A model generated the notes under the pieces. That model was given only the letters and a program-made list of their open reading frames with translations, was not told the DNA's origin and did no database searches. This document shows positions 1 through 26,075 of a stretch of DNA of 26,075 bases, one piece after another. The DNA lies in contig CAIUWO010000484.1 of the NCBI GenBank assembly GCA_903902895.1, positions 1-26,075 of the forward strand. The letters run 5' to 3'. The position numbers were made by a program, and so were the translations under genes. The stretch is from Candidatus Hydrogenedentota bacterium. GTDB lineage: Bacteria > Hydrogenedentota > Hydrogenedentia > Hydrogenedentales > CAITNO01. How positions within the stretch are numbered: the first letter of the stretch is position 1; each line of letters starts with the position of its first letter.

Positions 1-790
1 CGGCGGAAGCGGCGCTGTTGGCGGCGGACCTGGCGGTCGGCACTGTGACCGCCGAGTGCAGCAATGCCGTCGCGGCGGGCAATGTCATTAGCCAGAACCC
101 GGTTGCCCCCGGCCCGGCGCTGTTCGGTAGCGCGGTTGATTTGGTGGTCTCGACAGGCCTGTGCAGCGTTGTGGTTCCCGACGTGGTGGGCCTCGCGCAG
201 TCTGCGGCGGAAGCGGCGCTGTTGGCGGCGGACCTGGCGGTCGGCAGCGTGACGACCGAGTGTAGCAACTCCGTTGCATCCGGCAATGTGATTAGCCAGA
301 ACCCCACGGCCCCCGGTCCTGCGCTGTTCGGCAGTGCGGTGGACCTCGTGGTCTCGACGGGCCTGTGCAGTGTGGCCGTTCCCGATGTGGCCGGCCTTGC
401 GCAGTCCACGGCGGAAACGGCGGTGCTAGCCGCCGGTCTTGTTGTGGGCACTGTCTCCACCGAGTGCAGCAACACGGTTGCCGATGGCCTGGTCATCAGC
501 CAGAACCCCTCCGCCCCCGGCCCCGTGCTGTTCGGCAGCGCGGTGGATTTGGTGGTCTCGACAGGCCTGTGCAGCGTTGCGGTTCCCGACGTGACCGGCC
601 TCGCTCAGTCGGAGGCGCAGGATGCGCTGCTTGCTGCCGGACTTGTGGTGGGCTCGGTCGCAACGGCGTGCAGCGACACGGTTGCCGAGGGTCTGGTCGT
701 CAGCCAGAGCCCCTCGTCGCCCGGTCCGGCGCCGTACGGCGGCCCGGTTAACCTGGTAGTTTCCACGGGCCCGTGCAACGTGGCGGTTGA
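1..790 (+). repeat. tandem direct repeats, ~204-bp period, about 4.5 copies, encoding the PASTA modules
   Basis: Near-identical nucleotide blocks recur, e.g. cggcggaagcggcgctgttggcggcggacctggcggtcggca at ~1 and ~205, with diverged copies at ~409 and ~613. Each unit ends in gtctcgacaggcctgtgcag. Confidence 0.7.
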
Positions 791-1784
791 AATGGTTTCG
801 GTGCCGGCGGGCGCGTTCACGATGGGCAACTGCGGGGTCGGCGATGATGCCGCAGTCGGCCAGCCGGATGAGTTGCCGGCGCATTCCGTAACATTGTCGG
901 CATATGGGATTGGCCAATACGAGGTGACGAACCGGCAGTATTGCGACGTGCTGAACTGGGCGCTGGCACAGGGATACCTGAAAGACAGTTCGGGTGACAC
1001 ATGGACGGGCGCGGATGACATCTACGCCGGCGGCGACCTGCAGCGAATCCTGTCCTACACGGATGAGGCCTGCAACATCCAGTACTCGGGCGGGGTATTC
1101 TCCTCCAAGACGCGGGTGGGCCTGCCGGCTTTGACGGACTATTCCATGGACACCCATCCCGTGGTGGATGTGTCCTGGTATGGCTCGGCCGCGTTCTGCA
1201 ACTGGCTGAGTCTGATGGAGGGGCTGACGCCGTGCTACGACATGTCCGCGGCGGACTGGCCGCTGACCGTGGCTCCGCCGACGCCTGGCGGCTACCGCCT
1301 GCCGACGGAGGCCGAGTGGGAGTGTGCCGCGGCGTGGGACGGGACGATACACTGGGTCTATGCGTTCACCTCGGACACGCTTTCTGGCAAGGACCGTTGC
1401 AACTACTATGACTCCGCGCCTGACTTCCTGAATCCGTTTGGCCTGGCCACGATGCCCTACACGTCCCCGGTGGGCTGGTTCAACGGGGTGAGCGTCAGTC
1501 CGAGCGGGAATGTGACGACAGTGAACAGCATGAGCCCCGCCGGGTGCTACGACATGAGCGGGAACGCCTGGGAGTGGTGCGGTGACGGGTACCTGGACAC
1601 ATACTACAGCGTCAGTCCGCCGACAAATCCGACGGGGCCGGCCTCGAGCACGGTTCGCGTGATCCGCGGGGGCAGTTGGGGCCACGGCGGCAGCGGTGGC
1701 GACGGCGAGCGCTGCGCGGGCCGCGGGTACGACGCCCCGTGGGGCGCCAGCGACGGCATAGGGTTCCGTGTTGCGAGGTCGTGA
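1..1784 (+). CDS. PASTA-repeat / formylglycine-generating-enzyme (FGE-sulfatase, SUMF1-like) domain protein, 5' end outside window
   Basis: The reading frame is open from nt 3 and continues the repeat unit, so the gene starts upstream of the window. There are five ~68-aa repeats of the type VPDVxGLAQSxAExALLAAxLxVGxVxTECSxxVAxGxVISQNPxAPGPALFGSAVDLVVSTGLC, which is the PASTA fold pattern. They are followed by an FGE-type domain (SVPAGAFTMGN, PVVDVSWYGSAAFCNWLS, GYRLPTEAEWE, NAWEWCGDGY, VIRGGSW, GFRVARS). Stop codon at 1782-1784. Confidence 0.7.
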   Translation, partial: AEAALLAADLAVGTVTAECSNAVAAGNVISQNPVAPGPALFGSAVDLVVSTGLCSVVVPDVVGLAQSAAEAALLAADLAVGSVTTECSNSVASGNVISQNPTAPGPALFGSAVDLVVSTGLCSVAVPDVAGLAQSTAETAVLAAGLVVGTVSTECSNTVADGLVISQNPSAPGPVLFGSAVDLVVSTGLCSVAVPDVTGLAQSEAQDALLAAGLVVGSVATACSDTVAEGLVVSQSPSSPGPAPYGGPVNLVVSTGPCNVAVEMVSVPAGAFTMGNCGVGDDAAVGQPDELPAHSVTLSAYGIGQYEVTNRQYCDVLNWALAQGYLKDSSGDTWTGADDIYAGGDLQRILSYTDEACNIQYSGGVFSSKTRVGLPALTDYSMDTHPVVDVSWYGSAAFCNWLSLMEGLTPCYDMSAADWPLTVAPPTPGGYRLPTEAEWECAAAWDGTIHWVYAFTSDTLSGKDRCNYYDSAPDFLNPFGLATMPYTSPVGWFNGVSVSPSGNVTTVNSMSPAGCYDMSGNAWEWCGDGYLDTYYSVSPPTNPTGPASSTVRVIRGGSWGHGGSGGDGERCAGRGYDAPWGASDGIGFRVARS

Positions 1785-1864
1785 CCGCGCGGGGCCGAAA
1801 TATTCCGCCGAACGGCGCCCCCTCCGAGGTGCGCACTCAGCGGTTCGGCCGATGCGTCAATCCG

Positions 1865-4800
1865 CTATCTTGTAGGTTTCAGCAGCCCCCGCATGAAACC
1901 TTTTGACGGGGTCTTTTGCGGCTCTTCCGTTGTTGCCGGGGCGGTTTCTTGGGCGGGTGTCTTGCGGATGGGCAGCATCCCGGCGTCGGGCCGCACTTTC
2001 GGGTTGAACGGAGACCCTGTGGCGCGGATGCGGAGCCCCGTGCCGCTCGACAGCAGGCCGCTCACCATCTTGACACCCGGCACCAGGTCGGCCACCCCCG
2101 TCACCGACCTGAGCGGGTTAAAGCCGAGGGTGACGTCCATGGCGTCGGCAGGGAGATCAATCATGCCGCCGCCCTCAATGGCATAGGCGTTGTCCATGAT
2201 CGTGAACTTTTCCACCGCGATGCGGCCGTCCGCGATCTGGAGCCTAATCGTGGAGCTTTTGAACGTGAGTCCCTCATCCTTGAGCGAGGGCATTGTCAGG
2301 CGCACGATCTCCGTGCCTTTCAATACGGTCAGCAGTTCGGTGGCATAGCGAATCTTCCCGTAGCTGCCGTTTTCGGCGTTGATGTCAACGGCGCCGTTCA
2401 GCCCTTTCTGGAACGCCGCGCCGCCGGCAAGCGGAAAACGCAGATGGACCGGCCCGCTCATGGCCCCGCGCATTCCGCTCGGCTCCGCAAAGAACAGTCG
2501 GTCCACCAGATCGAGATCAATCCCGGAAAGGTTCAGCGCGGTGTCCAGCCCGCCGGGCGCGCCGTAAGTCATGATTGCGGTGCCCTGGGCGGAGCCTCTT
2601 TCCGCCTGAAAGGCAAGCGTGGATGCCGTGACCGTGTCCTGCGTGAATGCAATTTCGGCGCGCACGGCCTCCATGCGGCCGCGCTTGTATAAAAGGGCCC
2701 CAAGCTGAACCGTCGCCTTTCCGGTGATGCGCTTCACAGGTCCCAACGCTTTCGATTCGGCGGAGTCCGATGGGGGGGCGCCAGGCGCTGTCCCGGTGCG
2801 CGCGACGGCAAACGCCTGACGCATGGCTGTCATGGCGTCGAGGTTCAGTGTTGCCCCCGTGACCGATGCGTCCAGCACCCGGTCTTTCAGGGTGCCGCTG
2901 AAAGTGCAGTCGCTGCCCGCGCCGAGAACGCGCAGCGACTCACATTGGACCGAACCGCTCCGGTACCCCACGCTGCCTGTCATTGAATCAATGGCCACCC
3001 CGGGGGCCAGTGTCACACCGGCCCCGTCAAGATGGAGTGTCGCATTCACGGGTGCCAGTTCGACCGAACCCGACACCTGCCCTGAAAATGTCCCGCCCCC
3101 GGTGAGCAGGGGAGACAACGGCGCCAGATTGAGCCTCAACTCGGGAATCCGAAGCGCCCCCCCGGTCCGCAGCATCGTGATGGTCTCGCCAAGCACGACA
3201 AGCTCCACGGATTGCAGGGGCGTGGATTGCGACGGATCGACAAGCACGGACACGGCGGCGGGGGTGCCGGACTTCTTTGCGACATGCTCGTTCAGGCGTA
3301 TGGCGGCGTTTTCCATGTCCGCCTTGATGCGCAGCCCCGGTTCCGCGCCCCCCATCTGGATGGACACGTTGGCGGCGCCTTCTGTGTGAACCGGCACCGG
3401 CAGCGCGGCCGCAAGCACGCCAAGCGGAACCTCGGCGGAAACGGCCAGCTGTTTCAATGCCATCCCGGCGGTGTCCCCCGCAAGACCAAGCGACCCGCGC
3501 AGGGCAGGTGCGCCCTGGCGCTCCAGTTGAAGATGGATTCCCCGGTCCTTCTTGCCGGGCATTTGAAGGGAGAGGTCAAAACTGGAGCTGCCCCACTTTT
3601 CGGCCAGCGGCATGCCGTATGCCCGGCCCTGGCCCTCCGGAATAAAGGACGCGGCGACTGCGGTCATGTCCAGCCGGAACACCCCTTTCAGCAGCGCCTC
3701 GGCCGGGGTGTACACGCCTTCGAAACCAACCGTGCCCAACCGCTCGGAGTTTGCGGTCATCTTGCTCTGAATGCGCCCGTCCTTAAAGCCGAATGAGGCC
3801 GACAGTCCCGAGCAGCGGTCCGTGTACGCTTGGGTTGCCAGCGTAAACCGCCCGTCCTGGAGTTGGCCATCCAGTTCCAGGTCCGGCGGCATGGCCGCGC
3901 CCGGCGTGATGGTGGCCGCGAATCGCTTTACGCTCAGCCGGCCGCCCAGGTCGGAAATGGGACTGGTCGGCGCGAGTGCCCCTATCTGCCCCACCGCCAG
4001 GTCCGCGTCTCCGGCCAGTTCCAGTCGAGCCGTGCGCGCATCCAAATCAAGGCGGACCACGCCGGAAACGGAAACCCCCTCGCTGCTCAGCTTGGCGATC
4101 CTGAACGTGTTGTTCTCCACGCTGACGCTCCCGCTGATCCCGCGCAAAACCCTGCCTTGAGCAGCGCCCACCAGGTCAATCCCTTGGAATGACGCACCCC
4201 CTGCGGTCAGGCCCAATCCCCCCCCGGCAACAGGGCCGACCTGCAGTCCGGCAAGGGTGAACGCGGCCTGGTCCCGGGGCTCGAGATGGAATCCGGGCAG
4301 GGGAACCAGCGCCAGAAGCACGCGAAGTCCCTCCCCCTGCGCCGCGGCGCTGGAAACGGTGGCCGAAAGGGGGCCTCCCGGTGTGAACGAAATGTCGGCG
4401 GCCGCTTTCAGACCGGGCGATTCAATCCCCACATTGCGGAGAAGCAGTTGGCCTTCCTTCCAGGCCGCCTGCCCGCCAATCCTTCCCGAAAAAGATTCCG
4501 ATGCGTCCGTCTCCAGCGTGCCCGAAAGGTCGCCCGCCAGCGAATCGGGCAGGGACCCGGAGAGGCGCAGGTCGAGATCGATCCGCGTGTGCGGAATGCT
4601 TTCGTCCTTCACAATATTTTCAATGTCGATGCGGTGCGCCGACACGGTCCCATCCAGCCGTGGCTTTTCACCCGGCGCCAATGCAATGGACAGCGCCGCC
4701 GTCAGGTCCATGTCCTTGGAGATCGCCGGGGCGCTGGCGCTGGCGTTGACGGTCATCTTCGGGGTGAGCAGGTCGCGCAGTTCCACGCGCCCTGTCAGTG

Positions 4801-5365
4801 GCGCCGATTCACCGCGGTATATGGAAAGATCGCCCAGCGTCACCTGCCGGATGCTCAAAACAAAGCCCGCGACCCGCGTTTTCCCATCCGGGGCGGCGGT
4901 CGGCGCCGTGGCAGGCGACTCGCTTTTCCCCGGGGTGCCGCCGCCTGCCCGTTCAGCCACCGCCGCGACACGGTCCTTGAGCACACGGTCCGCCGCCGGA
5001 AGATGAACCACTACGGGCGCGGCGTTGATGGCGGTGATGTCAAGCTCACGGTGCAAAAGCCCCCCCAACCGGACATGAACGCCAATCATGGCGGCTTCCA
5101 GCCTGAAATCCCCCTCGCCGAGCACCAACGCGCGCGCCGTCAGTTGCGGCGTGGGAAAAAGGGTCAGGTCAAGCGTTCCGACCGACGCCGGCAATCCGGT
5201 CAAATCCGTGAGCGCGGCCGCAAGGAGCGGGGCGTATCCCTCCACCTGCAAATACTGCCTGAACCCCTGCCACAAGACGGCGCCCGCCGCAACCAGGACA
5301 ATCACCGAAACCAGCCAGCGCTTCCACCGCCGGCCGCTCCGTTGACCCCCAGTGCCGATACTCAT
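1865..5365 (-). CDS. AsmA-family (AsmA/YhdP/TamB-like) envelope protein
   Basis: The track ORF is 1865..5536. I place the start at internal Met 58 (MSIGTGGQRSG..., ATG ending 5365), which is preceded by GGAGA six nt upstream. The sequence has an N-terminal basic stretch and TM helix (RRWKRWLVSVIVLVAAGAVLW), then a long beta-rich body, and an AsmA-like C-terminal region (DLSGIDLDLVDRLF...FTIMDNAYAIEGGGMIDLPADAMDVTLGF). The 57 codons upstream of Met 58 look like non-coding read-through. Confidence 0.65.
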   Translation of the reverse strand: MSIGTGGQRSGRRWKRWLVSVIVLVAAGAVLWQGFRQYLQVEGYAPLLAAALTDLTGLPASVGTLDLTLFPTPQLTARALVLGEGDFRLEAAMIGVHVRLGGLLHRELDITAINAAPVVVHLPAADRVLKDRVAAVAERAGGGTPGKSESPATAPTAAPDGKTRVAGFVLSIRQVTLGDLSIYRGESAPLTGRVELRDLLTPKMTVNASASAPAISKDMDLTAALSIALAPGEKPRLDGTVSAHRIDIENIVKDESIPHTRIDLDLRLSGSLPDSLAGDLSGTLETDASESFSGRIGGQAAWKEGQLLLRNVGIESPGLKAAADISFTPGGPLSATVSSAAAQGEGLRVLLALVPLPGFHLEPRDQAAFTLAGLQVGPVAGGGLGLTAGGASFQGIDLVGAAQGRVLRGISGSVSVENNTFRIAKLSSEGVSVSGVVRLDLDARTARLELAGDADLAVGQIGALAPTSPISDLGGRLSVKRFAATITPGAAMPPDLELDGQLQDGRFTLATQAYTDRCSGLSASFGFKDGRIQSKMTANSERLGTVGFEGVYTPAEALLKGVFRLDMTAVAASFIPEGQGRAYGMPLAEKWGSSSFDLSLQMPGKKDRGIHLQLERQGAPALRGSLGLAGDTAGMALKQLAVSAEVPLGVLAAALPVPVHTEGAANVSIQMGGAEPGLRIKADMENAAIRLNEHVAKKSGTPAAVSVLVDPSQSTPLQSVELVVLGETITMLRTGGALRIPELRLNLAPLSPLLTGGGTFSGQVSGSVELAPVNATLHLDGAGVTLAPGVAIDSMTGSVGYRSGSVQCESLRVLGAGSDCTFSGTLKDRVLDASVTGATLNLDAMTAMRQAFAVARTGTAPGAPPSDSAESKALGPVKRITGKATVQLGALLYKRGRMEAVRAEIAFTQDTVTASTLAFQAERGSAQGTAIMTYGAPGGLDTALNLSGIDLDLVDRLFFAEPSGMRGAMSGPVHLRFPLAGGAAFQKGLNGAVDINAENGSYGKIRYATELLTVLKGTEIVRLTMPSLKDEGLTFKSSTIRLQIADGRIAVEKFTIMDNAYAIEGGGMIDLPADAMDVTLGFNPLRSVTGVADLVPGVKMVSGLLSSGTGLRIRATGSPFNPKVRPDAGMLPIRKTPAQETAPATTEEPQKTPSKGFMRGLLKPTR

Positions 5366-5941
5366 CGCATTTCTCCAAAATGTCTGGCGCACGCGCGCGA
5401 CGCTTTCATGGTGCCACATGTCGACGGACCGGGTATGGGCCGGGGAAACCGCACAAAACCCGATGCCCTGCCAAACAGACCCATTGCCCGCGCAAACAAA
5501 GGGAGGCATGGTGGACCGGTGGGAACCCGAGCCCACGGCCGCCGGATTAAACTTGAAGGGAACAGGGGCCGGCGGTGTTTCGCCGCGGAAGACCGTTCAC
5601 CACCTGTTGAAAAACCAATTGTATCACGGGGTCAATTGCCCGGCAAGAGCGCATGCATCTCCTGCACCCGAGACACCGCGCGCGCCATCCGCCCCGGTGC
5701 GGCCCACCGCTGCGTGTTTCCATCCAGCCCGCAATTTTGTTGCCGGAACTTTGCCCGATGATTGCCGTAACTGCATCTTGGAAAGGCACCCTTCTGGGAT
5801 GAAGACCCAAAGGGATGCCGCGGATGCCGCCTTGGACATGCGGGGAAGCGTTCACGTGAACCGTGAACCGCATGATGCCGGCGTTCACGCCGGCGCAAAG
5901 CACCGCAGGCATGACGAATCACTGAAAACGGAGATGACACC

Positions 5942-6112
5942 ATGAAACGCTTGACCTTGGTTCTTCCCGCGATGGCTGTCGTGGCGCTCGCGCTCCTGTC
6001 GGGGGGCTGTGCGACACAGGCCGGAACCGGCGCCGTGGTGGGCGGTGCCATTGGCGCCGGCACCGGCGCGGTGGTCGGAAACGATATGGACAGGCGGGAC
6101 CTGGGAAGATAA
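5942..6112 (+). CDS. small lipoprotein with glycine-zipper (GxxxG) repeats, 56 aa; not in the ORF track because it is under 60 aa
   Basis: ATG at 5942 follows GGAGA by seven nt. Translation: MKRLTLVLPAMAVVALALLSGGCATQAGTGAVVGGAIGAGTGAVVGNDMDRRDLGR, stop TAA 6110-6112. It has a signal peptide with a lipobox-like LSGGC, then a Gly/Ala zipper typical of OsmB/YMGG-like lipoproteins. Confidence 0.5.
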   Translation: MKRLTLVLPAMAVVALALLSGGCATQAGTGAVVGGAIGAGTGAVVGNDMDRRDLGR

Positions 6113-6730
6113 GTTCCGTCGCCGAACAACACTGCGGCGGCCATTGCGGGACCGACGGCTGACGGGGATGGACCCGCACGGCCGCGGTCCCGTTTACCGC
6201 AATTAATGGCGACGCAGCGGGAATTGACGGAGACTCATTGGGACAGGGAAATCGCAAGGAAAGCAAACAGAAGGCACCCCCCCGCCAGGCAGAGCCCCCC
6301 AAGCAGGCGCTTGCGCGGTCTTCGCGCCCAAATATAGACGCCCGAAAGCACCCAGAAGACCGTTGATGCGGTGACCGCGTCAACGATCAGGGCCACGTGT
6401 TGGGCATACCCGCGTACCCGCCGCTCTCCTCCCATCCGGACCAGCGGAACCAGGTGGCCGCGTAGGACCCCTGCGTCTTGCCCGCCATGCGGCCCCGCCA
6501 AGCGATGGCACAACGCTAGTGCTCCATTCCTTTTTGTGTCTTTTGTGCCCTCTGTGGCAAAGCCTTCTCGGCCACGCAAAACACAAATTTCTTAAAACAG
6601 TGCGCACCTGCTCCGTGCTCCTGCCCAAAAGATTCAACTTTCCCGGCCCGCCCAGTCTATCCATCGCCGCAGACCCCGTCAAACCCTCCCGCTGCGCGCC
6701 TTACCCTACGTGCCCGACCCCCGAATTAAG

Positions 6731-6777
6731 TAAGGTGTCCCGAATGGCGCTAACTTAGCGCCATTCTAAGGTGTCCC
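6731..6777. repeat. near-perfect 23-bp palindrome (AATGGCGCTAAcTTAGCGCCATT, ~6743-6765) flanked by 11-bp direct repeats TAAGGTGTCCC (~6731-6741 and ~6767-6777)
   Basis: Read directly in an ~830-bp apparently non-coding, relatively AT-rich island (6113-6941). No T-run follows on either strand, so it is not a canonical terminator. Confidence 0.45.
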
Positions 6778-6941
6778 TTGAATTCCAATTCGTGTCCCCC
6801 ATTTATTCGCGCTAGCGACACGCCGTTGTTAGGGAAGCCCGGAGGTTGGGTGGCGGGCACAGTGTGCCTTATCAGATTGCCACGGGTCTGCAAAGCCGTA
6901 CTCAAGTCGGGTTGTTGGCGCGGCGGGGAAAGACGCCCGGG

Positions 6942-7532
6942 TTACAGCAACCTTTCCAATTCGTCGTTTGGAATGCACAGCGGACGAATATAGCGGATCT
7001 CGCCGGCCTTCACATCGTAGATCTCCATAATCGGTCCCTCGGGCACGCCCCGCTCAATGAAATGTCGGTTCATCGCCGGATAAACCCGTCTTGCTCCGAC
7101 GGCTATCGACGTGTGCCCGCGGAACGGGAAGCGCGCCACCACCGCCCAGCCGCCCGGCAGCAACGCCATGCGGAACTGGGGAGATGTCTTCTTCAAGGCA
7201 TCCGCCTGGTCCGCCGTCACGACGCACCCGCCCAGGCTGCGCAGATTGTCCTTCCCCGTCTTGAGCGGATTGTCGAAAAACAGGGCGCATCCAAGCTCCG
7301 GGACGATGCCGTGGGTCTCGCTCAGCTCGCGGCACACCCCGGCCCATACGGGGCCAATAAGCTGATAGGGGCCCGAATGCGTGTTGTAGGCGACCCAGAT
7401 GGGATCGAGTATTTTCGTCTCCGGTCTTACGGGCTCAAACAAGCCGAAGCGCCGCGCAAACCAGTACAACGCGGCAATATCAACCGCTATCACGAGGATC
7501 ACGACACCAGCAATCACCTCATTCATCGGCAT
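6942..7532 (-). CDS. membrane-anchored GyrI-like (AraC effector-binding-type) small-molecule-binding domain protein
   Basis: ATG at 7532 is preceded by AAGGAGGTGA. There is an N-terminal TM helix (VIAGVVILVIAVDIAALYWF), then a ~150-aa domain with a GyrI-like pattern (KILDPIWVAYNTHSGPY...PELGCALFFDNP...FRMALLPGGWAVVARF...GPIMEIYD). The overlapping plus ORF 6846..7637 is Arg-rich nonsense. Confidence 0.4.
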   Translation of the reverse strand: MPMNEVIAGVVILVIAVDIAALYWFARRFGLFEPVRPETKILDPIWVAYNTHSGPYQLIGPVWAGVCRELSETHGIVPELGCALFFDNPLKTGKDNLRSLGGCVVTADQADALKKTSPQFRMALLPGGWAVVARFPFRGHTSIAVGARRVYPAMNRHFIERGVPEGPIMEIYDVKAGEIRYIRPLCIPNDELERLL

Positions 7533-7844
7533 GGGTCACCTCCTTTGCCGCCCCTGGCCCCCGCGCCTGTCCGCCGCTCCCACGGGAACCATACGCCCAT
7601 ACCCACCTTAACCGCAAAGTTCGCGCATCCTGCATGAAATGTGCACGCAGTTCCACCTCGACTTCTGGAGACCCGGCGGGGAGGCGCCCTCGTTGGCCTC
7701 TTGTTGCCCGCAACTGACTCTGCAGGCCGGAAATAGACCGGCAACCGCGTGAACAGTCCCTGCCCAATCTCTTGCGAGCAAGCCTGCCTGGCGGCGATGC
7801 AGACCGAGGGGTTTGCCCCCGCGCCCTTGAGCGGATGATATCGA

Positions 7845-8252
7845 CTATTTGTTTACACGCGAATGCAAAGATCCCCGCCGCCCAAGTTGCCCAGGCGGGT
7901 GTCCACCCAAAAGGTAGACTTTCACGGGAATCAGTCCGTCACTTTCATGTAACTCGTGGATCGCCGCGTGGGACAGGTCAATCACACGTCCCGCCACATA
8001 GGGTCCACGGTCGTTGAGCTTGCAGACTACCGCGCGGCCATTGGGGGCAACGACGAGGTAGTAATCGCCGAACTTTCCGCGGCGCATGGCGCAGGTGAAT
8101 CCCTCATCCCGCAGCGGGTCGCCGGAAGCGGTGATGGAACTGCTCTCGCGTGTCGTGTAATACGAGGCTATGCCTTCGGCAACAGGCTGAATAGGCTGCG
8201 AGGAAAGCAGTACCAGCACCACAAATTCAAACATTCCGCATGGTGTCCTCAT
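7845..8252 (-). CDS. RlpA-like double-psi beta-barrel (DPBB) protein, secreted
   Basis: Signal peptide (MFEFVVLVLLSSQPIQPVAEG), then the RlpA/DPBB signature GIASYY...TASGDPL...FTCAMRRGKFGDYYLVVAPNGRAVVCKLNDRGPYVAGRVIDLSHAAIHEL. ATG at 8252 is preceded by AGGAGG. Confidence 0.65.
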   Translation of the reverse strand: MRTPCGMFEFVVLVLLSSQPIQPVAEGIASYYTTRESSSITASGDPLRDEGFTCAMRRGKFGDYYLVVAPNGRAVVCKLNDRGPYVAGRVIDLSHAAIHELHESDGLIPVKVYLLGGHPPGQLGRRGSLHSRVNK

Positions 8253-8551
8253 GTTGCCTCCTGCAGGACACGCGCACCCCTATGTCAATCGCGCTGTATT
8301 CGTACCAGTTACAGGCTGCTACGTGCGCCAAACGGGAACCTTCGCTTGATTGCTGCGTTTCTGCCATGCTCATTCACCTCCCTTCCATGCATATCAGGAC
8401 TTTCATCCAGATTTGGGATGGGTGTTGCATGCCGGTCGTTACCGAACCCCTTGTTGTCGCATCGTCCTGATTAACGTGCGATAGTCGCTTTTCTTTGGTT
8501 TTAATGGCGGTGTCACATGCCGCAACCGCCATGAATCAGCCAAATTAATAG

Positions 8552-8569
8552 AGCAAGATATGCGCCAAA
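8552..8569 (-). promoter_or_regulatory. sigma54 (-24/-12) promoter facing the RlpA-like gene
   Basis: The minus strand reads TTGGCGC-ATATC-TTGCT, i.e. TGGCGC-N5-TTGCT, with the GG and GC dinucleotides 12 nt apart exactly as in the consensus TGGCAC-N5-TTGCW. The predicted TSS is ~8541. Confidence 0.5.
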
Positions 8570-8669
8570 CATGGAAAAACCTGGCCTTTCGCGACAACCC
8601 CTTGGGATGCAGGGCCTTAGAAAAACGGCCCTGTCAAGTTCGTAGAAAGAAGAGGGGGAGGGCGTTGGA

Positions 8670-8730
8670 TTCTATGGAGTGTGTTCCATAAATGTGGAAT
8701 CCAACCCAATTTCCGCAGGTTCAGCAGGGA
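8670..8730. promoter_or_regulatory. conserved ~60-bp palindromic UAS-like element, copy 1
   Basis: TTCTATGGA-gtgtg-TTCCATA-a-ATGTGGAAT-ccaac-CCAATTTCC-gcaGGTTC. Three TGGAA/TTCCA half-sites are arranged as TATGGA-N6-TCCATA plus TTCCA-N6-TGGAA. It lies ~105 bp upstream of the -24 GG of the sigma54 promoter at 8552-8569. It is ~80% identical to the 25386-25446 element. Confidence 0.5.
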
Positions 8731-8913
8731 GGATCAAAGAACCTGTCCAGGGCGCGCAACACGCGCAGACAAAGCGCTTGACGGCACAGAAGTACGGCTG
8801 AATGTGGACCCGGCCGTGGGCGGGGTGGACGGCGCGACGGCATCTGACGAAGCAGGGCCCAATTAAGCAGCCCGGCTCAGACCAGATTCCAGGCACTCAG
8901 CGTTTGCACAGGT

Positions 8914-11421
8914 TCAAGAAAGGCCGGAAGATGGCTGGCCGTTGTGGAGCATTTCGCTCACCCTGACGACCAGATCCCTTTCGGAGAAAGGCTTCGTGAT
9001 GAAACAGGCCCCGTCACCCGGCATGCCGCCGCCGAAAGTGATCTCGTCCGCATTGCCGGACTTGAACAGGACCTTGCTCTTTGGGTGGAGAAACAGGATG
9101 TTTTGGGCCAGAATGTGGCCGCTCATTTCCGGCATGGTCACATCGGTCATCAGCAGATCAATCTCTCCAGTGTATGCCATGGCCAAGTGGAGGGCGGCGC
9201 CCGGAGTGTTCGCCCGCAGCACGCTGTGCCCGTCATGTTCAAGCACCGACGCGGCCCATGCCATGAGGTCCAGGTTGTCCTCGACCAGCAGGATGGTCCC
9301 CTTGCCGGGCATGGGCGGCGGCGATGACGTTTCCGTCGGCTCCAAAACCGCCCCACCCGCATGGCGGGGCAGATAGATACTGAAGGCCGTACCGTGCCCT
9401 ACCTCGCTGCGGACTTCGATGAAACCACCGACCTGTTTGACAATGCCATAAATGGTCGCCAAACCCAAGCCCGTGCCTTTGCCCACCTCTTTTGTTGTGA
9501 AAAACGGCAAGAATATCTTGTCCAGCGTTTCACTGTCCATGCCGCAGCCGTTGTCGCTTACGGTGAGTACCACATACTCCCCGGGCGCAACGAATCCGTC
9601 GTCGCCGCGTTCGGATTCAGTGATGCTGCGGTTCTCTGTTCCCAGGGCGACATTGCCGGTGTCGGCGATGGCGTCCCGCGCGTTGATGCAGAGGTTGGCC
9701 AGAATCTGGTCTATTTGGGATGGGTCCATCAAGACCGTCCAGAGACCCTCCCCAGGAGACCAGTCAAAGACAATTTTCCTGCCCATCACCGATTGAAGCA
9801 CCTCGAGCAGGCCCGTTACAGCCTCGTTCAGGTTCAGCACCACGGGCTCGACACTCTGCCTGCGGGCAAAGGCCAGCAGTTGGTTGGTCAGGGCGGCGGA
9901 GCGGGTGGCGACCTTGTGGATTGTTTCCAGGTCGGCGCGCAGCGTTTGCTCCAGCGACCCGTTGCCAAGCGCCAGCTGGGTGTAGCCCAAGATCACAACC
10001 AGCATATTGTTGTAATCGTGGGCCAGACCGCCCGCCAACCGGCCCAAGGATTCCATTTTGTCAGCCTGCCGAATCTGGTGTTCGCTCTTGACCCTGTGCT
10101 CCTCAAACCGCTTGCGGTCGCTGATGTCCCGCAGGAACGCGGCCATCAGCCCGTCTTCGATGGCATAGTGCTGGACACTGATCTCGACATCATGAATCGT
10201 GCCGTCCTTGTGGCGGTGCCGTCCTTCGAAACGATCTTCGCCCTCTGCCCTTATTTTCTCTATATGGGCGGCGATGTTCTCGCCCGTCTCGGCGGCGTCC
10301 AGGTCGGCGATGTTCATGCCCATCAGTTCCTGTGCGCTATAGCCGCTCATCCGGCAATACGCGTCATTGACCTCCAACAGACGACCCCGCATGTCCGTCA
10401 ACCAAAAGCCGTCCATGGCCGCATGAAGGATGGTTCTGTGCCGTCCCTCCCTTTCCTGCAGCGCCTGTTCCGCCCGTTTGCGGTCAGTGATGTCCCTGGC
10501 GATGCCCTGAAAAGCAGTGAGCGGGTCTGCCGCATTCTTGAAAGAGACCGCACTTGAGGTGTGCCAGCGCCATGTGCCGTTGATGTGCCGCACGCGATAC
10601 TCGATGCCCTCCTGTCGTTGTCCCGTCTCGGTCACGCGGCGCAAGAATGCCCGGCATTCCTCAACGTCATCGGGATGGACGAATGACTCGAATGAACGTC
10701 CAATCACCTGTGCCGTCGGGTGGCCGAGAACTGCGGTCCAGGCAGGAGCGACGAAGGTAAACAGCCCGGCGGCGGTGATCGTATATATGATGTCGTAACA
10801 ATTCTCGACCAAGAATCGGTACTTTTCCTCGCTCTTCCGCAGTTCCTCCTCGGCCTGCTTGCGGTCGCTTATGTCGGCGAGCACGACATGGCACAAAGGC
10901 GGGCGGTCTTCGTCCCAGGCGACGGTCGCATCAAGATGGGCCCAGAAGGTCGTCCCGTCCCCTCTTGTCAGTCGCAGGCCATGTGCCTGCGCCTTGCCTG
11001 TCTCAAAGAGCCGCTTGCTGGTCAGATAGTAAGCGTCCTGACCCTCTTTGGCAAGGAACGTGAAGAAACTCTGCCCGACCAGCGCGTCGCGTTCCACGCC
11101 CAGCAAGCCGGCGGCGGCAAGATTGGCCTCCACGATGAGCCCCCACTCGCTGAGCGTGCAATAACCCACCGGCGCAAGGTCGTACAGGTCGGAATAGCGC
11201 GCCCGGGCCGCGTCCAGCTCCAACTGTGCCTGGCGCAAATACTCGTTCTGCATCTCCAACTCAGCCTGATGGACGCGCAGTTCGTGCACCGTTCGCCGCA
11301 GTTCTTCCGGTGCCAATAAGCCGGAGTCTTCCGGCGAGCGGTCCAAGCCGTGCCGCACACTCTCTTCCGCCTGCTGCCGCAACTCAGGGGCGTTGCGGGG
11401 TTTCCTGTCCTTGCTTTTCAT
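8914..11421 (-). CDS. cytoplasmic PAS/PAC hybrid sensor histidine kinase (coiled coil, three PAS domains, HisKA, HATPase_c, C-terminal receiver)
   Basis: No TM segments. An N-terminal coiled coil is followed by three PAS-like blocks. H-box ESLGRLAGGLAHDYNNML. HATPase motifs NLCINARDAI, DNGCGMD, GTGLGLATIYGIV. Receiver domain ILLVEDNLDL...LLMTDVTMPEMSG...KPF. ATG at 11421 is preceded by GGGAG. Confidence 0.85.
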   Translation of the reverse strand: MKSKDRKPRNAPELRQQAEESVRHGLDRSPEDSGLLAPEELRRTVHELRVHQAELEMQNEYLRQAQLELDAARARYSDLYDLAPVGYCTLSEWGLIVEANLAAAGLLGVERDALVGQSFFTFLAKEGQDAYYLTSKRLFETGKAQAHGLRLTRGDGTTFWAHLDATVAWDEDRPPLCHVVLADISDRKQAEEELRKSEEKYRFLVENCYDIIYTITAAGLFTFVAPAWTAVLGHPTAQVIGRSFESFVHPDDVEECRAFLRRVTETGQRQEGIEYRVRHINGTWRWHTSSAVSFKNAADPLTAFQGIARDITDRKRAEQALQEREGRHRTILHAAMDGFWLTDMRGRLLEVNDAYCRMSGYSAQELMGMNIADLDAAETGENIAAHIEKIRAEGEDRFEGRHRHKDGTIHDVEISVQHYAIEDGLMAAFLRDISDRKRFEEHRVKSEHQIRQADKMESLGRLAGGLAHDYNNMLVVILGYTQLALGNGSLEQTLRADLETIHKVATRSAALTNQLLAFARRQSVEPVVLNLNEAVTGLLEVLQSVMGRKIVFDWSPGEGLWTVLMDPSQIDQILANLCINARDAIADTGNVALGTENRSITESERGDDGFVAPGEYVVLTVSDNGCGMDSETLDKIFLPFFTTKEVGKGTGLGLATIYGIVKQVGGFIEVRSEVGHGTAFSIYLPRHAGGAVLEPTETSSPPPMPGKGTILLVEDNLDLMAWAASVLEHDGHSVLRANTPGAALHLAMAYTGEIDLLMTDVTMPEMSGHILAQNILFLHPKSKVLFKSGNADEITFGGGMPGDGACFITKPFSERDLVVRVSEMLHNGQPSSGLS

Positions 11422-11744
11422 GGCACAGCTCCCAGCATTTCTTCATGGTTCAGTGTTTTCGCCCGTTCCAGCACAGAAACAGCATAACCTTGTCCGGCCC
11501 CATTCACCAAAGAGGAGCTCGGCGCCACCATTCTGCTGAAATTTGCTGCGGACGGTACAATCGTTGTGGGCGGCCCGTCCCTTTTCAGATTTGCTGGAAC
11601 GCAACGATTCAGACCAATCAGACATCAACAGCAGGCTGCCAAGGGAGATTCATTTCTTCTCATTCCTTTTCGGCAGCCCCCCCTGCAATCGGACTCTCGG
11701 GGCAGACACATAGACGTGGAGCTTCGCCGCTTCGAACCACGGGG

Positions 11745-12476
11745 TCACCGAAACACCCCTTTTACCGGCTGCACAAGGTTGTATGGCGGCCAGGGGCCGC
11801 TCAGCAGCATCTTGGCAGACTCGTTGCGGTCCAGCATCTCAAACGCGCTGCGGAATGACTCAATACAAGAGCGCCTCACCAAGAAATGGAGTGACAGTAC
11901 GGGCATGCGGCAGGGGCCGCTGGGAAGCGGGGCATACTCGGACACGTGCCGCACAAACAAGCCCCGAAACACGGCGACCGCCCGTTCGCCAAGGGCGTCC
12001 GCCGTTTTGGCCGAGAGGGTCTGGCGGGCGTAAAGCGCCTTTCGCGAGGCAAGGTATTGTTTTCCGCCCGAGACGTCCGGAGAATCGCAGCAGGGGGGGG
12101 GCGTGGATGCGGTGCCGGGGTCTCCGTCCAGGATCGCCCGGATGCTCATCTCCACACATCCCTCCACGCCATCAAGGGCGCTCGCGAATTCCGCGCCCCG
12201 CTCTCTCAAGAGCTCCGCAACCCGTTCCGCGTTGGGCACCAGACAGCCGTAGCGCATGGGAAGCACGGTGCGCACCGCATGCAGGCTTTCAATGACGGCT
12301 GCGAATGCCTGCAACCGGCCCACGGTGGGCGCAATGTCCTCCTCCGGGATTTGTGAGACTGCGGCAAGAAGCCCCTGCTCGGCCAGGGCGGAAACGCGAC
12401 GTCCGCACCCGTCCAGGGGCAGTTCTGCGGGTGCTTTGGGGTCCTCGCGCATGATGCAATAAACAAGGTGGCTCAT
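11745..12476 (-). CDS. gas vesicle protein, GvpF/GvpL family
   Basis: Starts YCIMRED...; the C-terminus carries the family hallmark LLSGPWPPYNLV. Its ATG overlaps the stop of the upstream paralog (ATGA at 12473-12476). Confidence 0.8.
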   Translation of the reverse strand: MSHLVYCIMREDPKAPAELPLDGCGRRVSALAEQGLLAAVSQIPEEDIAPTVGRLQAFAAVIESLHAVRTVLPMRYGCLVPNAERVAELLRERGAEFASALDGVEGCVEMSIRAILDGDPGTASTPPPCCDSPDVSGGKQYLASRKALYARQTLSAKTADALGERAVAVFRGLFVRHVSEYAPLPSGPCRMPVLSLHFLVRRSCIESFRSAFEMLDRNESAKMLLSGPWPPYNLVQPVKGVFR

Positions 12477-13303
12477 TGCGGCTCATCCTCGTCGGCGCCG
12501 TTGCCCCCCAACCCGGCGCAGGCATGGTAGGGCGGCCACGGTCCAGTCGCCACCGCCGCGATGCCCTGCCCGGCATATCGCGCGTCAATGTCGTCAATCT
12601 GTTCGCGAAAGGCCCCGACGCGGTCGCGGCCCAGCAGGACGGCGACGTGCAGAATCATGTCCGCATTTCTGCCCGACGCCTTGGCCTCCTGCAGCTTCAG
12701 CGGGAACAAGTCGAGGCTCAGTTCCTCCAACTGGGCCTGAACGCTCTTGGCGAGGGCAAAGCCGCACTGCTTGGATAGCCGCAGCGCGTCCCTGTGAAGC
12801 TGCTTCTCCTGGAGATAACGGGTTCCGGGGGACCCGGACGCGCGCGCGCTTTTCGCCGCAAGAACAGGGTCTTGGGCCATGTGCCACGCTGCCGCCCTTT
12901 CTGCGTCCAGAAAGAGCTTGACGGACCATTCCTCCTTGTCGGAAATGTACTCCAGAAACCCGGCAATCTCTTCCGCGTCCGGGGCCACAAAGTCCATGAG
13001 CGCATCGGTGTTGGCAAACACGGCCCCAAACCGAACGGGCAGCACGGGAAACCCTTTCATCAAAGCCTCGGTGACACGCTCATGCGCACAGGCGCGCGGA
13101 ACGAGCCAAGCCGGGTCGGCCAGTCTGGCTTCCGCGTCGTCGCCGGTGAACTCGTCCAGGGAGACCACGCTATACACGGCGGCCACCTCGCCCACGTCAA
13201 GGACACAGACCGCTGCCTGGTCATCCACGCCCACAAGGCCTGCATTTGCCCGGGCACCGGCTGGCGCAAAGCAATACACGTACACACCTTGGTCTGCCAT
13301 CAT
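12473..13303 (-). CDS. gas vesicle protein, GvpL/GvpF family (second paralog)
   Basis: The track ORF is 12473..13486. I place the start at MMADQGVYVYCF (ATG ending 13303). It overlaps the Cdc48-like stop as TAATGATG and is preceded by AGGAAAA. The C-terminus reads ATGPWPPYHAC. The 61 upstream codons are Arg/Gly/Pro-rich read-through. Confidence 0.75.
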   Translation of the reverse strand: MMADQGVYVYCFAPAGARANAGLVGVDDQAAVCVLDVGEVAAVYSVVSLDEFTGDDAEARLADPAWLVPRACAHERVTEALMKGFPVLPVRFGAVFANTDALMDFVAPDAEEIAGFLEYISDKEEWSVKLFLDAERAAAWHMAQDPVLAAKSARASGSPGTRYLQEKQLHRDALRLSKQCGFALAKSVQAQLEELSLDLFPLKLQEAKASGRNADMILHVAVLLGRDRVGAFREQIDDIDARYAGQGIAAVATGPWPPYHACAGLGGNGADEDEPQ

Positions 13304-15474
13304 TATTTTCCTGATTTCAGCGCCCGTGTGGGGCCCGCAGCCCCGGTTCGCCTCGTGCGGATGCCCTCCAGGGCGGCCAGCAGCGCGGCGCGCGTGATTA
13401 GCACCTGCTCCCCCCCGGGGGGTGGGCTGTCCGGTCCGCGTTTCGCCAGCGTCTCCCGGATGGCCCCGATGGCGGCGCTTTTGCATGCGGCCTGAACCTC
13501 TGCCCCTGTGAAGCCGTCCGAGGCGGCCGCCAGTTCCTCGGTGCTCACGTCCTCCGCCACGGGTTTCTTGCGAAGGCCTATGTCGAAGATTTCCCGCCGT
13601 TCTTCCTGGCTGGGCGGCATGATCTCGATCAGAACGTCGAAACGGCCGGGCCGCAGCAGTGCGGGATCGAGCGCATCGAGACGGTTCGTCGCCGCCAGCA
13701 CGACGACACCCGTCAGTTCCTCCACGCCGTCCACCTCGGTCAGAAACTGGCTGACGACGCGCTCCGTGACGTGGGCGTCGGTGCCACCCGAACCGCGCAC
13801 CGGCACCAGGCCGTCAATCTCGTCGAAAAACACAATGCACGGCGCGGCCTGCTTTGCCTTGCGAAAGATTTCGCGCACGGCCTTTTCGGACTCGCCCACG
13901 TATTTCGACAGGAGCGACGGACCTTTAACCGAAATGAAGTTCACCTCGGTCTCATTGGCCAGGGCCTTGGCAACCAGCGTCTTCCCGCAGCCGGGGGCGC
14001 CCGAAAGCAGGATGCCCCTCGGGGGCGTGGTGCCCGCCTGCGTGAAGAGTTCGGGATGCCGCAGCGGCCATTCCACCGCCTCCTCAAGCTGCTGTTTCAC
14101 ATGCCGGAGCCCGCCGACATCGGCCCAGCCCACGTCGGGAACCTCCACGAAGACCTCGCGGATGGCGGACGGCTCCACCTCGCGGAGGGCCTCGGTGAAA
14201 TCATGCATGAAGACGCGCAGCTTCATCAGGGACTCATAGGGAATCCGTGCGGCGGCAAAATCAATCTCCGGCATGATTCCCCGCAGACACACCATGGCCG
14301 CCTCCCGGGCGAGAGCCTCCAGGTCAGCGCCCACGAATCCGTGGGTGATTGCCGCAAGCTGGTCAAGGTCCACGTCCTCGGCGAGGGGCATGCCCCGTGT
14401 GTAGATCTCCAGGATTTCCCGCCGTCCGTTGCGGTCGGGAATGGGCACGCAGATTTCCCTGTCAAAGCGGCCGGGCCGCCGCAGCGCGGGGTCAAGCGCG
14501 TTTGGAATGTTCGTTGCGGCAAGGACAATCACATGCTCGCGTTTGGCCAGTCCGTCCATCAGCGCCAACAGTTGCGCCACCACCCGCTTTTCCACCTCGC
14601 CCAGAACCTGGTCGCGCCGCGGGGCGATGGCGTCGATCTCGTCGATGAAGATGATGCTTGGGGCCTTGCGCGCGGCCTCCTCAAAGATCTTGCGCAGGTG
14701 GGCCTCGCTTTCGCCGTAGAATTTGTGCACGATTTCCGGGCCGTTTACGGAGAAGAACGCCGTCTCGGTCTCGTGGGCCACGGCGCGCGCGATCAGGGTT
14801 TTTCCGCAGCCCGGGGGCCCGTACAGCAGCACCCCCTTCGGCGCGGCCACTCCCAGGCGTTCGAAAACTTCCGGATACCGCAGCGGCAGTTCCACAATCT
14901 CCCGAATGCGGTCAATTTCCCGCCGCAGACCGCCAATGTCCTCGTACGAGATCGCGCTGGACTCTTCGCTCTTCTCGGCGCGCCCCACTTCCATCGTCGT
15001 GGTTGAATTGATAACCACGGGGCCTTTGGGCGCGGTGCTGGTCACCTTGAAATCCACGGAACGCGTTCCGAACAGCGTGGCCCGGATACGGTCACCGACC
15101 ACAACCGGCGTGCCGTCGAGGAGACTGCCGATATAGGTCAGGTCCCGGTCGCGCGGGGCCGTCGTCACCGGCACAATGCACACGCGCTGCGCCGGGCTGG
15201 CCGAAATCTTTCGCACTTCAACCATCTGGTCCAGCGCGGTGCCCGCGTTCTCCCGGGACAGTCCGTCAATTTGAACGCGAGACTGGCCGCGCTGTTCCTT
15301 GTAGGCCGGCATGGCCTTGCATACGGTTTCCCGCTTGCCGACGATGGTCACGATATCGCCAATCTCCAGGCCGAGCGCGGCCATGTCTGCGGGGTCCAAC
15401 CGCGCCAGACCGCGGCCGGCATCTTTGCCCGAAGCTTCGCTGACCTTCAACTTCACCGTCTTGGTCGCTGTCAT
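13303..15474 (-). CDS. Cdc48/VCP-like AAA+ ATPase (N-domain plus D1 and D2 AAA modules)
   Basis: A Cdc48-type N-domain (KLKVSEASGKDAGRGLARLDPADMAALGLEIGDIVTIVGKR) is followed by two Walker A motifs (GVLLYGPPGCGKT and GILLSGAPGCGKT), each with Walker B (IIFIDEID and IVFFDEID) and second-region-of-homology arginines. ATG at 15474 is preceded by AGGAAGGA. Confidence 0.85.
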   Translation of the reverse strand: MTATKTVKLKVSEASGKDAGRGLARLDPADMAALGLEIGDIVTIVGKRETVCKAMPAYKEQRGQSRVQIDGLSRENAGTALDQMVEVRKISASPAQRVCIVPVTTAPRDRDLTYIGSLLDGTPVVVGDRIRATLFGTRSVDFKVTSTAPKGPVVINSTTTMEVGRAEKSEESSAISYEDIGGLRREIDRIREIVELPLRYPEVFERLGVAAPKGVLLYGPPGCGKTLIARAVAHETETAFFSVNGPEIVHKFYGESEAHLRKIFEEAARKAPSIIFIDEIDAIAPRRDQVLGEVEKRVVAQLLALMDGLAKREHVIVLAATNIPNALDPALRRPGRFDREICVPIPDRNGRREILEIYTRGMPLAEDVDLDQLAAITHGFVGADLEALAREAAMVCLRGIMPEIDFAAARIPYESLMKLRVFMHDFTEALREVEPSAIREVFVEVPDVGWADVGGLRHVKQQLEEAVEWPLRHPELFTQAGTTPPRGILLSGAPGCGKTLVAKALANETEVNFISVKGPSLLSKYVGESEKAVREIFRKAKQAAPCIVFFDEIDGLVPVRGSGGTDAHVTERVVSQFLTEVDGVEELTGVVVLAATNRLDALDPALLRPGRFDVLIEIMPPSQEERREIFDIGLRKKPVAEDVSTEELAAASDGFTGAEVQAACKSAAIGAIRETLAKRGPDSPPPGGEQVLITRAALLAALEGIRTRRTGAAGPTRALKSGK

Positions 15475-15492
15475 GATGCGTGGTGTTCCTTC

Positions 15493-16017
15493 CTACGGGG
15501 TCTTGACGAACTTTACCTCTAGCATGCCGTTCCGGCAGTTGTGGCTCATGCTGCTCTCGGGAAATTCGCCCGGCAAAATCACCTCTTTCTGGTACTTCAT
15601 CGCGCCGCGCGCCGCGCTGATGACCAGAATGTCGTGCGCCAACTCGAGGCAAACGTCCTTCTCGTCGACACCGGGCATCTCGGCCACCACCAGGATGTGC
15701 GTCTCTTCATCGAAGATGTCCACGATCGGCTCGCGCACCTCATCGACCACCGGTTTCCCCGTCCCGGCGTCGGGCCGCACGTTTCCGAAGGGTTCCACCT
15801 CGAACTCGTCCTTGCCCAGGCCAACCTTGACGTTGAAGCCATAAATGCCCCGCAGTTTGCCCCCGGGGCCGTGAATCTCGCCGGACTTGCGCAGTTCCTC
15901 CCCTTTCTCAGCGAGCTCACTAAGCTTCTCCATCATGGCGCCCAGACCGCCGAGCAATTTGCCGATCCCGGAAATGCCTTCGCTGTCAGAGTCTTTCTTC
16001 TTTTCATGCTTGGCCAT
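15493..16017 (-). CDS. Hsp20/alpha-crystallin family small heat-shock protein with a ~60-aa low-complexity N-terminal extension
   Basis: The alpha-crystallin domain reads REPIVDIFDEETHILVVAEMPGVDEKDVCLEL...DILVISAARG...YQKEVILPGEF...NGMLEVKF. It lies 12 nt downstream of the activator gene and 18 nt upstream of the Cdc48-like gene. Confidence 0.8.
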   Translation of the reverse strand: MAKHEKKKDSDSEGISGIGKLLGGLGAMMEKLSELAEKGEELRKSGEIHGPGGKLRGIYGFNVKVGLGKDEFEVEPFGNVRPDAGTGKPVVDEVREPIVDIFDEETHILVVAEMPGVDEKDVCLELAHDILVISAARGAMKYQKEVILPGEFPESSMSHNCRNGMLEVKFVKTP

Positions 16018-16029
16018 AGTGATTGCCTT

Positions 16030-17460
16030 TCATGGTTGAGATATCTTATATTCCTTCACCTTGACGTGTATTGTCTTATAGTCCACGCTCAGTATCCGGG
16101 CGGCTTCCGCCTTGTTCCACCGGGCGTGAATCAGAACCTCCGTGATAACCTGCTTCTCGATGTCCGCCACGGTCTTTCTGACCACTTCTTTGAGCGACAC
16201 ATTTCCCGCGATGCAGTCTATTTCTGTGATCTGCTGGACCGTGTTGGAGGCCGCCTTTTCCTTTTTTGGACTAATCGTCATGTTCTCCGGCAGGATGTAT
16301 TTGTCGCACCGCAGTGCCGCCTGCCGAATGACGTTGCGCAGTTCGCGCACGTTGCCCGGCCACTCAAAGGCAAGGAGCAGTTCCACAGCCTCCTGCGAGA
16401 AGCCCAGAATGTCTTTGGTCAATTCCGCCTTGGCGGACATCAGAAAGCGGGTGGCGAGAAATATGATGTCCTCCGGACGGTCACGCAACGGGGGGATGCT
16501 GATGCTGAATTCACTCAGCCGGTAATACAGGTCCTTTCGGAAAAGATTTTTCTGCACCATGGCGCCCAAATCCTCGTTGGCCGCGCCGACCACGCGGATA
16601 TCCACGTCAATGGGCCGGATCCCGCCGACACGCCAAATCTTCCTCTCTTCCAGCGCGCGCAGCAGTTTGGCCTGGAGCGCGAGGGTAAGGTTTGATATCT
16701 CGTCAAGAAAGAGCGTGCCTCCCGAGGCCATTTCCATCTTGCCGGGCTGTGACTGATGCGCGCCGGTATAGGACCCCTTCTCATGCCCAAACAGCTCGCT
16801 CTCTATGAGCGTCGGGGTTATTGAGCCGCAGTCCACAGGCACGAAAGGCCCCTTCGCGCGGTTGCTCAGGCGGTGGAGGCCCTCCACAATCAATTCCTTG
16901 CCGGTGCCCGTTTCACCGGTGATGAGCACGGTGAAGTCCGTGGGGGCCACAAGTTCAACGCTGGCTATCAGGGCGGCGATCTGCCTTCCCGTGCCCATCC
17001 GTTCGGCGAGAGACTCATGGCCCTCAATGCCGTTGGCATGCGAACCCAAGTAGGGGTAGCGCTTCCTGAGCGCCTTTTGCACGGCAACGATGAACCTTTG
17101 AAGGTCAAACGGCTTTAGCAGATAATCATCGGCGCCGCTCTTTATGGCCTGCACAGCCATGTTGATGTCGCCGAAGCCTGTAATCAGGATCACGGGCATG
17201 CCCGGATAGATTTTCTGTATCTGCTTGAAAAGCTCCATCCCGCCCATTCCAGGCATTTTCAAGTCCGTCACCACCACGTTGACCTTCTCGTTCCGAAGCA
17301 CTTCCAGGGCGCCCTCCCCCGTTGTTGCCTCGAGCAGGCCGCACCCCAGATTTTCGATGGCCCGGCATAACAACGCGCGCACATCATCCTCGTCATCCGT
17401 GACGAGCACCCGACCCCATTCCTTGTCCTCTGTCTTCAAAGCATCGAACTCCTTCGCCAT
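16030..17460 (-). CDS. sigma54-dependent Fis-family response regulator (NtrC-type enhancer-binding protein)
   Basis: Receiver domain (VLVTDDEDD...VVVTDLKMPGMGGMEL...KPF). Sigma54-interaction AAA+ domain (VLITGETGTGKELIVEGLH, and ESELFGHEKGSYTGA as a GAFTGA-type loop). C-terminal Fis HTH (NKAEAARILSVDYKTIHVKVKEY). Confidence 0.9.
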   Translation of the reverse strand: MAKEFDALKTEDKEWGRVLVTDDEDDVRALLCRAIENLGCGLLEATTGEGALEVLRNEKVNVVVTDLKMPGMGGMELFKQIQKIYPGMPVILITGFGDINMAVQAIKSGADDYLLKPFDLQRFIVAVQKALRKRYPYLGSHANGIEGHESLAERMGTGRQIAALIASVELVAPTDFTVLITGETGTGKELIVEGLHRLSNRAKGPFVPVDCGSITPTLIESELFGHEKGSYTGAHQSQPGKMEMASGGTLFLDEISNLTLALQAKLLRALEERKIWRVGGIRPIDVDIRVVGAANEDLGAMVQKNLFRKDLYYRLSEFSISIPPLRDRPEDIIFLATRFLMSAKAELTKDILGFSQEAVELLLAFEWPGNVRELRNVIRQAALRCDKYILPENMTISPKKEKAASNTVQQITEIDCIAGNVSLKEVVRKTVADIEKQVITEVLIHARWNKAEAARILSVDYKTIHVKVKEYKISQP

Positions 17461-17654
17461 GATGGACCCACCTGCGGTCCTTTTTTATGTCGCTCGAGGC
17501 GGCCGGAGCAAACACTGTTAATTGGGAAAGGGTCTTTCCAAGCTCTTGAAATGCGTTTTGCCGTAACTAAGGTAAGGCTTCCACTCTGCGGGCCGCGAAC
17601 GGTCAGGCACCCTAAACAAACATAGCTCATATTCGCCCAAACTGGTCGATTATA

Positions 17655-17672
17655 GTTGCATTAGCTTGACCA
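17655..17672 (-). promoter_or_regulatory. weak candidate sigma54-like -24/-12 element upstream of the activator operon
   Basis: The minus strand reads TGGTCA-AGCTA-ATGCA, with GG/GC spacing as in the consensus but degenerate hexamers. It sits in an ~80-bp AT-rich patch that also contains TATAAT, so it could equally be chance. Confidence 0.2.
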
Positions 17673-17946
17673 TAATCACTATTTTAACATATTTGAGTTT
17701 TTTTTTGTGGACCGGGTGGGTCATATGCCCCGCTGTTTCCGCAACGGACCGGAGCGCCAGATGGGGGTCCTGCCGTCTCGTCGCGGGGACGGCAGGGGAA
17801 GAGTCCGCGCGCAAGCCGCCAGTTACGGGCGCCAGGAGCGGTCGGTTCCCCATAGCCTCTTTCCGCGGTATGGGACACACGCCGCTTGGCAGCCCGGACC
17901 GGTTCTGTGTCTAAGCAGCCCGGCCTTTGGCAGAATTGCCGGGGGT

Positions 17947-18282
17947 TCACAAGGCGTGGGCCGCCGGCGTGCTCTTTGCGGCGCCCGACGTCTCGAGTTC
18001 CGCAATGCGCTGTTTCAGTTGTTCGATCTCGTCTTCCCGCTGCGTGGCCGCGGCCTGCGAGTTGAAGTAGGGATTGTTTATCCACCAATCCATGCCCATT
18101 TCACGGGCCTTGTCCACGGAGGCGATCATGAGGCGAATCTGAATGGTGAGCAGTTCAATGTCGACAAGTTTTATCTTGATGTCGCCCGCAATGATCACCC
18201 CCTTGTCCAGTACGCGTTCGAGCACATCGGCGAGCGTCGCGCTTTGGGTGGAGTGCTGCATTGACCGTTGTTGGATAGCCAT
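17947..18282 (-). CDS. gas vesicle protein, GvpA/GvpJ family (GvpJ-like, with a C-terminal coiled-coil tail)
   Basis: Core reads LADVLERVLDKGVIIAGDIKIKLVDIELLTIQIRLMIASVDKAREMG. Start taken at MAIQQRS (ATG ending 18282), preceded by AAAGGA; the track ORF begins 5 codons earlier at a TTG. Confidence 0.75.
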   Translation of the reverse strand: MAIQQRSMQHSTQSATLADVLERVLDKGVIIAGDIKIKLVDIELLTIQIRLMIASVDKAREMGMDWWINNPYFNSQAAATQREDEIEQLKQRIAELETSGAAKSTPAAHAL

Positions 18283-18293
18283 AACGATTCCTT

Positions 18294-18641
18294 TCAAAGA
18301 AGCTTTCCTAGAGGCCCTAGGTCAAGGTTGAGGTCTTCGTCTTCGAGGCCGAACTCAATTTTCAGCCGGTCGATCTCTTCGGCGAGCCGCATGAATGTGG
18401 TCCCCAGCCGTTCCACTTCCTCATCGTTCAGCGACCCGCCCTCCATGCGCCGGAGTGCCTGGCGTTCGAGCAGTTGCCGGACAAGTTCGACAACCGTCAG
18501 AACCAGTTGTCCCAGCCCGTTTTTTACATTTTCCGGGTCAAGCTTAATCCGGGGCCGGCAGGGCTCTGTGGCGGGGGTCATGAGTTGGGCAAAATCGCCC
18601 ATGCACCGGGAATCCGTTTTGACGCTCTGGGTGGTGTTCAT
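18294..18641 (-). CDS. gvpK: gas vesicle protein GvpK
   Basis: GvpK signature: GLGQLVLTVVELVRQLLERQALRRMEGGSLNDEEVERLG...FGLEDEDLNLDLGPLGKLL. Its ATG overlaps the stop of the upstream gvpA-family gene (ATGA at 18638-18641). Confidence 0.8.
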   Translation of the reverse strand: MNTTQSVKTDSRCMGDFAQLMTPATEPCRPRIKLDPENVKNGLGQLVLTVVELVRQLLERQALRRMEGGSLNDEEVERLGTTFMRLAEEIDRLKIEFGLEDEDLNLDLGPLGKLL

Positions 18642-18871
18642 GGCTTGCTCCCGGCCGGACAGGGCCTGTTGGCCGCGTTCTGGGCGCTGATCTCGCGCGC
18701 CGTTTCCACGGAGGACAGCATGACCTGAAGGCTCAGGTACACAAGGTCGATGTCGGCCACCGAAATCACCACCTCTCCCACTATGACAACCCCGGCGTTG
18801 AGGACGCGGTCAAGGGCTTCGCACAAAGAGACATGCTCTTCGGCTTCCATGTCCCGGGCTGACTTGCTCAT
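18638..18871 (-). CDS. gas vesicle protein, GvpA/J/M (PF00741) family, minor paralog
   Basis: Core reads LCEALDRVLNAGVVIVGEVVISVADIDLVYLSLQVMLSSVETAREI. Its ATG overlaps the ArsA-like stop (ATGA at 18868-18871). Confidence 0.75.
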   Translation of the reverse strand: MSKSARDMEAEEHVSLCEALDRVLNAGVVIVGEVVISVADIDLVYLSLQVMLSSVETAREISAQNAANRPCPAGSKP

Positions 18872-20955
18872 GCGGGCCCCCCTCCGGGTTCGGCAGCGCC
18901 GGGACCGCCGCCGCCGCCGCCGTTGTCCTTCGCCGCGGGGTCGGGCGGGTGCGCCGCACGCCGCTTCCGGACCGCGCGCACAATCGGCGGTGCCGGTGCC
19001 TGCGGCCCCTCAAAGAGAAGCAGGCCAAGGGCTTTGAGGTCGTCCCAGTCGGACGGTTCGGCGAAGCGGTATACCACCGATTGCGCGGTCTGGGCGAAGG
19101 CCCGCCTGTATCGGCTCTGCACGCGGGATTCGGCACGGCCGCGGGCGCTGCAGAAAAGACACTCCGCCGGCGGCGTGGCGAGGTTCAAAAAGAGCGTGGG
19201 AACACGTATCCCGGCATTGCGGCACGCGGCCATCAGGTCCGTGGTTTCCTCAAAGGCCATATCCGTCAGCACGCTGACGGCATAGAGGCTGGTCCTTTCC
19301 GGGTCCACCAGCAGCGCGCGCAGGGCTTTGAGTTGCTTGGACATCTCCACCATGAGCTGCATCATGTTGGGCAGCCGGAACACATTTCTGTACTTGATAA
19401 GGATGTTGAAAAACACCCTGAGCCAGTCCTGGACCAGTCCGGGAAGTTCGAGGAGGCGTATGAGGTGCCCGGTGGGGGCCGTGTCGAGGACAATAGTGCC
19501 GTATTTCCCTGACTGGAGCAGTTCCACCACGCGCGTCAACGCCATCATCTCATCCAAGCCCGGAGGGGACATGTCCATGATGCTTTCCATGACCTCTCGG
19601 TCAAAACTTAGGTCGATGGTCACACCTTTGCCCGTAAGAGAACCGAAAAACGCGGCGACTTCATCGCTGTACTGCTGCTTGAGCGCCTCGAACTCCACCT
19701 TCTCATCCACCTCCAACGCCGACAGCCCCGGGCACAATACGGTCTCCCGCGAGCCAACCACCACCCCGAGTCGGTCAGAAAGGGAGTGCGCCGGGTCAGT
19801 GGAGAACAGGAGGATATTCTTGTCCGGCGCTTGCCGGTTCAAACGAAACGCGGTGGCCGTGGCCAGGGTGGTTTTCCCAACCCCCCCTTTTCCCGCAAAA
19901 AGCAACAGTGATGCGCCGATCGGGGGGAGGGTGGCCGCATGGTCAACGCATGGTTTCGTGGCGGTGTCGGCGGCGCGGGGCTGCGGGCCGACCGACAAGG
20001 GCTTAACGGTTTCCCAGAGGGCCCGGAGTTTCTCGCTCCCCTGCACCCTGCCGGCCTGCAGCGGAATTTCCCAGAGGGCGTGCTTGGCGAAGGTCTGCGA
20101 GGCGATGGAGTACTGTTCATATTGGCGGCCGCGCAGTTCGGAACAGAACGGGCACTGTATGGAGACAGGAACGGTCTGGTTGATCAGGATGTCCATGACG
20201 GGAACTCTCATGCTTTGCAGGGCCTCAAGCAGCCGTCCAGTCTCCTGAACGCTCAGTGGCTCGGCAATCATTACCGGCACGAAGCGGCACCTGACGGCGT
20301 CCTGGAGCAGGGCGGTGATGCAGTCGATGGAGGCCATGGTTTGCTCAATGAACATGTCGGCCTGGCTCTTCGTGTAGAATCCGCGGTAGAGTCTGTACAT
20401 GTAGCGGTTCTGGGCCAGCATGGCGTCGAGGGACTGGTTCCATTTTCGCAGCATTTGGGGCAGTTCGAGGAACCGCAGGGCGTGCCCCGTGGGCGCCGTG
20501 TCGACCACAATGCAGGCATAGGCGCCGGAGTCCACGAGCGCGGCGATCTCGATAAAGGCCATTATCTCATCGAGACCCGGCATGGACAGTTCCAGGAGTT
20601 GCGTGATGTCATAGTCGTCGAGAACCGTTCCGTGCAGGGCTATCTCCCGGAGGTGTCCGGCGTGGGCCGCCTTGAACCTGGCCAGACTGTCCTGGGTGTT
20701 GACCTCCAGCACCTCAAGGTTCGGCAGGGGGGCCGAACCCGCGAAGCAGTCTTCGAGTGAGTGTGCCGGGTCGATGGAGACCACAAGAAAGCGGCGGTCC
20801 GGGGACTGGCCGGCCAGCCGCAGTGCGGCTGCGGCGGCACAGGTTGTTTTTCCCACGCCACCTTTCCCGCCAAACAGAATCAGCCCGAGCCCGGCTTCCC
20901 GGAAAAACGAGGGGGCGTCGGTCTGTGCGGGTTGGTTGGCGTTCGGGGCGTTCAA
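18868..20955 (-). CDS. fused tandem ArsA/Get3(TRC40)-like P-loop ATPase (two complete halves in one polypeptide)
   Basis: Half 1 has GGKGGVGKTT, VDTAPTGHALRFLELP and CPFC. Half 2 has AGKGGVGKTT, LDTAPTGHLIRLLELP and CLFC. The only available start is TTG at 20955, preceded by AGGGTG and overlapping the gvpG stop (AATTGA). Confidence 0.85.
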   Translation of the reverse strand: MNAPNANQPAQTDAPSFFREAGLGLILFGGKGGVGKTTCAAAAALRLAGQSPDRRFLVVSIDPAHSLEDCFAGSAPLPNLEVLEVNTQDSLARFKAAHAGHLREIALHGTVLDDYDITQLLELSMPGLDEIMAFIEIAALVDSGAYACIVVDTAPTGHALRFLELPQMLRKWNQSLDAMLAQNRYMYRLYRGFYTKSQADMFIEQTMASIDCITALLQDAVRCRFVPVMIAEPLSVQETGRLLEALQSMRVPVMDILINQTVPVSIQCPFCSELRGRQYEQYSIASQTFAKHALWEIPLQAGRVQGSEKLRALWETVKPLSVGPQPRAADTATKPCVDHAATLPPIGASLLLFAGKGGVGKTTLATATAFRLNRQAPDKNILLFSTDPAHSLSDRLGVVVGSRETVLCPGLSALEVDEKVEFEALKQQYSDEVAAFFGSLTGKGVTIDLSFDREVMESIMDMSPPGLDEMMALTRVVELLQSGKYGTIVLDTAPTGHLIRLLELPGLVQDWLRVFFNILIKYRNVFRLPNMMQLMVEMSKQLKALRALLVDPERTSLYAVSVLTDMAFEETTDLMAACRNAGIRVPTLFLNLATPPAECLFCSARGRAESRVQSRYRRAFAQTAQSVVYRFAEPSDWDDLKALGLLLFEGPQAPAPPIVRAVRKRRAAHPPDPAAKDNGGGGGGPGAAEPGGGPA

Positions 20956-21215
20956 TTGGCACCCTGGCTCTCGTCATCGTCGTCCGTTGACGCAATCTCG
21001 GCCTTGTCGAGCAGTTGCAGGAGCTGCTCCTCCCTGGCATCAAACTCTTCCTCCGTTATCCTCCCCGTTTCAAGCATCATGTACAATTCGGCAAGTTCAA
21101 CGCGGATCGATTCGGCGGCATTTGCGACCTCCTGCTGGGCGGCGTTCTGGATTTCGCGAAAAATGAACATGAGACTCCTCGCCGGAAAAAGCAGGATGTC
21201 ATCGATGATAAACAC
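20952..21215 (-). CDS. gvpG: gas vesicle protein GvpG
   Basis: MFIIDDILLFPARSLMFIFREIQ...ESIRVELAELYMMLETGRITEEEFDAREEQLLQLL matches the GvpG pattern. I prefer the internal GVG start (GTG ending 21215, preceded by GGGGAG) over the track ATG at 21287, which would overlap gvpF by 43 nt and add 24 non-conserved residues. The start is uncertain. Confidence 0.6.
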   Translation of the reverse strand: MFIIDDILLFPARSLMFIFREIQNAAQQEVANAAESIRVELAELYMMLETGRITEEEFDAREEQLLQLLDKAEIASTDDDDESQGAN

Positions 21216-21244
21216 GGCCTGATACTCCCCGGTTGGCCTGCGGG

Positions 21245-22006
21245 CTACATGGACAGTTGCATTTCCACAAAGTTGTACGGCGGCCATGGACCGCTGAAAT
21301 CGAAGGAGAAGGTGTCGTCGAAAAGCTTGGCGGCGTCCATGACGGCGTTTTCGAAGTCCTTCTGTCGGTCGCTCGCCACCAGGCAGGCAAGGCTCAGAAC
21401 ATCACGGTCCTCCCGCGGGTCATTTTCCAGAATCTCAACGCAGCACGGGAGGAGAAACCGTTTCACCGTCTCGGTGTGCTCATCGCGGTCCGTGTTCAGC
21501 GCCTTCTCGAACAAGCGCCCCAACTCGAGCTTGTCACCCTGGGAGGGTTCCCGCCCGCCGCTGAACATGCGGTCCCGAAGCGAGGCGATATTCGGATGTC
21601 TGCTGACAAAGTACTCGAAAAAGTTCGGCACATTCCAGCAGACCCGGAGGCCCATTTCCACGTTTCCCGCAACGCGCTCCAACTGTTCGAGCAACGCGTC
21701 TTGGTTTGCGGACAGCAGCTTGCACACGTCCTTGGTGTTCTTGGCGATATTGCCGAAGGACATGGGCAGCAGGCCGGATTTGCCCATCAAGTGCATCAGG
21801 ACGGCCTGATGGGCGGCCAAATGGCGCCGTTGCGGACGCAGTTTTTCATCGGGAACACCGCTTACCGCGGCAGCCAAAGCGCCCTCAATAACATAGTGCA
21901 CACATCCGCCGTCGATGCCGGAGAGTTCGGCTTCCTCGACCACCTGGTCTGCGGCGACCACTCCGTAAAGGTATGTGCCGCTCGGTGCTGCGATTAGTTG
22001 TTCCAT
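21245..22006 (-). CDS. gvpF: gas vesicle protein GvpF (GvpF/L family), positioned between gvpN and gvpG
   Basis: Begins MEQLIAAPSGTYLYGVV and ends FSGPWPPYNFVEMQLSM (GPWPPYNFV hallmark). ATG at 22006. Confidence 0.8.
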   Translation of the reverse strand: MEQLIAAPSGTYLYGVVAADQVVEEAELSGIDGGCVHYVIEGALAAAVSGVPDEKLRPQRRHLAAHQAVLMHLMGKSGLLPMSFGNIAKNTKDVCKLLSANQDALLEQLERVAGNVEMGLRVCWNVPNFFEYFVSRHPNIASLRDRMFSGGREPSQGDKLELGRLFEKALNTDRDEHTETVKRFLLPCCVEILENDPREDRDVLSLACLVASDRQKDFENAVMDAAKLFDDTFSFDFSGPWPPYNFVEMQLSM

Positions 22007-22103
22007 CTGCCTACGTGCTCCTATTTAGAGCGTGACTGATGAGCACGCCCTGGTTCCTGACAGCCCCGGCAAGCTGTCCGCGCGCCGGCGCTGCGGCGCT
22101 TTC

Positions 22104-22304
22104 CTAGCCTTCTTGGTCGCCGTTTTCAGCGGCGCCCCGCGCCCCGCCCATGGCCCTGGCAAACCGGACTGATTTGATTTGCCCGTCTTCCGTCTTTATT
22201 TCCAGCAGTGTGCTGCAGACAAAACACCGGATCATCCCCTCATAATCGCTGTAAACGTCATCGAGGTCCACGTTGTGTCCGCAGACAAGGCAATTGACTT
22301 TCAT
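22104..22304 (-). CDS. small zinc-ribbon-like protein (two CxxC pairs), 66 aa, unknown function
   Basis: Start taken at internal Met 74 of track ORF 22104..22523 (ATG ending 22304), preceded by AGGAAAGG. Translation: MKVNCLVCGHNVDLDDVYSDYEGMIRCFVCSTLLEIKTEDGQIKSVRFARAMGG..., with C5/C8 and C29/C32. The upstream extension of the track ORF is Arg/Ala/Gly/Pro-rich and looks non-coding. Confidence 0.45.
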   Translation of the reverse strand: MKVNCLVCGHNVDLDDVYSDYEGMIRCFVCSTLLEIKTEDGQIKSVRFARAMGGARGAAENGDQEG

Positions 22305-22600
22305 CAGTGAAGGCCTTTCCTGGTTGCGCCGCTCCGTTCCCGCGGACGGGAGGGTGCGGGTTTGGATGACAATGGCACGGTCAGTCCCGCCCGCCCCCTG
22401 TGTGCGAGGTGCTGCGCGATGAGCCACAGGCGGCGCATCAACCGGCCGGCCAGCGCCGCCTGTCGCAAAACAATGGACACGCTGGCCACATGCGCCATGG
22501 AGACGCCGGTGGAGCTGCGGCACGCCCGGAACCCCTTTATGGTTCCGCCCGTGCGTATTTGGTCGGCAGTCTTGACCATCAACATAAGCGGGGTCCCTTC

Positions 22601-22936
22601 TTAGTATTTTATGCCGAAGCCGGACCCGCTCGCCTTGGGGTGCGGCGCCTCCGGCCTCCTGCGGGGGCCCGCCGGACTGCTGGCGGGCAGATTCTCCCCC
22701 ATCTGGGCCAGGGAGGCGAGCAGGGCCTCCTTTTCGGCGTCGATGGCCTTGAACCGCTCGTCAATGATCCGCACGCGCCTCATGGCCGCCTCCCTTTCCG
22801 AGCCGCGCCGCGCGCGCTCCATTTCAAGGCAGGCGATCTTGATGTAGGCCTTGTGGGGCGGCACTTCCAGGTGCTTGTTCTTCGACAGCGTTTGGACGCA
22901 CTGAAGTCCGCGTGTTGTTCTGTCCGGTATGGCCAT
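22601..22936 (-). CDS. hypothetical basic/coiled-coil protein at the gvpV position of Serratia/cyanobacterial-type clusters
   Basis: ATG at 22936 is preceded by GAGGAGA and lies 11 nt after the gvpN stop. Sequence: ...PPHKAYIKIACLEMERARRGSEREAAMRRVRIIDERFKAIDAEKEALLASLAQ..., with a Pro/Arg-rich tail. The GvpV assignment rests on position only. Confidence 0.5.
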   Translation of the reverse strand: MAIPDRTTRGLQCVQTLSKNKHLEVPPHKAYIKIACLEMERARRGSEREAAMRRVRIIDERFKAIDAEKEALLASLAQMGENLPASSPAGPRRRPEAPHPKASGSGFGIKY

Positions 22937-22947
22937 GGTCTTTCTCC

Positions 22948-24006
22948 TCAGTCGCCGTCGGCCGGGTTCGAGTCATGCTGATGCGCGCGCGCGGGCGCGG
23001 GCTGGCTGCCCAGCCGGACGCACACCCGCTTGAGGATGTCCTCGATGTCGCCGCCCATCACCCGGTTTCCGTCGTGCATGACTTTGGCGGTGTCCGTGTT
23101 CAGGATGTCCCGGCAGATCCGCGGGAAGACGGGGTCGAGCCAGCCGGCGTGCTCGCCGGGCCGCATCAGAAGGCGCCCCACGGCGATGGCCGAGCGAATC
23201 GTGGGCCGGTGCTTGTTTGCGCCGCCCTCGCGCAGCTCGGTCACCAGGTCGACGATGATCTCGGCGTCCTCGCGGCTCGTGCCCGATTTGGCCATGACGA
23301 TCGCAGTCTCGGTGTCCCGGTCGTAGTGGCCAAGGTTGATGGTGATCAGGCGGTCCGCAAGGGCGTCCTGGGTCTTGTGCGTGCCCGCGTACTCTTCCGG
23401 ATTGGAGGTGAAGATGGCGCGAAAGCAGGGATGAACCGCCAGATAGCCCTCGCCCGAGGTGCGCAGCTTCGGCAGGTTCAGGATCCGCTCCGACAGGATG
23501 GTCAGGAACGCGTTGTTGGCCTCGGGCCGCGAGCGGTTGAACTCGTCGTAGATGAGGGTGTCGCCGCGCTGGCAGGCGGTGGTCAGCCGGTTATCCATCC
23601 AGAGGCTTCTCATTTCCTCCTCTGTCTTCATCACGGAGTGGATATAATTGTCGACCACCTTGTGCTTGCGGTAGCCGGTGTCGCGCCCAATCAGGTCGGA
23701 ACTGGCAAACTCGTCATCGCCGTGAATGAGCGTGACGGACCGGCCGAGCAGGGCGGCCGCGTGGAAGGCCAGCGTGGTTTTCCCGGTGCCCGCAGGGCCG
23801 GCGAAATGCACCGGATAACCCGCGTACAGATACGCCATGGCCCGCTCGGTTAGTTCCTGCACATAGTCGGTTGTGACAAACTCCTTGCTTGCCTCAAGCT
23901 GAACGGTGTCGCCGGAACTTCTGATCCGCTCGACCCCCAGGGGTGCCACGGTCGCGTTGTTGTTGCTCATGCTTACCTTCAATCCTTTCTGCATCGGGCC
24001 AGTCAT
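22948..24006 (-). CDS. gvpN: gas vesicle protein GvpN (CbbQ/NirQ/NorQ/GvpN-family AAA+ ATPase)
   Basis: ERAMAYLYAGYPVHFAGPAGTGKTTLAFHAAALLGRSVTLIHG (Walker A), LIYDEFNRSRPEANNAFLTIL (Walker B) and VHPCFRAIFTSNPEEYAGTH match the GvpN family. An alternative start is at Met 13 (ATG ending ~23970), which has a better GAAGG Shine-Dalgarno. Confidence 0.9.
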   Translation of the reverse strand: MTGPMQKGLKVSMSNNNATVAPLGVERIRSSGDTVQLEASKEFVTTDYVQELTERAMAYLYAGYPVHFAGPAGTGKTTLAFHAAALLGRSVTLIHGDDEFASSDLIGRDTGYRKHKVVDNYIHSVMKTEEEMRSLWMDNRLTTACQRGDTLIYDEFNRSRPEANNAFLTILSERILNLPKLRTSGEGYLAVHPCFRAIFTSNPEEYAGTHKTQDALADRLITINLGHYDRDTETAIVMAKSGTSREDAEIIVDLVTELREGGANKHRPTIRSAIAVGRLLMRPGEHAGWLDPVFPRICRDILNTDTAKVMHDGNRVMGGDIEDILKRVCVRLGSQPAPARAHQHDSNPADGD

Positions 24007-24081
24007 GCGCGGCGCATGGCCGGTCCTTGCAAGTGTTTCAGCCTGGACCCTGAACCGGCCCTTCCATTCAGGGACGTTGCC

Positions 24082-24885
24082 TTACTTGCGTCCGCGCCGC
24101 GCCTCGGGCTTGGCGGGCTTGCCGGCCGCTTTGGCCTTGGTCTTTACGGGCGCGGTGTCGGGGGCCTTCGCCTCCGGTCTGGGCGCGCTGACGGCGGGGG
24201 CAGACTGCCTGGTCTCTGCTTTGACGGGCGCGGCGGTGCCAGCCCATGCCTGACGGACCCCGGCGAGGTCGGCGGAGACGGCCTCGCGCAGGGCGTTTAC
24301 GTGCGCGCGCAGTCCGTCGAGAATCTCGGTGCGCGTCGCAAAGTCCTGCGAGGCTTCCTCAATGCGCCGGGCCTCCTCGTCTCGCCGGGAACTGTCGCAT
24401 TCCGCGAAAGTTTCACGCTGCGCCTCGGCCATCTCGTCATGGGCCGCTTGAAACACCACGCGCAGGACATCGACCTCGGCCTTGAGCTCCTCAACCCGCC
24501 CGCAGACCTTGGCTACGAACGCGGCCCGGGCCTGTTGGAGCCTGTCGGCTTCGGCAAGCCTTTCGGCCTCGTTCGCGGCGGACTCATCGCGCACGAGCGC
24601 GGCCCGGTCGGCATGGCCTGTGCGCAATTCGGTCCGAAGTTCCTCGCTCGCCTGGGCGCGCGCCGCATTCCACGTCGCAAGCAATGAGGCGACGGCCTCT
24701 TTCGAACTCTGGGCGAATGCACGCTGCTCTTCCATCAATTCGCGGCGTCCGTTCCGCAATGCGCCAATTTCGTCGCTGAGCCTCGTCATGTCATCGGTAA
24801 GTGTTCCCACAGCTGTTCTCCTCTGGTTATAGACGTTAAAGTGTTCGCCGGTTGACGGACGAAGAGTTTCGCCCGCCAACGTCAT
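24082..24885 (-). CDS. alpha-helical repeat protein at the gvpC position (candidate vesicle-surface protein) with a Lys/Ala/Pro-rich basic tail
   Basis: Start taken at the ATG ending 24885 (the track begins at a TTG two codons earlier). There is an internal duplication: ELMEEQRAFAQSSKEAVASL versus EMAEAQRETFAECDSSRRDE. The C-terminus reads APVKAETRQSAPAVSAPRPEAKAPDTAPVKTKAKAAGKPAKPEARRGRK. It starts 29 nt after the gvpA stop. Confidence 0.6.
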   Translation of the reverse strand: MTLAGETLRPSTGEHFNVYNQRRTAVGTLTDDMTRLSDEIGALRNGRRELMEEQRAFAQSSKEAVASLLATWNAARAQASEELRTELRTGHADRAALVRDESAANEAERLAEADRLQQARAAFVAKVCGRVEELKAEVDVLRVVFQAAHDEMAEAQRETFAECDSSRRDEEARRIEEASQDFATRTEILDGLRAHVNALREAVSADLAGVRQAWAGTAAPVKAETRQSAPAVSAPRPEAKAPDTAPVKTKAKAAGKPAKPEARRGRK

Positions 24886-24914
24886 CTCCAACTCTCAGTT
24901 GCCCTCGCCGGGTC

Positions 24915-25133
24915 TCACGCGGGGGCGGCTGCGGTCGCGGTCAGCCCGATTGCCTCGGCATATTTGAGATAGGTTTCGACAGACGCAATCACCACGCGGG
25001 CTTCCACCGACAACAGTTCTATTCCAACGAGCGAAACCTTGACCCAGGCGTCGATCACAATGCCTTTGTCCAAGATGCGGTCCACGACTTCCGCCAAACT
25101 GGAACTGTCTGTTGATTTCTGTATTTTTGCCAT
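24915..25133 (-). CDS. gvpA: major gas vesicle structural protein GvpA
   Basis: [65 protein letters not shown] is near-identical to canonical GvpA. Start taken at the ATG ending 25133, preceded by AAAGGAG (the track begins at a GTG two codons upstream). Confidence 0.9.
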
Positions 25134-25264
25134 ATCCACTCAACTCCTTTCCGTTTGGAAACCCTCTTTCATGCCGGACTGACGCCTCACGGGCGTCAGC
25201 ACTGCGTGCCGGTGTCCTGACGGCTGGCCCGAAGTGGCCCGGCTCTTGGCGCAACGACTTGGAT

Positions 25265-25283
25265 AAAGCAATACGCATGCCAA
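25265..25283 (-). promoter_or_regulatory. sigma54 (-24/-12) promoter of the gvpA operon
   Basis: The minus strand reads TTGGCATGCGTATTGCTTT, i.e. TGGCAT-N5-TTGCT, with GG and GC 12 nt apart as in the consensus. It is ~120 nt upstream of the gvpA ATG. A sigma54 activator is encoded in the cluster. Confidence 0.55.
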
Positions 25284-25385
25284 CCGCAGAAACAACACCG
25301 GCTCCGCGATAAAACCCTGTTTTACTGAGGTTTGGAAAGGCTCTCTCCCAGGCCATCCCCCCAAGAAGCGCCGGTGACCGTTCGC

Positions 25386-25446
25386 TTCTATGGATTCTGT
25401 TCCATAGTATGTGGAATAGTTCCCAATTTCCCCGGTTCCACAAGCG
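25386..25446. promoter_or_regulatory. conserved ~60-bp palindromic UAS-like element, copy 2
   Basis: TTCTATGGA-ttctg-TTCCATA-gt-ATGTGGAAT-agtt-CCCAATTTCC-ccGGTTC. It lies 106 bp upstream of the -24 GG of the gvpA sigma54 promoter. Motif order and spacing match the copy at 8670-8730. Confidence 0.5.
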
Positions 25447-25709
25447 ATCTTGTCGTGAATGCGCAGTAAATCGCACTAGGATGGCGTTCTTGGCCGGCAG
25501 GAACAAAGGATTAAGTGACGAGAGGGCGTTGCTGGAAAGCTGGGCGCCTGCCGACGGAAAGGGGGGCATGAATGCCCGGGGGCTCGTGTCAGAGACGGGC
25601 GGAGCGTTACGGCGGGAACTGGGGAACTGCGGGATTGTCGGGGTGATGTGCCGCGGTGCCTGATGATTTGGGCGCTGCGCGCGCCGCGGCAAACGCCTTG
25701 TCTCGCCGG

Positions 25710-26075
25710 TCACCGGCTGGGGGGGGTTGAACAAGACTGGCCCAAGCAAGGGCAGTGTTGGACGGGGCACGCTTCCCGCAATTCACGGACCTGCGCATAC
25801 AGCCGGTCTAGCATTTCGGCGCGCGCGACAAAAACCCGCTGGGCCTCGCCGATGCGCTTGGTCTCCACAGCGCGCCTGGCGCTGTCGCAAGTCTCAAGAG
25901 TTTCGCGCTGCGCCGCCGCCATCTCGGCATGCGCGGTGAGCAGGCCCTCGATGCCGGCCCTTATCTCTTCGACGCGCGCACACACTCCCGCGAGAGACCC
26001 CTTGCGCGCGCGGCGCCGCTTCCAGGCCGGGGCGTCCGCGTTTTGGACGGACCCGCACTGCGCCTTCACAAGAGC
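25710..26075 (-). CDS. partial paralog of the 24082..24885 repeat protein; N-terminus beyond the window edge
   Basis: VCARVEEIRAGIEGLLTAHAEMAAAQRETLETCDSARRAVETKRIGEAQRVF aligns with VCGRVEELKAEVDVLRVVFQAAHDEMAEAQRETFAECDSSRRDEEARRIEEASQDF. DNA similarity is visible at 25840-25960 versus 24330-24460. The C-terminus differs (ends CPVQHCPCLGQSCSTPPSR), so it is either diverged or frameshifted. Confidence 0.45.
   Translation of the reverse strand, partial: ALVKAQCGSVQNADAPAWKRRRARKGSLAGVCARVEEIRAGIEGLLTAHAEMAAAQRETLETCDSARRAVETKRIGEAQRVFVARAEMLDRLYAQVRELREACPVQHCPCLGQSCSTPPSR

Follow-up and report, generated by a model that had tools for sequence, protein, structure and literature searches.

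Why should the gene of a secreted cell-wall protein be preceded by the control region of a gas-vesicle gene? The question is raised by a stretch of 26,075 nucleotides from a Candidatus Hydrogenedentota bacterium (hereafter the window), in which two enhancer-promoter units of one design are found in intergenic DNA, one (copy 2) ahead of the gas-vesicle gene gvpA and the other (copy 1) ahead of a gene for an RlpA-like protein with a double-psi beta-barrel (DPBB) domain. An earlier note on this DNA had taken the pair as a sign of a small regulon. Comparison with related clusters points to a different origin: the stretch 8227-8730 would be the ancestral gvpA promoter of a gas-vesicle cluster of the Serratia type, probably now driving the DPBB gene, a reading to which a probability of roughly 0.6 is assigned. 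What the locus offers is an evolutionary footprint and a candidate site for regulators of the GvrA family; it is no new regulatory principle.

The gas-vesicle cluster and its two promoters

Reportedly, the gvpA1 promoter of Serratia sp. ATCC 39006 was found by Ramsay et al. in 2011 to be sigma54-dependent and activated by GvrA. A sigma54 promoter of gvpA1 that depends on the NtrC-family regulator GvrA is also described for this organism in a later paper, in which it is further pointed out that the order of the two gas-vesicle operons is inverted in some species of proteobacteria, an inversion left unexplained (Tashiro et al. 2016, PMC4982088). According to Pfam and NCBIfam assignments, the window holds a gas-vesicle (gvp) cluster with every gene on the minus strand (coordinates are collected in Table 1). 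The order is intact gvpA, a gene for a 269-aa coiled-coil GvpC-like protein (a look-up of which gave no record), gvpN, two small unknown genes, gvpF, gvpG, a gene for an ArsA-like ATPase, gvpJ, gvpK and a second gvpJ-like gene; then follow the gene for a sigma54 activator, gvpH (encoding an Hsp20-type protein), a CDC48-type AAA gene, two gvpF/L genes and, last in the regulatory operon, the gene for a hybrid PAS histidine kinase.

By Pfam assignment and gene order this is the two-operon plan of the Serratia type, that is, a gvpA operon plus a gvrA-gvpH-AAA-gvpF2-gvpF3-sensor operon, with the AAA gene in the place of gvpZ. As in Serratia sp. ATCC 39006, the gvpA operon comes first, a consensus -24/-12 element stands ahead of gvpA, and the activator is encoded within the cluster; unlike Serratia sp. 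ATCC 39006, the lineage is uncultured, separate gvrB and gvrC products give way to a hybrid kinase to which the receiver is fused (the receiver thus replacing a separate gvrC), and a second, remnant gvpA promoter follows the regulatory operon, where it is fused to a non-gvp gene. The activator matches Pfam Sigma54_activat with E = 3e-63, carries GSYTGA, a variant of GAFTGA, in the L1 loop that contacts sigma54, and is the presumed binder of both enhancers; rpoN is absent from the genes of the window.

Table 1. Position, strand and properties of the features treated in the text
Feature	Position	Strand	Remarks
Secreted stand-alone DPBB (RlpA-like) gene	7845..8252	-	Pfam DPBB_1, E = 6e-11
gvpA' remnant, decayed and truncated	8227..8367	-	46-codon ORF MAETQQSSEGSRLAHVAACNWYEYSAIDIGVRVS..., homologous to GvpA residues 1-34
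Fusion junction	8258..8271	-	Alignments read by eye
Retained gvpA ribosome-binding site	8375..8382	-	GGGAGGTG; alignment
Hairpin, 5' end of predicted transcript	8504..8532	-	ATGGCGGT...ACCGCCAT; no U-tract
-24/-12 element, copy 1	8552..8567	-	TGGCGCATATCTTGCT; TGGCGC-N5-TTGCT; GG 8566/8565, GC 8554/8553
Spacer block between enhancer and -24	8590..8616	-	GGCCCTGCATCCCAAGGGGTTGTCGCG; alignment
Proximal enhancer dyad, copy 1	8673..8690	-	Perfect 18-bp palindrome TATGGAACACACTCCATA; centre about -140 from predicted transcription start
Distal enhancer dyad, copy 1	8693..8710	-	ATTGGGTTGGATTCCACA; centre 20 bp from proximal dyad (21 bp in copy 2)
Hybrid PAS histidine kinase with receiver domain	8914..11421	-	Directly upstream of copy 1 enhancer
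GvrA-like sigma54 activator	16030..17460	-	Receiver, AAA+ and Fis-type HTH domains
Intact gvpA	24915..25133	-	72 aa; NCBIfam GvpA E = 1e-39
-24/-12 element of intact gvpA (copy 2)	25267..25282	-	TGGCATGCGTATTGCT
Enhancer copy 2, ahead of intact gvpA	25389..25431	-	Exact motif matches

The window has exactly two occurrences of the perfect palindrome TATGGA-N6-TCCATA (8673-8690 and 25389-25406), where 0.22 would be expected from shuffled sequences, and a third match, with two mismatches, lies inside a coding region; the pattern ATGTGGAAT-N4-CCCAATTTCC is likewise present exactly twice (8692-8714 and 25409-25431; expectation from shuffles, 0). Over the enhancer block the two copies agree at 44 of 56 positions (79%) and a repeat search recovers the pair with a 1-nt offset, which bears out the earlier description of a second element of ~60 bp, ~80% identical and with a 1-nt indel. 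The -24/-12 element of copy 1 matches TGGC-N7-TTGCW exactly, with GG and GC 10 nt apart. There are three exact matches to this consensus in the window against 0.68 expected, a number reached by 4 of 100 shuffles; the two that are intergenic and on the minus strand are those of copies 1 and 2, and the third (13470-13485, plus strand) is within coding DNA. TGGC follows the end of the palindrome after 105 nt in copy 1 and after 106 nt in copy 2, and the distance from the palindrome centre to the GG of the -24 is 116 and 117 nt, respectively; a correctly spaced element 105 nt from the enhancer, as had been proposed, is therefore present. Its proposed orientation toward the DPBB gene was also found to be right: the copy 1 promoter is intergenic, between the kinase stop (8914) and the gvpA' and DPBB genes, and on the same strand as these. 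Consensus spacing predicts a transcription start at ~8541.

Enhancers of the NtrC type, for example that of glnAp2, are tandem dyads 100-150 bp upstream of a sigma54 promoter. The stretch 8673-8710 of copy 1 resembles them in being composed of two tandem dyads of the TATGGAA-N4-TTCCATA type, which are about two helical turns (20-21 bp) apart, with centres some 140 and 160 bp ahead of the predicted start, and the activator encoded in the window is, like NtrC, a protein of receiver-AAA+-Fis-HTH build. It differs from them in the recognition sequence itself, in the variant helix of the HTH domain (DYKT..K.KEY) and in the distance between enhancer and promoter, which is strikingly fixed at 104-107 nt across gvpA promoters. 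The distal dyad of copy 1 is conserved in its promoter-proximal half, ATTCCACA, and degenerate in the other. The spacer block at 8590-8616 is common to the related clusters L013, L014 and L031 (see below), poorly kept in copy 2, and possibly a site for a DNA-bending protein. The predicted transcript would open with a hairpin, which falls in a 35-nt insertion relative to copy 2; as a terminator it was rejected by the terminator scan.

A truncated gvpA between promoter and DPBB gene

The homology between the two copies extends beyond the promoter, through the ribosome-binding site and the ATG and into ~34 decayed codons of gvpA. Sensitive blastn yields two blocks (8548-8722 versus 25263-25438, E = 3e-11; 8284-8386 versus 25050-25152, E = 8e-11), and altogether the homology spans the enhancer to about codon 28-34 of gvpA. 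A global alignment of gvpA' with GvpA scores 37; 2000 shuffles score 10.7 +/- 4.3, and 0/2000 reach 37. The gvpA' ORF (8227-8367) has no match to Pfam (Gas_vesicle), and BLASTP of the small ORF (about 46-48 aa) against GvpA, both of them short sequences, gave none. With homology confined to residues 1-34, and with 20 of 62 otherwise invariant positions lost, gvpA' is, by alignment, a remnant and not a gene for a shell protein. The gvpA 5' fragment downstream of the copy 1 promoter had been missed in the earlier note.

Homology to gvpA ends at ...GTGTC (8267-8271), and the leader native to the DPBB gene of relatives (GCAACAnnAGGA...ATGTTTGA) is matched from 8257 on; decayed gvpA is joined to the DPBB gene, at the latter's native ribosome-binding site, about 25 nt upstream of its start, and the remainder of the ~290-bp upstream region present in DPBB orthologues is missing here. 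The stop codon of gvpA' and the DPBB start overlap (ATGTTTGA). Orthologues begin with MFEI/MFQ..., and in the window the ATG at 8234 (MFEF...) corresponds to their start; the longest ORF reaches back to 8252. Other views of the leader were tried and given up: 8260-8550 is not the native DPBB leader, with which the upstream regions of DPBB orthologues do not align, and a riboswitch or otherwise structured leader was dropped with no Rfam match in the window at gathering thresholds and z = 0.21 for the 317-nt leader against shuffles.

The DPBB protein (Pfam PF03330, 42.9 bits with a cut-off of 28.8) is, like PA4485 of Pseudomonas aeruginosa (PDB 4AVR; E = 6e-11) and the DPBB domain of RlpA, a single double-psi beta-barrel in which the TASG and NDRGP motifs align. 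Unlike the RlpA lytic transglycosylases, it has no SPOR domain according to Pfam, no lipobox cysteine in its N-terminus MFEFVVLVLLSSQPIQPVAEG, and a score below the NCBIfam cut-off for rlpA (TIGR00413; 57.7 versus 82.15 bits). By these matches "RlpA-like" is a fair designation, and RlpA itself would not be.

Where copy 1 comes from is suggested by related clusters, which were retrieved via orthologues of the activator (62-64% identity). The genes of L013 and L014 read gvrA-gvpH-cdc48-gvpF2-gvpF3-HK-RR, then the enhancer with TGG-N8-TTGCT, then gvpA and a gvpC-like gene, with gvpN next in L014; L022, L023 and L035 have the same order, and L031 shows the part from the promoter to gvpN. Since the gvpA promoter of this clade normally stands directly after the last regulatory gene, copy 1, the positional orthologue of the promoters of the L013/L014 type, would be the ancestral gvpA promoter. 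The GvpA of the window is 97-99% identical to that of L013 and L014. In the spacer, copy 1 is 63% identical to L013 and copy 2 39%; in the -24/-12 block the identity to L013/L014 is 84% for copy 1 and 63-68% for copy 2. The spacers of the two copies are only 44% identical to each other, which means that the duplication is old or that copy 2 evolved fast. Neither gvrB nor gvrC of L013 and L014 is an orthologue of the kinase gene upstream of copy 1, so that the site would have been remodelled more than once. With its intact gvpA operon upstream of gvrA, the gene order of the window is a circular permutation of that of L014, with a promoter and a gvpA 5' end at both ends; the same arrangement recurs, apart from just 2-3 SNPs, in at least five independent assemblies and is therefore no misassembly. 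A foreign origin of the gvpA operon is unsupported, the genes of both operons being similarly farther from L014 than those of L013 and L031 are, and downstream synteny with L008 (a shared 1223-aa gene) turned out to be coincidence, as tblastn showed no similarity.

The remnant looks like the footprint of a swap in the order of the two operons. As a model, the most economical route would be that the two-operon unit was duplicated in tandem and then lost parts by deletion; one deletion would have reached from gvpA codon ~34 to a point some 25 nt ahead of a resident DPBB gene's start, and would have removed that gene's own ~290-bp upstream region. Capture of promoters by deletion or fusion, and reshuffling of operons by duplication and loss, are general evolutionary mechanisms. 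The present locus would resemble other cases of capture in that the DPBB gene lost its own upstream region and came under the promoter of a deleted neighbour, with a truncated pseudogene marking the junction; it would be unlike the usual case in that the captured promoter is enhancer-dependent and stems from an organelle gene cluster, and in that the remnant records a swap of gvp operons. On this reading it shows how two gas-vesicle operons can swap order, and that a single deletion can place a neighbouring gene under an enhancer-dependent promoter.

Apparent constraint on copy 1 and probable control of the DPBB gene

Whether copy 1 is still under constraint was judged from the positions invariant in five working gvpA promoters (copy 2, L013, L014, L031 and L025). 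Copy 1 keeps 26 of 27 such positions in the enhancer, all 10 in the -24/-12 element, all 10 in the ribosome-binding site, and 42 of 62 in gvpA codons 1-34; for enhancer and -24/-12 together (36/37) versus gvpA coding sequence, Fisher's test gives p = 2.8e-4, in a comparison that covers one lineage and uses an alignment anchored on the conserved motifs. Over codons 18-34 copy 1 is 53-55% identical to close gvpA genes and 47% to L025, where functional gvpA genes are 73-96% mutually identical, and its spacer is near saturation versus L014 and L031 (48-51%). Drift has gone far in the coding part and has spared the control elements, which speaks for selection still acting on the promoter; the promoter thus appears to be under constraint to this day and is probably what drives the DPBB gene. 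The contrast between promoter and coding sequence may be inflated if a truncated GvpA is harmful and decays faster than neutral DNA. Contigs of the same species are almost identical and give no population-level test of constraint; L037, with a DPBB fragment of 93% identity, is unrelated upstream of mid-gene, probably chimeric and of no use here.

If copy 1 works as its parts suggest, the phosphorylated GvrA-like activator would bind the two dyads, loop to sigma54-RNA polymerase at 8552-8567 and open the promoter; the transcript from ~8541 would comprise a leader of ~290-300 nt, including the gvpA' ORF, and then the DPBB gene, which would be switched on together with the gas-vesicle structural genes. 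A sigma70 scan of 6800-9100 gave only one promoter-like match, inside the enhancer itself, and as the native upstream region of the DPBB gene is lost, the remnant promoter is the obvious source of its transcription. In a terminator scan of the same region no minus-strand terminator was found between the kinase and DPBB genes, and read-through from the kinase gene could be an alternative source.

It is on such read-through, or on an unrecognised promoter, that DPBB expression would depend if copy 1 were an inert leftover, silent or purposeless. This explanation is at ease with copy 1 being demonstrably a gvpA remnant, with the lack of a terminator between the kinase and DPBB genes, and with an association of promoter and DPBB gene that is seen in this lineage only; it is nevertheless rather unlikely, because enhancer, promoter and ribosome-binding site have kept all invariant positions except one right beside gvpA codons that have lost so many, because uniform neutral decay, having brought the spacer near saturation, is expected to strike the motifs too, and because deletion of the native upstream region would have left the DPBB gene in need of some replacement promoter. 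Unlikely as well, and proposed tentatively, is that the capture was adaptive, placing a secreted DPBB protein that binds or cleaves peptidoglycan under the two-component sigma54 switch of the gas vesicles; if this were true, the wall would be remodelled at the time when rigid gas vesicles fill the cell. In a variant of the adaptive view, the retained gvpA-like leader itself may tune gvpA expression.

An improbable explanation is a conserved regulon by design, with the RlpA-like wall enzyme as a partner of gas vesicles and possibly more members in the genome. It would fit two promoters of the window that have enhancer and geometry in common, and the constrained appearance of enhancer and promoter ahead of the DPBB gene, but common descent explains the shared geometry. 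The earlier note had judged two copies of identical geometry very unlikely to arise by chance; the geometry is inherited and no independent evidence for a regulon, as copy 1 still carries the ribosome-binding site, the ATG and ~34 codons of gvpA, and two identically built promoters 17 kb apart are here the remnant of a duplication. Moreover, in the 311-500 bp upstream of eight DPBB orthologues (60-72% identical, most of them in Candidatus Hydrogenedentes MAGs) there is neither the palindrome (up to two mismatches) nor a -24/-12 element (up to one mismatch); cinA or other genes precede these orthologues, and 0/8 adjoin gvp genes. A DPBB gene is missing from the related gvp clusters L013 and L014, and the window has no third copy of the motif even with three mismatches allowed; in the collection scans for the motif, which do not include the source genome, the species of the window is represented only by copy 1 (L029) and by no further contig, and a literature search found no title or abstract that links RlpA to gas vesicles, the two terms occurring together in the text of only two papers. 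As copy 1 is a gvpA remnant left by rearrangement, it speaks for a captured promoter and not for a conserved regulon; of the small regulon once proposed, control shared by gvpA and the DPBB gene stays plausible, as a lineage-specific trait that arose by rearrangement, and conservation does not, none of the eight orthologues having the elements.

A role unrelated to the DPBB gene, with the transcript serving as a decoy for a post-transcriptional regulator of gvpA or the enhancer as a docking site that buffers the activator, is very far-fetched: the ribosome-binding site and first 17 codons are 73% identical to copy 2, versus 55% for codons 18-34, and the gvpA' ORF is open for 46 codons, but such a length is not unlikely by chance, the leader is neither unusual in structure nor matched in Rfam, and an arrangement confined to one species-level lineage provides no comparative support. 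The feature is a gvpA promoter of the GvrA/sigma54-dependent kind, kept as a remnant and probably captured by a neighbouring wall-enzyme gene.

The enhancer motif and its activator in other genomes

The motif was followed in other genomes with the pattern ATTCC-N5-6-TATGGAAC-N4-TCCATRG. Metagenome contigs gave 17 matches, at least seven of which are at the gvpA-promoter position of a gvp cluster; in five of these (L013, L014, L031, L025 and, from the species of the window, L029) a sigma54 element is 104-107 nt away, and four further matches adjoin GvrA-like genes. The proximal dyad is invariant in the gvpA promoters of L013, L014, L031 and L025, and the distal position is occupied in L025, L032 and L035 by a full TATGGAA-N4-TTCCATA palindrome; it is this full second palindrome in distant clusters that defines the enhancer as two dyads, 20-21 bp from centre to centre.

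The recognition helix of the window activator's HTH domain, DYKTIHVKVKEY, is common to every activator adjoining the motif, the pattern DYKT..K.KEY being found in the GvrA of the window and in the activators of L013, L014, L016, L018, L021, L024, L025 and L030. Judged from these occurrences, the motif is a real activator site, and one activator very probably recognises both copy 1 and the gvpA promoter. A literature search turned up no description of a GvrA binding site; the site defined here by comparison, two TATGGAA-N4-TTCCATA dyads 104-107 nt upstream of a -24/-12 element and recurring across several phyla, is a candidate for the GvrA family and could help to engineer gas-vesicle reporter clusters.

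Among species-representative genomes (185,579 species) there are five exact matches, a number about at chance level by rough estimate. Two of the five are nonetheless clearly genuine, one in a deltaproteobacterial MAG and one in a Nitrospiraceae MAG. They stand directly after a homologue of the activator (41-42% identity), and at both sites a pair of tandem TATGGAA-N4-TTCCATA palindromes precedes a canonical TGGCA-N7-TTGC promoter by 60-70 bp. Downstream of this promoter the Nitrospiraceae MAG has three ORFs, the second of which encodes a receiver, while the first appears STAS-like and the third CheA-like when read by eye, without a domain search.

Regulators of the gas-vesicle cluster and the possible wider use of the activator site

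In the GvrA-like activator, a receiver-AAA+-HTH protein, the loop that contacts sigma54 reads GSYTGA, as opposed to the canonical GAFTGA. Activators with 41-42% identity to it are encoded in a deltaproteobacterial MAG (L016) and a Nitrospiraceae MAG (L018), and in both, two tandem TATGGAA-N4-TTCCATA palindromes directly follow the activator gene, with a TGGCA-N7-TTGC promoter 60-70 bp beyond them. In L018 this promoter is followed by three ORFs, the second of which encodes a receiver; read by eye, the first and third look STAS-like and CheA-like, respectively. The activator subfamily and its palindromic site appear to be employed outside gas-vesicle clusters as well.

The regulatory operon ends with a hybrid PAS kinase that is not orthologous to gvrB/gvrC of the related clusters. 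It shares 28-30% identity with them, whereas their identity to one another is 76-82%. Over residues 1-188 the kinase shares 54% identity with a PAS protein of the related cluster L013, whose gene lies 3.7 kb upstream of gvrA. In the window's cluster, the sensor module has been swapped.

Positions of the features discussed
Feature	Sequence	Position
PASTA-FGE gene	window	18-1784
gvpA' stop/DPBB start overlap	window	8227-8234
Hybrid PAS kinase gene	window	8914-11421
GvrA-like activator gene	window	16030-17460
Repeat, first copy	window	24299-24444
Repeat, second copy	window	25789-25934
gvpC-like paralogue ORF	window	25710-26069
Region of tandem palindromes and promoter	L016	2905-3020
Region of tandem palindromes and promoter	L018	2380-2505
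Contig with partial DPBB gene	L037	1-748

Surroundings of the DPBB gene

The stop codon of gvpA', the decayed gvpA remnant, overlaps the orthologous start of the DPBB gene (ATGTTTGA), and therefore translation of the latter could be coupled to that of the remnant; the overlap may also be chance geometry. The 748-bp contig L037 matches the window exactly over the 3' half of the DPBB gene; its 5' part is unrelated and has its own TGGCACGCAACTTGCT element. Either this assembly is chimeric, or L037 represents a structural variant. In several Hydrogenedentes MAGs (L005-L009), cinA is followed by an intergenic region of about 260-290 bp and then by the DPBB gene. These intergenic regions, in which regulatory signals were sought by the sigma54 and palindrome scan, do not align with one another.

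Duplicated and fused genes

A 146-nt repeat with 71% identity between its copies is found on either side of gvpA; a paralogue of the gvpC-like gene (269 aa) that follows gvpA is located upstream of the gvpA promoter, in an ORF which extends off the window end. In the PASTA-FGE gene, four PASTA repeats, seen in the DNA as a 204-nt periodicity, are fused to a formylglycine-generating-enzyme (FGE-sulfatase) domain, which is an unusual pairing.

Follow-up and report, generated by a model that had tools for sequence, protein, structure and literature searches.

A five-gene operon in a gas-vesicle (gvp) cluster of a Candidatus Hydrogenedentota bacterium is shown by protein comparison to be the orthologue of the gvrA-gvpH-gvpZ-gvpF2-gvpF3 operon of Serratia sp. 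ATCC 39006. The best overall explanation, with a probability of roughly 0.6, is a Serratia-type operon in which GvpH and GvpZ act as a pair of small heat-shock protein (sHsp) and AAA+ ATPase on gas-vesicle proteins. The locus is ordinary, because its Serratia counterpart has already been named and knocked out, yet through it a role for GvpH and GvpZ can be tested. The window is the whole analysed stretch of 26,075 nt, and its features are collected in Table 1.

Table 1. Features of the gvp cluster and its flanking regions in the window
Feature	Position	Strand	Remarks
gvrB-like PAS sensor histidine kinase	8914..11421	-	835 aa, hybrid with C-terminal receiver
gvpF3-like	11745..12476	-	GvpL/F paralog, 243 aa
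gvpF2-like	12473..13303	-	GvpL/F paralog, 276 aa; start coupled to gvpZ stop
gvpZ	13303..15474	-	CDC48-family double-ring AAA+ ATPase, 723 aa
GvpZ non-conserved tail	13303-13434	-	
GvpZ D2 ring	13435-14154	-	
GvpZ D1 ring	14155-14964	-	
GvpZ N-domain	~14965-15474	-	
gvpH	15493..16017	-	Hsp20-like protein, 174 aa
gvrA-like activator	16030..17460	-	NtrC-type sigma-54 activator, 476 aa, first operon gene
Upstream intergenic region	17461..17946	-	486 nt; presumed non-sigma-54 promoter region
Structural/assembly gvp operon	17947..25139	-	Upstream of the five-gene operon; assigned by Pfam and best matches in L091
gvpA3/J	17947-18297	-	
gvpK	18294-18641	-	
gvpA2/S	18638-18871	-	
ArsA-like two-domain ATPase (Serratia 'GvpW')	18868-20955	-	
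gvpG	20952-21287	-	
gvpF1	21245-22006	-	
Small Zn-ribbon ORF	within 22104-22523	-	
gvpV-like	22601-22936	-	
gvpN, MoxR-type (AAA_5)	22948-24006	-	
gvpC-like coiled coil	24082-24891	-	
gvpA	24915-25139	-	
Sigma-54-type -24/-12 element TGGCATGCGTATTGCT	25267..25282	-	143 nt upstream of gvpA

The ORF list and the sequence itself place all five genes, tightly packed, on the minus strand at 11745-17460, as in the initial annotation, and the junctions given there were borne out by direct reading. The activator TGA (16032-16030) is followed after 12 nt by the gvpH ATG at 16017, and the gvpH TAG (15495-15493) after 18 nt by the gvpZ ATG at 15474. In the TAATG at the next junction, the final A of the gvpZ TAA (13305-13303) is the first base of the gvpF2-like ATG, and a 4-nt ATGA overlap (12476-12473) joins the gvpF2-like stop TGA to the gvpF3-like ATG. 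The mechanical ORF call (12473-13486) overextends the gvpF2-like gene; its coupled start, the ATG at 13303, gives 276 aa. A terminator scan of the minus strand from 17460 to 11745 found no terminator-like site. The GC content of the window is high, at about 0.60-0.65 across the five genes. At the sequence level, a tightly coupled five-gene unit, a predicted operon, within a complete gvp cluster is thus confirmed. Its transcription as a single message would be carried over from Serratia, where the operon transcript was demonstrated by RT-PCR and 5'RACE (PMC4982088).

Both genes at the end of the operon match Pfam GvpL_GvpF (PF06386; cut-off 23.6) over their full length (gvpF2-like, E 7e-51, 174 bits; gvpF3-like, E 8e-40, 137.9 bits). 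By analogy with Serratia, where they are essential, the products are putative assembly factors, and haloarchaeal proteins predict that they bind GvpA-family subunits. After a gap of 323 nt follows the gvrB-like kinase, with three PAS domains, HisKA, HATPase_c and Response_reg (Pfam); no separate response regulator gene comes after it on the minus strand.

Window proteins were compared by blastp with the Serratia-group locus L091, and in every case the best match of a window gvp protein was its positional counterpart. Identities were 46% for the activator and GvrA, 48% for GvpH, 62% for the CDC48 protein and GvpZ, 30% for GvpF2, 32% for GvpF3, and 26% over the kinase core for GvrB. The parallel in gene order with Serratia gvrA-gvpH-gvpZ-gvpF2-gvpF3 and the gvrB that follows extends to the whole cluster: the order activator-GvpH-GvpZ-two GvpF-kinase is common to both, family by family, and the upstream gvpA operon is collinear as well (C, N, V, F1, G, W (ArsA-like), A2, K, A3). 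Junctions overlap or nearly abut in both, and in both the gvpZ stop overlaps the gvpF2 start. Some features differ. The Serratia kinase abuts the operon and is accompanied by a separate 127-aa response regulator (GvrC), whereas the window has a fused receiver and a gap; no homologue of GvpX (TPR) or GvpY was detected in the window, and its lineage, unlike Serratia, is non-enterobacterial.

The initial annotation had nevertheless set the locus apart from Serratia, with a holdase and a Cdc48-like unfoldase in place of GvpH and GvpZ. Its description of the Serratia genes as a 'small protein' followed by a 'large protein' was all that spoke for this contrast. Serratia GvpZ is a 720-aa CDC48-family AAA ATPase (P0240 = UniRef M9WML1 / WP_021013987.1), which begins MSEE, holds VRWEDVGG and ends AEMFGDDA, in agreement with the gvpZ primers of Tashiro 2016, and Serratia-group GvpH matches Pfam GvpH and HSP20. 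With the same families at 62% and 48% identity, the contrast is refuted and almost certainly wrong. Judged by its sequence, Serratia GvpZ, labelled as of unknown function, is a member of the same Cdc48-type unfolding ATPase family.

The first gene encodes a receiver, a sigma-54 AAA+ domain and a Fis-type HTH (Pfam Response_reg, Sigma54_activat, AAA_lid_14 and HTH_8), the plan of an NtrC-type enhancer-binding protein. Its sigma-54 contact loop, GSYTGA, is an unusual variant of GAFTGA and is identical in Serratia GvrA. No sigma-54 -24/-12 element was found upstream of the activator in 17461..17946. Reading of this region revealed a perfect TATAAT at 17654-17649 plus an A/T-rich stretch; a simple sigma-70 scan of it listed no minus-strand site. 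The gvrA promoter of Serratia is sigma-70-type, and GvrA controls the sigma-54 promoter of gvpA1 (PMC4982088). Serratia and the window thus share a sigma-54 promoter at gvpA, in the window a predicted element, and none at gvrA. By this analogy, TGGCATGCGTATTGCT is the likely target of the gvrA-like activator, and loci L084, L087, L088 and L090 carry comparable GG-N10-GC elements upstream of gvpA. As extrapolated from Serratia, a single translationally coupled message would start from a non-sigma-54 promoter upstream of 17460. Its first product, the NtrC-type activator, would turn on the sigma-54 promoter before gvpA, and synthesis of the remaining four products would precede that of the wall proteins or run in parallel with it.

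The identification of the 723-aa protein as a Cdc48-like ATPase with an N-domain and two AAA rings holds. GvpZ scores 891 bits against TIGR01243 (cut-off 802.65), and Pfam finds CDC48_N (90.5 bits), CDC48_2 (44.5 bits) and two AAA domains. Among PDB structures, Thermoplasma VAT matches it best (5g4f, E 1.8e-207, residues 5-675). Walker A motifs lie at residues 219 (GPPGCGKT) and 492 (GAPGCGKT), Walker B motifs at 274 (IIFIDEID) and 547 (IVFFDEID), and the arginine-finger motif RPGRFD occurs in both rings (RRPGRFD and LRPGRFD). Both pore loops are aromatic (KFYGESE at 251, KYVGESE at 524), and 111 of 120 close homologues carry the same types. The two ATPase rings look active. The HbYX proteasome-docking tail is absent from window GvpZ, which ends ...ALKSGK, and a penultimate Tyr after a hydrophobic residue was seen in 0 of 12 gvp-linked homologues; many archaeal homologues end ...YG or ...YR. 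Among the window genes scanned with Pfam, none encodes a 20S proteasome or other protease. GvpZ is predicted to be a Cdc48/VAT-type hexameric unfoldase, and the lack of an HbYX tail in any gvp-linked member suggests that it acts as a stand-alone machine.

GvpH scores just above the cut-offs of Pfam GvpH (PF05455, residues 9-135; 23.9 bits against 22, a small margin) and HSP20 (21.7 bits against 20.8), and it also matches ArsA_HSP20. Its alpha-crystallin domain spans about residues 89-172, with the Hsp20-family structure 4rzk as best PDB match (E 2.3e-12); with 129.9 bits it falls below the cut-off of 140 for the NCBIfam 'archaeal Hsp20' equivalog NF041800. The C-terminal I-x-I/V oligomerisation motif is absent from window GvpH, which ends after the last strand (...NGMLEVKFVKTP), and the I-x-I motif is likewise absent from all gvp-linked GvpH homologues compared. 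A comparison of C-termini found I/V-x-I/V kept in 8 of 10 archaeal Cdc48-adjacent Hsp20s. GvpH thus appears to be a small-heat-shock-type alpha-crystallin protein that has lost the oligomerisation motif, and because of this loss a classical sHsp holdase is not guaranteed.

GvpH, CDC48 and GvpF/L stand together inside gvp clusters in all five close homologues sampled (5/5). It is also found within the gvp clusters of Gamma- and Alphaproteobacteria, Planctomycetota, Bacteroidota, Chlorobiota, Bacillota and Cyanobacteria. Flavobacteriaceae, Chlorobiaceae, Rhodothermales, Peptococcaceae, a cyanobacterium, a Methylosinus plasmid and the metagenome contig L086 have it. With this recurrence in close homologues and many distant lineages, the arrangement is not due to chance. 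The gvp-linked CDC48s form one clade with 100/100 bootstrap support (NJ), and their N-domains are on average 54% identical to that of the window, compared with 30% for archaeal relatives; the nearest named relatives of the window ATPase are Planctomycetota MAGs. Cdc48-like genes are therefore common members of gvp loci across many lineages, which the initial annotation had counted as evidence against its own proposal. Whether they are also well described has two answers: the gene has been named GvpZ and knocked out, but never functionally described. By their gene lists, the well-studied vesicle-making clusters of Anabaena, Bacillus megaterium and Halobacterium have no CDC48, and neither has the Octadecabacter gvp cluster; this counts against the role proposed below.

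In published work, GvpH and GvpZ figure as non-essential proteins without a known function. Serratia deletions of gvpH and gvpZ had no effect on the number, shape or stability of the vesicles (PMC4982088), the very outcome that had been named in advance as speaking against a role, but the published gvpZ deletion allele retains the whole D2 ring. The E. coli data conflict: with the Serratia cluster in this host, deletion of gvpH or gvpZ reduced or abolished the gas-vesicle signal (PMC10344784), while a 2024 preprint, in conflict with Hurt 2023, describes single deletions in BL21-AI that raise vesicle yield. Unless chaperones are present, GvpA, GvpJ and GvpM aggregate; in haloarchaea, GvpH keeps GvpM from doing so, and GvpF binds monomeric GvpA (PMC9501494). 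Most likely, GvpH and GvpZ are a dedicated pair of adaptor or holdase and unfoldase for aggregation-prone gas-vesicle proteins, a client assignment that we infer. Acting as a holdase or adaptor, GvpH would probably bind exposed hydrophobic GvpA/A2/A3 subunits, GvpZ would most likely thread and release mis-assembled or aggregated wall proteins, and GvpF/L would then load the released proteins into the growing shell. A pair of sHsp and AAA+ disaggregase may be required only under some conditions, as the signal losses in E. coli suggest. The gas-vesicle-specific linkage follows from the block in 5/5 homologues, the well-supported clade and its distinctive N-domain.

The initial idea of quality control or disassembly is plausible. 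In a competing reading, GvpZ, with GvpH, would extract GvpA from collapsed or surplus shells, so that debris is cleared, subunits are recycled or buoyancy is lowered, rather than aid assembly. Cdc48-type ATPases work as segregases, which remove subunits from stable assemblies, and the aromatic pore loops in both GvpZ rings fit such work, as do the dispensability of gvpH and gvpZ for vesicle making in Serratia, which is expected of a removal factor, and the higher yield after some single deletions in E. coli. The predicted co-transcription with the activator and the essential gvpF2/F3 would imply early expression, however, deletion lowered the signal in another E. coli study, and there is neither a protease partner among the window genes scanned nor an HbYX tail; we consider this reading unlikely, though it is the strongest of the competing ones. 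GvpZ could instead remodel or inactivate GvrA, GvrB, the response regulator or an assembly factor, in the manner of haloarchaeal GvpD, an NTP-binding repressor in whose presence the activator GvpE is degraded and thereby lowered (PMC9501494). The position of gvpZ between activator and sensor kinase in a 'regulatory' operon would suit this role. In Chlorobiaceae, Rhodothermales, Peptococcaceae and Flavobacteriaceae, however, CDC48 stands amid structural gvp genes, and a blastp search of the stretches examined in these four groups gave no match for a sigma-54 activator; one close homologue likewise lacks the activator. What stays constant beside CDC48 is GvpH and GvpF/L, which are not regulators, and Tashiro assigns transcriptional control of gvpA1 to GvrA, GvrB and GvrC, with GvpZ unlisted in the headings of that paper. 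A regulatory unfoldase is accordingly improbable.

We give equally little weight to the view that an archaeal-type Hsp20-Cdc48 heat-shock pair was caught in a mobile gvp island and serves general proteostasis. Nine archaeal loci carry an Hsp20 gene directly beside Cdc48 and no gvp genes, and the archaeal Phr/HSR1 heat-shock regulons consist of genes for an sHSP and for an AAA+ ATPase (PMC10653856). Together these point to an origin as a stress pair, which also fits the preferred reading. Sphingomonadaceae, Synergistaceae and Rhizobium plasmids carry bacterial CDC48 homologues that are not part of gvp clusters. Mere capture is opposed by the clade of their own that gvp-linked members form, with its particular N-domain, by the specific loss of the I-x-I tail in GvpH, by GvpF/L adjacency kept in at least seven phyla or classes despite cluster rearrangements, and by the shared gvpZ/gvpF2 overlap in window and Serratia.

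The preferred sHsp and AAA+ pair can be placed beside several known systems. The MoxR-type GvpN, which the initial annotation rightly listed apart from the Cdc48-like protein, is also an AAA+ ATPase of the window cluster; unlike GvpZ, it is a single AAA_5 module without N-domain or classic-clade pore loops, and in Serratia it is needed for growth from bicone to cylinder, whereas GvpZ is not needed (PMC4982088). Thermoplasma VAT shares with GvpZ the order of N-domain (double-psi barrel and beta-clam), D1 and D2, intact Walker A and B motifs in two rings, aromatic pore loops and RPGRFD. GvpZ differs from archaeal VAT/Cdc48 in its missing HbYX tail, its bacterial gvp-linked clade and an N-domain only about 30% identical. 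The archaeal pairs of the Phr/HSR1 regulons, as in the window, have a small alpha-crystallin gene beside a Cdc48-type ATPase; their Cdc48 paralogs likewise lack HbYX and, in one NJ tree computed without bootstrap, come out as the closest outgroup to the gvp clade. Most of their Hsp20s keep the C-terminal I/V-x-I/V, gvp-linked GvpH do not, and no gvp genes flank the archaeal pairs. Haloarchaeal GvpH is, like bacterial GvpH, a non-essential accessory protein of the gvp cluster, and both match Pfam GvpH, marginally here; it pairs with GvpI, and haloarchaeal gvp gene lists hold no Cdc48-type gene. We know of no Hsp70 link for GvpH and GvpZ. In the IbpA/B and ClpB/DnaK system, a small heat-shock protein holds its clients and a double-ring AAA+ motor extracts them by threading. 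The logic proposed for GvpH and GvpZ is alike, as an analogy only, but GvpZ belongs to the classic Cdc48 clade and ClpB to Hsp100, and the proposed GvpZ clients would be dedicated to one organelle.

The minus strand of the window encodes a complete gas vesicle (gvp) cluster, with eleven genes upstream of a five-gene operon on the same strand (table). The five genes lie where the initial annotation had placed them, and direct reading of the sequence bears out all of its junctions, namely gaps of 12 nt and 18 nt followed by overlaps of 1 nt (TAATG) and 4 nt (ATGA). Only the start of the first GvpL/F gene was corrected, to the coupled ATG at 13303; the upstream ATG of the mechanical open reading frame (ORF) was set aside. 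A sequence scan found no terminator-like sites on the minus strand within the five-gene block. The domain assignments by Pfam and NCBIfam are unequivocal, and the CDC48-like ATPase scores 891 bits on TIGR01243, "CDC48 family AAA ATPase" (NCBIfam; cut-off 802.65).

Features of the window, minus-strand genes in order of transcription, with the same-position protein of locus L091 (Serratia group) and blastp identity
Feature	Coordinates	Strand	Product and domains	L091 counterpart
GvpC-like ORF, coiled coil	25710-26069	-	start as in the mechanical ORF list	
Sigma-54 -24/-12 match	25267-25282	-		
gvpA	24915-25139	-		
GvpC-like gene, coiled coil	24082-24891	-		
gvpN	22948-24006	-		GvpN, 56%
GvpV-like gene		-		GvpV, 44%
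Small Zn-ribbon ORF	22104-22523	-	CxxC...CxxC zinc-ribbon-like stretch (MKVNCLVCGH...CFVC)	
gvpF1		-		GvpF1, 43%
gvpG		-		GvpG, 50%
ArsA-like ATPase	18868-20955	-	695 aa; two-domain	"GvpW", 42%
GvpA2/S-like gene		-		GvpA2, 61%
gvpK		-		GvpK, 54%
GvpA3/J-like gene		-		GvpA3, 53%
Sigma-54 activator	16030-17460	-	476 aa; Pfam Response_reg, Sigma54_activat, HTH_8	GvrA, 46%
Hsp20-like protein	15493-16017	-	174 aa; Pfam GvpH 23.9 bits (cut-off 22), HSP20, ArsA_HSP20	GvpH, 48%
CDC48-like ATPase	13303-15474	-	723 aa; Pfam CDC48_N, CDC48_2, two AAA domains	GvpZ, 62%
First GvpL/F paralog	12473-13303	-	276 aa; Pfam GvpL_GvpF	GvpF2, 30%
Second GvpL/F paralog	11745-12476	-	243 aa; Pfam GvpL_GvpF	GvpF3, 32%
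Histidine kinase	8914-11421	-	835 aa; PAS, fused receiver domain	GvrB, 26%
Sigma-54 -24/-12 match	8552-8567	-		
DPBB/RlpA-like gene	7845-8252			
YhdP-like protein	1865-5536	-	1223 aa; outside cluster	
PASTA-repeat and FGE-sulfatase-domain protein	18-1784	+	outside cluster	

Every compared window protein found its best blastp match in the same-position protein of L091, a Prodigiosinella/Pectobacteriaceae genome locus standing for the Serratia group, which argues that the five-gene operon is almost certainly the orthologue of the known, named Serratia operon. L091 reads gvpN-V-F1-G-W-A2-K-X-A3-Y, followed by gvrA(474)-gvpH(167)-gvpZ(720)-gvpF2(262)-gvpF3(222)-gvrB(486)-gvrC(127), with lengths in aa. 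The initial annotation had presented the Hsp20 and Cdc48-like genes in the middle of the operon as a departure from Serratia. The comparison with Serratia gvpH and gvpZ removes this contrast, since Serratia-group GvpH carries Pfam GvpH and HSP20 domains, Serratia GvpZ is a CDC48 family protein, and both align with the window proteins at the identities tabulated. The Serratia operon already has a name, and earlier work has demonstrated its operonic nature and knocked out its genes one by one.

What GvpZ is was stated nowhere in the open-access gas-vesicle literature searched; the papers list it as a bacteria-specific protein of unknown function, and GvpV, W, X, Y, and Z are described as bacteria-specific and non-essential (Pfeifer 2022, PMC9501494). 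The published gvpZ primers give a gene start of ATG TCT GAA GAA (MSEE), an internal stretch GTG CGT TGG GAA GAT GTC GG (VRWEDVGG), and a gene end of ...AEMFGD (Tashiro 2016, PMC4982088, Table S3). The 20-nt internal primer matched two metagenome contigs, L085 and L086. On L086 it falls at the D2 boundary (D1 and D2 being the two AAA rings) of a CDC48-like gene that starts MSEE and is preceded by a sigma-54 activator gene and a GvpH gene. A VRWEDVGG-type motif is the hallmark of the start of an AAA module. The L085 match was rejected as a chance match inside an unrelated ORF. A search with the L086 protein led to a homologue, P0166, whose 90% cluster includes P0240, the Serratia sp. ATCC 39006 protein (M9WML1 / WP_021013987.1). 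This protein has 720 aa, begins MSEELKLKV, carries DIPDVRWEDVGGL at residue 451, and has the C-terminus AEVIAEMFGDDA; public annotation already names it "CDC48 family AAA ATPase".

The rest of the cluster offers further observations. Serratia "GvpW" (L091, 3046-4959), to which the literature ascribes no known function, is an ArsA-like ATPase of two domains (637 aa); counting GvpN and GvpZ, this brings the different ATPases of the cluster to three. Castillo & Saier 2010 (PMC2963123) pointed out ArsA homologues in gvp clusters. The two coiled-coil GvpC-like ORFs that flank gvpA share the motif AH(D/A)EMA(E/A)AQRET...CDS(S/A)RR, and neither matches a Pfam family. Besides the zinc-ribbon-like ORF of the window, small DnaJ_CXXCXGXG/Anti-TRAP-like ORFs occur in the gvpN region of a related locus, L087. 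An Rfam scan of the window gave no matches.

The match of the window GvpZ to solved VAT/p97 structures is decisive, the best solved relative being the archaeal unfoldase VAT of Thermoplasma (PDB 5g4f; E 1.8e-207, residues 5-675). Neither ring has lost its Walker A, its Walker B, or its RPGRFD arginine-finger motif, and each has an aromatic pore loop (KFYGESE and KYVGESE), as in VAT; these pore-loop types recur in 111 of 120 close homologues. By homology, GvpZ is thus a Cdc48/VAT-type double-ring unfoldase. Many archaeal Cdc48s end in a Tyr-containing tail of the HbYX type, the proteasome-docking motif, whereas no gvp-linked member has one, and the window protein ends ...ALKSGK. Given the missing tail, and with no protease gene seen among the window genes scanned, GvpZ is best read as a stand-alone unfoldase or segregase.

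A genuine alpha-crystallin domain (PDB 4rzk, E 2.3e-12) is present in the Hsp20-like protein, which stops directly after the last strand. The C-terminal I-x-I motif of small heat-shock proteins (sHsps) is absent from all gvp-linked GvpH proteins (window, L002, L003, L006, L081, L084, L086, and L091). A scan of a genome collection with the CDC48 protein returned 80 loci, which were mostly archaeal or unrelated because the back-translated patterns are generic AAA motifs (IIFIDEID and similar); five were gvp-linked, and loci from the scan were reused as outgroups. The same scan brought out an archaeal pairing in which Hsp20 lies directly beside Cdc48 with no gvp genes nearby (nine loci; in a tenth, L015, Hsp20 lies within a few kb). 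Eight of these ten archaeal Hsp20s keep a C-terminal I/V-x-I/V motif, which builds sHsp oligomers, and HbYX is absent also from their Cdc48 partners. In a single un-bootstrapped neighbor-joining (NJ) tree, these Cdc48s are the nearest outgroup of the gvp clade, and Phr/HSR1 heat-shock regulons of Euryarchaeota consist of an sHSP gene and an AAA+ ATPase gene (PMC10653856). The GvpH-GvpZ pair probably descends from an archaeal Hsp20-Cdc48 stress pair that was specialised for gas vesicles.

In many bacterial phyla, GvpH, GvpZ, and the GvpF/L paralogs occur together in gvp clusters as a conserved block. Among close homologues of the CDC48 protein (69-84% identity), all five inspected contigs, one of them a Brocadiia (Planctomycetota) MAG, place the gene between GvpH and GvpL/F genes in gvp clusters, with a sigma-54 activator ahead of the block in four; the nearest named relatives are from Planctomycetota MAGs (74-76% identity). 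On the contig of homologue P0112 (JGI 3300075153; genes 10987-13218), the second GvpL/F is called as a single 743-aa product fused to PAS-HisKA-HATPase_c, which reflects a GvpF-histidine kinase fusion or else an error of gene calling. More distant relatives adjoin GvpH, GvpF/L, or both in Flavobacteriaceae, Chlorobiaceae, Rhodothermales, Peptococcaceae, and a cyanobacterium. By sequence search alone, Serratia GvpZ also has named relatives in Methylococcales, Chromatiaceae, and other Gammaproteobacteria. A tblastn search of plasmids with CDC48 gave mostly haloarchaeal or rhizobial paralogs outside gvp clusters; the only informative hit was a Methylosinus plasmid with the same linkage, where the NCBI pipeline annotates a "gas vesicle protein GvpH" and a "CDC48 family AAA ATPase". 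On a Methylocella plasmid an Hsp20 gene lies near a CDC48 gene. The gvp cluster of an Octadecabacter plasmid has Hsp20 and no CDC48, and the classic Anabaena, Bacillus, and Halobacterium gvp gene lists contain no CDC48 gene (PMC9501494).

In a bootstrapped NJ tree, 12 gvp-linked CDC48 proteins and two Synergistaceae sequences form a clade in 100/100 replicates. Strict monophyly of the gvp-linked proteins was rejected (0/100), as the two sequences without gvp neighbours nest inside. These come from L008 (Synergistaceae) and L019 (Fretibacterium), whose flanks hold no gvp genes (10 kb each side for L008; approximately 4-6 kb for L019). The search patterns picked up a single Walker A and a single Walker B in these sequences, so one of the two rings may have degenerated. 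The N-domain of gvp-linked proteins has a mean identity of 54% to the window protein, against ~30% for archaeal Cdc48, and the ATPase rings stay at ~55-75% throughout this comparison.

Orthology and tight coupling are thus shown by the analysis, as are conservation in different lineages and the integrity of the catalytic motifs. GvpA, GvpJ, and GvpM aggregate when chaperones are missing, haloarchaeal GvpH keeps GvpM from aggregating, and GvpF binds GvpA monomers (PMC9501494). These facts form the basis of a hand-over scheme in which GvpH would hold or present hydrophobic GvpA-family subunits, GvpZ would thread and release mis-assembled ones, and GvpF2/F3, encoded in translational coupling with gvpZ, would receive them for shell assembly. 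We give such a chaperone/unfoldase role a probability of about 0.5. Its most specific form is tentative: a dedicated adaptor-plus-unfoldase machine, in which the tail-stripped, sHsp-like GvpH delivers GvpA-family subunits to GvpZ at its clade-specific N-domain, and GvpZ, a proteasome-independent bacterial Cdc48, extracts them from off-pathway aggregates or collapsed shells. Should this hold, it would give a bacterial Cdc48 its first defined physiological client, and gas vesicles their first ATP-driven step of quality control or disassembly. The same segregase-like anatomy could serve only to disassemble or recycle collapsed shells, which seems unlikely. Regulatory unfolding, in the manner of GvpD, is hardly probable. 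That the pair is a hitch-hiking stress module would suit its archaeal relatives and the two Synergistota sequences, and is very doubtful beside a linkage kept across phyla.

The genetics fit a conditionally required helper. In the laboratory, Serratia does not depend on either gene (PMC4982088); deletion of gvpH or gvpZ reduced or abolished the signal from the cluster expressed in E. coli (PMC10344784), whereas in a later preprint the yield in E. coli went up, not down. As deduced from primers gvpZ_5R and gvpZ_3F (PMC4982088), MSEE is linked through Leu-Glu to VRWEDVGG... in the Serratia gvpZ allele published as an "in-frame deletion", which therefore still codes for residues 451-720; these make up the complete D2 AAA module, Walker motifs and pore loop included. 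The absence of a phenotype may thus not come from a true null allele, and with the entire D2 ring still encoded, the "non-essential" verdict may underrate the gene.

A sigma-54-type -24/-12 element, TGGCATGCGTATTGCT, lies, as expected, 143 nt upstream of gvpA, and four related loci have similar GG-N10-GC elements ahead of gvpA. It is one of two one-mismatch matches in the window, the other lying 3' of the kinase gene and upstream of the DPBB/RlpA-like gene; at ≤2 mismatches, matches are no commoner in the window than in shuffled sequence. No sigma-54 element was found ahead of the activator gene, nor a minus-strand promoter upstream of it in a sigma-70 scan; a TATAAT at 17654-17649 is a visual lead only. 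A hairpin over the ribosome-binding site of the activator was dropped because it was no better than shuffles (z = -0.72). By analogy with Serratia (PMC4982088), the operon would be transcribed from a non-sigma-54 promoter, and the GvrA-type activator would then switch on the sigma-54 promoter of gvpA. The sigma-54 contact loop of the activator is GSYTGA, not GAFTGA, as in Serratia-group GvrA and L081, a comparison locus. The activators of L084, L086, and L088 have G(A/S)FTGA; in the Planctomycetota-type clusters L084 (8410-9477) and L088 (6404-7450), the activator upstream of gvpH has no receiver domain (355 and 348 aa).

The literature searched held no functional link of gas vesicles with Cdc48, an unfoldase, an AAA ATPase, or small heat shock proteins. 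The Cdc48/VAT-type reading of GvpZ, the linkage to GvpH and GvpF/L that it shows across phyla, the disappearance of HbYX from GvpZ and of I-x-I from GvpH, and the probable archaeal Hsp20-Cdc48 origin likewise appear to be absent from it. Two poorly understood genes, gvpH and gvpZ, gain a concrete testable mechanism, which would not astonish a specialist, and a natural system is offered for the study of bacterial Cdc48. The findings also bear on the engineering of acoustic reporter genes, where removal of gvpH/gvpZ gave contradictory effects in E. coli. The locus itself adds a further example of an operon that in Serratia has been named, mapped, and knocked out. The junctions in the Serratia group are as tight as those of the window, with overlaps at gvrA/gvpH, gvpZ/gvpF2, and gvpF2/gvpF3. 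In Serratia and L081 the kinase gene abuts the operon and is accompanied by a separate regulator, whereas in the window a non-coding 323-nt gap (within 8914-11744, minus strand) separates it from the gvpF3-like gene, and the receiver is fused to the kinase, with no separate response-regulator gene after it. The kinase gene of the window may have its own promoter.

Follow-up and report, generated by a model that had tools for sequence, protein, structure and literature searches.

Does the run of minus-strand genes near one end of a Candidatus Hydrogenedentota contig form a standard gas-vesicle operon, or one interrupted by unrelated genes and an internal regulatory site? The window (the whole stretch of DNA analysed, 26,075 nt of contig CAIUWO010000484.1) had been described in an earlier note as carrying eleven minus-strand genes in a Serratia/cyanobacterial-type gvp order, with two unrelated insertions, a 296-nt gap and extreme translational coupling. 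The region is an ordinary member of the widespread Serratia/Desulfomonile-type gas-vesicle (buoyancy organelle) gene cluster. Taken whole, it is very probably the structural operon of a two-operon gvp cluster of the proteobacterial (Serratia / Desulfomonile / Desulfocicer) type, working by the mechanism that we infer below.

Gene content, order and relatives

Profile-HMM annotation was run with Pfam and NCBIfam, and all eleven genes were real and correctly placed (Table 1). The core set (gvpA, gvpN, gvpF/L, gvpG, gvpK and the two GvpA-related genes J/A3 and S/A2) scored above the Pfam/NCBIfam cut-off. The structural operon contains gvpA, genes for a GvpC-like helical protein, GvpN and a GvpV-family helix protein, p93, zn66, gvpF1, gvpG, a tandem Get3/ArsA-family ATPase gene, gvpS/A2, gvpK and gvpJ/A3; next come gvrA (NtrC type), gvpH (Hsp20), a CDC48-like AAA+ ATPase gene (corresponding in position to Serratia gvpZ), gvpF2/L, gvpF3 and a hybrid kinase gene. 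Across the whole window no Rfam family was matched, and terminator-like sites were not enriched (8, compared with 9.3 in shuffles).

Table 1. Features of the gas-vesicle region, listed from the 5' end of the minus strand (positions in the window)
Feature	Position	Strand	Basis or remark
GvpC-like paralogue, 3' part	25710..26075	-	cut by window end; 144 aa in sister contig
Two perfect 7-bp inverted repeats, CTATGGA/TCCATAG and TGTGGAA/TTCCACA	25388..25442	.	105-160 nt upstream of the -24/-12 element
Sigma-54 type -24/-12 promoter, TGGCATgcgtaTTGCT	25267..25282	-	1 mismatch; 149 nt upstream of gvpA ATG
gvpA, major shell protein, 72 aa	24915..25133	-	PF00741 3.5e-17; NF006874 134 bits, cut-off 100
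GvpC-like helical protein, proteobacterial, likely 242 aa	24082..24810	-	GTG start 24810; ORF reaches 24891
gvpN, MoxR-like AAA+ ATPase	22948..24006	-	TIGR02640 equivalog 322.7 bits, cut-off 266.8
GvpV-family protein, 111 aa, pI 10.0, one long helix	22601..22936	-	position and termini
p93, small basic protein, unnamed, 93 aa, pI 12	22304..22585	-	HMM family, substitution pattern, GC3
zn66, acidic zinc-ribbon protein, 66 aa, C5/C8/C27/C30	22104..22304	-	family in 66/83 loci
gvpF1	21245..22006	-	PF06386 2.5e-63
gvpG, 87 aa	20952..21215	-	GTG 21215; PF05120
Tandem (pseudo-dimeric) ArsA/Get3-family ATPase, 695 aa	18868..20955	-	PF02374 twice; TIGR00345; TTG start overlapping gvpG stop
GvpA-family minor protein (GvpS / GvpA2 type)	18638..18871	-	PF00741 3.8e-15
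gvpK	18294..18641	-	PF05121 1.3e-35
GvpJ / GvpA3-type protein	17947..18282	-	PF00741 8e-17; ATG 18282, AAGGAA ribosome-binding site
GvrA-like NtrC-family sigma-54 activator	16030..17460	-	receiver, AAA+ and HTH_8 domains
GvpH / Hsp20-like protein	15493..16017	-	PF05455 5e-5; PF17886; PF00011
CDC48-like double AAA+ ATPase, Serratia gvpZ position	13303..15474	-	PF02359 (CDC48_N), PF02933 (CDC48_2), PF00004 twice, PF17862 twice
gvpL / gvpF2, 276 aa	12473..13303	-	start overlaps CDC48 stop (TAATG)
gvpF3	11745..12476	-	ATGA overlap with gvpL
GvrB-like PAS hybrid histidine kinase	8914..11421	-	domain match

Relatives were counted in 80 genome loci (synteny and the GvpV position), 83 loci (p93 and zn66) and 67 complete loci (module frequencies). 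[quoted passage not shown] The nearest clusters were those of Anaerolineales and Phycisphaerae MAGs (~55% mean identity). The order that the earlier note had given for Serratia, gvpA-C-N-V-F1-G-W-A2-K-X-A3-Y, is correct, and the window matches it, with the second operon gvrA-gvpH-(CDC48)-gvpF2-gvpF3-gvrB included; the label cyanobacterial-type does not hold, the cyanobacterial order being a different one, gvpA..CNJ(X)KFG(V)(W) (PMC9501494).

In Serratia sp. ATCC 39006 the cluster reads gvpA1-C-N-V-F1-G-W-A2-K-X-A3-Y / gvrA-gvpH-Z-F2-F3-gvrB-gvrC (Tashiro 2016, PMC4982088). The window has the same two-operon layout with the structural operon first, the order A-C-N-V...F1-G-(W position)-A2-K...A3, a gene with GvpV-like termini after gvpN and, in the second operon, an NtrC-type GvrA, GvpH and a Z-position AAA+ protein with WxDVGG, followed by F2, F3 and the kinase. 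The Z-position protein comprises a double-psi barrel N domain, CDC48_2 and two AAA domains with lids; at the AAA-domain boundary, VRWEDVG (from a Serratia gvpZ primer) compares with VGWADVGG and ISYEDIGG in the window. In Serratia, gvpV directly precedes gvpF1 (stop-GGAGTGC-ATG, from primers), whereas p93 and zn66 lie between them in the window, and gvpX, gvpY and gvrC, all present in Serratia, are missing. The absence of gvpX and gvpY equivalents had been noticed before: 11 nt separate gvpK from gvpJ. Most relatives also have gvrC; in the window a single NtrC-like gene was found, and the ORFs downstream of the kinase had no relevant Pfam match.

Two cultured, gas-vacuolate species, Desulfocicer (Desulfobacterium) vacuolatum DSM 3385 and Desulforhopalus vacuolatus DSM 9700, share the window order gvpN, GvpV-like gene, gvpF1, gvpG, ArsA, gvpS, gvpK, gvpJ, and E. 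coli carrying the D. vacuolatum cluster produced gas vesicles (PMC10344784). Unlike in the window, the regulatory operon of D. vacuolatum precedes the structural one; p93 and zn66 are both absent from D. vacuolatum, and D. vacuolatus has zn66 without p93. The cluster of the window could be cryptic in its organism.

A GvpV-like gene directly follows gvpN in 80/80 genome loci, with a spacer of 11 nt in the window and 5 nt in Serratia (from primers). The family termini, MAI(S/P).R...GF.(I/L)(K/R)Y-stop, resemble those decoded from the Serratia deletion primers, M-AISTRP...LRIKY-stop, the comparison being of termini only. A GvpV-family profile search returned 632 cluster representatives. Serratia was not among the sequences returned by a family word search and genome scan, and the only relatives in the plasmid collection came from Methylocella, Methylosinus and Spartinivicinus, annotated 'hypothetical'. 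Identity of the GvpV-like protein to those of the Desulfocicer/Desulforhopalus vacuolate species was only ~32-40%, matches of the family to PDB profiles had E-values of 0.2 or worse, and AF2 predicted a single long helix (residues 27-81, pLDDT ~73).

The GvpC-position protein had been called a repeat protein. Its repeat nature is weak: BLASTP found no self-repeat, and the GvpC Pfam family (Gas_vesicle_C) gave no match at E up to 0.1. The product is helical and rich in A, R and E; its start is placed by AGGAGA 6 nt before GTG 24810 and by a second gene caller, which also gives 242 aa. The N-terminus MGTLTDDM is kept after gvpA in 77 loci and resembles that of Serratia GvpC, MGC(F/L)TDGM (decoded from published primers). 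The GvpV, GvpC and GvpZ equivalences to Serratia are putative, drawn from 5-8 primer-decoded residues and from position. For gvpN, the start may instead lie at 23994 or 23970 (gene callers: 340-348 aa). The gvpG start was set by the PF05120 match, which covers the long ORF only from residue 32 onwards; MFIIDDILL fits the family, and other callers also give 87 aa.

The gvpA gene at 25133 had been taken as the first of the operon. In a sister contig, three further gvpA copies and a 144-aa GvpC-like paralogue lie upstream, so that the true 5' end is outside the window, which takes in just the 3' part of the paralogue (25710-26069); this partial product shares 48% identity with the GvpC-like protein over residues 111-203 of the latter. 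A sigma-54 element (up to 2 mismatches) was found within 300 nt upstream of the first gvpA in 60/69 related loci (listed positions 74-238 nt) and in 1/119 coding controls. The two 7-bp inverted repeats are candidate enhancer-binding-protein sites. The RNA fold of the gvpA-gvpC spacer was not significant (z = -1.25).

Gene overlaps and the tandem ATPase

The 1-4 nt overlaps that had been reported are present: TTGA at gvpG/ArsA, ATGA at ArsA/gvpA-family and at gvpA-family/gvpK, TAATG at CDC48/gvpL and ATGA at gvpL/gvpF. They had been read as implying stoichiometric coupling. Four overlapping junctions in the structural operon and two in the next would suit a conserved scheme of coupled translation that sets GvpG : ArsA : GvpS : GvpK proportions, as would the Serratia gvpG/gvpW junction, where the gvpG stop likewise overlaps the next start (ATGA, primer gvpGR). 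Among relatives the overlaps are rare at gvpG/ArsA (3/32) and ArsA/gvpS (3/28) and a minority at gvpS/gvpK (15/65), and only that at gvpL/gvpF3 is kept (38/55), these counts depending on approximate start-codon choices. Moreover, the four-base overlap is the most frequent junction type in compact bacterial operons. Conserved coupling is therefore unlikely, and from these counts the tight packing is read as lineage-specific operon compaction, not a conserved stoichiometric design, with gvpL/gvpF3 excepted.

The ATPase gene belongs to the Get3/TRC40/ArsA superfamily (TIGR00345, 354.8 bits, cut-off 135), and its scores against the ArsA equivalogs were below cut-off (TIGR04291, 166 vs 650; NF041417, 183 vs 800). 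The deviant Walker A motif GKGGVGKT, DPAHS, the switch II motif DTAPTGH and CxxC occur in both halves in 28-30/30 gvp-linked homologues, the CxxC being CPFC at 268-271 (30/30) and CLFC at 599-602 (28/30). The CxxC zinc motif marks Get3, not ArsA. The best PDB match was 5zme, Chlamydomonas ARSA1 (1.7e-46), a fused pseudo-dimer like the window ATPase; GKGGVGKT, DTAPTGH and CxxC are shared with Get3 / TRC40 and with ARSA1. An exact-protein look-up gave no match.

The gene is found in ~29/67 complete loci (~43%), always between gvpG and gvpS, and this position is the same in ~30 loci from Planctomycetota, Acidobacteriota, Chloroflexota and Thermodesulfobacteriota. The earlier note had spoken of two unrelated insertions; with the zinc ribbon in 66/83 loci, it and the ArsA-like gene are both recurrent members, and the ArsA-gvp association and co-evolution were published in 2010 (Castillo & Saier, PMC2963123). 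The homologues in clusters 4 and 6 of that study are two-domain proteins of ~640 aa, in gvp clusters with Hsp20 and without ars genes, as in the window, and the proposal made there was that they power a step in vesicle formation. Its sample comprised Bacteroidota/Chlorobi, cyanobacteria, one delta-proteobacterium and an acidobacterium; the lineage of the window and the cross-phyla gvpG-ArsA-gvpS position were not described there. The searchable literature contained nothing relevant on Get3 or CDC48 with gas vesicles, and no Get3 framing of the gvp ATPase.

Could the ArsA-like gene and the small ORFs be chance passengers, one an arsenic-resistance ATPase and the others unrelated, none of them contributing to vesicles? 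We consider this very unlikely. The homologues are named 'arsenite-transporting ATPase' in source databases, but the ArsA equivalog score, the Get3-type CxxC in both halves and the lack of any arsB, acr3, arsR or arsD family match among the ~28 window ORFs scanned speak against an arsenic function; and while the gene is missing from over half of the related clusters, its position is fixed across four phyla and it co-evolves with gvp genes (PMC2963123). That vesicles are still made without p93 and zn66 in D. vacuolatum would also suit passengers, and p93 and zn66 are therefore not generally required. Profile searches placed the small ORFs in families that occur essentially only beside gvp genes. 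All three genes occur together, as in the window, in 13/67 complete loci. The p93, zn66 and ArsA-like genes are optional but recurrent modules of this cluster type.

A conserved small gene in the apparent gap

The 296 nt at 22305-22600 had been described as a gap, the only break in the operon and a possible site of an internal promoter or attenuator. The region is a conserved protein-coding gene, p93, whose ORF begins 15 nt past the stop of the 111-aa gene and shares 1 nt with the start of the zinc-ribbon gene (TGATG). The first ~60 residues of its product make up a conserved HMM family (E 1e-13 to 1e-30), present in 56/83 loci and always immediately 3' of the GvpV-like gene. Substitutions are of coding type (344/261/913 at codon positions 1/2/3; GC3 0.78). 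AF2 predicted a single long helix (residues 30-66, pLDDT ~73). Database relatives number 79 proteins, nearly all 'hypothetical', with one JGI label 'ribosomal protein S13'. A relationship to the GvpV-like protein as a paralogue was rejected (hhalign probability 0.5%).

The Arg-rich 93-aa product has no Pfam family, spurious ORFs are plentiful in high-GC genomes, and a genuine 97-nt spacer lies slightly further on, before gvpF1, but a non-coding break dividing gvpA-C-N-V from the assembly genes is largely refuted, and scarcely credible, given the exact fit of the ORF between its neighbours, the family in 56 loci, the third-position substitutions and the outcome of searches of this region, in which no sigma-54 site (up to 2 mismatches), no minus-strand sigma-70 site or terminator and no Rfam match was found. 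Nor would it have been the only break: ~104 nt separate gvpA from GTG 24810, the likely start of the next gene, 75-111 nt precede gvpN and 97 nt lie between the zinc ribbon and gvpF.

For the adjacent zn66, the family consensus is MKINCLSCGH..LDDAYDDYEG.vKCyVCG, with invariant cysteines; searches of Pfam and PDB gave only generic zinc-ribbon matches below threshold (PDB profiles, E 0.2 or worse).

Proposed assembly pathway and significance

In the two-operon reading, the hybrid kinase and the NtrC-type activator would turn on the sigma-54 promoter. GvpA would form the ribbed shell, stiffened by the GvpC-like protein, and GvpF, G, J, K, L and S would make up the nucleation complex. Serratia genetics, in which GvpN and GvpV have a bicone phenotype affecting growth from bicones to cylinders (PMC4982088), suggests by analogy that GvpN and the GvpV-like protein drive this transition. 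The Get3-like ATPase, with Hsp20 and CDC48, may serve the very hydrophobic GvpA-family or GvpG proteins as a holdase or targeting factor powered by ATP, as its flanking genes suggest. The helical, basic p93 and the acidic zn66, encoded by overlapping genes, are probably paired small assembly adaptors. The roles suggested for the ATPase, p93 and zn66 derive from neighbourhood, charge and fold only.

A more specific proposal is tentative, and we consider it possible but doubtful: the GvpV-like helix (with its invariant C-terminal Tyr), p93 and zn66 would be client adaptors for GvpN, the CDC48-like GvpZ and the Get3-like pseudo-dimer, and the Get3-like enzyme would apply tail-anchor-targeting chemistry, shielding GvpA-family or GvpG proteins and delivering them to the gas-water interface and not to a membrane. 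The clients of Get3/TRC40 are tail-anchored membrane proteins, with a receptor, whereas the presumed clients here would be soluble-phase hydrophobic shell proteins. If this were true, Serratia GvpW, which affects heterologous vesicle yield, could be an ATPase of the same kind; the 695-aa tandem gene occupies the gvpW position in the window, and one Serratia primer translates to the ArsA motif GLDEIM.

The cluster type, its link to ArsA and the way it is regulated were already known, and the modest addition is two unnamed conserved small-gene families. What looked like a gap was a missed gene, a point for genome annotation: both small families are labelled 'hypothetical' by NCBI and are often skipped by gene callers. 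In work on acoustic reporter genes, for which gvp clusters are being engineered although most natural ones do not function in E. coli, a map of recurrent accessory genes would help. The p93, zn66 and optional Get3-like ATPase genes are candidates for making heterologous assembly work better, and for showing what happens to the extremely hydrophobic shell proteins before they assemble.

Gene content and distribution of the cluster

All the minus-strand genes listed in the earlier note were recovered by six-frame ORF listing and profile searches (see table). For the GvpC-like protein, the likely start is GTG at 24810, with AGGAGA located 6 nt upstream: this start gives 242 aa and agrees with another gene caller. 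Non-coding spacers in the structural operon were found after gvpA (~104 nt), before gvpN (75-111 nt) and before gvpF1 (97 nt). The 5' end of the operon lies beyond the window: a near-identical sister contig (21.4 kb) carries, in this order, three further tandem gvpA genes, a 144-aa GvpC-like paralogue, a 577-nt spacer and then gvpA as in the window.

Features of the gas vesicle locus and basis of their assignment
Feature	Coordinates	Strand	Basis or remark
144-aa GvpC-like paralogue	25710-26075	-	3' end only (last 119 codons)
-24/-12 sigma-54 element TGGCATgcgtaTTGCT	25267-25282		149 nt upstream of gvpA
gvpA	24915-25133	-	ORF listing, profile searches
GvpC-position ORF, 269 aa	24082-24891	-	ORF listing
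gvpN	22948-24006	-	TIGR02640 equivalog cut-off reached
111-aa basic protein (GvpV-like)	22601-22936	-	ORF listing
p93, 93 aa	22304-22585	-
zn66, 66 aa, four cysteines	22104-22304	-	ORF listing
gvpF (gvpF1)	21245-22006	-	profile searches
gvpG	start GTG 21215	-	conserved N-terminus begins at GTG
Tandem ArsA/Get3-family ATPase, 695 aa	18868-20955	-	profile searches
gvpS (GvpA family)	18638-18871	-	profile searches
gvpK	18294-18641	-	profile searches
GvpJ-like gene	start ATG 18282	-	profile searches
CDC48-like double AAA+ ATPase	13303-15474	-	Serratia gvpZ position; kept in ~60 related clusters beside gvpH (Hsp20)
Second sigma-54-like element TGGCGCATATCTTGCT	8552-8567	-	1 mismatch; downstream of kinase gene

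One genome per GTDB species was scanned with the aligned 111-aa family as query, and 80 loci were obtained from Syntrophobacteraceae, Desulfomonile, Desulfobaccales, Phycisphaerae, Acidobacteriota, Anaerolineales, Sumerlaeota, Armatimonadota and Methylococcus, including the cultured gas-vacuolate species Desulforhopalus vacuolatus and Desulfocicer (Desulfobacterium) vacuolatum. When all the window proteins were compared with these loci by tblastn, a single architecture was found: a regulatory operon (ntrC, gvpH, cdc48, gvpL, gvpF3, kinase, (ntrC)) and a structural operon (gvpA, GvpC-like, gvpN, 111-aa, (p93), (zn66), gvpF1, gvpG, (ArsA), gvpS, gvpK, gvpJ). Among the 67 complete loci, p93 was present in 47, zn66 in 56 and the ArsA-like gene in 29; all three modules occur together in 13 loci, as they do in the window, which is therefore one of the common arrangements within a widespread type of cluster. 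Of the cultured carriers, Desulforhopalus vacuolatus DSM 9700 has zn66 and the ArsA-like gene, and Desulfomonile tiedjei has p93 and zn66. At this frequency zn66 is not the unrelated inserted gene that had been proposed. The Serratia gene order given in the earlier note matches the published one, and the description of the order as "cyanobacterial-type" is not supported, since the published cyanobacterial order differs.

Extra genes absent from the window were seen in loci L002 (6716-8077; 4231-4572, 6301-6702) and L003 (5890-6255, 7895-8263, 8275-8631): they comprise genes for DnaJ-type CxxCxGxG zinc-finger proteins, a conserved gene of ~118 aa that directly precedes zn66 and, inserted in the middle of the L002 operon, a DDE transposase.

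The short gene overlaps reported previously are present (structural operon: TTGA, ATGA and ATGA; following operon: TAATG and ATGA). Their interpretation as a translational coupling scheme was not borne out among relatives, where, with approximate start calls, start/stop overlap is conserved only at gvpL/gvpF3 (38/55). Overlap was counted at gvpS/gvpK in 15/65, at gvpG/ArsA in 3/32 and at ArsA/gvpS in 3/28 loci; the run of overlaps in the window is best read as local compaction.

The small genes between gvpN and gvpF1

The interval 22305-22600 had been taken for the only break in the structural operon, possibly holding an internal promoter or attenuator. It is occupied by p93, a real, conserved gene that begins 15 nt beyond the 111-aa gene's stop codon and terminates in a TGATG overlapping the zn66 start. 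On near-identical contigs p93 was already annotated by gene callers, and its N-terminal 55 residues were matched by tblastn at the equivalent position of two clusters ~57% identical in ArsA, where it is uncalled. With an HMM iterated over plus-strand ORFs, the family was detected in 56/83 related loci (typical length 66-97 aa, E values 1e-13 to 1e-30), in every case directly following the 111-aa homologue. Differences at codon positions 1/2/3 were 344/261/913 (48 sequence pairs, 70-97% nucleotide identity), and the GC3 of the window copy (0.78) is similar to that of neighbouring genes. Searches of the p93 interval found no sigma-54 site, no same-strand sigma-70 or terminator match and no Rfam family. 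Database members (79 predicted) are nearly all annotated "hypothetical", with one bearing the JGI label "ribosomal protein S13". On plasmid pA of Spartinivicinus ruber (L092, 13272-13823), a 183-aa gene after the GvpV-like gene gave, at the equivalent relative position, a weak p93-HMM match (E = 6.6e-4); the p93 family may extend to gamma-proteobacteria as a longer version.

The GvpV-like family comprises 632 cluster representatives in a profile search and is also encoded on plasmids of alpha- and gamma-proteobacteria under the label "hypothetical". AF2 predictions with family alignments gave a single long helix with disordered ends for both the GvpV-like protein (residues 27-81) and p93 (residues 30-66); the two were compared and homology was rejected. 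In zn66, C-x2-C...C-x2-C is invariant and accompanied by an acidic patch (LDDAYDDYEG), and Pfam and PDB searches gave generic zinc-ribbon matches below threshold only. The opposite pI values of p93 (12) and zn66 (4.7), the co-occurrence of their genes (44/67 loci) and the gene overlap suggest that the two proteins may work as a pair. In three Acidobacteriaceae loci (L017, L047, L054), zn66 lies between the GvpC-like gene and gvpN and not before gvpF1, and thus changes place within the operon.

The ArsA-like ATPase and comparison with Serratia

The ArsA-like protein reached the Get3/ArsA/TRC40 subfamily model (355 bits) but missed the ArsA equivalog cut-off by a wide margin (166 against 650); among solved structures, its closest relative is the fused ARSA1 of Chlamydomonas. 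GKGGVGKT, DPAHS, DTAPTGH and a CxxC pair are kept in both halves of 28-30 of 30 gvp-linked homologues. By tblastn of related loci, the gene lies between gvpG and gvpS wherever present. A link of ArsA to gvp genes and Hsp20 has been reported (Castillo and Saier, 2010; PMC2963123), and vesicles were obtained in E. coli from the cluster of an ArsA-carrying species, Desulfocicer vacuolatum (PMC10344784; ArsA seen in L072). The gene is therefore neither new nor the unrelated insertion once suggested. The protein could act as an ATP-driven holdase or targeting factor for the hydrophobic proteins encoded on either side of its gene.

Table S3 of Tashiro et al., 2016 (PMC4982088) lists deletion and cloning primers for Serratia sp. 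ATCC 39006 (cluster at CP025084, 259501-276334, according to PMC10344784), from which protein ends were decoded. For GvpV only the termini were compared: M-AISTRP ... LRIKY-stop in Serratia and MAI(S/P).R ... GF.(I/L)(K/R)Y-stop in the 111-aa family, in which the terminal Tyr is invariant. In Serratia only GGAGTGC separates the gvpV stop from the gvpF1 ATG, whereas p93 and zn66 intervene in the window; both are therefore extra relative to Serratia. Serratia GvpC starts with MGC(F/L)TDGM and the GvpC-like protein, read from its likely GTG start, with MGTLTDDM, a motif kept after gvpA in 77 loci. Serratia GvpZ is probably a CDC48-like double AAA+ protein, because the gvpZ 3F primer encodes VRWEDVG, an AAA-domain boundary motif (VGWADVGG and ISYEDIGG in the window protein). 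The residues GLDEIM encoded by the gvpK_5F primer (gvpK upstream arm) are found unchanged in the ArsA-like protein, within its ArsA/Get3 motif PGLDEIM. As a lead from this one hexapeptide (chance match ~0.015, rough estimate), Serratia GvpW, listed as of "unknown function", may itself belong to the ArsA/Get3 family, in which case deletion results already published for gvpW would apply to the ArsA-like gene family.

Promoters and the second operon

In 60/69 related loci, the 300 nt preceding the first gvpA contain the -24/-12 element seen in the window (at most 2 mismatches; listed positions 74-238 nt), against 1/119 coding controls. A sigma-54 promoter of gvpA agrees with the adjacent NtrC-type activator gene. 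In the window, two perfect 7-bp inverted repeats, 105-160 nt upstream of this element, are candidate activator sites. The presumed gvpA 5' UTR, between promoter and start codon, contains an imperfect 17-nt inverted repeat (25170-25208, 76% complementary).

The downstream genes encode an NtrC-type sigma-54 activator, GvpH/Hsp20, the CDC48-like ATPase, two GvpL/F proteins and a PAS hybrid kinase. A perfect TATAAT (17649-17654, minus strand), in the sole A/T-rich patch between gvpJ and gvrA (17650-17720), is a candidate sigma-70 promoter of this operon. The 67-76 aa ORF placed by gene callers at 17650-17880 is without family and looks non-coding. The kinase is followed by ntrC in Serratia and in about half of the related loci, whereas the window holds no second NtrC-type gene (gvrC equivalent) after the kinase (8914-11421), which has its own C-terminal receiver domain. 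The second sigma-54-like element is followed, after ~300 nt, by an ORF of 135 aa (7845-8252) of the DPBB (lytic-transglycosylase-like) type.

Overall, the earlier note correctly annotated a system of known kind but drew several wrong inferences. What the locus adds is modest: two unnamed conserved small-gene families and a conserved sigma-54 promoter.

Follow-up and report, generated by a model that had tools for sequence, protein, structure and literature searches.

Two-domain homologues of the ArsA ATPase were reported in gas-vesicle (gvp) operons of Geobacter, cyanobacteria, Chlorobi, Bacteroidetes and Acidobacteria by Castillo & Saier (2010), who found the ArsA cysteines missing from the gvp homologues and proposed that these proteins energise gas-vesicle biogenesis (PMC2963123). 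Members of their Clusters 4 and 6 (e.g. Gur2 of Geobacter uraniireducens Rf4 and Nsp2 of Nostoc PCC 7120) have two ArsA-type domains in ~600-700 aa; the study is silent on CxxC motifs and on Get3-like helical inserts (PMC2963123). A 2017 phylogenetic-profile study of cyanobacteria grouped ArsA with eight Gvp proteins (PMC5464585), and in Nodularia the ArsA homologue nsp15480 directly follows the gvp genes nsp15380-15470 (PMC3610870). Papers on Chloroploca and Nodularia name ArsA as well as gas vesicles without commenting on a connection. Separately, Bodensohn et al. (2019) reported that some bacterial Get3 homologues are tandem proteins carrying TRC40 inserts and CxxC motifs; they called these unique and of unknown function (PMC6593721). 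Their Group 8 (Myxococcales and some Proteobacteria) has two Get3 domains with a CxxC in each, insert-length helices and no alpha-crystallin domain; that paper gives no genomic context and no mention of gas vesicles. The gvp link was therefore published in 2010 and the fused zinc-motif architecture in 2019, and neither is new. Our literature search found no paper joining "gas vesicle" with "Get3", and no report of client binding, ATPase activity, zinc content or a phenotype for any family member. The Serratia, Bacillus and haloarchaeal gvp clusters, as described, have no such gene and make vesicles anyway (PMC4982088, PMC11445434).

The locus described here lies in a 26,075-nucleotide stretch of DNA that was analysed as a whole (the window); all features given below are on the minus strand. 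The putative operon begins with gvpA (24915..25139, likely ATG at 25133), upstream of which lies a sigma-54-type -24/-12 promoter element (TGGCAT-N5-TTGCT, 25267..25282), the single match in the window against 0.10 expected by chance. Downstream are gvpN, encoding an AAA+ protein (22948..24006; TIGR02640, 322.7 bits, cut-off 266.8), gvpF/L (21245..22006; PF06386, E 2.5e-63) and gvpG (20952..21287; PF05120), whose true start is probably internal to the open reading frame because the Pfam match begins only at residue 32. The ATPase gene (18868..20955) comes next, followed by a 77-aa GvpA-family gene that is GvpS/M-like (18638..18871; PF00741), gvpK (18294..18641; PF05121, E 1.3e-35) and, last in the putative operon, a gvpJ-like GvpA-family gene (17947..18297). 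The ATPase gene thus sits inside a gvpA-to-gvpJ string behind a sigma-54 promoter element. A second gvp block (11745..17460), also found in related loci, encodes an NtrC-type sigma-54 activator (16030-17460), Hsp20/GvpH (15493-16017), a Cdc48-like double AAA protein (13303-15474) and two GvpF/L proteins (12473-13486 and 11745-12476). The alpha-crystallin domain of GvpH scores 21.5 bits against the Pfam family ArsA_HSP20, just under the cut-off of 22.5, and a weak match of this kind is also present in related locus L085. An Rfam scan of the window gave no match, and sigma-70 promoter-like and terminator-like sites within the operon were at chance level.

The ATPase gene is a 695-aa open reading frame with a TTG start and a TGA stop, encoding a tandem ATPase of the Get3/ArsA fold. 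No alternative ATG, GTG or TTG lies between the TTG and the first P-loop, and an AGGGTG stands 5-10 nt 5' of the start. The start (20955-20953) overlaps the gvpG stop TGA (20954-20952) by 4 nt as TTGA, and the stop (18870-18868) overlaps the ATG (18871-18869) of the 77-aa gene by 4 nt as ATGA; from these overlaps we infer that the ATPase is translationally coupled to both neighbours. The N half carries a deviant Walker A motif, GKGGVGKTT, with signature Lys31 (20842..20868, residues 30-38), a switch II DTAPTGH (20482..20502, residues 152-158) and a CxxC pair, CPFC (20143..20154, residues 268-271), at the Get3 zinc-ligand position by alignment. The C half repeats the series with GKGGVGKTT (19867..19893, residues 355-363), DTAPTGH (19465..19485, residues 491-497) and CLFC (19150..19161, residues 599-602), and the switch I motif DPAH is present in both halves. 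The P-loops, switch motifs and both CxxC pairs do not vary across 30 aligned homologues with 48-73% identity, so they are not chance occurrences, and each half by its motifs keeps a complete predicted ATP site (P-loop, DPAH, DTAPTGH). The Gly/Pro/Ala/Arg-rich C-terminal tail (18871..19008, ~residues 650-695) is non-conserved and predicted to be disordered; residues 652-695 have pLDDT < 50 in the AF2 model and are unaligned in homologues. The two-half architecture, the Walker A, DTAPTGH and CxxC motifs and both overlaps had been described in an earlier sequence-only reading, and every one of these details proved correct.

That reading had also assigned the protein to the Get3/ArsA group, which profile searches bear out. 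Pfam finds two ArsA_ATPase stretches (E 1.3e-108), and the protein passes the NCBIfam model TIGR00345 (GET3_arsA_TRC40), scoring 354.8 bits where 135 is required. Its scores fall short for the ArsA equivalog model TIGR04291 (166.1 bits against 650), the haloarchaeal ArsA model (182.8 against 800) and, in the comparison with Get3d, NF050088 (80.6 against 325); besides ArsA/Get3 there are weak matches to ParA/MinD/CbiA. In the alignments, CPFC and CLFC share their columns with the CxxC of archaeal Get3, including M. jannaschii Get3 and M. thermautotrophicus TRC40. At the N-half CxxC, 15-16 of 18 gvp-linked proteins and 6-7 of 7 archaeal Get3 proteins have Cys, and three gvp-linked proteins (L006, L007 and L016) are missing both motifs. 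The equivalents of ArsA Cys113/172/422 are Gly, Gln/Lys and Gly (Gly127/Gly466 and Gln182/Lys521), and across the comparison set all 17 true ArsA halves have Cys in these metalloid columns, where each of the 18 gvp-linked proteins has Gly or Lys/Arg/Gln. The earlier view that the CxxC pairs are of the Get3 zinc type, and not arsenite-binding cysteines, is thus upheld by the alignment. In a tree of halves, the N and C halves of ArsA group together in a clade apart from the gvp-linked halves, and the ArsA duplication appears independent of that in the gvp-linked family.

The helical region behind switch II differs in length between these groups. The spacing between switch II and the conserved Asn is 107 residues in the N half and 100 in the C half, compared with 93 in ArsA and 107-116 in archaeal Get3, so that the N half has the archaeal Get3 length, the C half is intermediate and neither is ArsA-short. 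Structure prediction places long helices at 156-191/198-218 and 495-521/529-549. Hydrophobic residues make up 51-53% of this region, which contains 8 and 6 Met in the two halves; its Met richness is not conserved through the family. The residues that are conserved on the putative groove helices include the charged or polar R184, D200, K521, Y522 and S539, which makes the putative groove unlike a generic transmembrane-helix groove.

An AF2 model of the protein (pLDDT 80.4, pTM 0.77) matches closed ArsA along the whole chain with a TM of 0.76, and each half matches closed Get3/TRC40 with a TM of ~0.8. Among proteins of known structure, its closest relatives are C. reinhardtii ArsA1, M. jannaschii Get3 and M. 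thermautotrophicus TRC40. Archaeal Get3/TRC40 (3UG6/3UG7, 3ZQ6) is the best single-domain match per half in both sequence and structure and resembles our protein in CxxC position, switch II-to-Asn spacing and intact ATP site, but these proteins are single-domain homodimers that bind tail-anchored proteins and have no gvp linkage. Here a single chain bears both halves, instead of a Get3-style homodimer of single-domain subunits. The top sequence match among solved structures is C. reinhardtii ArsA1 (5ZME/5ZMF), a fused chloroplast Get3 and tandem pseudo-dimer that works in tail-anchored protein targeting (PMC11170914) and is a precedent for a client-handling fused Get3. It differs in being eukaryotic and organellar and in having no CxxC at the aligned position, and it fits the AF2 model more poorly (rmsd ~16 A over the whole chain). 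The ArsA efflux ATPase (E. coli 1F48; L. ferriphilum 9NBW) shares the tandem fold and, in its closed state, is the best full-length structural match, but has the metalloid cysteine triad, a short helical region and an ars operon location. Get3d/NosAFP-type proteins join a Get3 fold to a C-terminal alpha-crystallin domain, whereas here the small heat-shock protein (GvpH) is encoded by a separate gene of the same cluster; Get3d is also single-domain and lacks the CxxC and A-loop, and its ATP site is frequently degenerate (PMC10248533). Compared with its published description, Group 8 has the same architecture as our protein (tandem, two CxxC, no alpha-crystallin domain), while the gvp-linked family is taxonomically far wider (PMC6593721). 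Clusters 4 and 6 likewise agree with our protein in lying within gvp operons (gvpF/G/J/K/N, hsp20), lacking the cysteine triad and having no ars neighbours. Taken on sequence and model, the evidence supports a fused pseudo-dimer with Get3-type CxxC pairs and not the ArsA metalloid triad.

The gvp linkage extends well beyond this locus. Among sampled genomes, 14 of the 16 best-scoring tandem homologues lie in gvp clusters, and one of the remaining two is on a 3-kb contig whose flanks are unreadable. Of four metagenomic homologues, all four are gvp-linked. When metagenomic clusters were instead chosen via GvpN, in a scan that retained the 80 closest GvpN relatives (61-70% identity), 28 of 34 carried the tandem ATPase, a proportion that describes this cluster type and not all gas-vesicle clusters, since the sample consists of closest relatives. 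The usual order is gvpF-gvpG-X-gvpS-gvpK, with X the tandem ATPase: of 52 related tandem genes, 38 have gvpG directly upstream, in many cases overlapping it by 4 nt, and 27 have a GvpS/M-like GvpA-family gene directly downstream. A two-domain protein encoded within a gvp operon (gvpF/G/J/K/N, hsp20) that has no ars genes recurs in L001-L017, L036, L081-L085 and 28 metagenomic loci. The gvp placement spans >10 phylum-level lineages, and the gvp-linked family includes Gemmatimonadota, Acidobacteriota, Chloroflexota, Rokubacteria, Planctomycetota and Poribacteria. An alignment-based contig scan with the P-loop as pattern returned a mix of ArsA and Get3 among the matches listed, which serve as negative controls and not as a census; gvp genes stood beside none of the ~33 true ArsA loci among those matches. 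A contig search of genomes with the single 695-aa protein as query found no relatives. One type of gas-vesicle cluster has the tandem ATPase as a conserved component, as a survey of gvp loci had been expected to reveal if the linkage was real, and the converse pattern of homologues confined to ars operons with the arsenite-binding cysteines was not what we found. The accompanying statement that no ArsA/Get3-type ATPase belongs to any described gvp set is contradicted by the 2010 and 2017 studies (PMC2963123, PMC5464585).

There is variation around this pattern. Five otherwise collinear gvp clusters, in three separate places of the GvpN tree, do without the tandem ATPase, which marks it as accessory and not indispensable. 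Related tandem proteins are found outside gvp clusters in Lyngbya (L009) and in M. xanthus (Mxa1; PMC2963123). The gvp cluster of Chlorobiaceae has a single-domain homologue between Hsp20 and Cdc48. The slot of the tandem ATPase after gvpG is one that we take to be the gvpW position in Serratia. The sequence-only reading had placed the gene in the gvpW slot of Serratia/cyanobacterial-type loci; the position after gvpG stands, but in cyanobacteria the ArsA homologue follows gvpW and does not replace it (PMC3610870). Cyanobacterial members thus differ from our protein in coming after gvpW, not gvpG, and also in lacking the CxxC (PMC6593721; Lyngbya L009).

GvpF and GvpG are proposed chaperones of the hydrophobic GvpA, and GvpJ and GvpS are poorly soluble (PMC11445434); Get3 is holdase-active (PMC6593721, PMC3613179). 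A candidate chaperone role for GvpA/GvpJ-type proteins is plausible. We give an even chance to the reading that the protein is a tandem pseudo-dimeric Get3/TRC40-type ATPase dedicated to gas vesicles, acting as a holdase and delivery accessory for GvpA-family proteins. One Zn2+ would link the two halves as a pivot, and ATP binding would shut the two helical subdomains into a groove covering the hydrophobic stretch, alpha1 and beta-hairpin, of GvpA-family proteins (GvpA, GvpJ, GvpS), possibly handed over by GvpF/GvpG. Hydrolysis would then free these clients at the nascent or growing vesicle, so that the ATPase would hold and deliver proteins in the manner of Get3 at a protein shell free of lipid. 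Natural collinear clusters without the gene weaken the chaperone role as an essential function; the protein may serve efficiency or quality control in an accessory capacity, possibly alongside Hsp20 (GvpH) and the Cdc48-like ATPase, and not as a core assembly factor.

Source annotations read 'arsenite-transporting ATPase', and the tandem architecture and overall fold do match ArsA. An arsenite/antimonite pump ATPase is nevertheless already refuted, with next to no probability left: the Cys113/172/422 equivalents are replaced, TIGR04291 is failed by a wide score (166 against 650 bits), the ArsA halves form a separate clade, and arsB, acr3, arsD and arsR were not found near the gene. No ars family was present among the window ORFs scanned with Pfam, as the sequence-only reading had held, and the unscanned ORFs long enough for ArsB/Acr3 are just those opposite known genes. 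We therefore rejected the pump subunit. A housekeeping Get3 for tail-anchored membrane proteins that came to lie in a gvp cluster by accident would account for the Get3-like features, and Bodensohn et al. saw a tendency towards more predicted tail-anchored proteins in species that possess tandem homologues (PMC6593721). This is very improbable given an operon position kept, with overlapping reading frames, in >10 phylum-level lineages, co-occurrence with gvp genes in cyanobacterial profiles (PMC5464585) and the reported absence of Get1/2/4-binding residues from the tandem bacterial group (PMC6593721), and such a hitch-hiking gene was likewise rejected.

Other ATPases of the SIMIBI/ParA-MinD class position or space their cargo. 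The protein belongs to this P-loop class and has weak ParA/MinD/CbiA matches, and it could be a nucleotide-dependent assembly switch or scaffold with no hydrophobic clients, for example gating GvpF/GvpG/GvpK at nucleation or positioning and spacing vesicles. The putative tight coupling to gvpG and the conserved gvpF-gvpG-X synteny agree with such a role, the conserved polar residues of the helical subdomains suggest a specific partner over a generic hydrophobic client, and Castillo & Saier proposed merely the energising of a biogenic step (PMC2963123). We consider it unlikely, though, as the fold and helical subdomains are those of Get3/ArsA and not ParA/MinD, the subdomains come close to those of client-binding Get3 in length and hydrophobicity, and the protein has no membrane-targeting or DNA-binding feature. 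A further proposal concerns the CxxC pairs, which are strictly conserved in the 30 homologues although fusion by itself keeps the halves together; according to Bodensohn et al., a tandem protein should not require CxxC to dimerise (PMC6593721), and the motif is implicated in the oxidation-regulated chaperone activity of Get3 (PMC10248533). An oxidative CxxC/Zn switch, as proposed for yeast Get3, might turn the protein into an ATP-independent holdase that ties assembly to oxygen or redox state. The full conservation of both ATP sites argues instead for a working ATPase cycle, and some gvp-linked members have no CxxC, leaving this redox-regulated form improbable.

Returning to the holdase and delivery reading, a bolder version, which we hold tentatively and at slightly less than even, is that a Get3-type targeting ATPase was recruited to a membrane-free organelle, where a zinc-hinged pseudo-dimer would take the hydrophobic face of GvpA-family proteins to the growing protein monolayer between gas and water, together with an sHsp and a Cdc48-like unfoldase that the cluster encodes. 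For keeping the extremely hydrophobic, aggregation-prone GvpA-family proteins soluble and bringing them to the shell as it grows, GvpF and GvpG are the current chaperone candidates (PMC11445434). Encoded after gvpF-gvpG and before gvpS-gvpK-gvpJ in many phyla, the tandem ATPase is, by virtue of this position, a concrete and testable candidate for that step. Heterologous gas vesicles used as acoustic reporters could benefit, as GvpA toxicity and poor assembly restrict the usable clusters, and if the reading is true the ATPase would be a missing proteostasis module for gas-vesicle engineering. For the Get3 field, the locus points to the physiological setting in which tandem-CxxC bacterial homologues, left without a known function in 2019, probably work, and, if true, the protein would be the first Get3-family member with clients that are neither tail-anchored membrane proteins nor metalloids.

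The minus-strand ORF at 18868–20955 encodes a 695-aa ATPase with a conserved tandem Get3 fold and apparently complete catalytic machinery, inside a structural gvp operon. Each half carries a GKGGVGKTT P-loop (residues 30–38 and 355–363), a switch I (DPAHS at 62–66, DPAH at 387–390), a DTAPTGH switch II (152–158 and 491–497) and a CxxC pair (CPFC at 268–271, CLFC at 599–602), and the codons of the P-loops and CxxC pairs were checked by hand against the DNA. Pfam reports two ArsA_ATPase stretches (E 1.3e-108), and the protein scores 354.8 bits against the NCBIfam TRC40/GET3/ArsA subfamily model (cut-off 135). The ORF call, codons and Pfam confirm the two-half architecture described by a sequence-only reading, and these HMM searches are among the checks it had proposed; every sequence detail it reported proved correct. 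Its claim that the gene overlaps both neighbors also holds: the TTG start overlaps the gvpG stop in TTGA, and the TGA stop overlaps the first codon of a 77-aa GvpA-family (GvpS/M-like) gene in ATGA. AGGGTG lies 5–10 nt 5' of the TTG, and the DNA contains no alternative ATG, GTG or TTG between this start and the first P-loop. From the overlaps, we infer that the ATPase is translationally coupled to gvpG and to the gvpS-like gene.

We aligned the ArsA/Get3 domains from 85 fetched loci, including 17 true ArsA halves, 18 gvp-linked proteins and 7 archaeal Get3. The columns of the ArsA metalloid cysteines hold Cys in 17/17 true ArsA halves and Gly or Lys/Arg/Gln in 18/18 gvp-linked proteins; the ATPase has G127/G466 and Q182/K521 there. 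The two CxxC columns hold Cys in 15–16/18 gvp-linked proteins, for the N as well as the C halves, in 6–7/7 archaeal Get3, and never in ArsA. In a phmmer search of PDB sequences, CPFC aligned directly with the CxxC pairs that M. jannaschii Get3 and M. thermautotrophicus TRC40 carry. The pairs are of Get3 type and are not the ArsA cysteines, as had been proposed. An arsenite pump was rejected and has next to no probability, given Gly, Gln and Lys in the metalloid columns and a failing score against the ArsA equivalog model (166 bits vs a cut-off of 650). A Pfam scan of window ORFs gave no match to any ars family among those covered, in agreement with the earlier statement that ars genes are absent from the window.

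Switch II and the conserved Asn are 107 residues apart in the N half and 100 apart in the C half, compared with 93 in ArsA and 107–116 in archaeal Get3, which fits an N-half helical subdomain of TRC40-insert length and a C half of intermediate length. The region after switch II is 51–53% hydrophobic and Met-rich, a richness that is not conserved across the family. An AlphaFold2 model built from 30 homologs (pLDDT 80.4, pTM 0.77) predicts disorder only at the first 11 residues and in a Gly/Pro-rich tail (652–695). By Foldseek, the whole model is closest to closed ArsA (TM 0.76 on target), and the separate halves match closed Get3/TRC40 (TM about 0.8 each). In a rough neighbor-joining tree of halves, calculated without support values, the N and C halves of ArsA form their own clade, and the gvp-linked N and C halves group together with a cyanobacterial tandem protein and Chlorobiaceae single-domain proteins, near archaeal Get3. 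The gvp-linked fusion therefore appears to be independent of the ArsA fusion.

The minus-strand order in the window is a sigma-54 element, gvpA, a 269-aa coiled-coil protein, gvpN, a 111-aa protein, a small zinc-ribbon-like ORF, gvpF, gvpG, the ATPase, a gvpS-like gene, gvpK and gvpJ. Beyond gvpJ, a further block encodes an NtrC-type activator, Hsp20/GvpH, a Cdc48-like double AAA ATPase, two gvpF/L proteins and a PAS histidine kinase; the region 8914–17460 (-) recurs in most related metagenomic clusters. The -24/-12 element (TGGCAT-N5-TTGCT, 25267–25282 (-)) is canonical, lies ~130 nt 5' of gvpA, and is the sole match within the window (0.10 expected by chance). It fits the NtrC-type activator predicted at 16030–17460, and also the GvrA/sigma-54 control known from Serratia. 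No convincing internal promoter or terminator was found in the gvpA-to-gvpJ stretch.

Several other genes of the locus deserve mention. The zinc-ribbon-like ORF (~70 aa, CxxC...CxxC, 22104–22316 (-)), between the 111-aa ORF and gvpF, matches no Pfam family, but tblastn gives matches in the corresponding place in >20 related gvp clusters; we count it as a conserved, undescribed gene of gvp clusters. The 111-aa protein (22601–22936 (-)), immediately 3' of gvpN, is likewise conserved without a family match, with counterparts of 103–111 aa in comparison loci L001 and L081–L085; by its place in the gene order, it is a putative counterpart of the GvpV of Serratia and cyanobacteria. The coiled-coil protein (24082–24891 (-)) occupies the gvpC position after gvpA, and a partial paralog (25710–26069 (-), 48% identity over 93 aa) lies upstream of the gvpA promoter and extends towards the window edge. 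The gvpG ORF (20952–21287 (-)) shares 43 nt with the gvpF end, and Pfam matches it only from residue 32 onward; its true start is probably internal, near the N-terminal hydrophobic helix '...AVFIIDDILLFP'. Beyond the gvp cluster are a PASTA-repeat/FGE-sulfatase-domain protein (18–1784 (+)) and a 1223-aa protein with a weakly YhdP-like C-terminus (1865–5536 (-)); ORFs at 5600–8500 gave no family matches.

The proposed survey for co-occurrence with gvp genes showed that the linkage is general within this cluster type. Among the matches listed from 80 genome loci, which the common P-loop motif had retrieved, 14 of the top-scoring tandem homologs lie in gvp clusters (from Gemmatimonas, Anaerolineales, Dehalococcoidales, Blastocatellia, Thermoanaerobaculia, Terriglobia, Vicinamibacterales, Rokubacteria, Labilithrix, Longimicrobiales and unclassified Deltaproteobacteria). 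The two exceptions are a 3-kb contig with unreadable flanks (L005) and a Lyngbya locus (L009). Among the same listed matches, no gvp genes were found at about 33 true tandem ArsA loci or, Chlorobiaceae excepted, beside the remaining single-domain loci. All four metagenomic homologs (49–52% identity) are gvp-linked, the genes running gvpN, about 105 aa, gvpF, gvpG, ATPase, (about 105–119 aa), gvpS, gvpK, gvpJ. When clusters with enough flank were chosen independently via GvpN, the ATPase lay exactly between gvpG and gvpS/gvpK in 28/34. Of 52 tandem genes, 38 are preceded by gvpG (at least 10 of them overlapping it by 4 nt) and 27 are followed by a GvpS-type gene; both CxxC are present in 38, most others being interrupted by contig ends. 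Linkage is widespread, and the opposite pattern, with homologs always in ars operons or unlinked to gvp genes elsewhere, did not appear.

The gene is accessory to the gvp cluster. Five otherwise collinear metagenomic clusters (L134, L141, L150, L156, L162) pass directly from gvpG to gvpS without the ATPase. In a GvpN tree they occupy three separate places, and at each one they are surrounded by clusters that have the ATPase, a pattern suggesting that the gene was lost repeatedly. The descriptions of the Serratia, Bacillus and haloarchaeal clusters in PMC4982088 and PMC11445434 name no such gene. In Chlorobiaceae gvp clusters (n=2), a single-domain ArsA/Get3 homolog lies between Hsp20 and the Cdc48-like ATPase; these proteins (L013 4313–5278, L014 9971–10909) have about 312–321 aa and no CxxC. 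The Lyngbya tandem homolog (L009 8050–12004, 703 aa) also lacks CxxC. It is more than 10 kb from any gvp gene on the stretch covered and divergently adjoins a Cdc48-like double AAA ATPase, with fraC also adjacent. M. xanthus Mxa1 is a related tandem protein outside gvp clusters (PMC2963123). Some clusters have a family of helical TPR-like ORFs of about 105–119 aa straight after the ATPase (L083 10019–10378, L084 10087–10398, L085 9953–10276, L012 8551–8889); the window lacks them, and its ATPase gene overlaps gvpS. In L081, a 209-aa gene immediately 3' of the ATPase (11940–12569) fuses a GvpA-family (GvpS-like) domain to GvpK.

The sequence-only reading is partly supported: it was right that the protein is a fused pseudo-dimer with Get3-type CxxC pairs inside a gvp operon, but its statement that described gvp gene sets include no ArsA/Get3-type ATPase is contradicted by the literature. 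Castillo and Saier (2010) reported two-domain ArsA homologs inside gvp operons of Geobacter uraniireducens, Anabaena/Nostoc, Pelodictyon, Polaribacter and an acidobacterium, without the ArsA cysteines, and proposed that they energize gas-vesicle biogenesis (PMC2963123). A 2017 phylogenetic-profile study of cyanobacteria grouped ArsA with eight Gvp proteins (PMC5464585), and the Nodularia 'ArsA' nsp15480, directly after gvp genes nsp15380–15470, was catalogued under arsenic resistance (PMC3610870). Bodensohn et al (2019) described tandem bacterial Get3 homologs, whose two domains each contain a TRC40 insert and which have CxxC outside cyanobacteria, as unique in all domains of life and of unknown function; gas vesicles are unmentioned (PMC6593721). 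Both the gvp link and the tandem-CxxC Get3 architecture are therefore published, separately, and the ATPase is a further, metagenomic example of proteins described bioinformatically in 2010, 2017 and 2019. In the literature searched, we found no paper containing both 'gas vesicle' and 'Get3' and no experimental work on the gvp-linked ATPase, and joining the two lines with a Get3-style chaperone hypothesis appears to be unwritten there.

We consider it very likely that the ATPase is of Get3 type and serves gas vesicles as a dedicated accessory; a hitch-hiking housekeeping Get3 is very improbable. There is about an even chance that it holds or delivers GvpA-family proteins. In such a mechanism, one Zn2+ would act as a pivot between the halves, and ATP binding would close the two helical subdomains into a groove shielding the hydrophobic alpha1/beta-hairpin part of GvpA-family clients. 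These may be received from GvpF/GvpG, which were proposed as GvpA chaperones in a systematic interaction study (PMC11445434). Hydrolysis would then release the client at a nascent or growing vesicle. A redox- or zinc-regulated variant of this holdase is improbable.

As the main rival, a nucleotide switch or scaffold that acts on GvpF/G/K but holds no client is possible though doubtful. Conserved residues of the putative groove helices (W172, R184, D200; W511, K521, Y522, S539; 30-homolog alignment) differ between halves and include polar ones, which suggests a specific partner and argues against a generic transmembrane-helix groove.

The alpha-crystallin domain of Hsp20/GvpH (15493–16017 (-)) scores 21.5 bits against Pfam ArsA_HSP20, just below the cut-off of 22.5 and almost equal to its HSP20 score, with a similar weak match in L085; ArsA_HSP20 is an HSP20-like domain fused to some Get3/ArsA homologs. 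Together with the Chlorobiaceae Hsp20-ATPase-Cdc48 order and the Lyngbya pairing with a Cdc48-like protein, this near-cut-off match hints that the ATPase belongs to a proteostasis module.

The gene itself would not surprise a gas-vesicle or Get3 specialist. What is useful is an explicit, testable bridge between the gas-vesicle and Get3 literatures, and the natural presence/absence variants of the ATPase gene in collinear clusters.

Follow-up and report, generated by a model that had tools for sequence, protein, structure and literature searches.

Genes and candidate promoter elements at the locus

The window, the whole 26,075-nucleotide stretch of DNA analysed here, comes from a Candidatus Hydrogenedentota bacterium. 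It carries a gas vesicle cluster that includes gvpF/G/K, a sigma-54 activator gene (16030-17460) and genes for a PAS histidine kinase and for Hsp20-like and CDC48-like proteins. An intact minus-strand open reading frame (24082-24891) lies between gvpA and gvpN and is the target of this study (Table 1).

Table 1. Coordinates of the target gene, its protein segments and neighbouring elements in the window
Feature	Position	Strand	Details
gvpN, AAA+ ATPase, directly downstream of the target; defines the 'GvpC position'	22948..24006	-	TIGR02640 322.7 bits
GvpC-type CDS	24082..24810	-	242 aa plus stop from the preferred GTG start; family HMM 105.5 bits
Basic K/A/P/R tail, residues 192-242, ending GKPAKPEARRGRK	24085..24237	-	Predicted disordered, pLDDT ~50
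C-terminal cap DLAGVRQAWAG, residues 181-191	24238..24270	-	D, G and R columns nearly invariant (alignments A1, A3)
Degenerate long unit 2, residues 119-180	24271..24456	-	FQAAHDEMAEAQRE, ~27-residue insertion, FATRTEILDGLRAHVNALREAV
Degenerate long unit 1, residues 56-118	24457..24645	-	Polar Ala/Glu/Arg stretch, then hydrophobic half FVAKVCGRVEELKAEVDVLRVV
N-terminal cap, residues 1-47, MGTLTDDMTRLSDEIGALRNGRRELMEEQRAFAQSSKEAVASLLATW	24670..24810	-	Best-conserved part of the family; HMM domain i-E 1.9e-18
5' extension of the 267-aa JGI gene call (ATG 24885)	24811..24885	-	GGAG abuts the ATG without a spacer; absent from homologs
gvpA, major shell protein, directly upstream of the target	24915..25139	-	PF00741 3.5e-17; NF006874 134 bits
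Sigma-54-type -24/-12 element TGGCATGCGTATTGCT	25267..25282	-	~128 bp upstream of the gvpA start
Palindrome TTCCATAGTATGTGGAA	25400..25416		~134 bp upstream of the -24/-12 element
Short paralog, 3' part (residues 24-144)	25710..26075	-	Degenerate N-cap and one long unit; lacks the C-cap and basic tail

A preliminary description of this DNA gave the product 267 residues. The reading frame it named is genuine and intact, but translation probably starts at GTG 24810 rather than ATG 24885, giving 242 residues. The GTG is preferred because a GGAG lies 7 nt upstream of it and residue 1 of the query aligns to residue 1 of most homologs. The family N-terminal consensus, MGxLTDDMTRLxxEIxxLR, also appears right at this start, where the target reads (M)GTLTDDMTRLSDEIGALR. 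The 25 additional residues of the longer call are missing in the closest relative, P0002, and the 104-bp gap that the GTG leaves after gvpA fits the family median of 120 bp. The extension is thus probably an untranslated gvpA-gvpC spacer. Neither an intrinsic terminator nor a sigma-70 promoter was found on the minus strand in the gap between gvpA and the target or in the 570-bp spacer upstream of gvpA, and a hairpin in the spacer was not significant (z=-1.25).

The -24/-12 element upstream of gvpA is the one match in the window, against 0.10 expected. In L001, another contig from the same sample, the motif likewise precedes gvpA at two places, and it does so in 22 related loci. Co-transcription of the target with gvpA from a sigma-54-type promoter is therefore probable. 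A palindrome was found in L001, where it gives three strand-hits at two sites (0.00 expected), both 134-136 bp upstream of a -24/-12 motif, and its coordinates were then mapped onto the window. It is a candidate activator binding site. Its half-site, TTCCATAG, has no window-wide enrichment; only the full palindrome upstream of sigma-54 motifs is enriched.

The preliminary description had also placed a diverged copy of the gene at the window edge and suggested a second gvpA-proximal locus upstream. Both points were right. The edge copy matches the target by BLASTP at 43/87 identical residues (E=1e-20). L001 carries this paralog as a complete 144-residue gene (P0006, 1935-2369), located behind three more gvpA copies with a sigma-54-type promoter motif of its own. 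At its start the paralog has a degenerate N-cap (MDGIAKDMSML), and its end is an unrelated stretch rich in Cys. None of the three frames downstream contains a frameshifted C-cap.

A predicted helical rod from a family of repeat proteins

By its sequence, the target belongs to a family for which Pfam and NCBIfam have no model. A full HMMER search at E<=1e-3 gave 61 representatives that start MGxLTDDMTRL and bear a DLAGARxAWxG cap. Scanning genomes for a degenerate DNA version of the N-terminal motif turned up 55 loci, 54 of which have gvpA on the same strand at an upstream distance below 800 bp (the median gap given above); 45 have gvpN. The window, where the target follows gvpA and precedes gvpN-gvpV, has the family layout. 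Hosts include Syntrophales, Desulfobacterales, Geobacteraceae, methanotrophs, Phycisphaerae, Rokubacteria, Chloroflexi and Acidobacteria, and the genes are everywhere annotated as 'hypothetical'. A tblastn search of plasmids with a canonical member gave no match. Three other genes between gvpA and gvpN were set aside: 'hypothetical' genes on Methylocella and Spartinivicinus plasmids reach only 17 and 8 bits with the family HMM, and the Octadecabacter gene is unrelated to the family.

AlphaFold2 models the target as a single continuous helix over residues 3-189 with pLDDT above 90, followed by a disordered tail, which bears out an earlier all-alpha prediction. The helical core has a net charge of -11 and a pI of 4.9. 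Both ends of this rod carry family motifs. The N-cap aligns to that of the paralog at z ~11. At the other end, residues 179-191 read SADLAGVRQAWAG, in agreement with the C-cap consensus (F)xxDLxGARxAWxG, and the predicted helix terminates inside this cap, at W189.

Between the caps, family members usually carry central repeats of 33 or 40 residues, consensus FRKAHAEMARKTKAERAAFVSDLKRTVAGLRKE, with an 11/3 hydrophobic stripe. The repeat is typical but not universal, with self-similarity peaking at 33 (16) or 40 (9) residues in 25 of 40 long members, at z values up to 13. The hydrophobic period of canonical members is 3.64-3.66 residues, and their repeat consensus is net basic, in contrast to the acidic target helix. 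The target has lost this pattern. A self-shift test gave z=1.2 at 33 residues; its best shift was 58 (z=3.1). Its hydrophobic period was not significant (peak at 3.38, p=0.25), and its 11/3 hydrophobic power was 4.2, compared with 110-150. The repeat HMM finds only split, weak matches (i-E 0.08-0.3): positions 7-31 in unit 1 (i-E 0.076) and two pieces in unit 2, positions 1-13 and 16-32. The remark in the preliminary description that a 33-residue repeat is lacking thus holds for the target and misleads for the family. A heptad-based coiled-coil dimer is not indicated either, since the target has no significant 3.5-residue period.

The internal duplication first proposed, two copies of an E(L/M)xEEQR..F motif, is at chance level (score 21 against 23+/-4.4 for shuffles, p=0.68), and the N-terminal and C-terminal halves match by BLASTP only at E=0.49. 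A different duplication, of about 60 residues, may exist. Its two units align with each other at p=0.066, and the evidence for it comes through the paralog, whose single unit aligns with unit 1 at z ~6 (0/2000 shuffles reach the score) and is 49% identical to unit 2. This weakly suggests that the units share an origin. Taken on these features, the target is a divergent family member that has lost the repeat while keeping the end motifs and a basic tail, an unusual version of a known part.

Loss of the periodicity and of the amphipathic stripe could also mean that the target is a decaying or repurposed copy. Such a protein would not coat the shell; it would act through its caps alone, as an assembly factor or as a partner of GvpA or GvpN during vesicle growth, or would have little function, and the paralog would be a remnant. 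The paralog, with its missing C-cap, degenerate N-cap and foreign end, fits this account, as does the close relative P0002, which is truncated at 171 residues and lacks the C-cap. We nevertheless consider decay or repurposing quite improbable. The reading frame is intact behind a good ribosome-binding site, both caps and the end of the tail are conserved, and a confident single-helix model is unlike the product of random decay. The modified long unit (xANExxRxAEA...RxxF) is moreover common to relatives P0002-P0005 and P0007 and stands beside canonical repeats in P0022, P0051 and P0052. This sharing argues for selection.

Comparison with known GvpC proteins

The closest characterized counterpart is apparently GvpC of Serratia sp. 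ATCC 39006. Deletion of Serratia gvpC lowers the collapse pressure from 0.43 to 0.14 MPa, and the gene is non-essential (PMC4982088). Its start can be read from published primers (Tashiro et al. 2016, Table S3, PMC4982088), AAGGAGAATCCT-ATG GGA TGC TT(A/T) ACA GAC GGT ATG GC, which encode MGC(L/F)TDGMA; the target begins MGTLTDDMTR. These nine primer-encoded N-terminal residues, the extent of the comparison, fit 7 of 8 constrained family positions, and the gene order gvpA1-gvpC-gvpN-gvpV... is that of the same cluster type as the target's, with gvpF/G/K, a sigma-54 activator and Hsp20-like and CDC48-like genes in both clusters. Serratia GvpC thus appears to belong to the target's family. It ends ...TSLAV as read from a primer, not in a basic stretch, in contrast to the KRGRK-type tail of the target. 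The target also differs in its long degenerate units, with Serratia GvpC known here from nine N-terminal and five C-terminal residues. Sequence features of this protein were not found in the Hurt 2023, EMBO J 2024 or Nat Methods 2025 papers.

Cyanobacterial GvpC (PF01304 Gas_vesicle_C; TIGR02641) has the same general build. It too is encoded between gvpA and gvpN and forms an extended all-helical rod, with an N-cap, repeats and a C-cap that closes with an aromatic residue followed by Gly (FRQDLFVSIFG against FAADLAGARRAWFG). An optional Pro-rich tail follows, P/S-rich and not strongly basic. Cyanobacterial GvpC and the target's family have in common a repeat of 33 residues and a hydrophobic period of 3.66 residues, whereas the target itself has neither repeat nor stripe. 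The conserved residues differ: FRxAHxEMAxxTKxxRxxFVSxLK in the family, against L4, F11, L12, R19, L30 and F33 in cyanobacterial GvpC (Huber et al. 2023). Neither PF01304 nor TIGR02641 matches the target or 8 family members at E<=1, while a Nostoc control scores 160 and 133 bits. In hhalign, family alignment A1 reaches the cyanobacterial alignment A2 at E=0.04 with a probability of 1.3%; alignment A3 reaches it at E=0.0015 with a probability of 17%, over 62 columns in a consistent repeat register.

Haloarchaeal GvpC, found on the vesicle surface, is built of helical repeats of 32-40 residues that are less regular, and has a distinct C-terminal domain (PMC9501494). The target resembles it in being a helical protein with a distinct C-terminal part, but the haloarchaeal protein is 42 kDa and ends in a globular zinc-finger domain instead of a disordered basic tail, and NCBIfam and Pfam scans gave no sequence match to it. 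A comparison with GvpO (PF05800) showed no similarity, with no Pfam match and E=0.52 in hhalign against Octadecabacter GvpO. Exchangeable apolipoproteins (PF01442, PF07464) match canonical members below threshold (39 bits against a cutoff of 90) and do not match the target. These scores reflect amphipathic helical repeats built on 11 residues and lying flat on a surface; we read them as an analogy, not membership.

The label 'GvpC-like' holds by synteny, family membership and predicted rod shape, with the curated GvpC models unmatched. We consider the target to be probably a divergent GvpC of the Serratia (proteobacterial) type, a secondary structural protein of gas vesicles. Its helix would form a rod about 28 nm long that lies along the outside of the GvpA shell and stiffens it. 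In typical members a straight 11/3 hydrophobic stripe, repeating every 33 or 40 residues, runs along the whole rod, which fits a periodic GvpA lattice. The target keeps three amphipathic stretches only, which would be its shell contacts: the N-cap (1-47) and two others, at residues 98-120 and at 157-191, the latter including the C-cap. The segments between them (48-97 and 121-156) are predicted highly charged helical spacers rich in Ala, Glu and Arg, so the protein would bridge longer distances with fewer contacts.

The missing 33-residue and hydrophobic periods, the split and weak repeat matches and the acidic helix are all features that count against shell binding by the target.

The basic tail, two isoforms and their meaning

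The last 47 residues of the target contain 12 A, 8 K, 7 P and 5 R (68% K, R, P and A), with a net charge of +9 and a pI of 11.1. The Lys/Ala/Pro-rich tail of the preliminary description is therefore genuine, and as a disordered C-terminal region it resembles histone-H1-like and PhaF-type tails in composition. It has no match in Pfam or NCBIfam. The first impression that the tail is unusual for Gvp proteins is not supported. Among 168 family members with a recognisable C-cap, 61 have a net-basic tail and about half are entirely tailless. Some cyanobacterial GvpCs also bear P/S/K tails. Many family tails end ...KRGRK, as the target ends ...RRGRK, and a ...KPAK...KRGRK ending also occurs in Syntrophales-type long copies. 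From these sequences, the basic tail is a family trait.

The tail follows gene position. Clusters usually encode two isoforms by a strict rule: a tailless upstream copy and a gvpN-proximal copy with a basic tail or an HhH domain. The gvpN-proximal copies number 39; a basic tail is present on 22 of them and an HhH domain (HHH_5, scoring as high as 31.8 bits, cutoff 27) on 8, while all 18 distal copies are tailless. In the GvpC reading, the disordered tail would project from the shell and be specific to the gvpN-proximal isoform. The 144-residue paralog would be the second isoform, without a tail and expressed along with the additional gvpA copies.

A basic tail, together with a gene position beside a promoter region that holds a sigma-54 motif and a palindrome, could instead mark the target as a histone-like, DNA-binding gvp regulator acting at the 570-bp region. 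We regard this as very improbable, and the earlier idea of a 'regulatory partner' found no support. The cluster already has its sigma-54 activator and PAS histidine kinase, the helical part has no DNA-binding domain in Pfam or NCBIfam, and the family is fixed at the gvpA-gvpN position, and about half of its C-capped members are tailless. The apparent Serratia homolog is structural, and its loss weakens vesicles without a reported loss of expression (PMC4982088).

Another reading takes the tail to be the business end of a tether between organelle and polyanion. The helix would hold the vesicle, and the basic tail or HhH domain would bind DNA or polyphosphate non-specifically. In this way vesicles would take positions on the nucleoid and be divided among the daughter cells, with stiffening secondary or left to the tailless isoform. 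The precedent is PhaF of Pseudomonas putida, in which an amphipathic granule-binding helix is joined to a DNA-binding C-terminal domain and which distributes granules to daughter cells (PMC3574117). The H1-like AlgP similarly spaces polyphosphate granules (PMC9239181). The likeness of the target to PhaF and AlgP is one of design, a long inclusion-body helix with a K/A/P-rich, H1-like C-terminus; the organelle is another one, and no sequence homology was found. Within the family, two kinds of module known for non-specific DNA binding share one C-terminal position, and both are absent from the distal copies. The relatives' HhH module is similar to the C-terminal extension of the phasin PhaH, some tails are H1-like, as in the VAPVKA repeats of L046, and the target couples an acidic rod to a tail of net charge +9. 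We hold this reading to be unlikely. Disordered tails of basic charge are widespread, and one could just as well bind a neighbour's acidic rod, the GvpA surface or membranes. The tail itself matches no domain model, Serratia GvpC does not end in a basic stretch, and the tails of cyanobacterial GvpC are not strongly basic.

These results do not overturn current views, and the real potential for surprise lies only in the function of the tail. Were the tether reading true, the gvpN-proximal isoform would give vesicle positioning and inheritance, as PhaF does for PHA granules, and the upstream isoform would stiffen the shell. The rod of the target would then be a charged spacer, not a continuous shell-binding stripe.

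The stiffness of gas vesicles and the pressure at which they collapse are set by GvpC, which is also the main handle for engineering acoustic reporter genes; the Serratia cluster is the bacterial standard in current use. As a divergent GvpC, the target would be a natural variant in which spaced contacts replace a continuous binding stripe, and it may help thinking about tunable stiffness. Since the caps and the repeat of the family can be defined, an HMM could name genes now called 'hypothetical'. Finally, the family shares the 33-residue, 11/3 geometry of cyanobacterial GvpC without detectable sequence homology, which suggests that the GvpA lattice is the constraint.

The cluster and the protein at the GvpC position

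The minus strand of the window (62% G+C) carries a Serratia-type gas vesicle cluster, and the same gene order has been reported in Serratia sp. (Tashiro et al. 2016, PMC4982088). Besides the ArsA/GET3-type enzyme here, an 'ArsA family ATPase' adjoins gvp genes on a Nostoc sphaeroides plasmid (locus L059, 9482-9780), which hints that a targeting or insertion ATPase repeatedly accompanies gas vesicle genes. The 174-aa protein has no Pfam match at 1e-5; an Hsp20 is annotated at the corresponding place in Methylocella.

Features of the gas vesicle cluster, its promoter elements and the GvpC-position protein
Feature	Position	Strand	Remark
gvpA	24915-25139	-	first in cluster order, followed by the GvpC-position ORF
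gvpN	22948-24006	-	next after the GvpC-position ORF
111-aa gene		-	after gvpN, as in nearly every related locus; at Serratia gvpV position
gvpF, gvpG		-	after the 111-aa gene
Two-domain ArsA/GET3/TRC40-family ATPase, 695 aa	18868-20955	-	between gvpG and the second GvpA-family gene
Second GvpA-family gene, gvpK, third GvpA-family gene		-	after the ArsA/GET3-type ATPase
Sigma-54-dependent response regulator (sigma-54 activator)	16030-17460	-	after the third GvpA-family gene
174-aa protein	15493-16017	-	Serratia gvpH position
CDC48-type double AAA ATPase	13303-15474	-	gvpZ position, directly after the 174-aa protein
Two further gvpF/L genes, then PAS histidine kinase		-	after the CDC48-type ATPase
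Sigma-54-type -24/-12 motif, TGGCAT-N5-TTGCT	window 25267-25282; L001 749-764, 2797-2812	- (window)	upstream of the first gvpA per block
Palindrome TTCCATA-N2-3-T(A/G)TGGAA	window 25400-25416; L001 613-628, 2663-2679		
Amphipathic segment	residues 1-47		28% large hydrophobic
Ala/Glu/Arg-rich spacer	residues 48-97		12% hydrophobic, 36% charged
Amphipathic segment	residues 98-120		48% large hydrophobic
Ala/Glu/Arg-rich spacer	residues 121-156		8% hydrophobic, 47% charged
Amphipathic segment	residues 157-191		29% large hydrophobic

The ORF at the GvpC position, our target, is uninterrupted. At its annotated start, ATG 24885, a GGAG abuts the codon without a spacer. At GTG 24810 a GGAG lies 7 nt upstream, and in a full HMMER search a query begun there pairs its first residue with the first residue of most homologs; for these reasons the product is likely 242 aa long. 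The preliminary description had predicted an all-alpha-helical protein, and AlphaFold2 (24-row alignment) agrees, modeling one unbroken helix over residues 3-189 (pLDDT mostly >90) and disorder over residues 190-242. The helical part has a net charge of -11 (pI 4.9). K, R, P and A make up 68% of the 47 tail residues scored, and the tail's net charge is +9 (pI 11.1). JGI names the protein 'chromosome segregation ATPase'. Pfam and NCBIfam scans gave no match above threshold, and the suggested comparison with GvpO found no similarity.

A family at the GvpC position

An exhaustive search returned 61 cluster representatives (E<=1e-3) related to the target. A profile search added 63 sequences, named as hypothetical or unrelated proteins, with a Pfam domain in none. 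Family members have an N-terminal cap, MGxLTDDMTRLxxEIxxLRxxR, a variable number of central repeats, a C-terminal cap, (F)xxDLxGARxAWxG, and an optional C-terminal extension. The repeat consensus, from an HMM of 143 units, is FRKAHAEMARKTKAERAAFVSDLKRTVAGLRKE (33 residues); the strongest self-shift in long members is 33 in 16/40 and 40 in 9/40, with z up to 13.

Genome searches with a degenerate nucleotide pattern encoding the N-terminal motif retrieved 55 loci, spread over Syntrophales, Desulfobacterales (including the gas-vacuolate Desulforhopalus vacuolatus DSM 9700), Geobacteraceae, Methylomonas, Methylococcus, Phycisphaerae, Rokubacteria, Chloroflexota, Acidobacteria and others. Of these 55 loci, 54 have a gvpA homolog in the same orientation, under 800 bp upstream (median gap 120 bp), the remaining locus beginning 143 bp before the gene and so beyond judgment; gvpN is also downstream in 45. 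The family therefore sits at the GvpC position. That the target is a regulator is highly improbable. On plasmids of Methylocella tundrae (L058 3201-3944) and Spartinivicinus ruber (L057 3568-3861), genes annotated as hypothetical lie between gvpA and gvpN. Their products end ...AIWRG and ...SIWFG, resembling the family C-cap and cyanobacterial ...SIFG; as the family HMM gives them just 17 and 8 bits, they may be GvpC-position relatives at a still greater distance.

The N-terminus of Serratia GvpC was read solely from cloning, deletion and RT-PCR primers (Tashiro et al. Table S3). Primer gvpCF ends AAGGAGAATCCTATGGG, and gvpC_5R and RTGVL2 extend the frame with GGA TGC TT(T/A) ACA GAC GGT ATG GC (PMC4982088), giving the start MGC(L/F)TDGMA. 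Because this start agrees with the family at 7/8 constrained positions, the family is likely, rather than proven, to be 'Serratia-type GvpC'. Deleting gvpC in Serratia lowered collapse pressure from 0.43 to 0.14 MPa and left vesicle size unchanged (Tashiro et al. 2016, PMC4982088).

Fifteen cyanobacterial GvpC sequences share the plan of N-cap, 33-residue repeats and C-cap; theirs ends FRxDLFxSIFG, with a P/S/K tail in some. PF01304 and TIGR02641 did not match family members even at E<=1 (Nostoc control, 160 and 133 bits). Comparison of the family with a cyanobacterial GvpC alignment by hhalign gave E=0.04 (probability 1.3%), and a second comparison E=0.0015 (17%) over 62 columns in consistent repeat register. 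Membership in cyanobacterial GvpC is thus not shown by sequence tests. The likeness is physical: Fourier analysis puts the main hydrophobic period at 3.64-3.66 residues for canonical family members and 3.66 for cyanobacterial GvpC, that is, 11/3. Such a period is expected for a straight hydrophobic stripe along an extended helix. Huber et al. 2023 locate cyanobacterial GvpC along GvpA ribs, the conserved residues of its repeats all pointing to one side of the helix. Apolipoprotein repeat models also gave sub-threshold matches to canonical members.

An atypical member with a paralog

The target itself lacks the 33-residue repeat, as the preliminary description had stated (z=1.2 at that shift). 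Its hydrophobic period is not significant (peak 3.38, p=0.25), its power at 11/3 is 4.2 versus 110-150 in canonical members, and the repeat HMM finds weak pieces only, those in unit 2 (residues 119-180) split by ~27 residues. A repurposed or decaying copy is nonetheless an improbable reading. The closest relatives, P0002-P0005 and P0007, also have the expanded unit (..ANExxRxAEA...RxxF..), and in P0022, P0051 and P0052 it adjoins canonical repeats, so it is a conserved variant, not random decay.

The internal duplication proposed from a shared motif is not supported, the two regions aligning no better than shuffles (p=0.68) and the halves matching at BLASTP E=0.49. Self-similarity is best at a shift of 58 residues (z=3.1). 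Residues 56-118 (unit 1) against 119-180 give p=0.066; the paralog's single unit matches unit 1 at z ~6 and shares 49% identity with unit 2. By these values an alternative, if weak, two-unit structure exists. Two cysteines (VCGRVEE..., ...ECDSS; window ~24400-24505, minus strand) are common to the target, the paralog and P0002. Their spacing in the target is 35 residues, ~5 nm along the predicted helix, too far for pairing within a single molecule.

Comparison with the target confirms the paralog at the edge of the window (49% identity over 87 residues, E=1e-20). Contig L001, from the same JGI sample, has 9 mismatches in 11,994 overlapping bases, so the two contigs probably represent closely related strains. 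It reaches ~2 kb past the edge and bears out the suggested second gvpA-proximal locus: three tandem gvpA, the 144-aa paralog, a 570-bp spacer, gvpA and the target. The sigma-54-type motif occurs once in the window (0.10 expected) and just upstream of gvpA in 22 related loci, which fits the encoded sigma-54 activator. The palindrome recurs 134-136 bp ahead of both sigma-54 motifs (chance expectation in L001, 0.00) and could be where the GvrA-like activator binds. As both elements precede each gvpA block, the promoter-gvpA-gvpC unit was duplicated in its entirety.

The paralog has a degenerate N-cap, one long unit and no basic tail; a C-cap is absent, and none was hidden in other frames. It ends instead in a Cys/His-rich stretch, CPVQHCPCLGQSC (window 25710-25790, minus strand; P0006 residues 103-115), possibly a small metal-binding knuckle. 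A zinc-finger motif has been reported in the C-terminal domain of haloarchaeal GvpC.

Tails, isoforms and proposed role

The basic tail had been called unusual for Gvp proteins, a view the family does not support. Among 168 members with a recognizable C-cap, 61 carry a net-basic tail, 15 a helix-hairpin-helix (HhH) domain and 10 another extension; in 82 the chain stops no more than 8 residues after the cap. The target closes with GKPAKPEARRGRK, similar to the ...EKPAKxxTKxKRGRK found in many long copies. Cluster position predicts the tail, and the window obeys the rule: a basic tail occurs in 22 of 39 gvpN-proximal copies and an HhH domain in 8, and none of the 18 copies with another gvpA between them and gvpN has a tail. 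We found no description of the repeat geometry or this isoform rule in the part of the gas vesicle literature covered.

A common layout (L005, L016, L017, L019, L024, L042, L049, L053 and others) is gvpA, a short tailless copy (87-103 aa), gvpA, a long tailed copy (211-317 aa) and gvpN. The two copies in L024 do not differ over their first 59 residues, pointing to a recent duplication, or to gene conversion, that included gvpA. The tail in L046 (1476-2285, a Geobacteraceae MAG) is built of six-residue repeats (VAPVKA and variants), self-similar at shifts of 6, 12 and 18 residues, and is strongly histone-H1-like. In P0039 and P0041 the C-terminal ~100 residues hold an HhH module, DDLTxIxGIGP...LNxAGIxTFxQLA, matching HHH_5 and DUF4332 and, below threshold, C-terminal extensions of alphaproteobacterial L21, NuoE, S2 and phasin PhaH.

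The tail might be a PhaF-like tether of the vesicle to the nucleoid or another polyanion. This is suggested because the basic tail and HhH, distinct modules of two types with known non-specific DNA binding, occupy the same site, on the gvpN-proximal isoform only, and because the relatives' HhH module resembles the PhaH C-terminus. We regard it as unlikely, if slightly less so than a decaying copy.

GvpC is an already known kind of protein with a studied Serratia representative; the family has no curated model, and the target is an atypical member. The target belongs to the family and has its gene position and a predicted rod shape, and we consider a GvpC-type outer-shell protein the probable reading. 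By analogy with Serratia and the family's periodicity, it would bind and stiffen the shell, touching it through its three amphipathic segments, with the charged helical spacers separating these contacts.

Follow-up and report, generated by a model that had tools for sequence, protein, structure and literature searches.

How transcription of a gas-vesicle operon is started and controlled is the question raised by the region upstream of gvpA in this Candidatus Hydrogenedentota bacterium. The minus strand of the window (the whole stretch of DNA analysed, 26,075 nucleotides) is a gas-vesicle cluster, and gvpA is the first gene of the promoter-driven operon (Table 1). Control of gvpA1 by sigma-54 and GvrA is already known in one organism, Serratia sp. 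ATCC 39006, whose gvpA1 promoter, together with GvrA, GvrB and GvrC, was reportedly described by Ramsay et al. in 2011. From comparison with gas-vesicle clusters of many phyla, we conclude that gvpA of the window is very probably under the control of a sigma-54 promoter and an upstream dyad enhancer, and that it is activated by the NtrC-family regulator encoded in its own cluster.

Table 1. Features of the gas-vesicle locus, in window coordinates
Feature	Position	Strand	Description
Upstream half-site TGTGGAA	25436..25442		Possible further half-site; inverted repeat with TTCCACA at 25410-25416
Distal degenerate dyad ATTGGGA-ACTA-TTCCACA	25427..25410		Centre 21 bp upstream of the proximal-dyad centre
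Proximal dyad cTATGGAA-CAGA-ATCCATAg	25388..25407		Perfect 7-nt inverted repeat; 22.0 bits (dyad matrix)
AT-rich patch TAAAAC-AGGG-TTTTA (coding strand)	25305..25330		About -54 to -68; inverted repeat
Sigma-54 -24/-12 element TGGCATGCGTATTGCT	25282..25267	minus	GG at 25281/25280, GC at 25269/25268
Predicted transcription start	about 25256 (25254..25258)	minus	Standard sigma-54 geometry, C of GC (25268) at -12
gvpA	25133..24915	minus	Pfam Gas_vesicle, E 3e-17; translation; ATG at 25133
269-aa protein, family not assigned	directly after gvpA in transcription order	minus	
gvpN	24006..22948	minus	Followed by two small ORFs
gvpF/L	22006..21245	minus	Followed by a GvpG-like ORF
Tandem ArsA/Get3-like ATPase	20955..18868	minus	
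GvpA/J/M-family ORF, gvpK, GvpA/J-family gene, 76-aa ORF	between ATPase and activator	minus	In this order
NtrC-family response regulator/sigma-54 activator (GvrA-like)	17460..16030	minus	Pfam REC, Sigma54_activat and HTH_8
GvpH/Hsp20, CDC48-type AAA ATPase, two GvpF/L genes	after activator	minus	In this order
PAS-rich hybrid histidine kinase (GvrB-like with fused GvrC-like receiver)	11421..8914	minus	Pfam PAS (three), HisKA, HATPase_c, Response_reg
P2 enhancer dyad TATGGAACACACTCCATAG	8672..8691		18-bp dyad 8690..8673; 25.2 bits
P2 sigma-54 site TGGCGCATATCTTGCT	8567..8552	minus	123 bp downstream of the P2 dyad
Decayed, truncated gvpA remnant	8227..8373	minus	ATG at 8367; runs into the RlpA-like gene
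RlpA-like gene	8252..7845	minus	DPBB_1 domain

A probable sigma-54 promoter of gvpA

The element TGGCATGCGTATTGCT fits every specified position of the sigma-54 consensus TGGCAY-N5-TTGCW, and its GG and GC doublets are exactly 10 nt apart. The first-pass annotation had read a TGGCAT-N5-TTGCT promoter with correctly spaced doublets at this place, and the reading holds: the consensus pattern, TGGCAYNNNNNTTGCW, finds this site as its single match on both strands of the 26-kb window, where shuffled sequences give 0.10 by chance. The site is also the top-scoring one of the window (17.4 bits) in a heuristic sigma-54 matrix composed from the published consensus. It lies on the coding strand 134-149 nt before the gvpA ATG, within an intergenic region of 577 bp. 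With transcription starting where the geometry of the element predicts, the 5' UTR of gvpA would be about 123 nt long, and the distance of roughly 120 nt between promoter and ATG that had been proposed agrees with this figure. A scan of the whole window returned no match to Rfam families, and no intrinsic terminator was found in a scan around gvpA. A hairpin in the 5' UTR, at 25170-25208, is not kept in L169 or L170, the closest relatives of the locus.

For comparison, we used GvpN (58-70% identity) to collect 80 genome loci from MAGs and a small number of isolates of many phyla, and added loci that encode an identical GvpA. They carry the labels Planctomycetota, Thermodesulfobacteriota, Gamma- and Betaproteobacteria, Nitrospinia, Anaerolineales, Acidobacteriota, Verrucomicrobiota and Poribacteria; Halochromatium glycolicum DSM 11080 (L067) and Lamprobacter modestohalophilus DSM 25653 (L070) are carriers available in culture. 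One locus (L003) comes from the same organism as the window, with 100% identity upstream of gvpA, and adds no comparison; in three others with identical GvpA (L001, L007 and L008) gvpA directly follows another gene and has no promoter. Sites of at least 10 bits lie no more than 350 bp upstream on the coding strand of 70 of 97 gvpA copies, compared with 3 of 97 on the opposite strand, and the copies that lack one are nearly all second, downstream copies. Among distinct upstream regions of first copies, 68 of 75 have a coding-strand site that scores at least 9 bits; because the loci share phylogenetic ancestry, such counts, like the Rayleigh p-values given below, overstate their independence. 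The same strand bias is seen with matrix-free patterns in 76 regions, both for strict TGGCAY-N5-TTGCW (15 on the coding strand, 0 on the opposite strand) and for TGG-N9-TGC (39 against 3). The sites of the comparison loci are located 72-280 nt ahead of the gvpA ATG.

It might be argued that the motif is fortuitous or vestigial and that gvpA is transcribed from an unrecognised promoter of the sigma-70 or some other type, the upstream palindrome serving a conventional regulator. The probability that one match arises by chance somewhere in the 26-kb window is 10%, and a 5' UTR of 123 nt could hide a second promoter. Moreover, our scan of 900 bp around TGGCATGCGTATTGCT, in which no sigma-70-type promoter was found, was for sigma-70 consensus promoters only and would miss other types. 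Against this, the motif occupies the correct intergenic region and the correct strand, it is conserved before gvpA with the strong strand bias just described, and the cluster encodes a dedicated sigma-54 activator. Experimental precedent comes from Serratia, in which 5'RACE placed the gvpA1 start behind a consensus sigma-54 site (Tashiro et al. 2016, PMC4982088), and in which an rpoN transposon mutant has no gas vesicles and less expression of the gvpA1 operon (PMC11778176, citing a thesis). A chance or relic motif thus seems very unlikely, and we take TGGCATGCGTATTGCT to be the probable promoter of the operon.

An 18-bp dyad upstream of the promoter

When promoters were aligned on the -24 element, most displayed the sequence cTATGGAA-N4-TTCCATAg about 100-150 bp upstream. 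The first-pass annotation had outlined a conserved element of about 60 bp in this part of the window; its conserved core is one 18-bp dyad, TATGGAA-N4-TTCCATA, at 25406..25389. The palindrome TATGGA-N6-TCCATA that had been proposed within the element is this same dyad, conserved across phyla; its arms in the longer form CTATGGA/TCCATAG (25388-25394 and 25401-25407) are 6 nt apart, and with at most one mismatch it occurs twice in the window against 0.01 expected. A second proposed dyad, TTCCA-N7-TGGAA, is indeed present as a sequence but is not a conserved unit; it arises where the 3' half of a degenerate distal dyad meets the 5' half of the proximal one. We do not regard it as a recognition unit because its spacer is N6 in a second copy of the promoter (P2, see below) and because relatives have anything from 2 to 4 nt between the two dyads. 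The element had been placed about 106 bp from the -24 GG, where the first base of the dyad is found at 108 bp; the dyad centre lies at about -141 from the predicted start, and the dyad is 124 bp upstream of the -24 element by the measure used below. The sequence CCCAATTTCC follows the palindromes on the plus strand, as had been described. This sequence, also written GGAAATTGGG, is identical in the two copies within the window and loosely kept in the closest relatives, and it is conserved at most among these.

The distal dyad is common to the gvpA promoter of the window (PgvpA), P2, L169 and L170, as judged by alignment, and an adjacent second dyad with centres 20-22 bp apart is present in many loci, for example L013, L053, L070, L085 and L030. 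Support for the distal dyad is weaker than for the proximal dyad, which is predicted to be the main binding site of the activator. The half-site TGTGGAA further upstream is not kept in P2, L169 or L170.

An iteratively refined matrix locates the dyad ahead of the sigma-54 site in 58 of 65 promoters; for an extended set of sigma-54 gvpA promoters, the figure is 61 of 68. The element had been called conserved, which could not be known from one sequence; it is true in other genomes. Gas-vesicle loci totalling 616 kb contain 71 matches of at least 15 bits, and all but two (69) lie no more than 600 bp upstream of gvpA; a sigma-54 site follows 60-260 bp downstream on the gvpA strand in 65. By comparison, 5 matches of at least 15 bits and none of at least 18 bits were found in 766 kb of unrelated loci, a control made up of metagenome-scan loci of the activator that encode almost only generic NtrC-family proteins of no more than 47% identity. 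The matrix was trained on the loci in which dyads were then counted, which is offset in part by this control and by strict patterns: exact TATGGA-N6-TCCATA, derived from the window and untrained, occurs 8 times in the gas-vesicle loci and 0 times in the unrelated ones. The metagenome scan contained a single gas-vesicle cluster fragment (L090), which lacks a gvpA promoter.

The intervals between dyad and -24 element group around 92, 103, 113, 124, 136, 147 and 157 bp. The period that best fits this spacing is 11 bp (R = 0.63, nominal Rayleigh p about 4e-11, n = 61), the p-value being indicative only because the sequences share ancestry. The 124 bp of the window belong to the commonest class, and L169 and L170 have 125 bp. 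Such multimodal spacing is expected if the DNA loops from one face of the helix.

Between enhancer and promoter, the region from -76 to -37 has an A+T content of 61-65% across 62 promoters, compared with about 45% elsewhere, and the window has an AT-rich inverted repeat there. This patch is possibly a bend or an IHF-type site. In IHF-assisted sigma-54 promoters, such as those of nifH, Pu and pspA, the IHF sites usually lie between enhancer and promoter, and the AT-rich stretch at about -76 to -37 resembles this arrangement. Inspection of the window by eye gave no clear match to the IHF consensus; a bend may be intrinsic or made by a protein other than IHF.

The predicted activator and its relatives

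The first-pass annotation had noted an NtrC-type activator about 8 kb away in the locus. A protein with REC, Sigma54_activat and HTH_8 domains (PF00072; PF00158, E 3e-63; PF02954) is in fact encoded 7.8 kb from the gvpA promoter, on the same strand. It has a Walker A motif, GETGTGKE, a Walker B motif, LFLDEI, and the loop GSYTGA in place of the canonical GAFTGA, a variant common to its closest relatives. In an alignment of 16 sequences, D66 of the receiver is invariant, and D22 and K116 are nearly so. The protein reaches the cut-off of no named activator family in NCBIfam (373 bits for NtrC, where 559 are needed), and NCBIfam has no GvrA model. A database search identified many proteins with 45-64% identity, and the helix-turn-helix of the family is nearly invariant, NKAxAARxLxxDYKT(I/M)HxKxKxY.

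Neighbourhoods were examined for six of these relatives. Five lie in gas-vesicle clusters (L169, L170, L172, L173 and L174); the contig of the sixth, L171, ends just past kinase and receiver genes. All five clusters have an operon of the form gvrA-gvpH-CDC48-gvpF-gvpF(-kinase-receiver) beside gvpA, with the kinase and receiver genes in L169, L170 and L174 and without them in L172 and L173. The relatives' separate PAS kinase and receiver occupy the place of the hybrid kinase of the window, which is presumed to be the sensor for the activator. The dyads of L169, L170 and L173 score 18.0-22.0 bits and are followed at 120-137 bp by a sigma-54 site. L174 has a dyad of 16.6 bits, its best sigma-54 site scoring just 7.8 bits, and in L172 a dyad-like sequence below the 12-bit reporting threshold, CTGGGAT-TGTC-TCCATAG, was recognised by eye about 126 bp before CGGCACACACTTTGCT. 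Among the 80 GvpN-anchored loci, with flanks of 4 kb that are mostly too short to reach the activator gene, this gene was seen in L081 and L047 only, so that co-occurrence of activator and dyad is directly checkable in a handful of loci. Kinase or receiver genes are located upstream of gvpA in 39 of 49 dyad-positive loci, the dyad-negative set being small and not clean.

Clusters with other activators provide natural controls. In Methylocella tundrae T4 and Methylosinus sp. C49, plasmid-borne genes run activator, GvpF, kinase, receiver, gvpA; the activator has 40-43% identity to that of the window, and its helix reads DYKTYRTK. The sigma-54 site is kept on these plasmids, and a GC-rich palindrome, CGCCCG-N3/6-yGGGCG, is found upstream instead of the dyad. 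Recognition helix and upstream palindrome thus appear to vary together between these plasmids and the activator family. L081, in which the activator is a different one (36% identity), is without the TATGGAA dyad, and a gas-vesicle plasmid of Spartinivicinus ruber has no such activator and neither element, but unrelated direct repeats.

These observations bear on another reading, according to which the promoter depends on sigma-54 but the palindrome is bound by some other protein, while the activator binds elsewhere or acts from solution. A repressor or co-regulator encoded outside the cluster, for example a quorum-sensing or nucleoid-associated factor, would be a candidate. Additional regulators are real at such promoters, for SmaR directly represses the gvpA1 promoter of Serratia (PMC4982088). 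The dyad can also stand outside a sigma-54 context: L089 and L172 have it before the ORF that comes ahead of the activator gene, where no sigma-54 site can be recognised. A dyad before the activator operon is, however, also what autoregulation by the activator would look like, and no DNA-binding protein other than the activator was recognised in the cluster; the activator recurs in five of five related clusters. Further, at distances of 92-158 bp the dyad stays in helical phase with the -24 element, which is expected of a looping activator and not of a repressor, and helix-turn-helix and palindrome change together in the methanotroph plasmids. Binding by another protein is unlikely on this evidence, and we favour the activator as the protein that recognises the dyad.

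The system of the window would work like the Gvr/sigma-54 module of Serratia, and by gene order belongs with it. In both, gvpA opens an operon behind a consensus -24/-12 promoter, and the cluster encodes an NtrC-family sigma-54 activator and a partner kinase with PAS domains. The order activator, GvpH/Hsp20, CDC48-type AAA, GvpF/L, GvpF/L, PAS kinase and receiver is also shared (for Serratia, see PMC9501494). On the basis of this order, rather than of sequence comparison, the activator is the apparent counterpart of GvrA, which together with GvrB and GvrC is required for gvpA1 expression (PMC4982088) and has been proposed to open the sigma-54 complex (PMC11778176). Unlike in Serratia, the counterparts of GvrB and GvrC are fused into one hybrid protein in the window, and the gvpA operon lies upstream of the regulator operon, with a promoter and a gvpA stub at the usual position. 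The searchable literature, which was mostly without subscription journals and theses, contained no account of a binding site for GvrA or of a conserved enhancer of gas-vesicle genes, and the sequence of the enhancer appears to be previously undescribed. One Cereibacter paper that names gas vesicles and RpoN concerns control by CtrA and is unrelated.

A comparison can also be drawn with NtrC, which at the enteric glnAp2 promoter binds tandem dyads about 100-140 bp upstream, on the same face of the helix, and acts by DNA looping. The activator of the window is likewise a response regulator with REC, AAA+ and Fis-type helix-turn-helix domains. Its predicted site, TATGGAA-N4-TTCCATA, differs from the NtrC site, TGCACC-N5-GGTGCA, the interval between its dyads is about 21 bp, compared with about 32 bp for NtrC, and the target is a buoyancy organelle rather than nitrogen assimilation.

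Sigma-54 promoters stay closed until an AAA+ activator acts on them. We propose that RNA polymerase containing sigma-54 (RpoN, for which no gene is present within the 26-kb window) would transcribe the gvpA operon from TGGCATGCGTATTGCT, and that the activator is most likely the cluster's own NtrC-family regulator. This protein would be phosphorylated by the PAS-domain hybrid kinase. Its dimers would then bind the 18-bp dyad through the C-terminal Fis-type helix-turn-helix and, on the same face of the helix, the weaker dyad 21 bp upstream. The bound activator would assemble into a ring, which could contact the promoter through a loop of about 120 bp spanning the AT-rich, probably bent stretch, and ATP hydrolysis would open the promoter. 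Binding, phosphorylation, looping and dependence on sigma-54 are all deduced here from motifs, their conservation, spacing and phasing, the gene neighbourhood and domain content. The earlier suggestion of an upstream activating sequence at the distance expected for an enhancer-binding protein is supported by the cross-phylum conservation of the dyad, its helical phasing, the presence of P2 and the Serratia-like gene order.

Our results leave the known picture of how a sigma-54 promoter works unchanged. They add a cross-phylum consensus of the predicted enhancer, its phasing with the promoter, and a duplicated promoter with a gvpA remnant. The comparison indicates that the same arrangement is probably standard in a large group of gas-vesicle clusters belonging to uncultivated anaerobes, anammox bacteria, purple sulfur bacteria and others. 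The predicted binding site and its phasing should be useful for annotating gas-vesicle regulons in metagenomes, for asking what the PAS kinases sense, and for inducible gas-vesicle expression systems such as acoustic reporter genes.

A second promoter copy and a gvpA remnant

The dyad matrix has just two matches in the 26-kb window, at 25406..25388 and 8690..8672, and both lie 123-124 bp upstream of sigma-54 sites on the minus strand. The second belongs to P2, which directly follows the kinase gene, at the position taken by the gvpA promoter in L169, L170 and L174. That one window has two nearly identical blocks, each about 55 bp long and separated by 16.7 kb, could suggest a dispersed repeat of the REP or MITE type with no regulatory role. 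The second block, however, belongs to a homologous promoter that is complete with its 5' UTR and has a gvpA remnant behind it. Other genomes have the dyad almost exclusively before gvpA, its distance from the sigma-54 site being fixed and phased, and the 766 kb of unrelated DNA contained no match of at least 18 bits. A dispersed repeat is therefore extremely improbable, and because promoter, 5' UTR and gvpA remnant are all there, we interpret P2 as a duplicated or relocated gvpA promoter and not as an insertion.

P2 aligns with the gvpA promoters of L169 and L170 through spacer, 5' UTR and ribosome-binding site. Its spacer and UTR are as similar to those of L169 as the latter are to those of L170, while the active PgvpA is more diverged outside the enhancer; we therefore regard P2 as the promoter at the ancestral position. 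The remnant can be aligned with gvpA DNA over about 100 nt after the ATG, at 61-64% identity, compared with about 90% among intact gvpA genes, and BLASTP gave no protein-level alignment of the 46-aa stub product to GvpA.

A broader picture can be put forward tentatively, as a possibility that we hold to be less probable than its alternatives. The dyad would be a previously undescribed operator of the GvrA family which, with the sigma-54 promoter and gvrA-gvrB, forms a self-contained cassette that moved with gas-vesicle clusters across at least eight phyla, recognition helix and site remaining nearly unchanged. P2 (8690..8552) would then have outlived its gvpA, and the RlpA-like cell-wall protein might now be under buoyancy control. 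The dyad and the GG and GC doublets of P2 are intact despite the decay of the gene behind them, which suggests that this promoter may still be functional.

Operon order and the second promoter

Compared with each of the five related loci that were examined (L169, L170 and L172-L174, gas-vesicle loci of relatives of the activator), the two operons of the window (12473-25133) lie in inverted order: in every one of those loci the gvpA operon comes after the gvrA operon, which is headed by the activator gene. P2, the window's second enhancer and sigma-54 promoter, is complete and occupies the position of the gvpA promoter in the relatives. Downstream of it lies a truncated, decayed remnant of gvpA with 61-64% DNA identity to that gene, followed by an RlpA-like DPBB gene (8252..7845) and then a 196-aa ORF. 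Together, the inverted order and the P2 stub suggest either a relocation or a duplication-and-deletion event in the lineage of the window. Because the regulatory motifs of P2 are intact despite decay of the gene, P2 may now drive the genes downstream.

Features of the window and of comparison gas-vesicle loci
Feature	Locus	Coordinates	Strand
P2 and downstream gvpA remnant	window	8227-8691	minus
PAS histidine kinase with C-terminal receiver domain	window	8914-11421	minus
Tandem ArsA/Get3-family ATPase, 695 aa	window	18868-20955	minus
Stem-loop in predicted gvpA 5' UTR	window	25170-25208	minus
TATGGAA dyad, three adjacent copies	L089	2002-2034	
TATGGAA dyad	L172	4658-4677	
GC-rich palindrome region	L175 (Methylocella tundrae T4 plasmid p1)	8720-8860	
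Direct repeats upstream of gvpA	L176 (Spartinivicinus ruber plasmid pA)	11460-11530	
GC-rich palindrome region	L177 (Methylosinus sp. C49 plasmid)	5640-5800	

The activator and upstream elements in other clusters

In the activator (16030-17460), the sigma-54-contacting loop at residues ~229-234 reads GSYTGA, the canonical form being GAFTGA. GSYTGA is common to its closest relatives, and GAFTGA is found in more distant members of the family. TATGGAA dyads also occur in L089 and L172, in both cases upstream of the ORF preceding the activator gene, and may indicate that the activator operon is autoregulated. No sigma-54 site is recognisable by either set of dyads; in L089, a TTGACA hexamer lies immediately upstream of them.

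In two cultured methanotrophs, gas-vesicle clusters are found on plasmids (L175 and L177). Both clusters encode a kinase, a receiver and a GvrA-like activator, and both have a sigma-54 site upstream of gvpA. Their upstream palindrome, however, is GC-rich (CGCCCG...yGGGCG) and differs from the dyad of the window, and the recognition helix of their activator is likewise unlike that of the window's activator. The L176 cluster has no sigma-54 activator and no sigma-54 site upstream of gvpA, where ~2.5 direct repeats of CTGCTGTGGTATCAAATTTATACTA are found; it is presumably under a different regulatory system.

Other features of the gas-vesicle locus

The predicted gvpA 5' UTR contains a stem-loop, CTGACGCC-CGTGA-GGCGTCAG, whose 8-bp core is perfect. 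No T-run follows the stem-loop, and neither L169 nor L170 conserves it; the structure may be an mRNA stabiliser or may be fortuitous.

The GvrB kinase and the small GvrC receiver protein are separate in L169, L170 and L174, as they are in Serratia sp. ATCC 39006, whereas in the window the receiver forms the C-terminus of the kinase, which thus looks like a gene fusion. The tandem ArsA/Get3-family ATPase gene is located within the gas-vesicle operon not only in the window but also in at least two related clusters (L173, 19360-20239; L090, 70-1962).
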